A DNA stretch of 64,000 nt, from contig CM060734.1 in the NCBI GenBank assembly GCA_030704615.1, forward strand, positions 1,736,001 to 1,800,000, read 5' to 3'. This DNA is from Takakia lepidozioides (lineage: Eukaryota > Plantae > Bryophyta). The notes beneath the pieces were generated by a model, which was not told the DNA's origin, ran no database searches, and was given only the letters and a program-made list of their open reading frames with translations. The position numbers and the translations under genes are program-made. This document shows, one piece after another, positions 1-64,000 of the stretch (position 1 is the first letter of the stretch; each line of letters starts with the position of its first letter).

Positions 1-1170
1 CAGAACCAAAACATCTGCATTGTGGCGTGAGAGAATGTGGGAGTCAAAAATCGGCCGTTGAAACAAGGTGCAGGTACAGCACCGTGTGGGTTCCTCCGAA
101 TCATCTCACCACAGCGTGCTCTGGTATCCACCCGGATGGCGCAACACTTCGAAATGCCGGCAATGTCCTTGCAATTCTCCACTGTGACTCCGACACTCTT
201 GTCTCCACAATGGGTATGTTGTACTGTGTTACTACAGATGGCTCGTTTTGTTCCTCGGGCACGTGCCCTGTGCTCAAAAGAAATGACGATCTTGAACGTG
301 CAGGACTTGCGGTGTTCGACAAGACCTCCTCAGGCAACATCACGGGACCACGAGGGAGCGTGCGAATATTCTTGTCAGCTCGCCATGAATCCTCTTCACC
401 GCCAGGTGCCTCGTCAAGTCTTCATCTCACTGGACGGGTGTGAACATCTCCTTCCAAGTGTTGGTCTCTTCGAAGCAATGGCGTGTCCCGAAGGCCCTCT
501 CGCAAGGCTGCCGCCCACTTGCGAGGATTCTTCGATCTAGAGGTAGTCTGCATCAGCATTTCCTGCCTGTCCGGCCCCAAGCCCCACTGTTTCCCTTTCA
601 AGAACTCATTGTACCTGCATTGCTACATAATTGACCTGACAATGTCCTCCGTTGTGGCAGTGAGGATGTCCACCAGGTGCGCCGCAGAGGAGGCACGCCA
701 GGAAGAATGTACTGATTTGGCCATGTTTGTTGTCGCTATGTCGGTGTCGGAGTCCAGACACATTTCCTGCACATGCACATGTTGAGGTTACAAGCAAGTT
801 ACAAATAACGAGTAGCATAATATTCAACGGGACGCGAATTCGTCCAACTCACCTCCCGCATATAGTCGCCGAACTGGAGGAAACGATAATGCCACCATGC
901 TATCCAACTGACCATTGCTCCCTCGTCTGATTTCTTTACAGCACCTGACGTTGTCCACCAAGCCCGTATACATGCAAATTGTGTCTCTACATCATCCAAG
1001 GTGGGAGCACGCTTCCACGCAAGACACATGGAACGGTGCTCCTCTCTGAAATCTGGCCGCACAAGCCGGGTTTTGTAGTGCGACAAGCTCTGCAGAAAAT
1101 GGAACCCACGAGATCTCTCCTTGCCTTCCATCAGAACATTGGGGTCTTCGTACACCCTTCGGATGGCAGC
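1..1170 (-). pseudogene. MULE (Mutator-like) transposase, 3' part, copy 1 (runs off window start)
   Basis: Minus-strand translation AAIRRVYEDPNV..RSRGFHFLQS..WWHYRFLQFG..., then PEEVLSNTASP..IVETRVSESQWRIART; clearly homologous to the + copy at 2285-4035. The 5' half is missing. Confidence 0.75.
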
Positions 1171-1324
1171 CCAATTTCCACCATATGGATATTTGCAATT
1201 GCATTTTGATACATTAGACTTTGTTTTGCAGTGTAATGAATTGCACCCCAAAACTCCTTGAATGAAACAGACAATATTAAAGTGATGTCTTTTAAACACT
1301 ATGGACTGCTGGGTATCCGTTGAC

Positions 1325-1988
1325 GTCCAGTGGCAATTCAATGACGAAACAGAATCAATACAAAGATGGCGGCAGGAAAAGTTTGCAAATCTTCCAGAAA
1401 ACTGAGTTCCAACAGTTGCAGTTGAGGGGGCCATTTCTGGAAAAATGGTGCCGAATTTCCCTATTTTGGGCCGAAAACTGGCTAAATCCCGACATTGTCT
1501 GGAAACGATGTGTGGAAAAATGGCGCCAAATTTCCAGTTACATGACCCATAACTGCCCAACATTTGTGCAATGCCCGGCACCATGTACTGAAATTCGGCG
1601 CCACATTTCCAAATTTTGGGCGTACACTTTAATCAAGTTGGGACCTATAACCGCGAAATTCGGCACCATTTTTCGCCGGAGACACCTATTACCGCGCAAT
1701 ACGTCGCCGATTTCTCCGCTTGCGAAACCTATTACCGCGAAATTCGGGGCCCATTTTTTGCAGATGTCACTCGGAATTCCCATGAGCGGAAGACGAAATA
1801 TCATGAGCACGGCTCTCAAAACTACAATTTCTACTTCAAACAATGAATATATATATATTTTTCTGACACATTCCATTAAAATAATGTTTTTTATGTTTTT
1901 TATTTCCAGAATTTGTACTTCTGCTCATGAAAACCGATTGTCTTACTACTCCGCTCATGCCGCTCATGCTCATGAAATAGCTAACCTC
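1325..1988. repeat. Long terminal (inverted) repeat of MULE copy 1
   Basis: Similar to 4040-4587, with internal CCGCGAAATTCGGC repeats. Both end in GCTCATGCCGCTCATGCTCATGAAATAGCTAACCTC. It lies 5' of a minus-strand transposase here and 3' of a plus-strand transposase at 4040-4587, which is TIR geometry. Confidence 0.65.
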
Positions 1989-2284
1989 TTGTGGCTAGAT
2001 GATGTAGTTTCTCGATTGTCATTGTTGGCTTAAGAGCCCGTGAGTAGTGCTTTCCCACCTCCACAAGAAAGTCGTCACCGAGTGCGGGATTAGCAATGGC
2101 CACGTACTTCACCATCCGAGACTTGTACTTGAGACGCGCCTTTGCTCGGCAGCGCTAACATACGATTCGAGTGCACCCAGGGTCAATTTCTTTTCCTCTG
2201 ACTCCATGTAGAACCTCCTCGCATGTGCCAAATCTTGGTCAATTCTAGTCTGTCAGCAAAGCACATAGCAATTACAAAGTTCTT

Positions 2285-4035
2285 TTGCCAGACCTCACAC
2301 GAGCTTGCATACACATTGGTGTGCAATGTCACAAATTGGCGAGGGGGAACTCGCGGGAGGCTGCCCAGGAGGCAAAGCGGCTCATTCAGGAGGAGGTCAA
2401 GTTGAGACCTGGTGCCAAACCCAAACAGATACAGCTGCAGGCCGCCCACAAGATGGCTCCGACAGACTTTCCTCTGGATGAAAAGGAAATTGAGGCATTG
2501 CTGGAGTCGGTGTCCCACGTCTGCTCCCCCAATGTCCACAACCACATTGTATCCTGCAAACAAAAAATTGGGCGAGGATCGGATATGCAGTCCATTCTGG
2601 AGGTGAAGCGACGATGTGGATATGACTACATTCATAGAAGTCGTTTTCCAGGACAAGGGAGTGAGGCAGGTCATTGTTTCATCTTCAAAATGTCCACGTG
2701 TGGGCCTGGCAGCGGCGTGGAGCTGGTCCACCGGATGACGAGTGGAGACTTGTCAAACACTAGTTGGGTCATATTCGACCATATCAAGCGCATTACAAAT
2801 CACCAGTGGGTGACAATGGGTGCACATGTCTACGACACTCGTTGCAAGATGCTAATGACCATTGCTATTTGTGAGATGAAAGGGGAAGACACACAATCCG
2901 AGATGCATCTTTGGCAGGGAATAAACGAGCAGATGGCCAGGGCGGGATTACCCCCGCCGAATTTTCGTGGTTTCATGGCGGACAACGCACAAGCAAGTTG
3001 GGCTGCAGCGCGAAGGGTGTACGGGGAAAACCCGAATGTTCCAATGGAAGGAAATGAGAGATCTTGTGGGTTCCATTTTCTGCAGAGCATGTCGCAGTAC
3101 ACAGATAGACTCGTGGCGCCAGAATTCAGAGAGCGCCACCGTTCCATGTGTCTTACATGGAAGAATGCTCCCACCTTGGATGATACAGAGACAAAGTTTG
3201 CATATATACGAGCTTGGTGGACAACGTCAGGTGCTATAAAGAAATCAGACGATGGAGCAATGGTCAGTTGGCTTGCATGGTGGCATTATCGCTTCCTCCA
3301 GTTCGGCGAGTGTATGCGGGAGGTGAGTTTAACGATTTCACGTCCCCAAGAATATTATGGTTGTCAAGCTTTGTAAGTTGCTTCTAACCTGTGAATGTGC
3401 ATGCACAGGAGATGTGTCTGGACTCCGACACCAACATGCCGACAACAAACATGGCCGAATCAGTGCATTCTTCATGGCGTGCGTCCTCTGCGACGTATCT
3501 AGTGGATATCCTCACTGCCACAATGGAGGACATTGTGAGGTCAATCATGCAGCAATGTAGATATAACGAGTTCTTGAAAGGGAAACAGTGGGGCTTGGGG
3601 CCGGACAAACAGGAAATGCTGATACGCAGTGCCTCCAGATCCAAGAATCCTCGGAAGTGGGCAGCAGCCTTGCGGGAGGGCCTTCGAGACACGCCATTGC
3701 TTCGAAGAGGCGAGCACCTGGAAGGAGATGTTCACACCCGTCCAGTGAGACGACGACTTGACGAGCCACCGGGAGGAGAAGAAGATTCATGGCGAGCTGA
3801 CAAGAATATTTGCACGGTCCTTTGAGGTCCGGTAATGTTGCCCGAGGACATCTCCTCCAGCACCGCATGCTCTGCACGTTCCAGATCGCCATCTCCTTTG
3901 AGCACAGGGCACGTGCCCGAGGAACATTCCGAGCCATCTGTTGTCACGCAGTACAACATACCCATTGTCGAGACAAGAGTGTCGGAGTCACAGTGGAGAA
4001 TTGCAAGGACAATGCCTGGATTTCGAGGCTATTGA
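2285..4035 (+). pseudogene. MULE transposase copy 2 (DDE), phase-0 intron 3323-3408, premature stop 3823-3825, both ends truncated
   Basis: Motifs VIFDHIKR (D), FRGFMADNAQA (D), RSCGFHF (CxxH), PTTNMAESVHSSW (E). The GTGAGT...CTAAC...CAG intron joins ORF 2285-3376 to ORF 3391-3825 in frame; ORF 3835-4035 is in the same frame. Confidence 0.8.
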
Positions 4036-4039
4036 GATC

Positions 4040-4587
4040 CACTAGCAGTTCAATGTCGAAACAGAATCCATAATAAGATGACGGCAGGATGAATTTGCAG
4101 AAGTACCCAGAAAACTAAGTACTAGTTGTGGGGGCCATTTCTAGAAATATGGCGCCGAATTTCTAGATTTTGGGCCCAAAACTGGCTAAGTTCCAGCATG
4201 TCTGGGAAACATGTAACGAAAAATGGTGCCGAATTTCCAGTAATGTGGCCGAAAAGTTCCAAATATCTGTGCACTTGTAGGCACCATCTCCCGAAATTCG
4301 GCGCCGCATTTCCAATTCTTGCACCAACTTACTTGAATGGAAGGGACCTATAGCCGCGAAATTCGGCACCATTTTAACTAAGGTCGCTCGCATTTTCCAT
4401 GAGTGCAAGATTTTTTTTCATGAGCACTCCTCCAAAAACTTCAATTTCACTTTCACAGAATATATATTATAACATTATTTCTCTAACACAATCCATTAAA
4501 ACAATATTTTTAAAAATTTTAAATCCAAAAAATTAAACTTATGCTCGTGCCGCTCATGCCGCTCATGCTCATGAAATAGCTAACCTC
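4040..4587. repeat. Long terminal (inverted) repeat of MULE copy 2
   Basis: Homologous to 1325-1988; terminus ...ATAGCTAACCTC at 4587 (reads GAGGTTAGCTAT inward). Confidence 0.65.
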
Positions 4588-5769
4588 CCAGAACTCTGAC
4601 ATGCATCAGCCTCTACCCCTGGCCTTTTCGTACCCCACAGTTCATTACCTCCCAGACATGTCACCCCCCCTTACTCTTTACAATACCCAACATCATAAAA
4701 AAACCTACCAATACCAGCCTATCTCTCTTCTCCCTCTCCTGCCAATGTGCTTGATCCCTCCCTTCCCCCTTGTCACCTGGCCCCACAACTCTGCCTCTGA
4801 TCAATGGCCTGCTCCTGCTCACCACACTTGGTTCCCCAATTTATATTCCGCTGGCTTTTTCTCCCAGTATGGGCCATTTACTCTCTTCCCAAATTAATGT
4901 TGCCTCACTTTGCATATTCCCATAATAGGCCTTACAGTGCCCTCGCTGTATGCCCCATGTTCACCACCTGCTCAACCCTGTCACATCCAATTAGTACTGC
5001 CTCGTATTCATACCCAAGAGCCCAAAGATGCCCCAACTATCTCACCCTCTCCTGCTGCCAAAGCATTCTGCTATTCCACCTTACCCCACTGCCCCAAAAC
5101 ACTGCCATTGGCATCCTCTATGGCCTCAGCTCAATCCCCGGTTCCTTCACTCTATGTACTCAGTCAGTAACCTCCCTTACCCATTCCACCCAATTCACCC
5201 CCCCACACAAGTGAGTGCCACGGCCTGTCTCTTCTCACCCCGTCCTGCCCATCTGCTGCCCCAACCTCAGGTCCCCTTCTTCCTACTATACTTTCCAGCT
5301 TCCCTTTAGCAACTATCTGTCCAACCCAACACCCACCCAGCTACCCACAAGCCAGCTAACCTTAATCCTATCTGCCTAGACTCCGCTAGACCTATTTTGA
5401 GCAGCCCCTCTTCCAAGTCTACCACCCCCCACCGGGGCTGCCACATTCATAATAGCCACCACCCTAATAGTCTACCCCCCTCTTTACAATCTTGCCACAA
5501 TGCCCGTACCCCTCTTAGCATATACAATATGATCTCACTCTACACTACATCTCGTTCTAACCCTTACTTCCTGATTGCAGGCTATCCATACAACACTTAC
5601 CGCACAACACACCCACACTTCCCCCTATGGGGCTTTCTCACACAATGGTCCTCTATATTCCACTCAGTCAGTTACATATGCCCCGCATATGTCCATTCAA
5701 ATAATTTGCAAAAAGCTTCCACACCCCTATCAATTATGCATATATGTTACTCGTACGAGGCCGGCCTTG

Positions 5770-6440
5770 GCATCAGCGTTGTCTTGAGCATGGTATTGTC
5801 GAGCAAGAATGGATTGAGCAAAGCCCCCGCATAATGCAAGTCCGTTCAAACCATCGACCAACGCTCGTAAAATGCATCCTTGGAACTGTCCGCAAGCTCA
5901 GGTTCCAAGGAGAAATGAGGATGCCTCAAGGCAGTAAGGTGACTCCAGCTACACCTTAAACTGCTATCTCTACAGTAGGTCAGCCATTTCAAAATTGTTT
6001 GAAACTTTTTGCTATAGGCAGTTTTTACTATTAGGTATCATGTTTTCTCATTTCTAAGAGCCTAGAACTAAGAACCATCCATAAAGTACCCAAAGATGGT
6101 GGGTGGGTGGATTTTTTGGCACTTAGCATGTTCCTCAGAGCAGTTTCTTAATATTTGTCATGTACTAAGAGAAATACACAGCAGCAATAGTGCCAAGCTA
6201 TCTGTATTCAACAGGGCTACTAGCTGACAATAAAGTCTGAGATATAAAGCAATGACAAGACAGTAGGTATTGACATGCTTCTCTAGATTTTGCATTAGTA
6301 ACCATGCATTGCTCATTACTGGTTGCTTCCCATCAAATTCCCGCAAAACAATTAGCACCGGCTCTACCTGCACAGCCCGCGCACAATGTTAGCCCTGGCC
6401 TTATTTTCAAACTCCACCCTTTTGGCAAGCATGGCATCCA
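5770..6440 (-). pseudogene. hAT transposase fragments
   Basis: Minus-strand EPVLIVLREFDGKQPVMSNAWLLM and TDLHYAGALLNPFL, typical plant hAT motifs, separated by unrelated sequence. Confidence 0.6.
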
Positions 6441-6469
6441 CAAAGTGTTGGGCCAATCAGTAGGCTCTG

Positions 6470-8959
6470 CTATAGGAGCCAGCAAAAGAGTATTAAGTAC
6501 AGCTGAGTACGAGCCTTTCCAAAGTGCAACTCAAAAGGAGAATACCTGGTGGTAGAATGCACAGAAGTCCGATAAGCAAAAATCAAAGTAGGTAAGGTAG
6601 TATCCCAATCACCCAAGATTGACCCTGTTTTCTCGAGCATAGCGCACATGGTGTGATTGAACCTTTCAGTTAGGCCATTGCACTGAGGATGATAGGGTGT
6701 TGTCGTCCAATGTTTGACACCCAGGTTAAAGCATACAATCTGCATGAGCTGGTTACAAAATTCAAAGCCTTGATCCGTGAGGATCTCTTGGGGACAACCA
6801 TGGCGCAAGATGACCTCATTGAAAAAGAATTGTGCCACTGTGTCAGCATCCTTAGCAGCCAAGGGTTGGACCTCCACCCATTTAGACAGGTAATCAGTTG
6901 CCACAGCAATGTAACAATGTCCCTTAATCGTAGGCTGGAGTCGCCCAACAAGATCTAAGCCCACTTTGGCGAATGGTTCAGACACCGGAATGGGTTGCAA
7001 GGCAAGTGAAGGACGGGCCCTAGGAAGCAGTGTCTTAGAATGGCACTCCACACATCTGGAAACATAATCAGTAACATCTTGAACCATCCCCTTCCAATAA
7101 TACTGCTCTTGAAGTCTTTTCAGGGTACGAGTGATGCCCAGGTGCCTAGCAAAGGTAGATGAATGATAGAGCTCAAGCAAGGCTGAAATAAAATCCCTCT
7201 TAGGAACCTCCACAGCAGTAATCTGACCTTCCAAAGCAATCCTTTTAAACAGTTTACCTTCACGCACCTCATGATAGGGAAAATGATAGTTAACCTGCCG
7301 CTGGATTGCTTTGGTGGTGCCTACAAAGTGAGTGCCGGTCAAGCACTTGTGGAGCAATGCCTCATGCAATTGATTCTCCATGTCTGTATTACACATGACC
7401 AGAACAAAATGGGTTAATTCAAGAATGGAGGAGTGTCCGCCCCAAGTTATCTCCTTCACCATATTACCTTGAACCACATCAATGTCTGGTCTAAGGCAGG
7501 GACAGGCAGGGCTGGAAGTTCAATGCCCTAAGGGGAAGAGAAAACAATCACAAAAAAAACAAACAAAACAAAAAACAATGTCACTTCTGAGTAACACCCT
7601 TGCAACTCTGATCACTACAAAACCAGATCTACTGCACACCCTAACACCCAAAGAAAATTAGCCAGTGTCAAAAGCCATGAGATCCCAAGTGTCAAGCAAG
7701 TCAATGGGCCTAGGCATCTCATCAAGAAGGCTGCAAAATAATAGCTGATATGTAGCAGGAGTGGAAGCAATCACAGGTGCAGGCATGGCAATCAGATCAT
7801 CAACAGATGAGTAAGAGGTGGGAACCTTTGTTTCCCCTCTGGTCAATGCATCAGCATTACCATTCTCCTTTCTTTTCTTATAAACAATATCATACTCAAA
7901 ACCCTGTAGAAGAAGAGACCAGCGAGCCAAGCGATCTGATAATCCCCTTGGGGTCTTCAAGGCCTTAAGAGGCAGGTGGTCAGTTTCAACAGTAAAATAG
8001 CAACCATGCAAATACTGACGAAAGTGCTTTACATCAAAAATTACAGCTAACCCTTCCTTGTCTGTAATACTATAGTTGCGTTCATGTTTGTCCAACCTCC
8101 TTGAAGCATAAGCAACAACATGTTCACGCCCCTCCTTCTTTTGACTCAAAATTGCTGAGACAGCTAGATCACTGGCATCTATCTGTAACAAAAATGGAAG
8201 AGAAAAATCAGGAAAGATAAGTATGGGAGCAGATGTTAAGGCTATCTTCAATCTCTCAAAGGCCAAGGCCTCTGGCTTACCCCACTGGAATTTAACATCT
8301 TTGCATAGCAAGTAAAACAAGGGACCAGCCAGCTTAGCAAAGTGTAGAATGAACCTTCTATAGTAAGAGGCTAGACCCAAAAAGGCTCTTAGACTGTGCT
8401 TGTCCTTGGGAATAGGGAAGTCCCAAATAGCTTGGACTTTGGACATATCAGGTTTGATCCCCTCCGCACAAAGAATGTGACAAGAATGTGACCCAAGAAC
8501 TTGAGCTTAGCCATGCAAAAGTCACACTTTTTAGCCTTTACCTTCAACCCAACAGCTCGAAGACGGCTCATTACCCGCTGTAGGTCCAACAAGTGGAGCC
8601 TCAGAAATGTAGCAGTAGCATTACATAATCCAAAAGGCATCGTTTCGTATTGAAACATGCATACCTGCAAGTAAATGCAGTTTTTCTTTGGATTTAGGAG
8701 TAAGAGGCACTTGCCAGAAGCCTGAAGCAAGATCAAGATAGGAGAAAATCGTAGCTCCGTTAAGCTGGTCCAAAGTTTCGTTAATACGAGGCAAGGGATA
8801 TACATCATTTTTGGTCATGGCACTCAACCTCCTAAAATCCACACAAAAGCGAGTCGAGCCATCCTTTTTACTTACCAAGACTATGGGACTGGCCCATGGA
8901 AATACAGATGGTTTAATGACCCCTGCATCCAGCATCTTAGTAATTTCCTCTTTGATCAC
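6470..8959 (-). mobile_element. pol: Degenerate Ty3/Gypsy pol remnant (RT-RNase H-integrase)
   Basis: PWASPIVLVSKKDGSTRFCVDFRRL, DASDLAVSAILSQ, ETDHLPL, HLGITRT..C..C, GLDLVG, ILTDQG, PQCNGLTER. Gypsy domain order; several frameshifts and deletions; no LTRs recognised. Confidence 0.9.
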
Positions 8960-9170
8960 TGCTCGTTATCGTGCAAATATGCAAGGACAATGCGCTAACA
9001 TGAGGAACACTGTAGACATGTTATTGGCACAATATCCCCATATGTACTACCAAGGTTGTGCAGCTCATATCCTTGACCTCTTTTTGGAAGATTGGGGAAA
9101 AAAACAGTGGGTGAAACAACTTGTGCGGCGAACGAAGACCGTTGTGTCGTTCATCCGTACACAGGCATGA
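8960..9170 (+). pseudogene. hAT transposase fragment (DUF659-like region)
   Basis: YPHMYYQGCAAHILDLFLEDWGK..VRRTKTVVSFIR, the CxxH motif of plant hAT transposases. Confidence 0.7.
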
Positions 9171-9531
9171 ACCAAAATACAGCCTCCGGAATCCAGGCGA
9201 AAGGCTCGTAACTACAACAAGAAAGTTCACTTACTCGGAAGAATTCTTGGTGGGCAAACTGTGTGTGTCCGTCTGCAACTTGGGAATTTATATCCAAAGC
9301 TTCGAAGCACATTGAGGGCCCTTATCTCATCACTGAAAAGCTTCGTGGGAGAAAATTCATGTTGCTTCCCCAACATCATTCCACACCGCACATACCTCAC
9401 CCAGTGCATGTGGACTCTTTGGTTCACAACAAATTGGTCTTCGATCTTACCTGCTTAAATGTGGAAGGCAGGACGACAGGCTGATCTTTGTGTGTGTTTG
9501 AGTGCAGGGATTGAGGCTGAAGTGTTGCAGC

Positions 9532-9645
9532 CTTGTGTCTTTTCTGGTGGTCCAAGCTATGGCCATCTCTTGTGTCTTTTCTGGTGGTCCAAGCTGTGGC
9601 CATCTCTTGTGTCTTTTTTTGGTGGTCCAAGCAGTGTCCATCTCT
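9532..9645. repeat. Tandem repeat, ~37 bp x 3
   Basis: Unit CTTGTGTCTTTTCTGGTGGTCCAAGCT(A/G)TGGCCATCT. Confidence 0.85.
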
Positions 9646-12600
9646 GGTGTTTGTGTGGTAAGCAAATAATGGTATGCTTCAAACCAGCGACATCTAGTGT
9701 TAGAGGAGGTGGAGAACCTTAGCACAGGCTTTAGCTTCGTGTTAGTTTCTGCATCACTGTTGTAACATGATTGCGGTTTTTCCCCAGCAACTTTTGTCCT
9801 TAGCCCACTTTGCAAGTGCAAGGTTTTCTCGCTGAGGGTTTTTTCATCCCTCTCACGCCGGATGCTAGTATTAGGCTTGGTATGATTTCATAGCTTCGGC
9901 AGTTAGTTATTTCTGTTAGCTCACGGAGCTCGCTTTCCAAGCGGGGCAAGCTTCACATATGTATAGCTCCAGATTCTCTGGCAGTGCATATGCTCTCCTG
10001 TCAGTCCCTTGGACGAAAAGCAGGGGTTGTTGGATATTAATGGCGACAGAGACTATCTTTGGTTATATGATTGTCCTACACTAACAGTCATGAGATAAGC
10101 CAACCTGGATACTGAGCGATGTGAGGTCTTGTAATCTGCATGTCCAATGAGAGTGCTGCATCTGGATCTCCAGATTAGCCTCTCAGGATTATTTAAATGA
10201 AGAGTTCATCATGCTTAGGCATGATGTTTTTTTTATGATCAACCTGGTGCTCTGGATGTGCGTGTGCTTCTGGATGAAACAGTTTGATGCTCTGTAGTGT
10301 ATTGTGATTGGTCTAGTTGGCTTGTGCTCTGCGATAGATCCTTCCTTATCAGCTTAGCAAGGTTCTATAGCGTACATTTCCTTGTTGTTGGTGTTGGGTT
10401 GCAAATATATGAGCGGTGGATGTTTGTTCATATATACGTGGCGATTCATAATTGGCCCAAACAAGAGCCCTCTTTTGTAAATTCTACTATTGGATTTAAA
10501 GTTTGTTTTTACCAGACTCACTATTGTAGTACTGCACACCCTCAACCACGGAGATGAGTGAAACATCTAATTATAAAGGAGCTAATTCTTGCGATTGGCT
10601 CGCCCTGAATGGCTAATCTATGGAGATCATTTTGACCCCCCCCCATAAGCAATTTGACAGTACTTAGCTAGGATACCATACCACATTTCTATGTGGGAGG
10701 TAGGAGCAGGAAAAATCATCCCGTCACTTAAAAAGCTTGGTCAAAGCTCAAGTTTCATACTTTGCAAAATCCAAAAACAAGAACCCCCCCTTAAGACACT
10801 AAAATCTCTCTTGTCGTGTGGTGAGGTTCTCCGCAATTTGCTTGGCTGATGCACATGGGTAGACAAGGTGAACATGGTAAGGTTCAAATTTTTGGATCTA
10901 GTATGGTAAGTGTGTAGCCTCAATTAGCTCGCCATACGTTACTTTTCTGGGGCTGAAACTTGCCCAATGGTGGGCCCTTAAGGGTTGAGGAGATAACAGA
11001 GTTTCGTTTTCTTTTTTATTCCCAAGAAAACACCAACCCCATGGGCCTTTGAGGGGAAAAATAAACCCCCTTTTTGAGCCATGGAGGCATTAACAGTTTT
11101 AAATTTTAACAAATGCATGGAATACATGCAAGCCTTGCCCCTATCTGATCATTCCCAAATCAATTATTACCATGGATTGGGGTACTTATTGGTATTACAA
11201 AACAAGCAATTAATGTCCTGCTTTGCCAATTTTTTGCAACTGATGTTACTAGACAGTCATTTATCTAGTCTATTGACCGGATGAACTCCGTCCTGTTTAC
11301 ACATTTCATCTGCAAATATGCATGAATATTCCATCTACACCTATTTTCACCTAATTCGTTTGCCAATCTAGAGTACACGTGGTCATATCAAAACCTTTTG
11401 CACAGTCCTACCTAGGGCAGGGTCAATAACGTCTTCGAGGGCTTCCTCCTCCCTGTATTTTGAAAAACAAACAAAAAAAACAATTAGCAAGGTAGATCCA
11501 ATATGGGTGGATGAGAGGGTAGGCACAAAGCACAGTTGAAGTCTATGGAAAGCCTGGATGTGGTATTGTCAAAACACAGTTATGAGCCCATCCAAGCGCG
11601 GATAGGATTGTTGCCCCTCCCTTGTTTTGAGGCTTGAAAGTGGGAATGGAGTCTGAAAATCAAAACACAAATGTGTCCTTCATTCATCATCTGGAACAAT
11701 GCCAAGCTGTCTGTCCTTGACTCAATCAACCCTAGAATGTCAGCCCTAAAATGTCAGCAATGTGGAAATTCTCATCACATTCAACGCTGCAATCGCTTCT
11801 CCTTCTGCTTTTCTCGCTGCCACCAAAACTACTGGACAAAACCAAATAATGCCCACGCGTCCAAGTTGTAGCCCGCTGGTAATGGGCACATACCACCTCT
11901 CAAGTGGTTGTGGGTTCAATCCACCAGTTTGTGTCACAAAAGTGTCCACCTTCGCACCGGAAGGCAGTAGCCCGTGCGGGCGACCATCCCATTCACTTCA
12001 ACCGGACCGTCCCATTAGTTTCGCCAGAATGATCATATTTCGCCATTGCATGGATGGATGAGTAAATGGATGGAAAGAAGGATGTATGGTGGTGCAGCCA
12101 CGACGTTGACAACTCGCATTGGGCGTGGCTACCATGAAGGCCGCGGAGGCAAAGCGCCACGTGCAGCTCTGGCAGTAGTACTGTCCCGACATTCCTGCTC
12201 CTTTGCCCACTTGCGTCGCTCCCCGGTTCGCATGGGCTCCGACCAGCGTCCGGGAAATAATTTCAGTTGAACCAGCCAGTAGCCGCTCATTCCCAGCAGC
12301 AATCGGCTAAGTGGGTTGGGCAGTCGGCTGCTGCCCCTTAGTGGTAACTATACCCGGTCAATTTTCGAGATAAATTCTTTACAACCGGGTAATATTCCTA
12401 ATGATTTATTTTGTGTTCAGCTATAAATCCGGCCCTTATAAATATCAACCGGTTGACAACACAAGTGTCAAATGCACAACAATAAGTAAATAATAATAAT
12501 AATAAATAATCACAACCAGTTTTAAGCAATTCAAACAAGTGAAGAACATTGTATCCTCATAGAAGTTGGACCTGTCAATGCCTTCAAACCACATGGAGGC

Positions 12601-15119
12601 CAAGAATTGAACCTGCGTGGACAGGTGAGCTGTGATAGTAGGCAGCGAGTGCAAGCAGGCTGGGGCTGCGAGAGCAACGTCCAGACTTAGTAGGGTTTGC
12701 CTGCGGCCCGCCCTCTGGAGTTCAATATTTTTTCACCTAAACGCCCTTCCTCGGATGTAACCCGGCCTGGCACGTTGGATTTCTGCCATGTGGCGGACTT
12801 CGACGGCCATTTCCGTTTTTTGTAATATAAGAAGGGCCGGAATCCGTCCAGGCCTTGCCAACTAAGGCAGATTTCCTGTCTGTAATGAAATGGAAAGGCA
12901 AATATCCTTCCTAAAAGTAGGGCACCCGGTTGATTTCCGCTTCGGCCATTTTTTCCCCTCCGATCCATTTCCTGAGGTTCCATATTTCATTCGGAAATTC
13001 TGGAATTCCGGCATGTAACTGGCTGCCGGTTCTCCCCCGGACGTTGGCTCCGACGTGACCTTTCTGCTGAGAGAATATACGTGGAGGTCACTAGCGGTCC
13101 ATTTTAGTTGTCGTTAGGGGTCGCTAACCGGCTGATTAGCGGTAATTATTCGGGTTTTCAGTGTTAAGGCTTGGTTTAGAGAGTGAACAGAGATTAGGGT
13201 TTGACTTCTGACTCAGATTATCGCCTGAGTCAACGCTATTTTTAGTGCCGTCTCAGAAGTCCAGCGACTGGCACCCACCAGTGACCTAAAGGCGGGGGAT
13301 AAGTCATCCTGATTTAGCCGGCAGGAATCGCTTTTACTTTTACTACCTGAGCCGGTCGACATCGCGTGGCGCCCTGCGCGATCTTTCATATTTCTCTCCG
13401 GTAAATATGGTGCGTGAAATCTCAGAACCTCCGCTGACGCGGAATAACGGACGAAACTACGCAGATCCAACGCTCTGCGTTTGTGGCACCCAGCAGGGCT
13501 CGAGCCACGTACACGCGTCCAACAAAGCGGCGGCTTTGGACGTTGGACGAGCCCGCGCGGCGGCCTCTCGACCGCCGCCCGAAGGGCCGCGGACAGCTAG
13601 CTGCCGCCTGGATGAGCGTTCGCAGATGGATGTGGATGGGATGTGCGTGGTGTTGGTGGGTGGAGGTTCAGAGAAGGAGAGGTGCGAGACAAAGATAGGA
13701 AATTACAAAAATCCCTGTATAGGAATGTCTTGTTGTTGTGGCAAGCAGGCTGGTCATCCTCTCATTGTTTCCCTTGTGAGCCAAGGGTTCACAATGCTGA
13801 ACTCTTGAGGGAAGAGAACAGTTCCTGAGAGACGAACTGTTGATGATATGATGAGTTCTACTTAGGCTACGTTGTGGGTTTGGAATGCAGATATATAAGT
13901 TACTGAAAATGATACGTTGAAAACTTGTGCAGACTTTTCCCCTTCAAACACGAAAGTACAAACTACAAACGCCCATCAATTTAGCTTTGCCTGCTGCCTA
14001 TACTGATTGGGTGAGCGAGATGGGAACTATTCGGAACCACATCATTACATGGCCGCGAGATAAGAGAGGGTGCCCAACCCGCCAAATCACATGTTATGAA
14101 GCCATGACGATGGAAATACCTTTCCTAGGTAATCTAAGCTCAAGGCTAACTTCCCCAAACGCCACTCAATCGCAAAACATAAGTCCATGACAAGAATTTT
14201 AATAAACTTATTTTTCCATAAATTAGGCGGCCCTAAAAGAGCGAGTCCTACTATCATATCCTTTGGCTGTTATTGCATCATTGTTGTCGGACCAGTTAAA
14301 ATTTACCAATGAGAGCCTTTTATTGTTATTACTTCTTGGCTTCTAGCCTCAACAGCCCATTCCCTTTTGTACAGAAAGCATAGCCTATGGTGAGTCCGCG
14401 AGGTTGCGCGGCGAGTGACAAACATCCATTCCTCATAACCAAATATTTCAGCCCAAGCCCGGATTTTTCATTTTGCAGTTCAAAATCATGAACTTGGGCC
14501 ACCCTTATTTTGGCCGATTTAAAGTTCTAGAAAAGTTGACCTTTCAATGTTGTTCCAATCTTCTACTACCCTCTGAAAAGATTTCGATTATTTAATTGAA
14601 CGTTATATCTTTTTTAGCCACCTCTGCAGAACCTGCTTGAAAACAACCACTTCTATCAAATTTCTTTAAATTCTCACGAAAATCACAGTTCACAACTGCC
14701 ATACCTCCCCATCCACTCCTACCCAGAAAAAAATAAAAGAACTAGGGCTTCGCGATACTCCGCACTACCAGTGACGAATGGAAACTAAGTGCTGAATGGA
14801 GGAGAGAGAGAAAACATAAGAGTTATAAGATTTATGTTTTTAACATAGCGTATATCAGAGCCGACATAATTGTTATTAGAAGGGGTGAGGGAAATAAATT
14901 CACTAAGTTTTTATTAATGAAGAAAGAATATAGCAAAAGTTTGAGGGAAGGGAAGGGAATAAAAACTTTATAAAGTATTTATAAATATACAAAACTATTT
15001 GAAAATATCATGTCACAAGGGGCTTTATCAAATGTTTGTCTATAGAGACTATTGATGCTAAAGAGTTAAAACTGATCATTTTTAAAATACGATGTCTTTT
15101 GTGCCATTCTTCGGACGTT

Positions 15120-15538
15120 TGTCATGGTTTTAGTCATGGTTATTTAGAATTACCTACTTCTAGTTAACTAGGACATTTTAAATATTTATATTTATATTTG
15201 TGTGTGGGACTTCATTTGGTCTCACATGCCAAGTGAGGTGTCGAGCCTCACTTGAGACATGGAGATAGGTTTTCCCCTTGTGAGTGTTGAGGAGGCTCAT
15301 CTTCTTGTAGTTGAGCCTCCATGAGCTTCTCTCACCTCCATAGCTCTAGGTATTGAGAGGGAGTGTGTTGAGGGCTTTGTAGGGTGGATTCATTTAGCAA
15401 AGGTGCCCTTGGCTTGACTTAGTTTATGTGATAGAGTGGATTTCACTTGGAAGGACTAGGGCTTGTTCTTCATGTGATTGCTTCATGCTTTGAGAGCTTT
15501 CATTGTCTTCTACTTCTCTCATTTCTCATCTCTTATCA
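15120..15538 (+). repeat. P1 repeat A1 (5' terminal; matches A2 at 49178-49598)
   Basis: Near-identical to 49178-49598; begins TGTCATGG, ends CTTATCA. Confidence 0.92.
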
Positions 15539-15550
15539 CTACAAGAAGAT
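15539..15550 (+). promoter_or_regulatory. Putative self-priming PBS of P1 (CTACAAGAAGAT), complementary to 15299-15310 inside A
   Basis: Exact reverse complement of ATCTTCTTGTAG at 15299-15310; no TGG-type tRNA PBS at this position. Confidence 0.7.
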
Positions 15551-16825
15551 CACCTTATGCTTGTGAGTGTGGAGTGTAAGGATTAGTTTTGCACTTTTTA
15601 AAGATGTTGAGAGCTAGAAGAATTTAGCTCTTGTATCACAAGGCTTGCAAGGGGTTGCAAGGAAAGTGCTCGAGTATTGCTGCACCAAGGAGTTGGAGAG
15701 CTTGAGAAGAAAGCTCTTGAGTCACAAGATTTTGCAAGGATTGTAAGGAGGAAGTTGTGTGTGTGGAAGCATGGATTCTAGGGTTTGAGAATCCTTTGTA
15801 TGCATTAGGAGTCGATGGTGTGCCATGGCTTGTGGAGTGACTAAAGGCTTGTTAGTGCTCATTTCACTATCTAGGGTTAAGCAAGTTCAAAGTGTGGATG
15901 TTGTGGAAGAGAAGCCAATGAGCTATATATGCTTGGGCTTGAAGACAACAAGGGCAAGCACTTGGAGAGCACTAAGAAGCTCAAGAGGTTTTGAAAGGGA
16001 GCATGTGAAGAAATCTTCCAATCATGGTGGTGGAACCAAGCTTAGGGTGCCATTGGAAGGGCTTGAGAACATGTGGTGGGAAATCCTTGAAGGGAAATCA
16101 TCATTCAATGTATGCATAGCTTCACCCTAACTATGTAATGTGACAAGAGGGGAGGCAATACTTGGCTATTCATGCTCTTGGTAGTGCGAGCTTTGTGGTG
16201 GATAGTTGACCAAGCAAGTGGTGCATGTGTGGAGCATGCTCGCTTGAGTTTGTAAGTTCAAGTTTGAGGGGAGCTCTTGAACTAGCAAGAGGTGAAGGCC
16301 TTTGAGATCCATTTGTGTGTGAAGTGGAGAGGTGTTGATTCATGTTATGATGAAGGAGAGCAACACATAGGCCAAGAGGTCTAATGAAACATGCATTCAA
16401 ATGACCACGGGAAGCACATGGATGATGGATTGGTGCAAGACCCCAAATGAGGCATATGGCGTGAGAGTGGGATCCAAGGCGGATTGCTTGGGAGCATTAT
16501 TGTAAGTGACAAGCATTGCTCCTACACATTGAGATAATTTGTGTTGATTTGGAGCAATTGTCAAGTGATGAGGAGACAAATGCATGATTGCTCGGCAATG
16601 AAAATATGGTAGTTTGCAATCAAATCCCCAAGGACTAGAAGGGGGATTGATTTGGTGGACAATGACTTGCAAGCTGAGTTGGACCACTCTTGGTTGCACA
16701 TTGGGGTGGAAGAGAGCAAGAAGATGCCTCTTATGACACCTAGAGACCATATTTTTTGCTTGAGTAGAGCATAGAAGTCAAGGACTTGCATTCTAGCTCT
16801 TCATTACAAATCCTAGTAGTGTACG

Positions 16826-17220
16826 CTCAGACTATACCTCTGTTAGTATACCAAACAGGAGCTTGTCCCTTTGACTATACCTCTGTTGAGGTATCACCAT
16901 ATGTGAACCTTAATGTGAGACTATACCTCTGTTAGTATACCAAACAGGAGCTTGTCCATTTTACTATACCTCTATTGAGGTATCACCATATGTGAACCCT
17001 AATCAGCTCAGACTATACCTCTGTTAGTATACCAAACAGGAGCTTGTCCCTTTTACTATACCTCTGTTGAGGTATCACCATATGTGGACCCTAATCAGCT
17101 CAGACTATACCTCTGTTAGTATACCAAACAGAACCCTCATTTTCAGACTATACCTCTGTAAAGGTATCATCAACATAAGGGACCCTAGCAACCTCAGACT
17201 ATACCTCTGTTAAGGTATCA
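16826..17220. repeat. Tandem array in P1 5' leader (~90-bp dimeric unit, 9 copies of the ACTATACCTCT core)
   Basis: Alternating ACTATACCTCTGTTAGTATACCAAACAGGAGCTTGTCC and ACTATACCTCTGTTGAGGTATCACCATATGTG sub-units. Confidence 0.9.
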
Positions 17221-18025
17221 ACAGTGAAAGGACTTGGTGAAAATTAAGGGCCTTTGGAGGATTGTTTGGAAGATATTTGAGGCCCTTGGAGGAGTATTTG
17301 GAGGATCTTTAGGGTCCTTGGAGGAGTGTTTGGAGGATCTTTGGGGTCCTTGGAGGACCCTTCGAGGAGCTTTGGTGGACAATGTTGAAGAGCTCTTGAA
17401 GGATTGATTGAGGGATATTGAAGGATACTTGTCACGGCCATACAAGCGAGTGGATAGAGACAGGAGGGAGAGTGGTGGATGAGAGCATTCTGGGGTTAGA
17501 ATTGCTTTAGTTTCTCTTCTCCATAGTCTTTCACCCTCTCTGTAGGCCAAAATCTTTCCGTAGGTGGAGGCAAGAGTCAGTCCGGGTTTGGGCTGGGGTG
17601 TCCTTGCAGGAGCGACACTGTGGAGTGTTTTTGGTGTGGGGGAGTTGCTGTCTTGATTTCTTGTGTTTGGATCCCCTCCACACCTGCATGCTTGACTGTG
17701 CGCCATGTTAGCTTTGTGTGGGTGCTTTTTTCATAGGAGGTTGGTCCGGATTTGATCACCGGCCAATCCTATGTTGTCGGTGGTGAGGCTGGAGTGATGA
17801 CCAGCAAGACCACCAGTGTTTCTTCTATGGTGAGGCTGGGTTGATGACCAGCAGACCATAGGAGTGCTTGCGGTGGGTGCAGGTGCATGTACAGGTCTAC
17901 GTTAGAAACCTATTATTCCTGCTTGAACCAGTAGCCGCAACAGGTTCTTTACCCGGTTACCTTGTAGAAAGTGGGGATTAGAGACAGGTTGACAACCGGT
18001 TGGGTTGTGAGTTTTCATCACGGAG

Positions 18026-19524
18026 GTGCCACCAGCTGCTGAGGGGAGTGCCGGTACAAGCACCAGCGATACTAGTGGGTACACAAGACAAGGTGTGCGG
18101 TTTAGGCCACTTTCACCTTCAATGTCTTCTGAGGAAGGTTCAGACTCGGAGTCAGGAGGATTCTCGCCGACTCAGGGTGCAAGTCATAACACTGGGCATC
18201 TCCATGCCCATACTTGCCACAATGCCCACACTGCAAACTGTGCAGACTGTGCTTGTGTCGGCCTTCTGCCACTCTTTGGGCAATCTCTCTTGACATGGGG
18301 TCCTCCACATGTCCAACATATCACCCCTGGTTGCTGTTGGCCTGCAAAAGATGCCACGGGCCTCTGCACCTGAGGTCCCATGTAAGCTCCCTGGAACTTG
18401 GGTTGGGCAACCTTGCCCCCCTGACCACGCTGTTGGGGCAGTCCCTTGTACCTGTTGGCTGGCAGCTGCACCTCGTGCAGGCAAGTCCTTGCCAAATCCA
18501 ATGGTAACAACTCGCTCCTCCACCATGTTGAGCTCAATCCGCTCAGCCAGCAGAAACACATCCGCTAATGTGGGTTAGGCCGCTTGTAACAGGGTTGCAT
18601 CCCGCACCCTTCTCTTGAGCTCCTTGTCCAAAATTCCATACCAGAACTGGACTGCCTAAGTTTCAGTAACCCCTTGGGTCACACTTATCAAGCACCTCAT
18701 ACGAGTGTAGGCCTCTCGCAAGCTCTCACTGGATTTGCGCTGGAAGTCTTGCAAACTTCGCAGCTTCTCTGTCCGTACACCTTTTTCTCCGCAACTCTTG
18801 GAAGAACTCCACCACCGGGTTGAATCTAGGCACATGTGTTGTAATCGTGGCAGGAGAGAGTAGTAGCACCTTTTGAACTGGGTACCACCTGCAGAAGTGC
18901 CGGCACTACTTGTTCCACTACTAGTGCTTGTAGTTGGAGATGTTTGTGTAGCTGCTGGTGTCACTGCTGCCCTTGTGCCTCTAATGATTGAGACATAGTT
19001 AGGTGACCAATATTCTCGCCACTCCTCAATCTCCACCGCATGTCCCCGCCTAAATTCATGGTATTCATCCATGGGCGGCCCTTCAAGGTGCTGGAATAGC
19101 CCCTTCCACGCCATAAAGGGCGTAAACAGTTGTGGATTGCGCATTTGCTGCAAATCACACCAACTGTCGAACTCTTATATAAAGTCATCAAGATCGATGG
19201 TGCCCACAGCTCCAGAGTACCTACGTGGCCCCTTGGTAGCTCCATACATCTCCTCCATCGTGTCCCACAACAATGGCACGGCCAATTCCAAGGGAACAAT
19301 GGTGGCCGGGGGCGAGATGGACCAGCCCAGAGAGGATGAGGTGGTCGGGCACGAGGTGCAGCCCAAGGGCAAGCTCAACATGGCCAAGGACGCGGAGGTC
19401 GGGGTGTTGACCAAGACATGGCCAACCGGCTTCAGCAGCTAGAGCAGAGGCTCGCTGCCATGGCTACAACTCAGGTGGTACCGGCTCCCAGGCGGGATGG
19501 TCCACCTCCTGCTCCTGAGGGAGG
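18026..19524 (+). pseudogene. gag: P1 gag, with internal ~1.1-kb inversion (~18175-19278)
   Basis: + strand RFRPLSPSMSSEEGSDSE; - strand LLWDTMEEMYG..MRNPQLFTPFMAWKGLFQHL..CWTCGGPHVKRDC..CGHCGKYGHGDAQC; + strand resumes QFQGNNGGRG. Colinear with M1 gag after flipping. Confidence 0.85.
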
Positions 19525-20439
19525 TGTCGTGCGCATACATATCGCCTGGGGGGTGCACTCTTTATAAACTGTGCGTATCACGTGCGTTCGTCGCCTAATA
19601 AAAAAACCCCTTGTATATGGGTCCTTGGATAATTTATACCCCCTCTATACATATTTTTTGAAGATTATAAAACCCCCCTGTGTAAATATACAAAAATTTA
19701 CAATTTTTAAAAAGTACCCCCTTCTGTATGTATATTCTCATTTTCCATCATTAAAAATAACCCTCCAATATGTATATGTATGTTTTTATATTATATCGAA
19801 TTTATTCATTTAAAACATAATAAAATATAACAAATTAATTAAAAAAAATTGCCTTTGATAAAGTTGTCAAAGACTTTTTGGTCATTTGCATCAAGTACAT
19901 ATGTGTTTGACTTGACATTGTACTTTAAACATGCTAACGCGATAATGGAATCCAAATCAACCATCATGTTATCCGTCAAATCGTACGTATAGGTTTTCTT
20001 TGGAGAAGAAGCCAGGTATCCCCCTTGCTGATTTGTCCGACTTTTCTACTGTCCAATCGGATGATTGCATTGTGGAGGCTTTGAAAACTGGATTTCTAGA
20101 AGCGCAACTTTTATGCCATAAACTTGGGATGAAACCAAACAAAGCGACAAACTTGGATTGGTGGAATGAGCCATGGACAATTGAGAGACAAATGGAGGCC
20201 GAGCTATTCAAAAGCATGGAAGATGAGGGTGATGATGTCGATGCCATAGATTCTATTTGTCCTCTTAATGCAGACACACATATTCAAAATGAGGTCGTGG
20301 AAGATGAATTGGTGTGCGGGCCTTTGAATTCAATGGAGGATGTTTTGAGCCAACCTTTGATGATCATGCGGAAGAGGTACTTATTCAGAGTGAATTGAGA
20401 CATACTCTGGATGCTGTCATTGATGAGTTTGAACAAGAG

Positions 20440-21548
20440 AAATGTTTCTTGTGAGCTCTTGAGAACTTGGGTCCTTTTGGATTCACCTCGAACTCGGATA
20501 TGCGTGTTAATGCTCCCGCACTCTCAATCAAATCACACCCGTCATATGTCCTCTCATTCCGTAACATACCTCCCACTTTGCTGAAGAATATTTCACACAC
20601 ATCTGAACCAACAAGGCTCAAAGGAACTTGCACATGATTAAACTTATCCTTGAACAATTTGATAAGTAGAACCACGTAGTGGCATGAAATTTGTAAATCC
20701 AAGTATGCTTCCCTGCTAATGAAGAAGGATTTCATATTATACACCTCGTGGTGGAATAACCACAACTTCCACAATCTGAAAAAAAACGATACCTTCGCAG
20801 CAGATTGTACCCTCTCACACAATGACATGTGAGGAGACAAAAAAATGTCGATGTAGCATGAAATGATGTATAGGTAAATTTCAGTACCTTTGGTCCTCTC
20901 CCTTCGATGATTCACAGTTGATTGTAACTCCCTCAAACAAGCTTGCACCTTCCGAGATGCCAGTCGTTGAGCTACTGCCCAATTCTGTCGATCTTCTCTT
21001 TTGATATCACATTCCCGAAGTCCATGCTTGTCCACTGAAAATGAATGGTAGACCAATAACACATGATTCAATGTAGCAACCTCATCACCCAACACCAAAG
21101 TCCGTGATGCACTGTCCAAGGGATTTACCAATTTTTTCCCATTATGGATGAAGTCCTGATCATGGAGTCCGTATATATCTCCCCCGCTGCACACTCGACC
21201 TGTAAACAACCATCCTTCCCAAGGGATGCAAAATCTACTTCCAGCCCCATTGGCATAATCTTCTAACATCACTTTTCTCCTCCTACTATCTCCGTCTGAA
21301 GCATGCCCAATTATAGGCCCAACCACGTCCCTCACATATTTGTTCCACAACTGTCTCACCACTTCCCATTGTGATCTCACAAAATTGTTGTCAAATCTAT
21401 TGCAAGTGAGCTGGATTACCAATACCAATCGAGGTAATCGTACATGTAGAGGATTTGCTATCAACCACTCTGGCGTAATGGCAACCACATTGTTTTTGAA
21501 TGCCTCCACAATATGTTCGTACCCTGATTCCCCTTCTCCCACTTGCAC
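20440..21548 (-). pseudogene. P-element-like transposase catalytic core (N-terminus missing; probable C-terminal part inverted at ~20000-20440 on +)
   Basis: GHASDGDSRR (D), QDFIHNGKKLVN (DxxH..K), DRQNWAVA (resembles P GTP-binding insertion motif), GSDVCEIFFS (resembles P-type D..E.FFS, catalytic E). Family call is from motif memory only. Confidence 0.7.
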
Positions 21549-22766
21549 CAGATCACATTTCTCTTAGGCATTTTGTCAAACACTTGACAGGCATGCACCA
21601 CATTTCCGCACTTGCAATACATGCTCACAAGGGCATTCCCCGCCTGGATATCTGACACCAAAGCAGCTTTGATGATGCTTGCATGGAGCAGCTTGCCCTA
21701 TTCCAGAGCTAGAGGGTTGGTGCAAGCAGTAAGGATGTTAATGAAAGTGGCCTTGTCAGGCTTCACACCTTCTCCTTGCATGCGTGCAAAGAGTTTGAAT
21801 GCTTCTGCACCTTGCCCTTGCTGAACTAATCCTGCAATCAAGGCATTCCACTACATTTCTCCGAGGCATCTTATCACACACTTGGAGCGCATTAGCCACA
21901 CTCCCACACTTGCAATACATGCTCAGATGGGCATTCCCCACTAGAATCCAGCAACAATGATGCAGGCCTGGAGCCAATTGCCCTGCTCCAGAGCTGCTGG
22001 GAGGGAGCACGCATTGAGAATCCCAATAAATGTAACCTCGTTAGGTTTCACTCCTCCTAGTTGCATATGTCGAAAGAGGTCGAATGGTTCTGCACCATGG
22101 CATTGCTGAGCTAATCCTGCAATCATCATTGCATTCCATGAGATCACATTGCGTTTGGGCATTTTGTCAAACACTTGGCGTGCATGCACCACACTCCCGC
22201 ACTTTGCAATACATGCTCATAAGGGTGTTTCCAACAAAAATGTCTGGCTCGAATTCATTATTGAGAATGTGGGCATGAACCCCCCTTGCCAATTGCCAAA
22301 GCTTTTGTTTTAGCACATCCCTGAAGAAGGCAAGCACAGGTCTGCTCATATGTCTCCAAAACATTCCTACGACACCTATGCTTGGTAAATCTTTCCAACG
22401 TAATATTCCACGTGATCAAAGATCATTGAGGCATTCTGTTGAACACTTGGTGAGCATCCCTGATGCTCGGCACTTAACATGCATATTGACAAGGGTACGT
22501 GTTGAGTAGAAAAAACATCTGTCGTGAACCCACTTTGGATAATGTGAGTGTGCACCTGCTTTCCAGCTTTCGAGACCTTCCATCTTGATGCACTTAAGCA
22601 AGAGACAGACATACATATTTGAATTTGCTAAAATGCCTCCTTGGTTTAGAATCTGTAGAGCCTCTGTCAGGCTGTCTGCCGCACAAAGTATCTTCACATG
22701 CCCAGAAATGTCAGAAGAGGCATTGTGGACTCCCTCTCTTGATCCTCTTTCAGAAGCTGTGGTCAT
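21545..22766 (-). pseudogene. PLS-class pentatricopeptide repeat (PPR) gene fragment, frameshifted, inside the P-like element
   Basis: Repeated motifs GNALVSMYCKCGNVVHACQVFDKMPKRNVI, ISWNAMMIAGLAQQ, GVKPNEVTFIGILNAC, GKQVHTHIIQSGFTTDVF. Confidence 0.9.
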
Positions 22767-22819
22767 GGTTGAGGTGCCTGATTATATCATCTGTGCCGCT
22801 GCAATAGCTGCCTTTAGTT

Positions 22820-23520
22820 TACCATCTACCCATGTAGGTTTCTTGTAGCTACTGACCCACATGGAATCAAGGTAATCTGGAGCTTGAAGTCCAACCCTCG
22901 TGGATGAATCTGGACACACACTCTATCCCTGCTCCTTCAGGCAAAAACATGGAAAAACTCTGATAACAGGGAAAAACAGGCTGAAATGTGTTGAAGAATG
23001 TACCTTCATTAGCATCGCCTTGTTCTATCAATTGCACTGCTGCCGCTGATGTTTCCAGTTGACCATCTACCCGCGCGATTGCTTGTAGCTATTGATCCAC
23101 AGGGAAGCAGAAAGAAACTTGTGTTTGAAATCCGGCCTCTTGGATGAATCTGGACCTCTATCCCTGGTCCTCAGCTATCCCTGCCTGTGGACAAATCATG
23201 AATACATCCTCAGCCTTGCTACTAGCAGCTGACACTGATGGCATGAAGTTCTTCCAGCAAACACCCTAAACCCTAATGATGAGAGGGCAAAACAGACTGA
23301 AATAGGTTGAAGAAGAAGGTATAGGGAGCACAAAATCACTCCAAAACCACCATAGATCCACCAACGAGCTAACTTGCAGAATTCAACATGAAAAATAAGG
23401 GACGACTCTACTAACAGGGAAAACAGGCTGAAATGCGTTGAAGAAGGTACCTTCATTAGCAGTGCCTTGTTCTATCAATGCGCTGTTGCCGCTATTGTTT
23501 CCAGTTGACCATCTACCCAC
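22820..23520. repeat. Local duplications upstream of the PPR fragment
   Basis: ACCATCTACCC..GGATGAATCTGGAC at ~22820 and ~23062; AACAGGCTGAAATG.GTTGAAGAA.GTACCTTCATTAGCA at ~22975 and ~23422. Confidence 0.7.
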
Positions 23521-25162
23521 GAAGAGAAAACACAGAGGTTGAGAATATAGCTCCAACTAGACCACACTTCTGCTTATCTTTCCACGATGATTCCTTCCAA
23601 GTTACTCCATAAGAACGATAGAAGGTCCAAAGTCATCCAGCTTCTGTGTTTATGTATGACACCGCCATGAGACTAGGTTATGGGAGCCACAATTCTTTGC
23701 CGACATTGTCAGTGCTACTGTCTCTTCTGAGGACATTGTTACTTTTCATGGTGGCTTACAGTGCCACCTCAAGTTTCGAGGCTCTAGGTGCTTGATGGTA
23801 AGGTCAATGACATGTCTGTAAATGGCTGAAAACTGTACACCTGTCACTCCTCAGAGGCCTCCAAATACTTGAACCCAGGACTCCCAATAAGGTAGCCTCA
23901 TGGAAACCAACCCAGAATATAGACATTGATCTAAATACCTCCTCATTTGTGTGCCACAGCTATGGGGTGGGGCCTCAAGCTTCCACAAACAGCAGCCTTG
24001 ATCTATCTACTAGCTCTAAGATTATCTCTCATTGAATATTCGAATCCAGGAGAGGAGACACTTGAGACAGAGAGATAAAATGGTGTCTTGAGGCTTGCAC
24101 GACTTGTACTTTGAAAGTAATTTTGTTGACTACAATCCTTGCTCAAAGAGCAAGTATGGCGCCCACCTGAAGATTGCACACACAATCAGGAGATGTGTAG
24201 TTCATGCAGACAAATACATCACCAAAATCTGAAGCCTGCTAAAGTAGGTCCAAAGAACAACAAAAGGAGTAAGCTGCCTATGCCTCCCCACACCTTCACT
24301 ATTGCTCCATCGCATCCCCGCCACCACTGATGCCATTGTCACCATTCACCTCAACCAAGCACACATGGACATCTGCTGGTGAGGTGACAGTCTGCGCATG
24401 TCAGGCACCCATGTGAAGCCACAAGCACAACTACTGGAACCATTAACTACATGAAACCCCTACATTTCATAGTGCAATAAACCAAAAAAGTGTACATAAA
24501 AACCACTAGAAATTGTGATAAAGGTACCAAGAGATGAAAACTTTGAGAACTAGAGAGGGAGAGTACCGAGACACAGGCATAATATGCTTCCCCATTCCAC
24601 CATGCATTCCTCCTTCTCCATTGCCCCTTCACAAATTTCTCTGAATACCATCTGCTTCCCACCAAAAAGCAGAGATTGAAACATGGCCTGCTAAGACCTA
24701 GCTGACACGGAAGGGGCGCGTGAGGAGGGAAAAGAGAGCCCACGGGAGACAGATCGCGGGGAGAAAAGAAAAAAAAGAAAAGCAAAACAACAGTGCATCG
24801 CGATTTGATCCCGCGGTGCATTACGACACATTCTACGTCCTTACCACTAGACTACTCCTACAATTCAATTACCCCCTCCTGTAAGATTATATTTAAGGTG
24901 ATTTAAACCCCCCTCTATATGTATATGTTGTACATGGAGGGGTTTAAAATACCCCCTCCTGTGCACGCACGTGGCTGGTACATATTGGCTGGAGTGCACC
25001 CCCCAGGATATATCGCTACACAACTACATCATTGTCCAAAACCACACAACACATGTGCACACCACACACTAGTATACCACTAGTCCAGCCACTAGTCCAA
25101 CCACTAGGCTACAACTAGTCAGTCACTAGGCTGCCCACTATGGCAGTCACTAGTCCATACAA

Positions 25163-25644
25163 TGATAAAGAAGAAGAATACAAGCACAAGCTCATGCGAG
25201 CTCACAAAGCTGAAGCATAAACTCATGCATATATAACCTCATCACTCAAATACAAGTCAAGCCAAGTGCACCCCACGCCATGGGGAATCCACACTACGGC
25301 GCCATAGCTAGGCGCGGTGAGGCTCAACTCGAGAAAGATGAGCCTCCTGCGCTTGCCGTGAAGATAACCACTCCAGGGCCTAAATCTGCCTTGACCCCTG
25401 GATTGACACTTGGGCCAATCCCAAATGTCAATATGTAAAAGCTAGCTATTTCCTAGCTAGTTTCACACTAGTGGTAAAATAACTTGACAGCTGTCGTGCG
25501 CATACATATCGCTACACAACTACATCGCTGTCCAAAACCACACAACACATGTGCACACCACACACTAGTATACCACTAGTCCAACCACTAGGCTACAACT
25601 AGTCAGTCACTAGGTGCCCACTATGGCAGTCACTAGTCCACACA
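25163..25644 (-). repeat. M1 B1-gc-A2 block (the complete reverse-transcription-defined LTR following the PPT)
   Basis: Follows PPT AGGGGGCGAT; starts TG, ends TTTATCA; contains the GACA-GC-TGTC junction at 25486-25495. A2 matches 35817-36143. Confidence 0.88.
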
Positions 25645-25898
25645 ATCGCCCCCTAGCTGGTGCTTAGGTCCCTCTAAGTCCAGGTAGCCACAAGATGTGA
25701 TAGTGACCATAGCCTCACTAAGTCCTCCACCACTATCCCTACTACACTCAAACTCGATAGATCAAGAGGCCGGGTGCAAGAGTTGCCCCATCGTTAGTCG
25801 CCGTCTTGCAACCTGTGAACTTGAGCTTGGGATCTCATGTATTGACTCCTATGAGCTTGGCCTCCCATGTCTTGTTAGCTGCCTCCAGTCATGTCCAA

Positions 25899-26050
25899 CT
25901 ATCCCAAGCAGTGTGGACACAACCAATCTCCGTCAGGAACCTTCTCAAGAGGTGGTGTCAAGCATCCCATATGCCAACCCCTTGAGCATCGATCACACAC
26001 CAGCATGGTGGCTGCCCCTTTGGCAGACCCACAGAGCATGCACCTCAAAC
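25899..26050 (-). CDS. PHD finger at the C-terminus of M1 integrase
   Basis: CMLCGSAKGAATMLVCDRCSRGWHMGCLTPPLEKVPDGDWLCPHC, a canonical Cys4-His-Cys3 PHD. Confidence 0.93.
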
Positions 26051-29000
26051 CTGCAGGTACCACTGCCAAGTTTGGGTCAACTCTGCCATCGACATTGGGA
26101 AGGTGACATGGCGCACAATTACGCACATGGTCTTTCCAAGTCATGCCATCCCGACCCTCCAAGATCAGGACCCTGAGGGCAACACCTCTCGAACCCTCAG
26201 AATAACACGCCCTGCAGTAACATCCAGAGTCGTAGGAGCAGTCTGCTGCAAATAAACATAGTCACCAGGGCTAAACCTCCGAACCCCAGGACGATATCCT
26301 CCACCACGTATAGTGGCATACCTCAACGTATCACGGTGCTGTGCAATGGCAAGGTTCTCAAAAGCCATGGGCATGACTTTCTTGAACAACTCTGCACGCT
26401 GATCACATGCACGTACCCACACGTCCGGATCGTCAAGGTTAAGGACTTGAGCAGTGTCCCTACGAATGGCTGCAGGCAAATCCGGCTCTCGGCCAAAGAG
26501 AGAAGGAAATAGGCAAGTGATGCTTGTTTGCTGAACCTGTAGCCCATGGCTAACCAAGGAACCTGAAGATCCCAATCTCCTAGGTGTCCCTTCTGCAAGC
26601 CATACTTGCGCAAACCCCTCTTCACCGTCTGAACAACTCTCTCTGCCAAGCCATCGGCCTCAGGATGATCCCGAGAAGTGGTGCGGTGGTCTATCAAGGC
26701 TTTATCACACAAAGCCTGAAACTCCCCCAAGAACTCTCTCCCTTGGTCCGTGAGTACCTCAGCTGGAGCACCAAATCGGCTAAGCACACGATCCAAGAAT
26801 GCATACGCAGCCCCCTCACTAGCCTTGTCAGGCAATGGAACCAACTCAATCCACTTGGAGAAGTGCTCCACCATCACCAACACATATCTGTGGTGGCGCA
26901 TAGTCAGTGGCAACGGTCCTGCGAAGTCAAGACTCCACCTGTAGCCCAATCCCATGATTGGTAAAGGATGCAACTGTGGTGTAGGGGCGTTGAATGAAGC
27001 ACGCACCCTGTCACACCCATGCACCTAGCCACGAACTGTTGCACCTCTGTATGCATACCACGCCACCAATACTGCCCCTGCAGTAAACTGTGAGTGCGTC
27101 GCACTCCAAAATGCCCCAACTCCTCATGGGCATGCCGCACTAACCGTGCACGCTGTGTGGGTGAGGCACAATCCTCACCCGACCATCCTCCCACACTCGA
27201 AGTAGGTGTATCCCCTCCCACTTGAACCTCTTGGCTCGTTGCAGGATCCGATCCCTCTCCCTGGCAGTCACAGTGGCTGCCGTGTCTCCCGTGCGGAGGT
27301 AGTCCAACACAGCCGAATCCTCATGTATATCTCTGGCACCACCTGGCTCATCACTAGCCTCAGGGTCCTCAGACACTCCGTCTACAGTCATCCCTGTTGT
27401 AGGTCCAACCTGACCTCCCGATGCCAAGATACACAAAAATGCAGATGCGTGCCATCCCGCACCATCTCCTCGTCCGTCTCACCATGCCACCGAGCTCCAG
27501 TGTCATCCTGCTGGCTCATGCATGGATTGCGACTCAATCCATCCGCATCCCGATTGACCAAACCCGGTCGATGCACAACCTGAAAGTCATACTCCTGGAG
27601 TATGAGTGCCCACCGTGCAAGCTTCCCCGTAAGCTTGTCTGACTCCATCAACCACTTGAGTGGCTGGTGATCCGTGACAAGGGTGAAAAGATTGCCGTAT
27701 AGATAGCACCTGAAGTGTGCCACGGCCCACACTGCAGCTAAGCACTCTCCCTCATATGAGCTGTACTTAGCCTCTGCAGCGTTGTTCGAGCGGCTAGCAT
27801 AAGCCACTACGAACTCTCTTCCCTCATCATCCACCTGTGTGAGCACCGCTCCAAGCCCCAGCATGCTCCAATCCGTATGCAGCTGAAAGGGACGCCCCCT
27901 GATAGGTCGTCTCAGATAGGCGCCGAGGTCAACCTCGCCTTGAGCTCTGAAAAGCTCGTTCCTGCTCATCTTCCCACTGCCACTCCTGGTCCACCTTGGT
28001 CAGCTTGGTTAGAGCCTTTGCAATGGTACTAAATCCCTTGACAAACCGTCTATAATAGTTTGCCAACCCCATGAAAGCTCGAACTCGGCTCACATCCGTG
28101 GGGCGTGGAATTTGTGCAATGGCCTCTACCTTAGTCTGCTGTACCCCCAATCCTCCAGGATATATCATGTGACCCAGATACTCAATCTGGTTGTGGAAAA
28201 ACTTGCACTTCCCCGGATGCAACTTCAATCCGTGCGCTCTCAAGCGCTCCAATACCACCTGAAGGTGTCTCTCATGCTCCTCCATCGTAACACTAAAGAT
28301 GATGATGTCATCTATGTAGCACCGAGCAAAGTCCACCCCTGCTAGAATCCTATCCATGACTCTCTGAAACTCTGCAGGAGCATTCTTAAGCCCAAATGGT
28401 AAGAACCGCCACTGATATAGGCAATCCTTGCCGTGCTCATTGATCCCCCAGAATGCGTCTTCTGCTTGTCCGCCTCCTTGATTGGCAACTGGTGATATCC
28501 GGATCGTAAATCCAAAGTGCTAAAGACCTTAGCATGCCCGATGGCATCAAAGATCTCCTCTGGTGTTGGCATGGCATACTTATCGGACTTGGTCTGACGA
28601 TTTACAGGCCGGTAATCACCGCACATACGTCTCTCCGTCCAATTGCCATAGACATCCTTCTTGGCTGGCATCACTGTGGCTGAAGCATACTCTCCACCAG
28701 AGAGCTCCACCAAACCTGCCTCCCAGAGATCTTGAGTCCTCATCTGAATCAAAGACCTCTCCATGTCACTGTATCTATAGGGTCTCCGAAAGATTGGCGT
28801 GTCAGTGGCCAACTCAATACGGATCTCTTGACCCTTCAGTGCTCCCAAGTCCTTCAAACTGAAGGCAAAGCAATTCCTGTAAGCCCTCAGGAACCGCCGT
28901 ATACGTCGTCTCTCTCCTCCGGTGACAATGGGTCCAATGTCAGGCTCCCAATTGTCCTCCGTAACTGCAACCTTAAGTCCAGTGGGCTTAGAGGTAGAGG

Positions 29001-32000
29001 ACGCGTCCAGTGGTTGCTATGTTGCAACCTCTTGAGCAGTACTCCCTACCTGCTCAGTCAATGACAAGGCCTCATCCTGCCCATCATCTCATCCTTGAGG
29101 ACCTCCTCAACCCGAGAAGAATCCCCAACCTCATCCATCACAGCCGCCTTGGCTGCCAACTCCCTCTGAACCTCGAGCACCTCCCACGTGTGCCATGGAT
29201 GCATGCACCCCGTGGTCCTCACATGCTCGCCCCCACTCACTGCCTGTACCGTCTCGGTAGGCAGAGAGACCATCGAGGGAAGTGTACTCCGCACTCTGCG
29301 TTGCTCAGCCAGCCAAGCTGATAATCCAGGTCAAGCAATTGAGATCCATTGCTTGCCCCAACACTTTGACGACGTGATGCCTCAGAAAGAGACGACACCG
29401 CCGTGGTACCAGTGGTAAAACCCATTGCCCGCTCACGCTCGTCAGCATTAGGCTCCACTAACTGCTGCAACTGAGCATCCCACAGGAGGCCAGGTCCACT
29501 ATCCCGGAAAGCATGCGATCCTGGGAAGCTGAGCAGTGTAGGTAATGCTGCTCGTGGTTGACCCACCTTGTTGACCACTGCCAAAGGCGAACGTCATCGT
29601 GTCTCACACGCTGAGACTGCCTCCCTGTGTCCAGAATGCTATCCACTGTGAGATGTGCTGGCCGCTGCACCCCATCAAATGCACGCTTGAGCAGTGCGGG
29701 TGGCATCAAGTTAGTCCACCATAGCCGTGGACGATGAGCCCGTGACCCCACTGTAGCTGCATCTAGCAACACTGCTGACCCAAGCCACGACCGGACTTGA
29801 TGCACACTGGCCATCACCCTGGCCCGAGAATCGCCCATCAGTGGCACATTCTCCAAGATGTATGCTGGAGATACAGCTTGATGAAGCTGCAAGTGGCGCA
29901 AAACCCGCACCATCTCCCAAAACAGACCCGACCTCGAGTCTCGCAATCCATTGCCATGCCCGGCTGATGAATGCCCTTGGCAGGGCCAACCTGCCACTAC
30001 CAGATCAATGGAGCCAACCCGCTCCAATCCTGCGCCCCCAGCAACGAAATGTCTGCTGGCAAGGCCTGCTGATATCCACGAATTGCAGACACCGACAACA
30101 ACTCAGGGTACCGCTGCACCAACTGAGCAACATGGCGAAGTGAAACGCGTCGTGCAGTCTCATCCCTCTCCACATACAGGTAACGCCGAACTCGTACACC
30201 TGCCTGTAACACAGCCGTACATCCTGCCGAGTAACGTAGCAGCCAATCCGGTGCTGATCCCCCGCCAAACAAGTCCAGAAGACAAATGCCTTCATCCGGA
30301 TACTGCCACACAATAGGTGTGGTGTCCAATGGAGACAATTGAGGTGGTCCTGGTGCAATCCCGCACTCTCCTCCTCTCCTGACGGTACAAAAGCCTCCAC
30401 CAGGCTTGTTGCACCCGTCGATCAGCATCCCGCTGCAAATCCTTGCTCGTGCCCCACAATGGAGTCTGAGCAACCATGGTAGGCAACTCCGCCATACCAT
30501 ACATGTCATCCTGCTCTCCCGGAGGTGGCACATCCTCTGAATGAGCATTGCCCTCAAGCAACTCTCTAGGCCAACTCACTGCCGCTGTGAATGCTGCTAG
30601 TGTCGGCATCTTGCCTCGCTGGGCAACCGCAACTCCTCCTATGAACGTCACAGGGAGCTGCACACGCCGGCCCTCCCCTGACTGCCATGCAGGCCTATAG
30701 GAAGCTGACTCCTCCCAAAAATCCAGGGTGAAGCCCATGGGGTACAACACTGCCCCACCAACCAGGACATCGTATGAGACGCGTCTGTCACAATGGCCTT
30801 GGCTCGCATCACTGAGCCATCTGTAGGGTGATCCGGCCGTAGTCTGATAGCCAACTCACGCCGTGTCATGCCCCGAGCCTGCTCCGATCCTCCCAGAGAC
30901 GTCTGTATCTGGAAAGGACAAGGCTCCATATCCGCCTCCGTGAGGCCCAAGCCTGCAATAGCAGCTCTGCCCAGCATCAATGGCTGAGCTCCCGAGTCCA
31001 ACAAGACCCGCAGTGGCCGGTACCTCTTGCCTGCCGGTCCACTCAAACAGAAAATGCCATCCTGGTTGTCTAACATGACAACTCCAGGTGTCACCATGGC
31101 GCGCTCAATGGCTGGCCTAGCTGGCAGCTCCATCAACCTGGCAGCTGCAGCTTGCCATGGCGCCGCCGTGGCAGTCTTGACCCTCAAATCCGAGGATCCC
31201 TCCGGCACTACACCTCCCACTATCTCCGCAGAAGATGAAGTAACCTCCCCACTCTCACAGAGTGTAGCTGCCAGCCTGAACACCTCAGCTGGTCTTACCC
31301 CCGGCGTCGCAATCATGGTAGCCGAGAACAATGGAGCCTGGCACACAGATGTGGCCGCTCCTAGCAGCACACTAGCTGCCGTAGCCTTGGCAACACACTA
31401 GGTAGTGGTGCTACCCGTGTAGCTCTCCCCAATGGCATAGTAACCTCCGCCTCGGTAACAGTCGGGCGAGAACTAGGTGCCATGGATGGTCGAACACTGT
31501 CGTCGTCTCCAATGTGAATGACTGAGGAAGCCTAGCCTGACGGCTTGCCTCCCACGCTGTGGATCCAACTCCACCTCTGCACCTCGTGGCTCAGGAACTC
31601 GTGCTGCTCCTCGAGTCACGGCTGCAGCAGACTCCACCTGCACTAGTGGTAGTGCTGCTCCACACATGAATCCCATGCCTCCCATATCTCCTCCCTCAGG
31701 AGCAGGAGGTGGACCATCCGGCCTTAGAGCCGGTACCACCTGAGCTGTAGCCATGGCAGCGAGCCTCTGCTCTAGCTGCTGAAGCCGGTTGGCCATGCCT
31801 TGGTCAACACCCTGACCTCGCGTCCTTGGCCATGTTGAGCTTGCCCTTGGCCTGCACCTCGTGGCTGGCCACCTCGTCCTCTCTGGGCTGCTCCACCTCG
31901 CCCCCGGCCACCATTGTTCCCTTGGAACTGGCCTGGGCGCAACTCAGGATGCAAACCATAACACTGGGCCTCTCCATGCCCGTGCTTGCCACAATGCCCA

Positions 32001-33133
32001 CACTGCAACTGTGCAGGCTGTGCATGTGCCGGCCCTTTGCCTCCCTCTGGGCAATCCTTCTTGACATGGGGTCCTCACATGTCCAGCACACCACATCCGC
32101 CCGTTGTTGGCCAGCAAATGAAGGGAGAGACCCCTGCATCTGAGGTCCTCTCTGCCCTTCCCTGAGCTTCACCTGAGCCCCCTTGTTGCCTTGAGCACGT
32201 TGAGGTAGTGGTTGGCTAGGAGCACCACTACCCCGTGGTGTCTCCTTAGCAAATCCCACCATGACCACTCGTTCCTCCACCATGTTGAGCTCTATCCGCT
32301 CTGCCAGCAAAAACACATTTGCTAAGGTGGGTTGGGCCGCTTGTAGGAGAGTTGCATCCCGCACCCTTCTCCTCAGCTCCTTGTCCAATATCCCATACCA
32401 GAATTGGACTGCCTGAGCTTCCGTAACCCCTTGGGTTACATTTATCAAGCGCCTCATGCGAGTGAAAGCCTCCCTCAAGCTCTCGGTCGGCTTCCGTTGG
32501 AACTCTTGCAAGCTCCGCAACTTCTCTGTCCTCACCCCTTGGTAGTTCCCTCTCAACTCTTCGAAGAACTCCACAACAGGGTTGAAGGCAGGCACGGGTG
32601 CTAGTGCTGGTGCGGTAGTGGCTTGGGTGGACGTCGTAGCTACTGTACCACCAGTCCCACCAGTCCCACTGCTACTTGCTGAAGCTGCCGGTGCAGCGGC
32701 AGGTGTAGCCACTGCCCTCGTGGCTCTAGTGCCCCTAGTGATGGAGACATAGTCGGTGACCAGTACATCCTCCACTCCTCGATCTCAACCTCATGCCCCC
32801 GCCTGAACTCATGGTAATCATCCATAGGCGGCCCCTCAAGGTGCTGAAACAGCCCCTTCCATGCCATGAAAGGCGTAAATAGTTGTGGATTGCGCATTTG
32901 CTGCAAATCACACCAACTATCAAACTCTTGGATAAAATCATCCAACTCGATGGTGCCCACCGCCCCAGAGTACCTTCGTGGCCCTTGGTAGCTCCATACA
33001 TCTCCTCCATTGTGTCCCACAACAATGGCAAAGAAACAACTTGCACCGCCGGTATGAGTCCTCCACAATCCGAATCAGAACCTTCCGTAGAAGACACAGG
33101 AGGTGAAGGTGGCCTAAACCTCCGTGTTGACAC
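25899..33133 (-). CDS. gag-pol: M1 gag-pol polyprotein (frameshifted): gag with two Zn knuckles, aspartic protease, C5-DNA methyltransferase, RT, RNase H, integrase, PHD finger
   Basis: CGHCGKHGHGEAQC; VLLDSGAQP; DNMT motifs; RMCGDYRPVN, LDLRSGYHQL, CYIDDIIIF; HTDWS, VTDHQPL; HEELGHFG, SLDFAGP, LTDQG, GLAERVV; C4HC3 PHD. Confidence 0.92.
29310..30300 (-). CDS. DNMT3-like C5 cytosine methyltransferase domain in M1 pol (between PR and RT)
   Basis: I CLLDLFGG; II YLYVERDETA; IV DLVVAGWPCQGHS; V GLRDSRSGLFWE; VI YILENV; VIII LDAATVGSRAHRPRLWWTNL; IX ERERAMGF; X SLSEASRRQ.(LGQAM). Confidence 0.93.
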
Positions 33134-33829
33134 TCAACCGGTCATGAACATGTCCCTAACCCCCTCTCCACAAGGTAACCGGGTAGAGAACCTGTTGCGG
33201 CTTATGGTTTGGAATACTAAGTTCCTAACATAGCCTACACCTGTACCTGCATCCACCGCAAGCACTCCTATGGTTGGCTGGTCATCACCTCCAACCTCAC
33301 CACAGGAGAAACAATGATGGTCTGGCTGGTCATCACCCCAGCCTCACCATCGACAGCATGCTCTAGGACTGGCCGGTGATCAAATCCGGACCAATCACCT
33401 ATAAAAACAAGCGCCCACACAAAACTAGCATGGCGCACAGTCAAGCATGCAGGTATGGAGGGGATCCAAACACAAGAAATCAGAACGACAACTCCCCCAC
33501 ACCAAAAACAACTCCACGGTGTTGCTCCTGCAAGGACACCCCAGCCCAAACCCGGACTGACTCTTGCCTCCACCTACGGAAAGGTCTTGGCCTAATGAGA
33601 GGGTGGAAACTACGAGGAAGAGAAGCTAAAGCAATGCCTAACCCCAGCATGCCCTCATCCCAACACTCTTCTCTCCTCTCTTCCCTCACTTGCATGACCA
33701 TGGGAATATCATGAAGATACTCCTCAAACCGCCCTCCACGAGCTTCAAAATTCGGCCTTCAGACCACATGCCAGTCCTTAGGCAGTCCACCAGTGCCTCC
33801 ACGAGTCAGCACAGGCCGCACAGGTTCAA

Positions 33830-34290
33830 GCCGTCACAACAGGTCCTTTTTCCTGCCTGTCACAGTCACAGTTGCCCATCCACACAGGGTCACAGGGTTC
33901 ACACACATGCCCAACAGGGGTCACACACAGTCTTTTTCAGCCCCTCACAGCCCCAAAGGCCTCAGGCAGCCCCTCACAGCCCGTCACAGCCCCAAAGGCC
34001 TCAGCCTGTCACAGCCCCTCACAGCCCCAAAGGCCTCAGGGCCTGTCACAGCCCCTCACAGCCCTCACAGCCCCAGGCCACACAGGCCTGTCACAGCCCC
34101 TCACAGCCCGTCACAGCCCCAAAGGGCACGGCCTGTCACAGCCCCTCACAGCCCCTCCCAACAGGTGCCTCACATCACAGGCGGGCACAGCCCACAGGCC
34201 CATTGCCTCACAGCCCCAAAGGCCACAAGCACAGTCACACAGCACATAACAACAGCCCGTCACACACAGCCCGTGTCACAGCCCCATCCA
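33830..34290. repeat. CACAGCCC-rich tandem array in M1 5' leader
   Basis: Many copies of (T)CACAGCCC and CCAAAGGCCTCAG. Confidence 0.9.
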
Positions 34291-35804
34291 TGGCCGCTCT
34301 GGCAGTTTAGCCATTTCTCCAAGGGGTTTAGCCACGCCAAGCTAGGGTTTGTGTCTCTTGGACTCTAGGCTTCTTTCCACCGAGCTATGGCGGCTGTGAG
34401 GAAATCAGCAAGGTATTCTTGCTCTTTCGGCTCCCACACACCACCATAGTAGCCCTAAGCCATGAGGTGGTTGCCACAAACCAAGCCTTCTTTCTCACTT
34501 AGCCTCCCCAAACACGCCACTAAACTCAATGGCAAACAACCAAGCCCTGCTGGTTCCCAGCCCTTGTGAGCACTCATTCAAGCACTCTCCTTGGCCATAG
34601 CATCTGTCTTAGAGCCTATTCCAGCCCCCTACACCTGCTGCTTCAAGAGTTGCGCTCCCTTCAAGCTTGAAGTTGAAACCCCAACTCACATAGGCCCTAC
34701 AAGTGCTTTTCTTTCACTCCAAGTGGAAACCAGCCCTAGACCTTCCGTTCTAGCTCTCTAAAGCTTGAAAACAAGAGCCTCAATGGGCTGAAGGCATGCT
34801 CCACACATGCCCCACTCTCACCATAAGAGAATCAGCTCCTTTGCTTCATTTCTTGCACCCACAAACCTGAAAATACAAGCTTCAGCAGGCTGAAAGCATG
34901 CTCACATGCCCTACAGGGAAACCAGCCCCTTCCTTCCTTTCTTGCACTCCCACACCTGAAAGTGCAAGCCTTCACCAGGCTGATAGCATGCTCCACACAT
35001 GCATTGCCCTCACATAAGGGAAGTCAGCCCTTCCCTCTTCCTTGCTTGCCCTCCAAGCTTGAAGATGGAAGCTTCAATGAGCTGAATACATGCTCCACAC
35101 ATGCAACCTCTTCACACAAGAGATATCAGCCCCCTATCTTGGCTCCTTGGCTCCTTGATGCTCTCTAAGACAAGACTAAGCACTCCACAGCCTTTGCCAA
35201 GCTCCTGAAACCCTAAGGCTTACATTTCCAGCCACAAGACACTCTCTTGTGGTGCAAGAGCTCTTCTTCCAAGCTCTGAAACCCTAGGTGCACATTCCAT
35301 GGCCTTGCCGCACCTCTTAGCTCCTGTTCCAGCCCTGCTCTTGCCATGACAAGAGCCCTCTCAATGCTGAAGCTCGAGATTGAAACCCAATCTCACCATA
35401 CTCCACAAAGTGCACTGATTTGCCCCAAGCCAAATCAGCCCTTTCGCTTCTTGTCAATCCTTCACACAATGAAAGCTCGCATTCCCAAGTCCAGTTCTCA
35501 GCTTTGCCACCAAAGCCACTATAACCTGCTCTTGACTGGTCCTCTTCCCAATCGTGCTTGCTCATGCATGTACACAATCTGAAACCATCAAGGTGCTCTG
35601 GAATTACCTGCAGCATGGTGCTTTCATCTCTGAAGCTGAAGATCGAATGCCAAGGTCTACCACCTCGTAACCCACATCGCCTCCGCTTCTAACAACCAAG
35701 AGCTCCACGGTGCTCCTTGCATAACAACTTGGTTTCTCTCATTCTCAAGCAAAAACCACAAGTGCTACAACTAACTCGTATCTGGCACTCACAGATACGA
35801 GCTC

Positions 35805-35816
35805 ATCTTTCTCGAG
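35805..35816 (-). promoter_or_regulatory. Putative self-priming PBS of M1 (CTCGAGAAAGAT), complementary to 35982-35993 inside A
   Basis: Directly follows the ...TTTATCA end of A1; complementarity extends to 17 nt (35801-35817 vs 35981-35997). Confidence 0.7.
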
Positions 35817-36143
35817 TGATAAAGAAGAAGAATACAAGCACAAGCTCATGCGAGCTCATAAAGCTGAAGCATAAACTCATGCATATATAACCTCATCACT
35901 CAAATACAAGTCAAGCCAAGTGCACCCCACGCCATGGGGAATCCACACTACGGCGCCATAGCTAGGCGCGGTGAGGCTCAACTCGAGAAAGATGAGCCTC
36001 CTGCGCTTGCCGTGAAGATAACCACTCCAGGGCCTAAATCTGCCTTGACCCCTGGATTGACACTTGGGCCAATCCCAAATGTCAATATGTAAAAGCTAGC
36101 TATTTCCTAGCTAGTTTCACACTAGTAGTAAAATAACTTGACA
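35817..36143 (-). repeat. M1 repeat A1 (5' terminal)
   Basis: 327 bp; I see two substitutions versus A2 (25163-25489). Confidence 0.92.
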
Positions 36144-37966
36144 GAGGAGATATGGGAGGCATGGGATTCATGTGCGGAGCAGCACTACCACTAGTGCAGG
36201 TGGAGTCTGCTGCAGCCGTGACTCGAGGAGCAGCACGAGTTCCTGAGCCACGAGGTGCAGAGGTGGAATTGGATCCACAGCGTGGGAGGCAAGCCGTCAG
36301 GCGAGGCTTCCTCAGTCATTCACATTGGCGGAGACAGTATCGACGCCATCCATGGCACCTAGTTCTCGCCTGACTGTTACCGAGGCGGAGGTTACTATGC
36401 CATTGGGGAGAGCTACACGTGCAGCACTGACACCTGCTACCAAGGCTAGTGCAGCCGGTGTGTTATTGGGGGCAGCCACCTCTGTGTGTCAAGCCCCACT
36501 ATTCTCGGCAACCATGATTGCAACGTCCGAGGTACGACCAGCTGCAGTGTTCAGACTAGCAGCAACACTCTGCGAGAGTGAGGAGGTCACTTCATCTTCT
36601 GCGGAGTTACTGGAAGGTGTAGTGGCAGAGGGATCCTCGGATTTGAGGGTCAAGACTGCCACGGCTGCGCCATGGCAAGCTGCAGCTGCCAGGTTGATGG
36701 AGCTGCCAGCTAAGCAGCCTTTGAGCGCGCCATGGTGACACCTGGAGTTGTCTTGTTAGACAACCAGAGAGGCATTTTCACTTTGAGTGGACCGGCAGAC
36801 AAGAAGTACTGGCCACTGCCGGGTCTTGTTGGACTCAGGAGCTCAGCCACTGATGGTGGGCAGAAGTTGCTATTGCAGGTTTGGGCCTCGTGGAGGCGGA
36901 TATGGAGCCTTGTCCTTTCCAGATATAGACATCTCTAGGAGGATCAGAGCAGGCTCGGGGCATGACACGGCGTGAGTTGGCCATTGGATACAACCAGATC
37001 ATCCTGTAATGGCTCAGTGAGAGCCAAGACATTGTGACAGATCGGTCTCTTATGATGTCAGGTTGGTGGGGCAGGTTATATCCCATGGGCTTCACCCTGG
37101 ACTTTGGGAGGAGTCACATCCTACAGGCCTGGATGGCAGTCAGGGGATGGTCGTCGTGACAGCTCCCTGTGACATTCATTGGGGTATGTGGCTGAGCGGG
37201 GCAAGATGCCAACACTAGTGCCTTTACAGCTTACAATTTGGCCTGGAGGTTGCTGGAAGGCAATGCCCATGAGAGGATGTACACCTCTCGTAGAGCAGGA
37301 TGATATGCATGGTACGGCGGAGTTGCCTGCCATGGTTGCTCACACTCATTATGGGGTACGAGTAATGCAGCGCTGCTGATGGACAGGTACAACAAGCCTG
37401 GGTAGAGGCCTTCGTACCGTCAGGAAAAGAGGAAGAGTGCGGTGTGCACTAGGACCAAGTTGTCGCCATTGGACACCACACTCTTGTGTGGCAGGGCGAT
37501 GAAGGCATATGCCTTCTGGACTTGTTTGGCGGGTCAGCACTGGATTGGTGCAGTACTGCAGGCAGGTGTACGAGTTCAACGTTACCTGTAGTGGAGAGGA
37601 TGAGACTGCACGAACTGCGCCATGTTGCTCAGTTGGTACAGCAGTACCCTGATTGTTGCCAGTGTCTGCAGTTCGTGGATACCAACAAGCCTTGCCAGCA
37701 GACATTTCTTGTTGGGGGCGCAGATTTGGAGCGGGTTGGCTCCATTGATCTGGTAGTGGAGGTTGGCCCTGCCAAGGGCATTCATCAGCCGGGCTGGCAA
37801 TGGATTGCGAGACTCGAGGACGGGTCTGTTGGAAAATGGTGCGGATTTTGCGCCACTTGCAGCTTCATCAAGCTGTATCTCTAGCATACATCTTGGAGAA
37901 TGTGCCACTGATGGGTGATTCTCGGGCCGGGTGATGGCCAGGGTGATGGCCAGTGTGCATCAAGTC
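36144..37966 (+). pseudogene. P1 gag end, protease and DNMT N-terminal half (many small indels)
   Basis: MGGMGFMCGAALPL.., RVLLDSGAQP, ICLLDLFGG, LERVGSIDLVV..WPCQG, ILENVPLMG; homologous to M1 ~29790-31690. Confidence 0.85.
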
Positions 37967-38684
37967 TGTCGCGGCCCTTTGCCTTGAGGGCAGGGGGTCG
38001 GGACACATGAGGGGCTGCCCCTGTGGTGGGGGCAGCGGCAGCGATAGGTATGGGGGGCTGAAGCACCCTTGAGTGCCCAAGGCACTCAGGGAAGCGGAGG
38101 CGCTCACTAGGTGGAGCCCCGCACACCGGGTTGCGGTGGGGGTGGCTCCACAAGGGGTGGTGGTAGCTTAGGGGACTTAGTGGGGGTGGCATAGGACTCA
38201 CCATGGGGCGGAGACCTCGTGGTGGGAGTCGTGGGAGTCTTGGGACTCATCACGGTCCATAGGGGCCGTGGTGAGTGGGCCAAGACTCACCGCGACTCAC
38301 CACCGGGAATCGAGGGTTTCGTGGTGGTTCGCCATAAAATGGCATGGCTGGTTGTGAAAACCCCGCGGACAGCTACAGAAGTATATATAGGGAGTAGTAA
38401 CCCCGAGAACGGTGCAAGCCCGTTGGTGACCAAAAACTAGTGAGTAAGCGAGCGAGCCGGAAAGCGACCAAAGAGTGGGGAGCTGTTCCGGACTGCCATC
38501 TACCAAAGGGAATTCTCCTAGTCCCAATAGGTGGAGGGTTTAGGGAAGCGAAAGGGGACCGTTATGTCCCGGTGAGCAGCCGAAGCTCCAAGTTGGCCCG
38601 GCGGCCAGGTTGGGAGTCAGGCGCGCGCATCAAAGCGAGTAACTATGACTTGAAGGGGAGCTTACCGAAGTGAGGTGCGCGACA
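37967..38684 (+). repeat. C1 5' LTR
   Basis: Direct repeat of 44192-44914. Confidence 0.95.
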
Positions 38685-38686
38685 CT

Positions 38687-38698
38687 TGGTATCAGAGC
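38687..38698 (+). promoter_or_regulatory. C1 primer binding site (tRNA-iMet)
   Basis: TGGTATCAGAGC, 2 nt after the LTR. Confidence 0.95.
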
Positions 38699-38739
38699 TT
38701 AGAGTTCAGTACGCGATCGTCCTTGGGATTGGCCTCATC

Positions 38740-41700
38740 ATGGGGTCGGGCAAGCCGAAGCGAAAGCGGAACGGCCCAAAAGATGATGATCCCGGTGAGC
38801 CCGATGGGGGCGACGTGTCACCGAGGCGGCCGTTTGAGGAAGCGATGCATGTTTCCGAAAACGAGGCCGCTCAAGAGCGGGAGGAATCCGAGGAGTCGGA
38901 GCCCGAGGAATCCTTGAGAGCTCCGACAAACCAAGAGATGCCTCCCATGCCGGCAGCCTTTTGGGAAGGGTTGTTGGCGCAGTTTGGCGGGACGTTGAAA
39001 GACGTGTTGAAGGCGGCTAATGCCACTTCCACTAAGGCAAAGTTTAAGGTGAAGCCTAAGGAACCCGGCACCTTCGAGGGCGTCCGAAATCGGAAGGCAC
39101 TCAACACCTGGCTCTTGGAGCTAGAGCAGTACTTCCGGGCGGCCAAGTTGAGTGACGAGGATCGGGTGGAAGTGGCTCCCACCTATTTGAGGGGCTATGC
39201 TCAACAATGGTGGCAGAAACGCCTTCACGACCGAGGTCCAAGCCCGGAAACCTTGAACTGGAGTGGGTTCAAGGAATTGATGAAGAGACAGTTTGTGCCC
39301 CAACGCGTCCTGGCTTGCCCGGGACAAGATGAGGAATTTGAAGCAAACAGATGACATTCGGGGGTATGTCCAGGCTTTCAATGTGCTGTTGCTCGAAGTC
39401 GCGGACATGGCAGAACCAGAAATGGTCTTCAACTTTGTGGCGGGACTGGCCCCATGGGCCAGGCGGAAGTTGGAGGAGAAGCCACCCAAGACTTTGAACG
39501 AGGCATTGAGAGGGCTGAATGTTTCTCGGATGTCCCTAGGGGTGAAAGACAAGGCCGTACGGAGCTGAACCACAAGAAGACCCGGCGGGAAGGTGACTCC
39601 TTCCGACCGGAAAAGAAGTGGGATAGGCCACGCGGCGAAAATGGCACGTGGAAATCGAAGGGAGGGCCTTCACACGTCAAGGCGGCACCCGGTGCTTCGA
39701 AAGGAAAAGCGGGTGGAGCGGCTTATGGCGGACAGAAGGCGACCTTTGATGGAGTGTTTTCAATTGCGGGGAGCCCGGGCACATGGCCAAGAAGTGCACG
39801 AAGCCCCGCAATTGAACATGACTCGGGCGACCACGGAGCTGTCGGAAGATACCATCAGTCGCTTGGTGGAAGCGGTGGTCGCCAGGACTTGCAAGGTAGG
39901 CAAATTTCTTGTGAGTTGTATCAGGAAACTGGCGCCTTACGAAAAGGGAGTCAGTTATTGTTCGTGGATGGGATAATATCCGGAACTAATGTGTCGTTGT
40001 TGGTGGACACAGGAGCGTCGCACTCCTTCATGACACCGGCAACGGCACAAAAGCTGGGACTCCCGACAAGTGACGTGGGGGCCTCTATTGAGGTGCGTTC
40101 TGCCAAAGGAGAACCACAGTTGGCGACAAGGTTGGCGTTTGATGTTCCTCTTCAAACTGGGGAGTTGGGAGGGACGTGAGAACTTCACCATCTGCGAGAT
40201 CGATGGAGTGGATCTCATTTTGGGGATGACCTTTTTGAGCAAATCCGGAGCGGTCATAGATGGCCGCAAGAGAGTAGTCACGCTGCCATGTGGGAATGGT
40301 GGCGAGGTTTACGAGTGTCGGAAACGCCCAAATCCGTGGGAGGGCGAATAACCTTCTGTCAGCAAAGGAGTGGGCCGTGGAGGAGGCACACGAGCCCCAG
40401 TTTTTGCTTTACATTAGAGAAGTGAAAGGAGAAGGCGATGGGGAGCCGAGCCCAGATTGGATCAAGGGGATTTTGGAGAAATACCAGGATGTGATGCCGG
40501 AGGATTTACCAAGCGGCTTGCCACCGCGAAGAGGAGTTGACCACAAGATTGAGGTGATACCGGGATCGGAACCGCCTGCCAAGGCGCCCTACCGGTTGAG
40601 CCACAGAGAGTTGGTCGAGCTGAAGACTCAGCTCAAGGATCTAATGTCAAAGGGGTACATCCGGCCGAGTAAGTCACCTTACGGAGCCCCGGTGCTATTC
40701 GCAGACAAGAAGGATGGGACGCTGCGGATGTGTGTCGATTACAGGGCTCTGAATAAGGTGACTATCAAAAACCGGTACCCTTTGCCAAGGATCGACGACC
40801 TCTTCGATCGGTTGGCAGGAGCGAAGTATTTCAGCCGGATCGACTTGCGCTCCGGCTATCACCAAATTCGGGTGGCGGAAGGAGATGAGGAGAAGACCGC
40901 GTGCAGGACAAGGTATGGTTCATATGAGTTCTTGGTGATGCCTTTTGGGCTCACCAATGCACCAGCGACATTTAGCACGCTGATGAACAGCCTTTTCCAG
41001 GAGTGGTTGGATGACTTTGTGATCGTGTACATCGACGACATCTTGGTGTACTCGAAACAAAGGAGGAGCACCTGGAGCACCTCAAAAGGGTGTTCCAAAA
41101 ATTGCGAGAAGGGAAGCTGTATGCCAAAGCTTCAAAGTGCGAATTCGGGGTCACAAAAGTGGTTCTTGGGGCATGTGATTACACAGGATGGGATCAAAAT
41201 GGATGACAGAAAGGTGAGGGCGATCTTGGACTGGGAGCCTCCGACTTCGGTCCCGGGAGTGCGATCCTTCCTAGGACTCGCCTCCTATTACCGGAAGTAT
41301 GTGAGAAATTTCGCCAAGATCGCGGGGCCGCTGTCGGACCTTCTGTGTAAATCCAAAGTCTGGGCATGGAACACCTTTTGTGGCCAAGCTTTTGCTGAAT
41401 TGAAGCAGCGGATGGCGGAAGCTCCAGTCTTGAAAATCCCGGAGTTCGATCGTCCATTTGAGATTCATACAGATGCGTCGGACTTCGCGATTGGGGGTGT
41501 ACTTATGCAAGATGGACGTCCAGTGGCTTACGAAAGTAAGAAACTGAATGAAGTGGAGCGACGGTGGCCGACGCACGAAAAAGAGATGAAGGCGGTGGTG
41601 CATTGCCTTGAGCTCTGGCGCCACTATGTTGGTTCCAACCCAGTGAAGGTGTTCACGGACAATGTCACGGTGAAGTATTTTGCCACGCAGCCAAGTTGTC

Positions 41701-43286
41701 CCCAAAACAACTTAGGTGGCAAGATACTTTGGCAGTGTTCGACGTGGATATCCAGTACAAACCGGGACGGGACAATGTGGTGGCCGATGCTTTAAGTAGA
41801 AAGCAGCAGCTCTTGTTGGTGTACAAGGGCGAGACGGCGCTCCAAAGGAAGATCCGGAAGGCTTGCCGGAAGGATGAGCTGGCGAAGTCCGTGATGCAGG
41901 ACTTGAGGATGGGGGTTAAATCGCAGTTCCACTTGCAAAATGGACTGCTCCGGTATAAGCAAAAGCGTCTCTACGTGCCGAAGGGAGGGATCAGAGATAG
42001 TCTCTTGAGAGAATGCCATGATAGCCCGCTTGCGGGCCACGGCGGAGCCAAGCGCACTGCGGCACTCTTGAAGAAAGAGTATTTCTGGCCCAAACTGAGG
42101 GAGGAGGCAGAGGAGTATGTCAAGACATGCACCACATGCCAACAAAACCGGAGCGAGTACAAAAAGCAAGCGGGGCTGTTACAACCCTTGCCGATTCCAG
42201 AGGGGACTTGGGAAAGCGTCTCGATGGATTTCATGACTGCTATGCCGCTGTCAAAAGGATTCGATGCAATCATGGTGGTGGTAGATAGGTTCAGTAAAAT
42301 GGGCCATTTCATCCCCACCAAGGAGACGGCAACGGCGCAGGAGACAGGGCGACTTTACTTCGCCCACGTCTTAAAGCATCATGGAGTCCCGAAGGATATT
42401 GTCTCGGACCGCGATCCAAAGTTTACGAGTAAATTTGGAGAGCACTTTGGAAGAAGAGGGACGAGGCTGAAGATGAGCACCGCCTTCCGACCTACGACGG
42501 ACGGCCAAACGGAAAGAGTGAATTCCGTAGTGAAGCAATTCTTGCGGAATTACGTGTCGGCAGACCAATCAGACTGGATGGAACACTTAGACGCGGCAGA
42601 GTTCTGTTATAATAACACAGAACACTCCGCAACGGGAGTTTCCCCTTTGTGTTGGTCTATGGAAAAGCACCTCTGGTGCCGACAAGTTGGGCCGCCCAGG
42701 ACGTTGAGGAACCGGCAGTAGCGGCGGTACTGGAAGAACGCGAGCGTTTGTTGAAGCTCGCAAAGTACAACATTGCCAAAGCTAGGAAACGGTATGAAAG
42801 GCAGGCGAATCGGAAGCGGAGGGAAGTGAAGTTTGAGGCAGGCACAGAGGTCTGGTTGAACATCAAGAATTTCCGACTACCTCCGGAAGTGAGTCCGAAG
42901 TTCGTACCTCCGTATGCGGGACCCTTTCGCATTCGGAAGGTTATGAATGAGGATGTGTATGAATTGGAGCTGCCGGCAAACAGCAAGGTGCACCCAGTAT
43001 TCCATGTCTCCCTTTTGAAGCCTTACTTCAAAGATGAAGCGCGTCCGAATCGGCATCAAGTGTTGCGTCCGCCACCTATGCTGTTGGATCATGAAAATGA
43101 ACCTGAGTACGAGGTGGAGGCAATACTTAAGTCGAGGAGGTTCAGAACCGAGAAACGGAGTATCTCGTCAAATGGAAGGGCTATCATCATGTGGAGGCAT
43201 CTTGGGTGCGTGCCTCAGAAATGGGAAACGCATCCGAGGCGGTTGCAGCTTTCGAAGGGCGACCTCAAAAGCGGAAGAAGCGTTGA
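38740..43286 (+). CDS. gag-pol: C1 gag-pol with C-terminal chromodomain (frameshifted in this assembly)
   Basis: PKEPGTFEG..YLRGYAQQWW; LLVDTGASHSF; LRMCVDYRALNK, YIDDILVYS; TDASDFAIGGVL; CHDSPLAGHGG..CTTC, SMDFM, SDRDPKF, DGQTERVN; EYEVEAILKSR..YLVKWKGY. Confidence 0.93.
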
Positions 43287-44191
43287 TGGGGACATCAACC
43301 TTGGAGCGTGGGGGAGGAAATGCATGCTTAGCCCGGTTTAGCTAGCTCAGGAATCCGATTGCAAAAAACTTGTATTGTACAAAAATTTGTTATAAAGGAA
43401 ATGGGTTCCAAATATTGTGCGTCCTATTTGTTTGGAATGGTGATGCATGGTGTGGTTGGCTAGTGTGTAGAATGCATGCTAGCTTACAAAAGTGGGAGAG
43501 GTAAATTGGGTTAATCGTGTGTTTGCGCAGTGCCGAAATCGGGTGACCCCATCCAAGGGGCAAGGAAACTTGCGCCTTCTTTGGGAGTTCACGTGCTAGT
43601 GCGCACCTGGCGCGTGCGCGTACTATAACTGCGCTACCGAGGGGGTTGCCTTGTAGTGCGGGCTAACGCGGAAGCTACGTGCTTCCGTTCACGTACTATA
43701 ATCGTGTAGCCTCGGGACGAAGTCGTAGTGCGGCTTCGGCGTGTTCCCGTACCTCAGGCCAGCATTCCAAGGCGGACCCAATTGTAGTGATTGGGGCGCA
43801 CGGTTGGTTCAAGGTTATCTTCCTAGTCAAAGAGGGTTCCAGGTGAACCCTTGCTCAAGGTGATGCCAAAAGCGGCATCATGAGCGATCGCAAGCAATGT
43901 TGTTGCAGTAAGGCGATTCGATCCTCGGGGAGGATCGTTCCTTGGCCTTGAAGTAGGCCAAGAAGAGTGCACTGGGAGGAGCTGGAGAGGCTCCACCCTT
44001 GGCCGGGACTTGGAGGAAGTCGGCCGAACTAGCTAGTGGAGAGTAGAGTCAAGTGTGGGGTTTGGTTCTTTGCCATGGGACGCCATGGTACGGAAACAAA
44101 CTCCTTGATGTGGGACGCCACAACTTGGATGTTCGTTTCTACAAAATGGACAAGTCGATGAGGACATCGACTCCCTGTTGGTAGGGGTGTG

Positions 44192-44914
44192 TGTCGCGGC
44201 CCTTTGCCTTGAGGGCAGGGGGTCGGGACACATGAGGGGCTGCCCCTGTGGTGGGGGCAGCGGCAGCGATAGGTATGGGGGCTGAAGCACCCTTGAGTGC
44301 CCAAGGCACTCAGGAAGCGGAGGCGCTCACTAGGTGGAGCCCCGCACACCGGGTTGCGGTGGGGGTGGCTCCACAAGGGGTGGTGGTAGCTTAGTGGGAC
44401 TTAGTGGGGGTGGCATAGGACTCACCATGGGGGCGGAGACCTCGTGGTGGGAGTCGTGGGGAGTCTTGGGACTCATCACGGTCCATAGGGGCCGTGGTGA
44501 GCGGGCCAAGACTCACCGCGACTCACCACCGGGAATCGAGGGTTTCGTGGTGGTTCGCCATAAAATGGCATGGCTGGTTGTGAAACCCCGCGGACAGCTA
44601 CAGAAGTATATATAGGGAGTAGTAACCCCGAGAACGGTGCAAGCCCGTTGGTGACCAAAAACTAGTGAGTAAGCGAGCGAGCCGGAAAGCGACCAAAGAG
44701 TGGGGAGCTGTTCCGGACTGCCATCTACCAAAGGGAATTCTCCTAGTCCCAATTAGGTGGAGGGTTTTAGAGGGAAGCGAAAGGGGGACCGTTATGTCCC
44801 GGTGAGCAGCCGAAGCTCCAAGTTGGCCCGGCGGCCAGGTTGGGAGTCAGGCGCGCGCATCAAAGCGAGTAACTATGACTTGAAGGGGAGTTTACCGAAG
44901 TGGGGTGCGCGACA
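44192..44914 (+). repeat. C1 3' LTR
   Basis: Direct repeat of 37967-38684. Confidence 0.95.
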
Positions 44915-44919
44915 AAGTC

Positions 44920-47900
44920 CGGTCGTGGCTTGGGTTAGCAGTGTTGCTGGATGCAGCAACAGTGGGGTCATTGGCTCATCGTCCACGGCTATGGTGGACT
45001 AACTTGATGCCACCCACACTGCTCAAGCGTGCATTTGATGGGGTGCAGCGGCCAGCACACCTCACAGTGGATAGCATTTTGGACACAGGGAGGCAGTCTC
45101 AACGTGTGAGACATGATGACTGTTCGCCTTTGGCAGTGGTCAACAGGGTGGGTCAATCACGAGCAGCATTACCTACACTGCTCAGCTTCCCAGGATCCCA
45201 TGCTTTTCGGGATGGTGGACCTGGCCTCTTGTGGGATAGCCAATTGCAACAATTAGTGGAGCCCAATGCTGACGAGCGCGAGCGGGCGATGGGTTTTACC
45301 ACAGGTACCACGGCGGTGTCATCCCTTTCTGAGGCATCATGTCGTCAGGTGTTGGGGCAAGCAATGGAACTCAATTGCTTGACCTGGATTATCAGCTTGG
45401 CTATGGCTGAGCAGCGCAGAGTACGGAGTACACTTCCCTTCATGGTCTCCCTGCCTACCGAGACGATACAGGCAGCGAGTGGGGGCGAGCAGGTGAGGAC
45501 CACGAGGTGCAGGCCGCATCCATGGCACATGTGGGAGGTGCTCGAGGTTCAGAAGGAGTTGGCAGCCAAGGCGGCGGTGATGGATCAGGATGGGGATTTT
45601 TCTCGGATTAAGGAGGTCCTCAAGGATAGGATGATGGGGCAGGATGAGACATTGTCACTGACAGAGGAGGTAGTGGTCACTGCTCAAGAGGTTGCAGCAT
45701 AGCAACCACGGGACGCGTCTTCTACCTCTAAGCCTGCTGGACTCAAGGTTGCAGTCACGGAGGACAACTGGGAGTTGATGTTGGACCTATAGTCACCGGA
45801 GGAGAGAGACGACGTATACGGTGGTTCTTGAGGGCTTACAGGAACTGCTTTGCCTTCAGTTTGAAGGACTTAGGAGCACTGAAGGGTCAAGAGATTCGCA
45901 TTGAATTGGCTACTGACACGCCAATCTTTCGGAGACCCTATAGATACATTGACATGGAGAGGTCCTTGATTCAGATGAGAACTCAGGACCTTTGGGAGGC
46001 TGGTTTGGTGGAGCTATCTGGGGGAGAGTATGCTTCAGCCACAGTGATGCCAGCCAAGAAGGATGTCTTTGGCAATTGGACGGAGAGACGTATGTGCGGT
46101 GATTACCGGCCTGTAAATCGTCAGACCAAGTCCGATAGGTATGCCATGCCAACACCAGAGGAGATCTTTGATGCCATTGGGCATGCCAAGGTCTTTAGCA
46201 CGTTGGATTTACGATCCGGATATCACCAGTTGCCGATCAAGGAGGCGGATAAGCAAAAAGACGACATTCTGGGGGATCAATGAGCACGGGAAGGATTGCC
46301 TATACCAGTGGCGGTTCTTACCATTTGGGCTTAAGAACGCTCCGGCAGAGTTTCAGATAGTCATGGACAGGATTCTAGCAGGGGTGGAGTTTGCTCGGTG
46401 CTACATAGATGACATCATCATCTTTAGTGCTACAGTGGAAGAGCATGAGAGACACCTTCAGGGGTATTTGAGCGCTTGAGGACGCACGGATTGAAGTTAC
46501 ATCCGGGAAAGTGCAAGTTTTTCCACAACCAGATTGAGTATCTGGGTCACATGATATATCCTAGAGGATTGGGGGTACAACAGACTAAGGTAGAGTCCAT
46601 TGCACAGGTTCCACGCCCCATGGATGTGAGCCGAGTTCGAGCTTTCATGGGGTTAGCAAACTATTATAGATGGTTTGTTAAGGGATTTAGTGCCATTGCA
46701 AAAGCTCTAACCAAGCTGACCAAGGTGGACCAGGAGTGGCAGTGGGAAGATGAGCAAGAACAAGCTTTTCAAGAGCTCAATGCGAGGTTGACCTCGGCGC
46801 CCATCTTGAGACGACCTATCAGGGGGCGTCCTTTTCAGCTGCATACAAATTGGAGCATGCTGGGGCTTGGAGCGGTGCTCACACAGGTGGATGATGAGGG
46901 AAGAGAGTTCGTAGTGGCTTATGCTAGCCGCTTGAACAACGTTGCAGAGTCTAAGTATAGCTCATATGAGGGAGAATGCTTAGCTGCAGTGTGGGCCGTG
47001 GCACACTTCAGGTGCTATCTATACGGCAATCTCTTCACCCTTGTCACGGATCACCAACCACTCAAGTGGTTGATGGAGTCAGACAAGCTTATGGGGAAGC
47101 TTGCACGGTGGGCACTCATCCTTCGAGTATGACTTTCAGGTGGTGCATCGACCGGGTTTGGTCAATCGCAATGCAGATGGGTTGAGTCGCAATCCATGCA
47201 CGAGCCAGCAGGATGACACTGGAGCTCAGTGGCATGGTGAGACGGACGAGGAGATGGTGCCGGATGGCATGCATCTGCATTTCTGTGTATCTTGGCAGCG
47301 AAAGGCCAGGTTGGACCTGCAACAGGGATGACTGTAGATCAAGTGTCTGAGGACCCTGAGGCCAGCAATGAGCAAGGTGGCGCCAAAGATATACATGAGG
47401 ATTCAGTAGTGTTGGACTACCTCCGCACTGGAGACACTACAGCCACTGTGACTGCCAAGGAGAGGGATCGGATCCTACAACGAGCCAAGAGGTTCAAGTG
47501 AGAGGGGACACACCTGCTCCGAGTGTGGGAGGATGGTTGAGTGAGGATTGTGCCTCACCCAACACAGTGGGCACGGTTAGTGCGGCATGCCCATGAGGAG
47601 TTGGGGCATTTTGGGGTGCGACGCACTCATAGTCTACTACAGGGGCAGTATTGGTGGCGTGGTATGCACACAGAGGTGCAACAATTTGTGGCTAGGTGCA
47701 TGGTGTGTGACAGGGTGCGTGCTTCATTCAACGCCCCTACTCCACAATTGCACCCTCTTCCGATCATGGGATTGGGCTACAGGTGGAGTCTTGACTTCGC
47801 AGGGCCGTTGCCACTGACCATGCGCCACAACAAGTACGTGTTGGTGATGGTGGAGCACTTCTCCAAGTGGATTGAATTGGTTCCATTGCCTCATAAGGCT

Positions 47901-48833
47901 AGTGAGGGAGCTGCGTATGCATTCTTGGATTGTATGCTTAGCCGATTCGGTGCTCCAGCTGAGGTACTCACGGACCAAGGGAGAGAGTTCTTGGGGGAGT
48001 TTCAGGCTTTGTGTGACAAGGCCTTGATAGACCACCGCACCACTTCTCGGGATCATCCTGAGGCCGATGGCTTGGCAGAGAGAGTTGTTCAGACAGTAAA
48101 GAGGGGTTTGCGCAAGTATGGCTTGCAGAAGGGACACCTAGGAGATTGGGACCTTCAGTTACCCTAGTTAGCCATGGGCTACAGGTTCAGCAAGCAAGCA
48201 TCACTTGCCTCCTTCTCACCATACTTTCTTCTCTTTGGCCGAGAGTCGGATTTGCCTACATCCATTCGCAGAGAAGCTGCTACAGTTCTTAACCTTGACG
48301 ATCCGGATGTGTGGGCACGTGCATGTGAGCAGCGTGCAGAGTTGTTCAAGAAAGTCATGCCCATGGCTTTCGAGAACCTTGCCATTGCACAACATCGTGA
48401 TACGTTGAGGTATGCTACCATACGTGGTGGGGGCTATCGTCTTGGGGTTCGGAGATTCAACCCTGGTGACTATGTTTATCTGCAGCAGACTGCTCCTACG
48501 ACCTTGGATGTGACTGCAGGACGTACTATTTTGAGGGTTCGAGAGGTGTTGCCCTCAGGATTCCTGATCTTGGAGGGTCGGGATGGCATGATTTGGAAGG
48601 ACCATGTGCGTAATTGCGTGCCATGTCACCTTCCAAATGTTGATGGAAGGGTTAACCCAAACCTGGCAGTGGTACCTGCAAGTTTGAGGTGCATGTTGTG
48701 TGAGTCTGCTAGAGGGGCAGCCACCATGCTGGTGTGTGATCAATGCTCTAGAGGTTGGCATATGGGATGCTTGACTCCACCTCTTGAGATGGTTCCTGAT
48801 GGGGATTGGTTATGTCCGCATTGCATTGGATAG
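44920..48833 (+). pseudogene. pol: P1 DNMT C-terminal half, RT, RNase H, integrase, PHD finger
   Basis: LDAATVGSLAHRPRLWWTNL, ERERAMGF..RQVLGQAMELN, CYIDDIIIF, VTDHQPL, SLDFAGP/LTDQG/GLAER, CMLCES..CDQC..HMGC..WLCPHC; several in-frame stops. Confidence 0.93.
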
Positions 48834-49079
48834 TGGGAGTGGATACAACCATGGAAGGCTAACAAGAAATGCAAGGCCAAGCTACTAGGAGACCAACACA
48901 CGAGATCCTGACTCAAGTTCACAGATTGCAAGACGGCAACTAACGATAGGGTTGCTCTTGTACCCGACCTCTTGGTCTATAGAGTTTGAGTACAATAGGG
49001 ACAGTGATAGAGGACTTAGTACGGCTGTGGCTATTACATCTTGTAGCTATCTGGAGTTAGAGGGACCTAACCACCAGCT

Positions 49080-49695
49080 AGGGGGGCGATTGTGGTATAG
49101 CTTTCTAGGATTGTGTGCTTAGATTGTGTGGTGGACAGCGATGTATGTTGTGGCACGATGCTTAAGTGCACGACAGCTGTCATGGTTTTAGTCATGGTTA
49201 TCTAGAATGACCTACTTCTAGTTAACTAGGACATTTTAGATATTTATATTTATATTTTGTGTGTTGGGACTTCATTTGGTCTCACATGCCAAGTGAGGTG
49301 TCGAGCCTCACTTGAGACATGGAGATAGGTTTTCCCCTTGTGAGTGTTGAGGAGGCTCATCTTCTTGTAGTTGAGCCTCCATGAGCTTCTCTCACCTCCA
49401 TAGCTCTAGGTATTGAGAGGGAGTGTGTTGAGGGCTTTGTAGGGTGGATTCCTTTAGCAAAGGTGCCCTTGGCTTGACTTAGTTTATGTGATAGAGTGGA
49501 TTTCACTTGGAAGGACTAGGGCTTGTTCTTCATGTGATTGCTTCATGCTTTGAGAGCTTTCATTGTCTTCTACTTCTCTCATTTCTCATCTCTTATCACT
49601 ACAAGAAGATTGTGGTATAGCTTTCTAGGATTGTGTGCTTAGATTGTGTGGTGGACAGCGATGTATGTTGTGGCACGATGCTTAGGTGCACGACA
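49080..49695 (+). repeat. P1 3' end: PPT (49080-49090), B1 (49091-49175), gc, A2 (49178-49598), 12-nt PBS copy (49599-49610), B2 (49611-49695)
   Basis: Read directly from the sequence; B1 and B2 differ at one base that I can see. Confidence 0.92.
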
Positions 49696-50476
49696 CGTTG
49701 AACCGATGGTGACTGCCATTAGTTGTTTGACATACCAAAAGATGGAAAACGATGTTGTGGATTTTCTTTGAGTGATTCCGCCAGTAGCGAACGTGACATT
49801 TTACTACGATCAAATCTCCATGCTTAATGTCGGTTCTATTGATGACGGCGTTCTTCGCATCAAGGTATGACACGGTGTTGAATGGATGGTTTAATGTCTT
49901 TGTTTTTTTTGCAGGACGAGATCCGTTGGGCTGTGCTGGGTCAGTAGGTTTAAGAACGTTTATCTTAAAGGGCAGGCCACTAACAGATTGCCACTCAAAA
50001 TCCTGACAGACTGTCTGCCAATATGTTGACCATTCGTTGACCATACTGTCTTCAATATTAACTGTAATCTTGGACGTTTCAAATGTCTAAGAATATGAAA
50101 ATCGGCCGTAATTACCCTCTTCCCCCAAATTTGGATAAAGGCAGTTACCGATGAATAATGCAACCTCTTCAGTGTTATGAGTGGTGTTCCATAAACTGCT
50201 GTAACAAGTTCCCGGGTTTGGAATCCGTTTCCAAGTTGTTTTTAGTTGGAGAATATGGTGGGGATTGTGCTCGTACACTGCATAAAATTCATCTTCCGTT
50301 GTCTTGACCTGAGTTGACAATGTGTCTGAGGTCACCTCCTCATGATCGACACCCTCGTCGACATGCACATCGGCCTCAATTTCATTGATGGGGTAGGTTG
50401 AGAGGTTGTCTCCCATTGTGATTTGCATGTACCTGAACCATACAATATTGTCAAAGTGAATATTATTAAATAACAC
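49696..50476 (-). pseudogene. Unidentified AT-rich ORF (one internal stop), interrupted by P1 and continuing at 15119 leftwards
   Basis: ORFs 50087-50476 and 49682-50044 share a frame. Across the TSD the frame continues ..HRFNV|RRMAQKTSYFKNDQF*. Confidence 0.45.
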
Positions 50477-53400
50477 TACTTTGGTAGAATAAATAATGAA
50501 GACTAAATTGGATGAAATCCTGAATAAGATACAGATACGATCAGATCAGATCACTTGTTGTTTATGACTAGTGGTAGTGACAGACTCTTGAGAAATAAAC
50601 AGCAAATCTATGGTGCGCAGCTACTCAAATCCAAGGGAGTAGCAGCACCAAGAATGAAGGATCTGTGCAGATCTATGGCAATCTACAATGCTCCGCACTA
50701 CCAGGTTCACCCATTTCTCCAATGTGGCAGCCAAGCTTACGTGAAAAAATGGCAACCTGCGGTGCTACTTCCACTGCGGGAGCATAGTCTAATGGAGCCT
50801 GGCTTGGATGGATGGCTGCAGCAGTGGATGGCACTACCATGGCCTCCTTATCCCTTTCAGAATAAGAAGGAGGGCGGGGGGGGGGGGGGGGGACCTGCCA
50901 ACCAGATGTAGACATTCTTCATTTGAGATGCTAGGATATTGACAAGTTGAAACTGACACATGGATTTACATTTGGCAACAGCCTCACAGCAGTATAAGAG
51001 AGCTAAGTTTCCTAGTGATTGCCAGTCCTTCCCCTCTCCCCGCCATTGATGTCCAGGAAACGTCCACAGAAAGCCGAGAGAGAGAGTGTTACATAACATG
51101 TCAAAGCTAGACAACGAAACACTAAGCACATTGTGCTGTGTTTGCCTCCATTTAACGACATCAGACAACCTAATTTAGGCACCATCAAACTGTCTCTACC
51201 CAGATCTGCCTCCATACCTCCCTTTATATTATATCCTAGTTGGAAAAACAGTTTTAAGGTCTACTAAGTGGCAATCACATGCACATTAGGTAGGGCCTTC
51301 TCATAAACAGATCTACCTCCTTACTTTCATATCTTAGGAAGCAACAGTAGAAGTAGAAAGAGCACAAGTGTCTCCTTACAAGTAACCCATTTCCATGTAG
51401 GTACAAGCTCATAGATCCATCAAGCCAAATAGAGCAAAAAAAACAATAGTATGTGTACAATCAACACATACAAACAGATTTGAGATTTGAGAGAGCTCAA
51501 GGCCTCACTCCCTTAGTCTCTTGCCCTTAGTAGCATTTCCTGCAACAAAAGAAGGTGAAGTGGCATCACCTGGATCCATCAGAGCCAACCAACCAACCAA
51601 CAGGTTAGTGATCCCTATGGAACCCCAGGCTTAAACCCCTTCACATTTGTTATCAATGTCATCCCTGCAACAGGTCATACTAGCAAAGAGAAGAGAGGTA
51701 AGAGAGGTCCTTTCAGCCTGCATTCAGCGTAGGTACAGAACTCAATAGCACCTGTTTCAGCCCATGCTCCAGAGGGAGGGGGGGTGGTCTCATGTCTGTA
51801 AGCACCCATTCCCAAAAGGAAGGTGTCACTAGAGCCAAGTACTCAAGCAAGGGGACACATAGAGGCTTTTGGTTTGCAAAAGTATTCAAAGAATCAGAGT
51901 AGAGCTAATCATGTCCATGTAAGTAAGCATGACAACAAGCACCTATTCCCAAAAGGAAGACCAAGTACTCAAGCAAGGGCACATAAAAAGAAGCCCTTGG
52001 ATTTGCAAAAGCATTCCTAGGTTCAGAGTAGAGCTTAGGCAAGTCCATGTAAGTTCCTCATAGTGTCAACTCTCTTTGTGTTGCCATCCTAAGCAGCCCA
52101 TCACAGTGTTGAAGGAGTCTAAATGGATACCTTGCTTGTAGACAATGTGTAGTCAGCTCCTTCAGCTCTTGCCTGCTCCTCTTCCAAATGAGAAGAGTGG
52201 CCAAACATACTAACCATGTAGGGCAACAGCTTTAGGTTAAGACCTCTAGGGTGAACCCTAATGAGTCACCCTCATGAGTCATCCTAGTGAGTCATCCCGT
52301 TATGCAATTCCCTGTTCCGTTCTAGACAAAAAATCTGAACGGAATAACGGGATCAGGCAATGTTGTCTATAAAGATCTTAGCAACATTTAAGGAAAGAGG
52401 GAGGGAGAAAAATTCCTCAAGCCTCTTATTTTCAGGCAGTTCTTGAATGTTGTTGCAAAGAACACATCCACAGTCAAGTAGAGAGAGAGAGAGAGAGAGA
52501 TGAATTTTTCATACTAGCAAGAAACGGCTGTAAAGCCTGCCCTTGGCATCTTTTGTAGGCAAGTGTCTTCGCACACTCAATGACCACCACCACAGTTGTG
52601 AACAACTCCCCAAAAATATATTTTTCCAGCCGAAAGAATGCAGCGGAGAGCCACTAAAAGAGACCAAGAAAAAGCCAACTCCTCTAAAAAAGCAGCAGCA
52701 ATCCAGCCGTATTTGGCCCTCTGTCTGGGAGCTTTATACTGCTAGACCCACTGAGCCCGCCACGACTGATGTGACAAAGACCACACTCCCTAGCACACTA
52801 TTGAGCCCTACCTGAAGAATCAAATTCCATAATGCATTATGTAGCAGATGTTAGGTCAAATCAAATCCAAACTCAGTGTGAAGTAACGCCTGCATATTTT
52901 GACACCCATCCAACTTTCTCTTTAGGATTTCTTTTCTGAATGTTGCATCTTCAGAGTACAAAAATACTACTACACAATTTTGTTGTAATCTCAATTTTAG
53001 GGCCCATGAGCCTTCATGTACATATCATAATTACATTTTAACTTCCTGTGTTACATTCACGCACTGCTGCCTGACTACAGCCAAGAAGATGCGTGCAACA
53101 AGTGACCAACTTGCATAAAAAGCATGTACATACTATCCTGGAACTATTTAAAGACTTTTAAGAAATCACACACACATAAATTTGACAATTTACCTGGCTA
53201 TGCCCACTTCTTATGAATGCCACAATGAACTTGTGAGCCCCGTTTCCAAAGGGAAGGAGTGACACCCCAGCAACTATGGGTGCCAGAGTTCATCCCCGGG
53301 ATGGAAAAATGGCGCCGAACTTCCATCCGAGGGGGGTCGGATGAAGTCGTCTCGGGGAGCGGTAACACGAAAGTGCATGGGGTTTATCCCTTTATAACGG

Positions 53401-53949
53401 TCACTGGCCGAGCGGCGGATTGAGAGCCGAATTTGGTGAAAAAGCCGATCAGCTTTATTGTTGTCTCGCAAGGCTGGGATGCAAGGAACATTATGAAGAT
53501 CTTGGTGGTTAGAAGCGGAGGTGCAGCTGGTTACGCGAGTAGGTGGACCGTGGTCTTCGACTTCAGCTGCAGAGATAAAAATACCATGTTGTAGGTAATT
53601 CCTGAGCACACTAATGGTTTCATACCTGCGTATAGTGAGCAGCCAAGGTGTTGGACTGGTTAATGGGCTCATGTCTACAAGTCGTTGTGCCAGTGTTACA
53701 TCGGTACTGATGACAAACGATTTGATAAAGTTGTTCATGGCATATATCATGGTGTAGGTCCAGAACCCGTTAAACCCGCTACTCGCGGGCCAGAGTTAGT
53801 AGGTCGGGTCCAGGTTTTAATTTTAGGTGGGGCATGTGGGGTCCAGCTTAGATGCGGTAGGTGTTGGAATATGTGTGGAGGGTGTCCACGGTTATAGGCC
53901 CTGGGGGTATAGGCATCATTTCTTCTGTAACTTGCTACATGGGCCCAAG

Positions 53950-54030
53950 GTGACGTGGCGGGATGCGGGCTCACGCTGACGTGGTGGGATACGGGCCCAC
54001 GCTGACGTGGCGGGTGCATACGCTCACACG
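53950..54030. repeat. ~26-bp tandem repeat x3 with TGACGTGG(C/T)GGG core
   Basis: GTGACGTGGCGGGATGCGGGCTCACGCTGACGTGGTGGGATACGGGCCCACGCTGACGTGGCGGG. Confidence 0.7.
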
Positions 54031-54059
54031 CTCACGTCGTTGCGTCGCTGGGAACGATA

Positions 54060-56620
54060 ACTTCCTTAACATTCATACTGCTTTTGACACTTTGGACTGG
54101 TTTTGTATTGCGTCTGGGTTCAAAGTTAACGCAGCAGAGAGCCTACCATCTAAGAATCTAAACTAGCACCAGAGTAACACCAAAGGAAGCCCAGCATGCT
54201 AATGCTTGGCTCTAAGAGGCTCGAAATTGAGATGAGCTCGGACTTTGGAGTCCCGGTTTTTACGATGACGCCACTTGATGTCCTCATCGTAATCTGCTGG
54301 GGAGGCCCAATGGTTGGGGGAGTCACCAGTTGACTGGAGGTCTGGGTGACCACTGGACACTGTCTCCCTGCCTTTGACATAACAATCCAAGGTGGCCCCA
54401 TTGGGAATCAAATGCCGAGAGGTGAGAAGCCCTCCGCTCCTCATTGCATCTGCGAACTGTTTCCATCAACACCCCCCACAGTTTGTGGCCCCCCTCTACT
54501 TGTAAGTAAAAGAAAAGCAGGTTTAGAAAGGTCTTAATACATACAGGCCTGTGATCAAAGATGGCAGCACAACGGGCCTTCCAAATACACCAAAGACCAA
54601 GACCCCGTAATGCATTCCAGACCTGGCAAGAGTGCCAGATAGAAGATGAAGAGATATTGAGCAGGATTAAAAGAGGGTCCCTGTGATTGAAATCCTGCAG
54701 CTGCCGGTAGAAAGAATGAATCTTATCCCAGATACCTGCTGCAAACTGACAATAGACAAAACAATGAAGCAATGTTTCTGGTTCAGACTGGAGGCAGGAT
54801 CTGCACAGATTATCAGGGGGGAACATTAAGTAGGAAATGGGGAGGATCCTATTGCAGAGCCTCCAAAGAAACGTTGAAGTCTTGGCTGAGCGTTGTTTGA
54901 GCCAAACGTCAGCCCAAACAAGTTTCCACGCAACCTCAGGGACCTGAAGGGGGGCCCATTTAGCATACAACTTATCAGAAATCGGGTAGTCAGTAAGCTG
55001 CGTTTGGTAACCCAATTTAGCAGAATAAGCAAAGAATGGTTTGGTTTTATCCTGAATGCACCAAGACCATTCACCAGGATCCCATTGCAGCTGGGAGATA
55101 GGCAAGGATTGAAACCAATTTAAACCGAAACGGCCGAGCACCATTGAATCAAGGTACCTGCACCATTATAGCCGGATTGATTGTGCCAGCGTGGTCAATG
55201 ATTCTGACTGCAAACGTGGAACCTGCATGACATGACATGGCCCCCAAAGGAGACAATGAGCCATCTAGGCTGCAAGAGAAGCCAACCCCTGAGGCTGTAT
55301 TGTCAAGTAGCAATGAGACATAGATGATAGGGACTGGTATTCCCCCCAAACAACCACGCCAGGCAGGGGCCTGCCTCATTTCACAGCCAGGAAGAAGCAA
55401 GGCAGACCAACGCTGAGAAACAACATCTGAAATTAGGGGCCACCTAGAGTGGATTGCATTTAAGTGTTTCTCACCTGTCAATGCGGCACTCTGAACCAGA
55501 CCCTGACCTATCCACACATTCGTGACCGAGGGATCCCTGCCAATTCCCAGTTAGTCCATCTCGCAGCGCCGGAGGCCAGTGACTCACTATCTAATTGAAG
55601 ATTACAAAACAGAGGTTGACGGATGGCCTCATCCCACGACTTAGGAGAAGTTTGATAAAGATACTCCCTTAGTCGGGTCCATGCCCTCTAGATTGCATGC
55701 CAGGCCAGGGACCCAATTGACTGTTTGCGGTTTCTGGCACGGCCCCCTTGTACCAGCCATCGTAGACTGGGGATCCAGGAGTTGCTTGAGGAAGGAATCG
55801 AGCGCCGGATGTTGTGCCAAAAGAGGAACTTCCAGGGGCCAGCCATGGGCAAAAAAACCCTTGGGATCCATTTGCCAAGAAGAGCCGTGATCTCCTTCTC
55901 AATATCTAGGAGTCCAAGACCCCCTGTTTTTTTCTTGAGACATAACTGAGACCAGGAGACCAAAGCCCGCTTGGGGACCGAGGCGTCCAAAGCACCCTAC
56001 AAAAAATTACGGATTATAGCCTGGATAGACTTAAGGATGACCTTACTTGGATCCCAAACAGAGGCTATAAACCAGATAGCTCAGCAGAAAGAACCTGGTT
56101 TGCAACCAATGCACGACCAGCAATGGAGAGTTGGGATGAGCACCAAAAGTTAACCTTGATTTAAGAGTTTTGAGGATCGGGGTAAACCTGTGAAGCTCTG
56201 AGAGATCATGACCAATCAGGTGACCAAGCAGTTTAGTAGACTCCCCTTCCTTTAACCAAGAAAGCCCTTGATCCCTTCCCCATTCAGGGATATGAGCCAC
56301 TGACTGAGAGTCAAGCTTGGAGAGAATACCCACAGATTTGGACCACTCAAAGGAGGTGATATCTCTTAGTGTGTTAGATTCTTAGGCATGTTATTGGTGT
56401 TCGTTTTCAGTTTCGGACTTGCTCTTTAACAAACTCCAGGAGTATGGCTCACTGAGTTCATCAGGGCTCCTGGGATTTCAGGATTGTAGCCTACCCTTGG
56501 TGGCTTGTTAGGGTGTTACCCAATCTTCCAAGATGTAAGCCTTATGGCCTCCTGTCCTGGTTATTTTTTCCAGGACACCTCTCATTAATATGATATACAG
56601 GGCTCTTTCCTCCCCTTTAA
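54060..56620. mobile_element. 5'-truncated L1-type LINE (RT end, zf-RVT, 3' UTR) with internal ~2.2-kb inversion
   Basis: + strand FDTLDWFCIASGFKVN; - strand WSKSVG..TKLLG, LVSWSQLCLKKKTGGLGLLD, STFLWRLCNRILP..CRSC..ETLLHCF; + strand 3' UTR at ~56500-56620 resembles the UTR of the LINE at 62164. Confidence 0.8.
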
Positions 56621-58262
56621 TTTTTATTTTTATTTTTATTTTTGCCTAATTTGAAAAAATTACACATCCAAGATGCCTAATTTAAAAAAATTCTTAAAAG
56701 TGCCTAACTGCCAAATGGCCCCAAAAATAATTATTAGGCGAGCAAGTGCCTAACCGGCTATCCCACTACGATATGAGGTCTGTTTGGCAGCTACCGGCTG
56801 ACATAATGTAGCACATCTATGGAGTTGATGTCCATCAATAATTCTCAGGGTCGGAGCCACTCCGAATTGCCAGATCCAACTGCCTACTTCCAAAAGAATT
56901 CCCAGGAGTGGAACAGGGTGATAATAACAGACCAGTATTATGTATACTAGCCCAGAAACCAACCCACCAGCCCTGTGGTGCATACATGCAACCCAATCAT
57001 TTGTTTTGGAAGTGATGTGATTCCCATTTCATTAGTATGATTTTGACAACCAAATTGCTTTCCAAATTGTGAAGAATGGATGTTACACCTCACAGGGTCA
57101 ACATAAATGTGAATGCTTCACATTTGCAAATACAGTATACCCTAAATCACTGTGTGCATGGATTGCATGCCTACAGTAGTGACCGCAGCTGAATCTCTTG
57201 TGTTCAGAGTTTTGGACCTGCTGTGTCAAAAACAAGCTTAAGGGGACCTGACCATTTCCAGTTTGATTTGCATAAGAAATCAGAAATTTTTATCAGTGGG
57301 ATATTCGCATAGATTTTGTCTCTAGACCTAAATCATTGTAAACTGAACTCAAGGGTATAGTGAGGAGGAAAAAGTAGCATATGATCCACCCCTTTCCTCC
57401 ACTTCATCACAAGACTGAATAAAACCTCTCCAACTGAGTTCCATGGACCAGAAGGCCAGTATCAGCAAGTCTTATCTCTCTCATTACCCAACAAACACAC
57501 AAGGACTCCATCTCCTGTTGAACCCTAAAGAGACGAGACTGGCTGCATGTGATGTGCATCTGAAACTTCTTTGCATTCTCAGTGCCCGATTCCCGGATAT
57601 TCATCGCACAATGACATAACTGAATTCAACCTAGCTGATTTAATCCCGGAGGCAGTAGAGTTGGCAACAGCAGGTGGTGGCTGCATGCCTCATCACCGTC
57701 TTAAAAAAATTGTTTCAATTGCTCAACATAGAAGCTTGCTCCTTAGTATTTGTTCAATGCACATCCATAGATGCAGCATCAAGCATTATAAGTTCATACA
57801 TGTATCAAACCAATCTAGCGGAAGTGGGACTGGTCGTCCCATGAATTAGAAGATCACTAAGAACTAGATATGGTTGCCGGGGCAGCCACCACTGGATCTA
57901 ATAGGTGAGAGCTAACATCAAAGCACTATATCCTACTGACAGTTGTACTGCTTTCCTTACATGCTGCCATAATTCTCTCAAAGCAAACGACTGTCCACTT
58001 GGTTGTTTGGGCTCCACTATAGCTCATGAAAAATGGGAAGATTGAACCAGCAGCATGCAACTTCAACTATAGGAGTGTCAATTTCATGCTGTGTCAAGTT
58101 TCTTTCTTTCTTGGTCCTATGCCCTCTATGCCCTAGACTGAATGGCAGTGCAACCCAGAGCCACATGTTTCATGTCTGTGTGGGTTGTACCTACTAGTGC
58201 ACATCATCACATACTCAAAATTTATGGGTACACTTGCTCTCCTCTCTGAGATGCTGAGAAGT

Positions 58263-59460
58263 TCAAGGGAGTACATTGTACAAGTGATTGCTTGAGAATT
58301 CAACTTGCAGAGGGACCCTCATGATTAGCTCCTTGGTGCGCAACAGTGGAGCATGCAAGTCTGCCCGTGCCTCAGATATCATTCGCACCACACCATACCT
58401 CCTACACCCTACACGACGGTCACTGGTCATGTAAATGGGCTCTACTTGTTCCTCCAAGCAAGCCTCAATCTGAAAGTGCCCTTCAATTGCCATCACCCAA
58501 GCAGTTCACGCCTTGAAGAAGTGGACAGCAAACTGTCTAGGCATTAGACAGACACTATTGCAGCACCTCTCCTTCATTTCCCTGTCTATTGAGCTTGCAC
58601 AGATGAGCTTGTACAGATGGGTGCCTTCGTTGGCAAGTGGGCCCAATCTGAGTAAAACACTTAAAGGGGGTAAAGCTCACAAACGGGATAAGCTCCACCC
58701 CTGAGAACCGCAACAGCTATACACTTAGTTTGGGAAATGATCCTTCTTCAATTGCTGTAGCAGGACTGTGTTTTTCAGTGGCTGTGAGATATTCTCAAGG
58801 CTACTGGTAACTGGGTGCACGTTGGCATCTTCATACAAAGAGCGCATAATGAACTCAATCTTCACTGCTTCTGTAACAGTGCAACCACTCATCTGACATA
58901 CACCTGTTCTGGCAGCACTTGTGACCACGGTATTTTGGGATGATCGATTATCCTTCTAACTGCCAATAGCAACACTAGGCAATGGCACAACTGCTATATT
59001 TGAAGGATCAGTAACTCCTGTAATGTGTTCAATATCAGGAGTCTGGGTGCCAAAATCAAGTACTTGAACACAATGGTTCGCCCATTCTGGCAGGGTAGGC
59101 CACTGCGAGTGCAGCATTCCATTTTTGCTCACTCAGCTGAATCACATCTACAGCTCGAATCTGTGGTGTGGCAATCTCGTTTGTATGCTAAACATGTATC
59201 CCGGAGTCATCTGGTGCAGCCATCGAACAGAGCCAAACTCGTTTCCAAGTGCTTTGAGCCCCAACATCAGCTGTCCCAAATGTCTTCCAGGGGTATGGTG
59301 TCGCACGTCCAGGAGGCCTGCAATGGAGGTCTGCAATCTTCCGAAGTAGTCTGATCCCGACACCAAGAGCTCAGTCTGTCCGAATGGTTTGATGGCCTGA
59401 GTCTTAGCTCCAAAGTCTTCCTGCCCTACATCATGACAATCTCTTCAAGTAGTTCGGTGA
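58263..59460 (-). pseudogene. Possible decayed coding sequence of unknown family
   Basis: ORFs 59148-59366, 58725-58928 and 58263-58496 share one frame with few stops; no motif recognised. Confidence 0.3.
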
Positions 59461-59856
59461 TGTTGTTGGGTTCTGCCCAGCATTGCGCAGCGCACAACCT
59501 CTGAAAGCGCTCTGCTGTCCGACATCAGGAACCACAACTTCCCTCCCTCTTGTTTGTTGATCTACGACAACTTGGAGAGTACGGTGCCCCAGAATCCCTC
59601 AAATGGATTGACCCCCCCCTTCTGTAGCTCCCGACTTGTTCCAAAGTCTTCCAGGGCCTTTGCTACTCGCCCGTCAACTGCTCCTAAAAATTTCAAAAGT
59701 GTGTGTTTGCCCAACAACTACACGTTCACAGTCCTTAAGAGTAACTTGGTCCCATATGATTGCGACCCCAAATTCATTCGAGTCAGTTTGTTCCCCTGCA
59801 CTTTAGCTCAGAGGTCTCAAGAGGACAGTCAAAATCCTACCGGTCACATGCAAGTA

Positions 59857-60409
59857 TTACCCATAAGAGGAACGCATCTGAAGAGGATGGCGGGCCAAAG
59901 GGATTAGTTCAGACAAAGGAGTAGAGCTAGGTGTAGACTGTGGTGTAGGGAGAGGGGAGGTGCGGCACATTGGGCATGACGCATGCAGGCGAAGCCAAGC
60001 ATCTATACATGGAACATGGAAGATATGACGACATTCAGGTAGCATACGAAGAAGCTCAGTATCCTTGTAATCGGCTAGACAGATAGAACATGTTGTGTCC
60101 TGAAGGTGGGCTGGTGGCTCGATTGCAGAGTAGGTGACTTTAGGGTATGTTTCCACCGTTGCCTGGTCTAGCCCGCTAATGGACCACTCTGCTACACTTC
60201 CACTGCCATCTTCACCAACTTGCTGTGGAGCCACTGCAGTATTGCCAGTCTGCCCCGCCTGACTTGATTGATGCACGCGCACGCACACATATGAAGCCAG
60301 CATAATCGTTGATACCAGCACAAGGATGCCCACTGCTATGCTAATGCATATCCCCCCCCAACTTGCTCAAGGTTTCCACAGGCGGGGAAGTGGCGTTACT
60401 GGCGCTCAT
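59857..60409 (-). CDS. RING-H2 E3 ubiquitin ligase of the ATL family (ATL67-70-like), intronless; apparent indel near the G-run at ~60350
   Basis: TM helix (SIAVGILVLVSTIMLASYVC), GLD motif (GLDQATVETYP), RING-H2 CSICLADY..LPECRHIFHVPCIDAWL..SCPMCR, tail SPLPTP.STP.STPLSE. Confidence 0.92.
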
Positions 60410-62161
60410 CCTCCTCCTCTATCATCCCCAGATGCTGACCGTCAACTGCACTGCGGGTTGCTCCTGCAGCACCGCCAGTGAAACCAGTTGACGAGATTGA
60501 AGCTGAGGCCACTAAATGCACAACAGCTGAAAGCGGTTGCTGGTGGAAACTGCTACCGTAATGCAACAGAGCAAGCCATGGACAAGTCAGTGAGTACTGT
60601 TACTGCTCTCACCTGCCGCTTTTCAGCACCACCCAAAAACTGTCCGACTCTGCAAGAGAACCTGGCAAGCCACCACAGCACTGCAGACACCTCCGAGCTA
60701 CGCAGTCTTCAGAGATCAACACAACAGCACCTCACTCCCAGGAACAAAACCCACCAAAACCCACAAACAAAAACAACAGACAATTTACTTCCAGCTTCAA
60801 GAAGCTGGATCTACGAATCGGCATTGAGCATTTCCCTGCATCTAGCTGTTGCAAGCTGAAGATTCCATACCTTCCTCTCTTTCTCCCTCACTTCCAGCAA
60901 CTGGCCAGCTCAGGCCCCAGTCTGGGACCCAGCCTACCATTATACCCACCTTTATTACATTCACACTTCATAACTCCGAAATAAAGTACAAGCCATTTTA
61001 CGCCCTTATTTTTTACACTATTGTATCCCCCCACACGTACACTACTAAATCTAACACGTTACACAAGCAAAAATCAGGCAAACAAACAAACAAACAAACA
61101 AGCGATGCGAGTCGGCAGGAACCTCAGCCCCTTCTTGTCTCGCCTACCGGTTATAGTCGTCCATGTCAAAGGGGTCATGATCATCTCTGTTGTTTGTTTG
61201 TGCCAACACGGCTGCGATATCCTGCTGAGAAATCTCCCAAGACCGCATTTTCCACCCGGGAATTTAGTCAAGTATGGGAGGAGGAGGACATATCGGGCCA
61301 GGAATGGAATTTCGACAAACACATACGAAATAGCTCCGTGCGTCGGTCACAATAAAACGGTGGCTTGAGTTTAATGCAAGCGTCGGTGTCGCACACTGGA
61401 CACGCTACTTGCGGGCCAGAAACCAGGCCTCCGCTGACATGGGGATCAACCCCGCCGCCATCAAATCATCCCCAACTCCTCCTCGCTTCTCAGCGCAGCA
61501 CTGCTCATCGCTTGACATCCCCATCCCTCCCTGCTATCGTATTCATCCTGGCCTCCTATCTACTTTCCAATATGTTGATTCCCTTTTGGTGTTGATCCTC
61601 CTTAAACACCTTCAAAAGCTAATCCTCTTTTTTTCCCCTCTACTGAAAGGGGGAGAAGGCCCTTGTAAGTAGAGAACCATGAAAAAAACAACCACGGTAG
61701 GCGGAAGCACAAATTTTAAACGTTTCAATTTTTTCGGGTGAGCGCATTTTTGTTAGCTGTCTATTTTGGGGATATGAAGCAGAGTTTTTTTTAAAATTCG
61801 GAAAATAGCACGAGTGGCTACAGAGCTTTGCAAAAAATAGGCATATATTATGTTCATCCATTCAAATTAGGACAGAATCATCCACATCCATACTTTCATC
61901 CATTCATATCATCCACATTTGGCGAATTCATCCATAATTTTTATTTTTTTTGGAGAAATTTGGCGATTTCATCCATGAAAAAACATGGAATTTGCTACAG
62001 AATATTCTTTTCTATTTTTTGAGGTCGCCATTTGGCGAAAATTCACCAAAAAAAATAACGCTGATATGAAGGCAAGACATCTGAGAGTGATGGATAACTT
62101 AGTTGTTTGACACTCATCTGCTGATGATATTGATCGATTGATTGATTGTTTTTTTTTCGTG

Positions 62162-62163
<2 letters not shown>

Positions 62164-62192
<29 letters not shown>

Positions 62193-64000
62193 CTGAACAG
62201 GGGACAGAGGCCCTGGCCAAGTTTATTAAAAAGAGGGGAAAACAAGAGAGCGGAGGAAAAAATAATCTCCAGGGAGGCCATAAAGGCGTATCACATGGGG
62301 AACACCCAGCACTAATAGGTAGGGGGGGGGACAGCAGGAGCAAGCCAGATCGTGGCTAAACTATGGTGCCTGAGTGATGATGATGAAAGAGCCCAAAGTC
62401 TTGAAATGAGCCAAAAGAAGGAGCCCCAAGTCTTAATTGGAACCAAAAGAAGGGGCAGAGGGCTGTAGTATGCTACCAATCCTAGGGGAAGGGTAACAGT
62501 ATAACTTGTCCAGAAAACAAAGAGACTATCAACGACCGAAATCTAGATGCACTTTGGATTTAGAACTGTGGGTCTTGTTGTGCTTCCAATTGATGTCTGG
62601 TGCGTCCGATTCAGCCGGTGACTTGCCAAGAGATGGGGAGGAGGTCGTGCCATGTAATTCAAGAGTCATCGACTCTGGAGCAGAGGATGTCGTCTTTGGC
62701 CCAGGTGGTGTCGAAATCCGCAAGCAGCTGCCGGCTCCTGCCTTCACTGCACCTGCTGATGGCTATTTGCAAGGACACCCAAACCTTACGCTCCTCAGTC
62801 ATTAGATCTGAATACAATTTGCAGAGGATCCGTCTGATGCTGGGTCGTTTTCCCTCAAAGATCAAAACACATATGGCCGTCCATATTGCCCATAGCGTGT
62901 GTGCTCTAAGACAGGCCCAGATCAGGCATTCGTTCCAAGCAGCGCTTCTATGTAAATTAAGCAACAGGAGAGAAGCTGATAGGGGTGGGACGGCCTGCCA
63001 GTGGGAATAGAAGCCTACCACTATAGTCCAAATCCTAGCAGGAAGGTGGTAGGTGAACAAAACATGCTCCATAGTTTCATTGTAACCACAGTTGCACACC
63101 AAGCAGGCAGGGTTCTGACCCTGAAGGTTGGCTGCCATAGGGAGGATTTTATTGGCTATCTTCCATAAGAAAGCGCTGATTTTGGTAGAACGGTGCCCAA
63201 ATATCTTTCCGAATTTGCTTCCATCCCTTTTCCGGCAAGCTGAGGTTCCATTTTCCATTCCACTTAGCCGTGAAATTAGCGTTGCCCAGCAACAGCTTAT
63301 AGCCAGTCTTGACTTTGTACTCGAGGAGAGGTGTTTTCTTGACGTCCATCCAGGTCCATTCTCCCGGGTCAAGTTGAAGTCTGCTAAGGGGGTAACGCAA
63401 GAACCACGTCAAGGGTGTCCTTTCGGCCCAGCGGAACTCTCCTCCAGGGGGCGGCTTGGGATCTGGTATCCCAGTCAGAGTTTCTAAAACTCTAATTCTA
63501 AAGGCGGAGTCCCGGCACATGTGCCCTTGCCCGATATGCAGTAGGGTCCCTTCAGAGTCGGCAATAAATCTTAGGCCTTCCCAGTGCAATGCAGAGCTGG
63601 AGATAGCTAGTAAGGCAAAGAATCTGCCACCTTCATAGTTGCCGAACCAGCAGGGGAGACTGCTCTGTGAGTTGTCTCCCCTAGTCAGTAAAGGCAGAAC
63701 ATATGACACTCCTTGCTTAATGTGCTCCCATCCGTGTTTGATAGAACTCGCGGAAATGAGCGTGGACAGGATATCGGGCTGCAGAAAGTTTCCATTTTCC
63801 CAGATATCGGCTATGTGTGAGAGTCCTTTGGATTCCCAAGTAGCCCATTTTTTGTGAGGGGGGCATAGTCCAGATTGTTGTTTCCGAACAACGGCTGGCG
63901 AATTGCCTCCTCAAAGCAAAGTGCCCTTCTTTGAAACAGGTGAGGTCTGATCGACAGCCAGGCAGCCCAGATAGACCTCCATGCGGCACTCCCCGTGCAT
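62164..64000 (-). mobile_element. L1-type LINE 3' end (zf-RVT region, 3' UTR, AATAAA, poly-A tail); runs off window end
   Basis: SAFLWKIANKILP..CLVCNCGYNETMEHVLF..LWAIW; TTTATT at 62222-62227 and T-run 62164-62192 on the + strand. Confidence 0.88.

Follow-up and report, generated by a model that had tools for sequence, protein, structure and literature searches.

The window, i.e. the whole 64,000-nucleotide stretch of DNA analysed here, contains two nested copies (M1 and P1) of a Ty3/Gypsy retrotransposon in which a DNMT3-like C5 cytosine methyltransferase (DNMT) domain is placed between protease and reverse transcriptase (RT) and is followed by a conserved in-frame stop codon. This element is tentatively best read as kin of KnitGypsy-Dnmt3 of Klebsormidium nitens, which de Mendoza et al. 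(2018, PMC5890265) described and held to have been captured within the K. nitens lineage, and not as a separate capture. An earlier note on this DNA had placed the domain within the Gypsy polyprotein between protease and RT. That position holds, whereas the domain is not simply part of Pol: it terminates a Gag-protease-DNMT frame at the conserved stop.

M1 runs on the minus strand from 36143 down to 19525 and lies within P1, which occupies the plus strand from 15120 to 49695. The coding regions of the element begin with gag and protease, continue with DNMT, RT and RNase H, and close with integrase and a PHD finger. M1, all features of which lie on the minus strand, opens with repeat A1 (35817..36143), which starts with TGTC and is 99.4% identical to the second repeat A2. 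A long 5' leader with tandem repeats follows (33011..35816), in which no tRNA-Met-type primer site was found behind A1. The frameshifted gag region (31800..33010, lower end approximate) starts with MEEMYG at 33010 and contains a zinc-knuckle-like motif (32002-31976). The aspartic protease (30650..31100, limits approximate) carries the motif LLDSGA at 31004-30987; its Pfam match to Asp_protease_2 (E 0.011) lies below the cut-off, and it matches the protein P0015 from Marchantia. This motif and the RT motif YIDD (28318-28307) flank the DNMT domain, which spans 29312..30299 and is broken by frameshifts. RT and RNase H occupy 27388..29016, the first part being in frame with the stop, and the DDE integrase with its C-terminal PHD finger (26042-25908) occupies 25908..27200 (upper end approximate; Pfam rve E 3e-14, PHD E 1.7e-11). 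Behind a G-rich tract lie the 3' repeats (25010..25646), consisting of B1 (25646-25492), the dinucleotide GC, A2 (25489-25163) and the start of B2. An inverted-repeat element (about 19546-25007) severs them from the remainder of B2, which ends in GACA and forms the true 3' end of M1 (19525..19545). The copy is bordered by the 4-bp target-site duplication (TSD) GAGG at 36144-36147 and 19521-19524.

P1, on the plus strand throughout, likewise starts with TGTC in its 5' repeat A1 (15120..15550) and is bordered by the TSD CGTT (15116-15119 and 49696-49699). The insertion of M1 split it at the segment that holds the end of gag, the protease and DNMT motifs I-VI (36148..37963). Motifs VIII-X and a linker follow at 44915..45702 in a single open frame that closes with TAG (45700-45702), behind which CAA CCA is found. 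RT, RNase H, integrase and PHD finger (45703..48830) contain frameshifts and stops, and the 3' repeats (49088..49695) comprise B1 (49088-49175), GC, A2 (49178-49610) and B2 (49608-49695), which ends in GACA. Both copies thus show the layout A, internal region, G-rich tract, B, GC, A, B instead of two full LTRs, with TGTC...GACA at the termini and the palindrome GACAGCTGTC at the inner repeat junction. Among 17 related loci inspected, both repeat pairs are present in L066 and in L073, the latter of which is bordered by the 4-bp TSD AAGG, and a single pair is present in each of L004 and L023. The order gag, protease, RT, RNase H, integrase, the DDE integrase, the TG...CA ends and the short TSDs are those of Ty3/Gypsy elements, but the copies have neither a pair of complete direct LTRs nor a tRNA-Met-type primer site behind A1. 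A DIRS element was considered and rejected: an rve integrase is present, and no match to a tyrosine recombinase was found in the ORFs scanned. Since A1 and A2 are 99.4% identical in M1 and 98.6% identical in P1, the insertions are young, as the earlier note had supposed. Rfam gave 0 matches and ARAGORN 0 tRNAs.

All six C5-methyltransferase motifs are present on the minus strand of M1 in the canonical order: I (LDLFGG, 30278-30261), IV (GWPCQ, 29991-29977), VI (ILENV, 29859-29845), VIII (AHRPRLWW, 29739-29716), IX (ERERAMGF, 29440-29417) and X (VLGQAM, 29364-29347). In P1 the same motifs are located at 37516-37904 and 44974-45366, interrupted by a 6.95-kb LTR element. The coordinates of both copies thus agree with the motif order and the shared place that had been noticed in M1 and P1, and catalytic Cys and ENV are present in both alike. 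A Pfam search for DNA_methylase, which the earlier note had called for, gave a significant match to the longest open piece of M1 (29458-30102; E 6.2e-13, 49.3 bits at a cut-off of 22). Motifs I, IV with PC, VI with ENV, VIII, IX and X, along with the Rossmann fold in the predicted model of the relative P0005, identify the domain as a C5 cytosine methyltransferase (PF00145). In 80 related metagenome loci, which were retrieved via their DNMT, ENV is retained in 68; PC occurs in all 80, a count with some circularity, since WPC was part of one search pattern.

The domain is closer to DNMT3A and DNMT3B than to DRM, DNMT2 or HhaI, both by sequence profile and by fold. When a profile from 24 relatives was compared with solved structures, DNMT3A, 3C and 3B ranked on top (DNMT3 E 8e-18), with DRM (E 6e-10), DNMT2 and bacterial enzymes below. 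The fold class is supplied by P0005, a 76%-identical relative, whose predicted model (pLDDT 92) finds DNMT3A/B as best Foldseek matches (E 6e-20, target TM ~0.83). The circular permutation of the DRM type is absent, in that the N-terminal half of the profile aligns to the C-terminal end of DRM chains. Profile rank, fold match and motif order hence corroborate the earlier assignment as DNMT3-like and not permuted as DRM, where 'DNMT3-like' refers to rank and not to nesting, because the tree set held no host DNMT3 sequence. Phage C5 methylases match the domain as well (E 1e-15), and the ESM Atlas returned a generic DNA_methylase cluster only. An unpermuted DNMT3-type catalytic domain is shared with the host DNMT3 of seed-free plants (PpDNMT3a/b), which, unlike the domain in this mobile element, carries a C-terminal DUF3444 (PMC6453930); Pfam finds no DUF3444 in the window ORFs or in P0015. 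A host DNMT3 gene was therefore rejected as identity, given the absent DUF3444 and a domain that lies between protease and RT instead of standing alone. A DRM gene was rejected on the unpermuted motif order, and a chance ORF was likewise considered and rejected.

The domain is under purifying selection for motifs VIII-X and I-III. Between M1 and P1, ω amounts to 0.17 for motifs VIII-X (CI 0.06-0.37, p 1e-6; 158 codons) and to 0.18 for motifs I-III (p 0.005), while motifs IV-VI, with 6 changes, give 0.69 (p 0.65) and the linker ahead of the stop 0.76. For RT, RNase H and integrase values of 0.05-0.25 were obtained (RT 0.05 and 0.25, integrase-PHD 0.15). The earlier note had named a dN/dS of about 1 as the outcome that would speak against its reading; the ratio is well below 1 in the catalytic C-terminal half. 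Close locus pairs reach ω of up to 0.82 for the DNMT (L004-L012), and we prefer the unfiltered M1-P1 values because the locus-pair values involve a local identity filter that lowers dN. CpG and CHG depletion was considered as a footprint of self-methylation and rejected as not diagnostic: the CpG ratio of the DNMT element, 0.51-0.54, compares with 0.91 in one and 0.28 in the other of two Ty3 elements that lack a DNMT. CpG depletion without a special footprint counts against a self-methylation reading. The C-to-T differences between M1 and P1 (7.9% in CG, 8.5% in CHG and 4.3% in CHH) fit ordinary host methylation.

M1 as assembled cannot make the enzyme, because its motifs are spread over several reading frames and are out of frame with each other; P1 is frameshifted too. 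These frameshifts may be decay or assembly error: many of those in M1 are 1-nt losses in short runs, but the two A repeats align without gaps to each other. When four sequencing runs were aligned to 28400-31000, copies with an alternative reading were found at the breaks of M1 (~30259, 30025, 29592, 29365 and 29310); the family as a whole therefore does not share them. In runs X1 and X3, 27,205 and 30,174 short contigs, respectively, align to the 2.6 kb; these figures are not a copy number, and they are as expected for a large, varied family. Because both M1 and P1 are broken, the window copies do not demonstrate production of the enzyme.

The stop lies about 100 codons past motif X and reads TAG CAA CCA in both copies (in M1 29011..29019, minus strand, with TAG itself at 29019-29017), where it ends Gag-protease-DNMT and forms a predicted readthrough signal of the type UAG-CARYYA. 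In P1 the C-terminal half of the DNMT is open up to the stop, and in M1 RT is open from the stop onward. RT, RNase H, integrase and PHD finger follow in frame with it, and in M1 no in-frame Met occurs for 84 codons. The sequence of the signal is thus complete in the window copies, with a downstream frame that is open and constrained: the 23 codons past the stop show ω of 0.11 (p 0.01, M1 vs P1). TAG followed by CARYYA occurs at 8 of the 1489 TAGs in the window, 2 of which are these junctions. No variant of at least 2% was observed at 29011-29019 in runs X3, X5, X7 and X14 (three organism labels), while adjacent positions do vary. Folding of the 100 nt after the stop in 4 sequences, carried out without shuffles, gave no common hairpin.

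All 56 loci that align to the junction carry a stop codon (35 TAG, 21 TAA, 0 sense), followed by CAA CCC in 54, CAA CTC in 1 and CAA CCA in 1, in 51 distinct junction sequences. The other 24 of the 80 loci do not reach the junction or were not aligned there; they include L027 with TAG CAA CCA, the synonymous sites of which are saturated relative to the window (pS ~0.78), and L076 with TAG TAG CCA. In the Sphagnum-like family the context CAA CCC, one base off CARYYA, precedes an in-frame ATG two codons past the stop, a position that reads CTG and CGG in the window copies and GTG in L027. Since most loci belong to one family matching named Sphagnum proteins, the independent evidence for the stop amounts to about three or four saturated lineages. 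Proteins from Marchantia and Calypogeia and P0038 terminate at the matching column (the fragments P0419 and P0420 terminate earlier), and gag, protease and DNMT align as one frame in L004, L008, L009 and L027. CARYYA after a stop stimulates readthrough in plant viruses (PMC4132726), and for the tobacco mosaic virus (TMV) context, readthrough of 6-10% was measured in stable lines of Arabidopsis and of 32% when assayed transiently (PMC2754532). With UAG CAA CCA and a replication enzyme in frame downstream, the element resembles this TMV type (PMC4132726, PMC2754532), from which it differs by a stop placed after protease and DNMT in a retrotransposon and by a readthrough that is predicted from sequence. 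That the UAG is read through to yield RT and integrase appears quite likely to us. The CAA CCC context and ATG of the Sphagnum-like family, the TAA in 21 of 56 loci and the TAG TAG CCA of L076 count against a readthrough reading.

Relatives of the element are found in land plants and green algae. A search with motifs IV-VIII gave 85 matches among the 400 candidates listed, those named including Marchantia polymorpha, M. paleacea, Calypogeia fissa and Sphagnum, with most full-coverage matches at 67-77%; KFL_009030040 from Klebsormidium matches at 54%. The profile search adds Mesostigma and Haematococcus among the matches listed. Fern, lycophyte and seed-plant names are absent from the matches listed in both searches, which covered shared-word candidates. 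The relatives in Marchantia, Calypogeia and Sphagnum bear out the extension to land plants that had been proposed beforehand. Recent, and only recent, horizontal transfer among bryophytes is argued against by the saturation of synonymous sites between lineages. A full HMM scan gave 376 clusters at E <=1e-30. Classed by custom profiles, 253 proteins fall into three sets: in 58 the DNMT follows protease or precedes RT, in 89 it follows RT/RNase H or precedes integrase, and in 106 it is seen alone; the arrangement RNase H-DNMT-integrase was verified by Pfam in Scenedesmus sp. PABB004. Among viral contigs, 3 pattern matches were obtained, none of which is a relative. Apart from the element, a RING-H2 gene of the window (59860-60366) clusters with proteins from mosses, at a FastTree support of 0.97 for this single short gene, which makes a moss the likely host.

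Quick IQ-TREE runs (LG+G4, SH-aLRT only, thin outgroups) were used for DNMT and RT, the DNMT tree comprising 61 proteins rooted on four phage methylases. Both trees recover the same clades, i.e. a bryophyte clade that contains the window element (99 on DNMT, 100 on RT), a Klebsormidium-type clade, a P0069-type clade and the RNase H-DNMT-integrase clade (99, 100); DNMT-bearing rows are separated from 3 DNMT-less Ty3 rows (support 97). These thinly outgrouped trees do not resolve the bryophyte clade as sister to the Klebsormidium clade. In the sister clade that includes Scenedesmus and Haematococcus the DNMT lies between RNase H and integrase, and with phage rooting this group is nested inside the protease-DNMT rows (supports 80-94). 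The nesting would fit a single capture with a later move of the DNMT, which we take as a lead. In the DNMT tree the clade of the window element (21 rows, support 99) holds proteins that end after the DNMT or loci that bear the stop, the exception being P0010, a Marchantia gene model that skips the stop region. Because proteins of the Klebsormidium and P0069 clades continue from DNMT into RT, the stop looks like a derived trait of the bryophyte clade.

The window element shares with KnitGypsy-Dnmt3 the Gypsy domains, the DDE integrase, a Dnmt3-like domain that is unpermuted and lies between protease and RT, repeats of the DIRS-like type A-coding-B-A-B, and purifying selection (PMC5890265). Its host is a land plant and not an alga. 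The DNMT of KnitGypsy-Dnmt3 is described within the Pol ORF (PMC5890265), and no stop separates DNMT from RT in the Klebsormidium-clade proteins P0073 and P0088, whereas the window element has the conserved in-frame stop in place of an uninterrupted DNMT-RT frame; we class it as a variant and not as the same family. SymbioDIRS-Dnmt3 from Symbiodinium also combines a Dnmt3-type domain with A-B-A-B repeats in a retrotransposon, but it uses a tyrosine recombinase (PMC5890265), while the window element has a DDE integrase, 4-bp TSDs and TG...CA ends. Gypsy-7a_cRei from Chlamydomonas is likewise a green-lineage Gypsy element with a PHD finger; the domains listed for it do not include a DNMT (PMC9940879). 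In the main text of mostly open-access papers, we found no report of DNMT-bearing Gypsy elements in land plants or chlorophytes or of the stop, and PMC12344493 words the range as 'streptophytes and dinoflagellates'. To this picture the analysis adds the bryophyte range, the conserved stop past the DNMT and, in green algae, the second arrangement.

For the function of the domain we give an even chance to the following mechanism: in a Ty3/Gypsy element of the KnitGypsy-Dnmt3 kind, whose intact relatives have a Gag-protease-DNMT frame ended by a probably leaky UAG, DNMT supplied at capsid level would methylate the element's own double-stranded cDNA in the particle before integration. Translation from the ATG at 33010 would give Gag-protease-DNMT, and occasional readthrough would add RT, RNase H, integrase and PHD finger to yield the full polyprotein. 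Because the stop follows the DNMT, the enzyme would be made at the level of Gag, several-fold or more above RT and integrase in amount, and it would be joined to these only upon readthrough. It would enter the particle with Gag, be released there by the protease and meet double-stranded cDNA first. The methylated cDNA could then pass for host DNA or fix the chromatin state of the new copy. The integrase with its PHD finger would pick the sites and leave 4-bp duplications, probably inserting linear DNA with TGTC...GACA ends; the inner B-GC-A junction may template both ends, GC corresponding to two bases trimmed off each. Catalytic activity of the domain is probable, whereas we favour cDNA as its main substrate by a slight degree. 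The yeast experiment on the Klebsormidium domain, given below, counts against this mechanism (PMC5890265).

Alternatively, excess DNMT made at the Gag level could be released and act in the nucleus on the target site, the integrated element or host chromatin, by which the element's own activity would be damped or host methylation altered. The stop would provide far more enzyme than one cDNA requires, the integrase PHD finger may read chromatin, and nuclear action is among the options discussed in 2018 (PMC5890265). We nevertheless consider it unlikely, as Pfam finds no companion targeting domain in the intact Gag-protease-DNMT protein P0015 and the Klebsormidium methylome is land-plant-like despite its element copies (PMC5890265). 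A largely or wholly non-catalytic role, in binding DNA or in the structure of the particle, would agree with the Klebsormidium domain, for which no methylation was seen in yeast, a result its authors call inconclusive (PMC5890265), and with 59 of 143 distant relatives, in which GWECQ replaces the P-C dipeptide. Even in this class the Cys persists, however, and both window copies and most related loci keep ENV as stated above; the related SymbioDIRS-Dnmt3 domains, moreover, methylate CG de novo in yeast (PMC5890265), which leaves such a role improbable.

The downstream frame might also be reached if the transcript is spliced across the stop or if translation re-initiates, so that DNMT would be in excess yet unfused to RT and integrase. 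This we judge to be rather doubtful. The bryophyte gene models P0010, P0044 and P0102 fuse DNMT to RT with the stop region omitted, but they omit different stretches, as would be expected of introns predicted around a stop. The ATG of the Sphagnum-like family would suit re-initiation, but it is missing in the window copies and L027, and the constraint on the codons immediately past the stop speaks against this explanation. Finally, every copy seen as DNA is decayed and close locus pairs reach the high ω given above for the DNMT, as would be the case if the stop were an old inactivating C-to-T change common to dead copies and the DNMT a hitch-hiking relic. This explanation is very improbable and largely refuted by the same stop and context across lineages with saturated synonymous sites, by the lack of any sense codon at the stop in 56 loci, by recent insertions with 4-bp TSDs and by the low ω of motifs VIII-X.

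The Gypsy example of 2018 came from a single alga, and the role of retrotransposon DNMTs was then left open. Gene models such as Mp_4g09160 (a 1,278-aa Gag-protease-DNMT protein in a cluster of 18) bring this question to Marchantia, a model plant with genetics and methylomes, and annotations of bryophytes can wrongly count copies of the element among the DNA methyltransferases of the host. The placement of the stop past the DNMT leads to a testable prediction for the enzyme-to-RT ratio and hints that dose is under selection. Tentatively, and with less than even confidence, we propose one ancient green-plant Ty3 lineage with a single DNMT3 capture kept across chlorophytes, charophytes and bryophytes, in which the domain moved between two places of the polyprotein, a leaky stop in the land-plant clade loads particles at capsid level and new insertions arrive self-methylated. 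If true, Marchantia, a model plant, would have a source of de novo 5mC encoded by a transposon.

Gypsy polyproteins in which the DNMT domain sits between RNase H and integrase, in the order RT-RH-DNMT-INT-PHD, form a large clade among the protein relatives of the element's DNMT (P0103-P0105, P0108, P0111, P0279 and P0429, among others). Named members come from Scenedesmus sp. PABB004 and Haematococcus lacustris. Motif IV, GWPCQ in M1, reads GWECQ in 59 of the 143 distant relatives. The related metagenome locus L066 carries a second DNMT-bearing element (3235-4609, minus strand), which is far more divergent and decayed; at 3372, on its DNMT/RT boundary, it shows TAG CAA TCA, the frame of which is uncertain.

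Both frameshifted copies in the window, M1 and P1, bear insertions. The one in the last repeat of M1 (19546-25007) is a probably Mutator-like element that has terminal inverted repeats, a duplication of roughly 9 bp and a 392-aa ORF (20388-21563) without a Pfam match. The DNMT of P1 is interrupted by an ordinary Ty3 element (37964-44914) with LTRs of 729 bp (97.9% identical) and a primer site at 38687, presumably of the tRNA-Met type; no DNMT match was found among its scanned ORFs.

Elsewhere in the window, an RING-H2 (ATL-like) host gene (59860-60366) clusters with moss proteins. A 1-kb inverted repeat, 86% identical (149-1177 and 2995-4026), flanks ORFs without any Pfam match. Remains of further mobile elements, namely a Ty3 RT-RH-INT together with one DUF659 and two zf-RVT fragments, lie at 6470-9170, 54326-55165 and 62662-63408.

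The gag of P1 (18170-19278) is inverted relative to the remainder of P1 and only 77% like that of M1, reflecting either a true inversion or an artefact of assembly. The long 5' leaders contain different tandem repeats (P1, 16829-17193; M1, 33940-35130). Where the split terminal repeats B and A meet, a palindrome, GACAGCTGTC, is found at 25492-25489 and 49172-49181, and also in the metagenome loci L004, L023 and L073; it looks like two integrase ends joined. A conserved stretch of ~30 nt, ending in a G-rich tract, lies directly 5' of the first B repeat. The A repeats of M1 (35817-36143) and P1 (15120-15550) have only short matches of 19-30 nt in common, whereas the pol regions are 91% identical. 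Thus, the ends either turn over much faster than pol or have been swapped.
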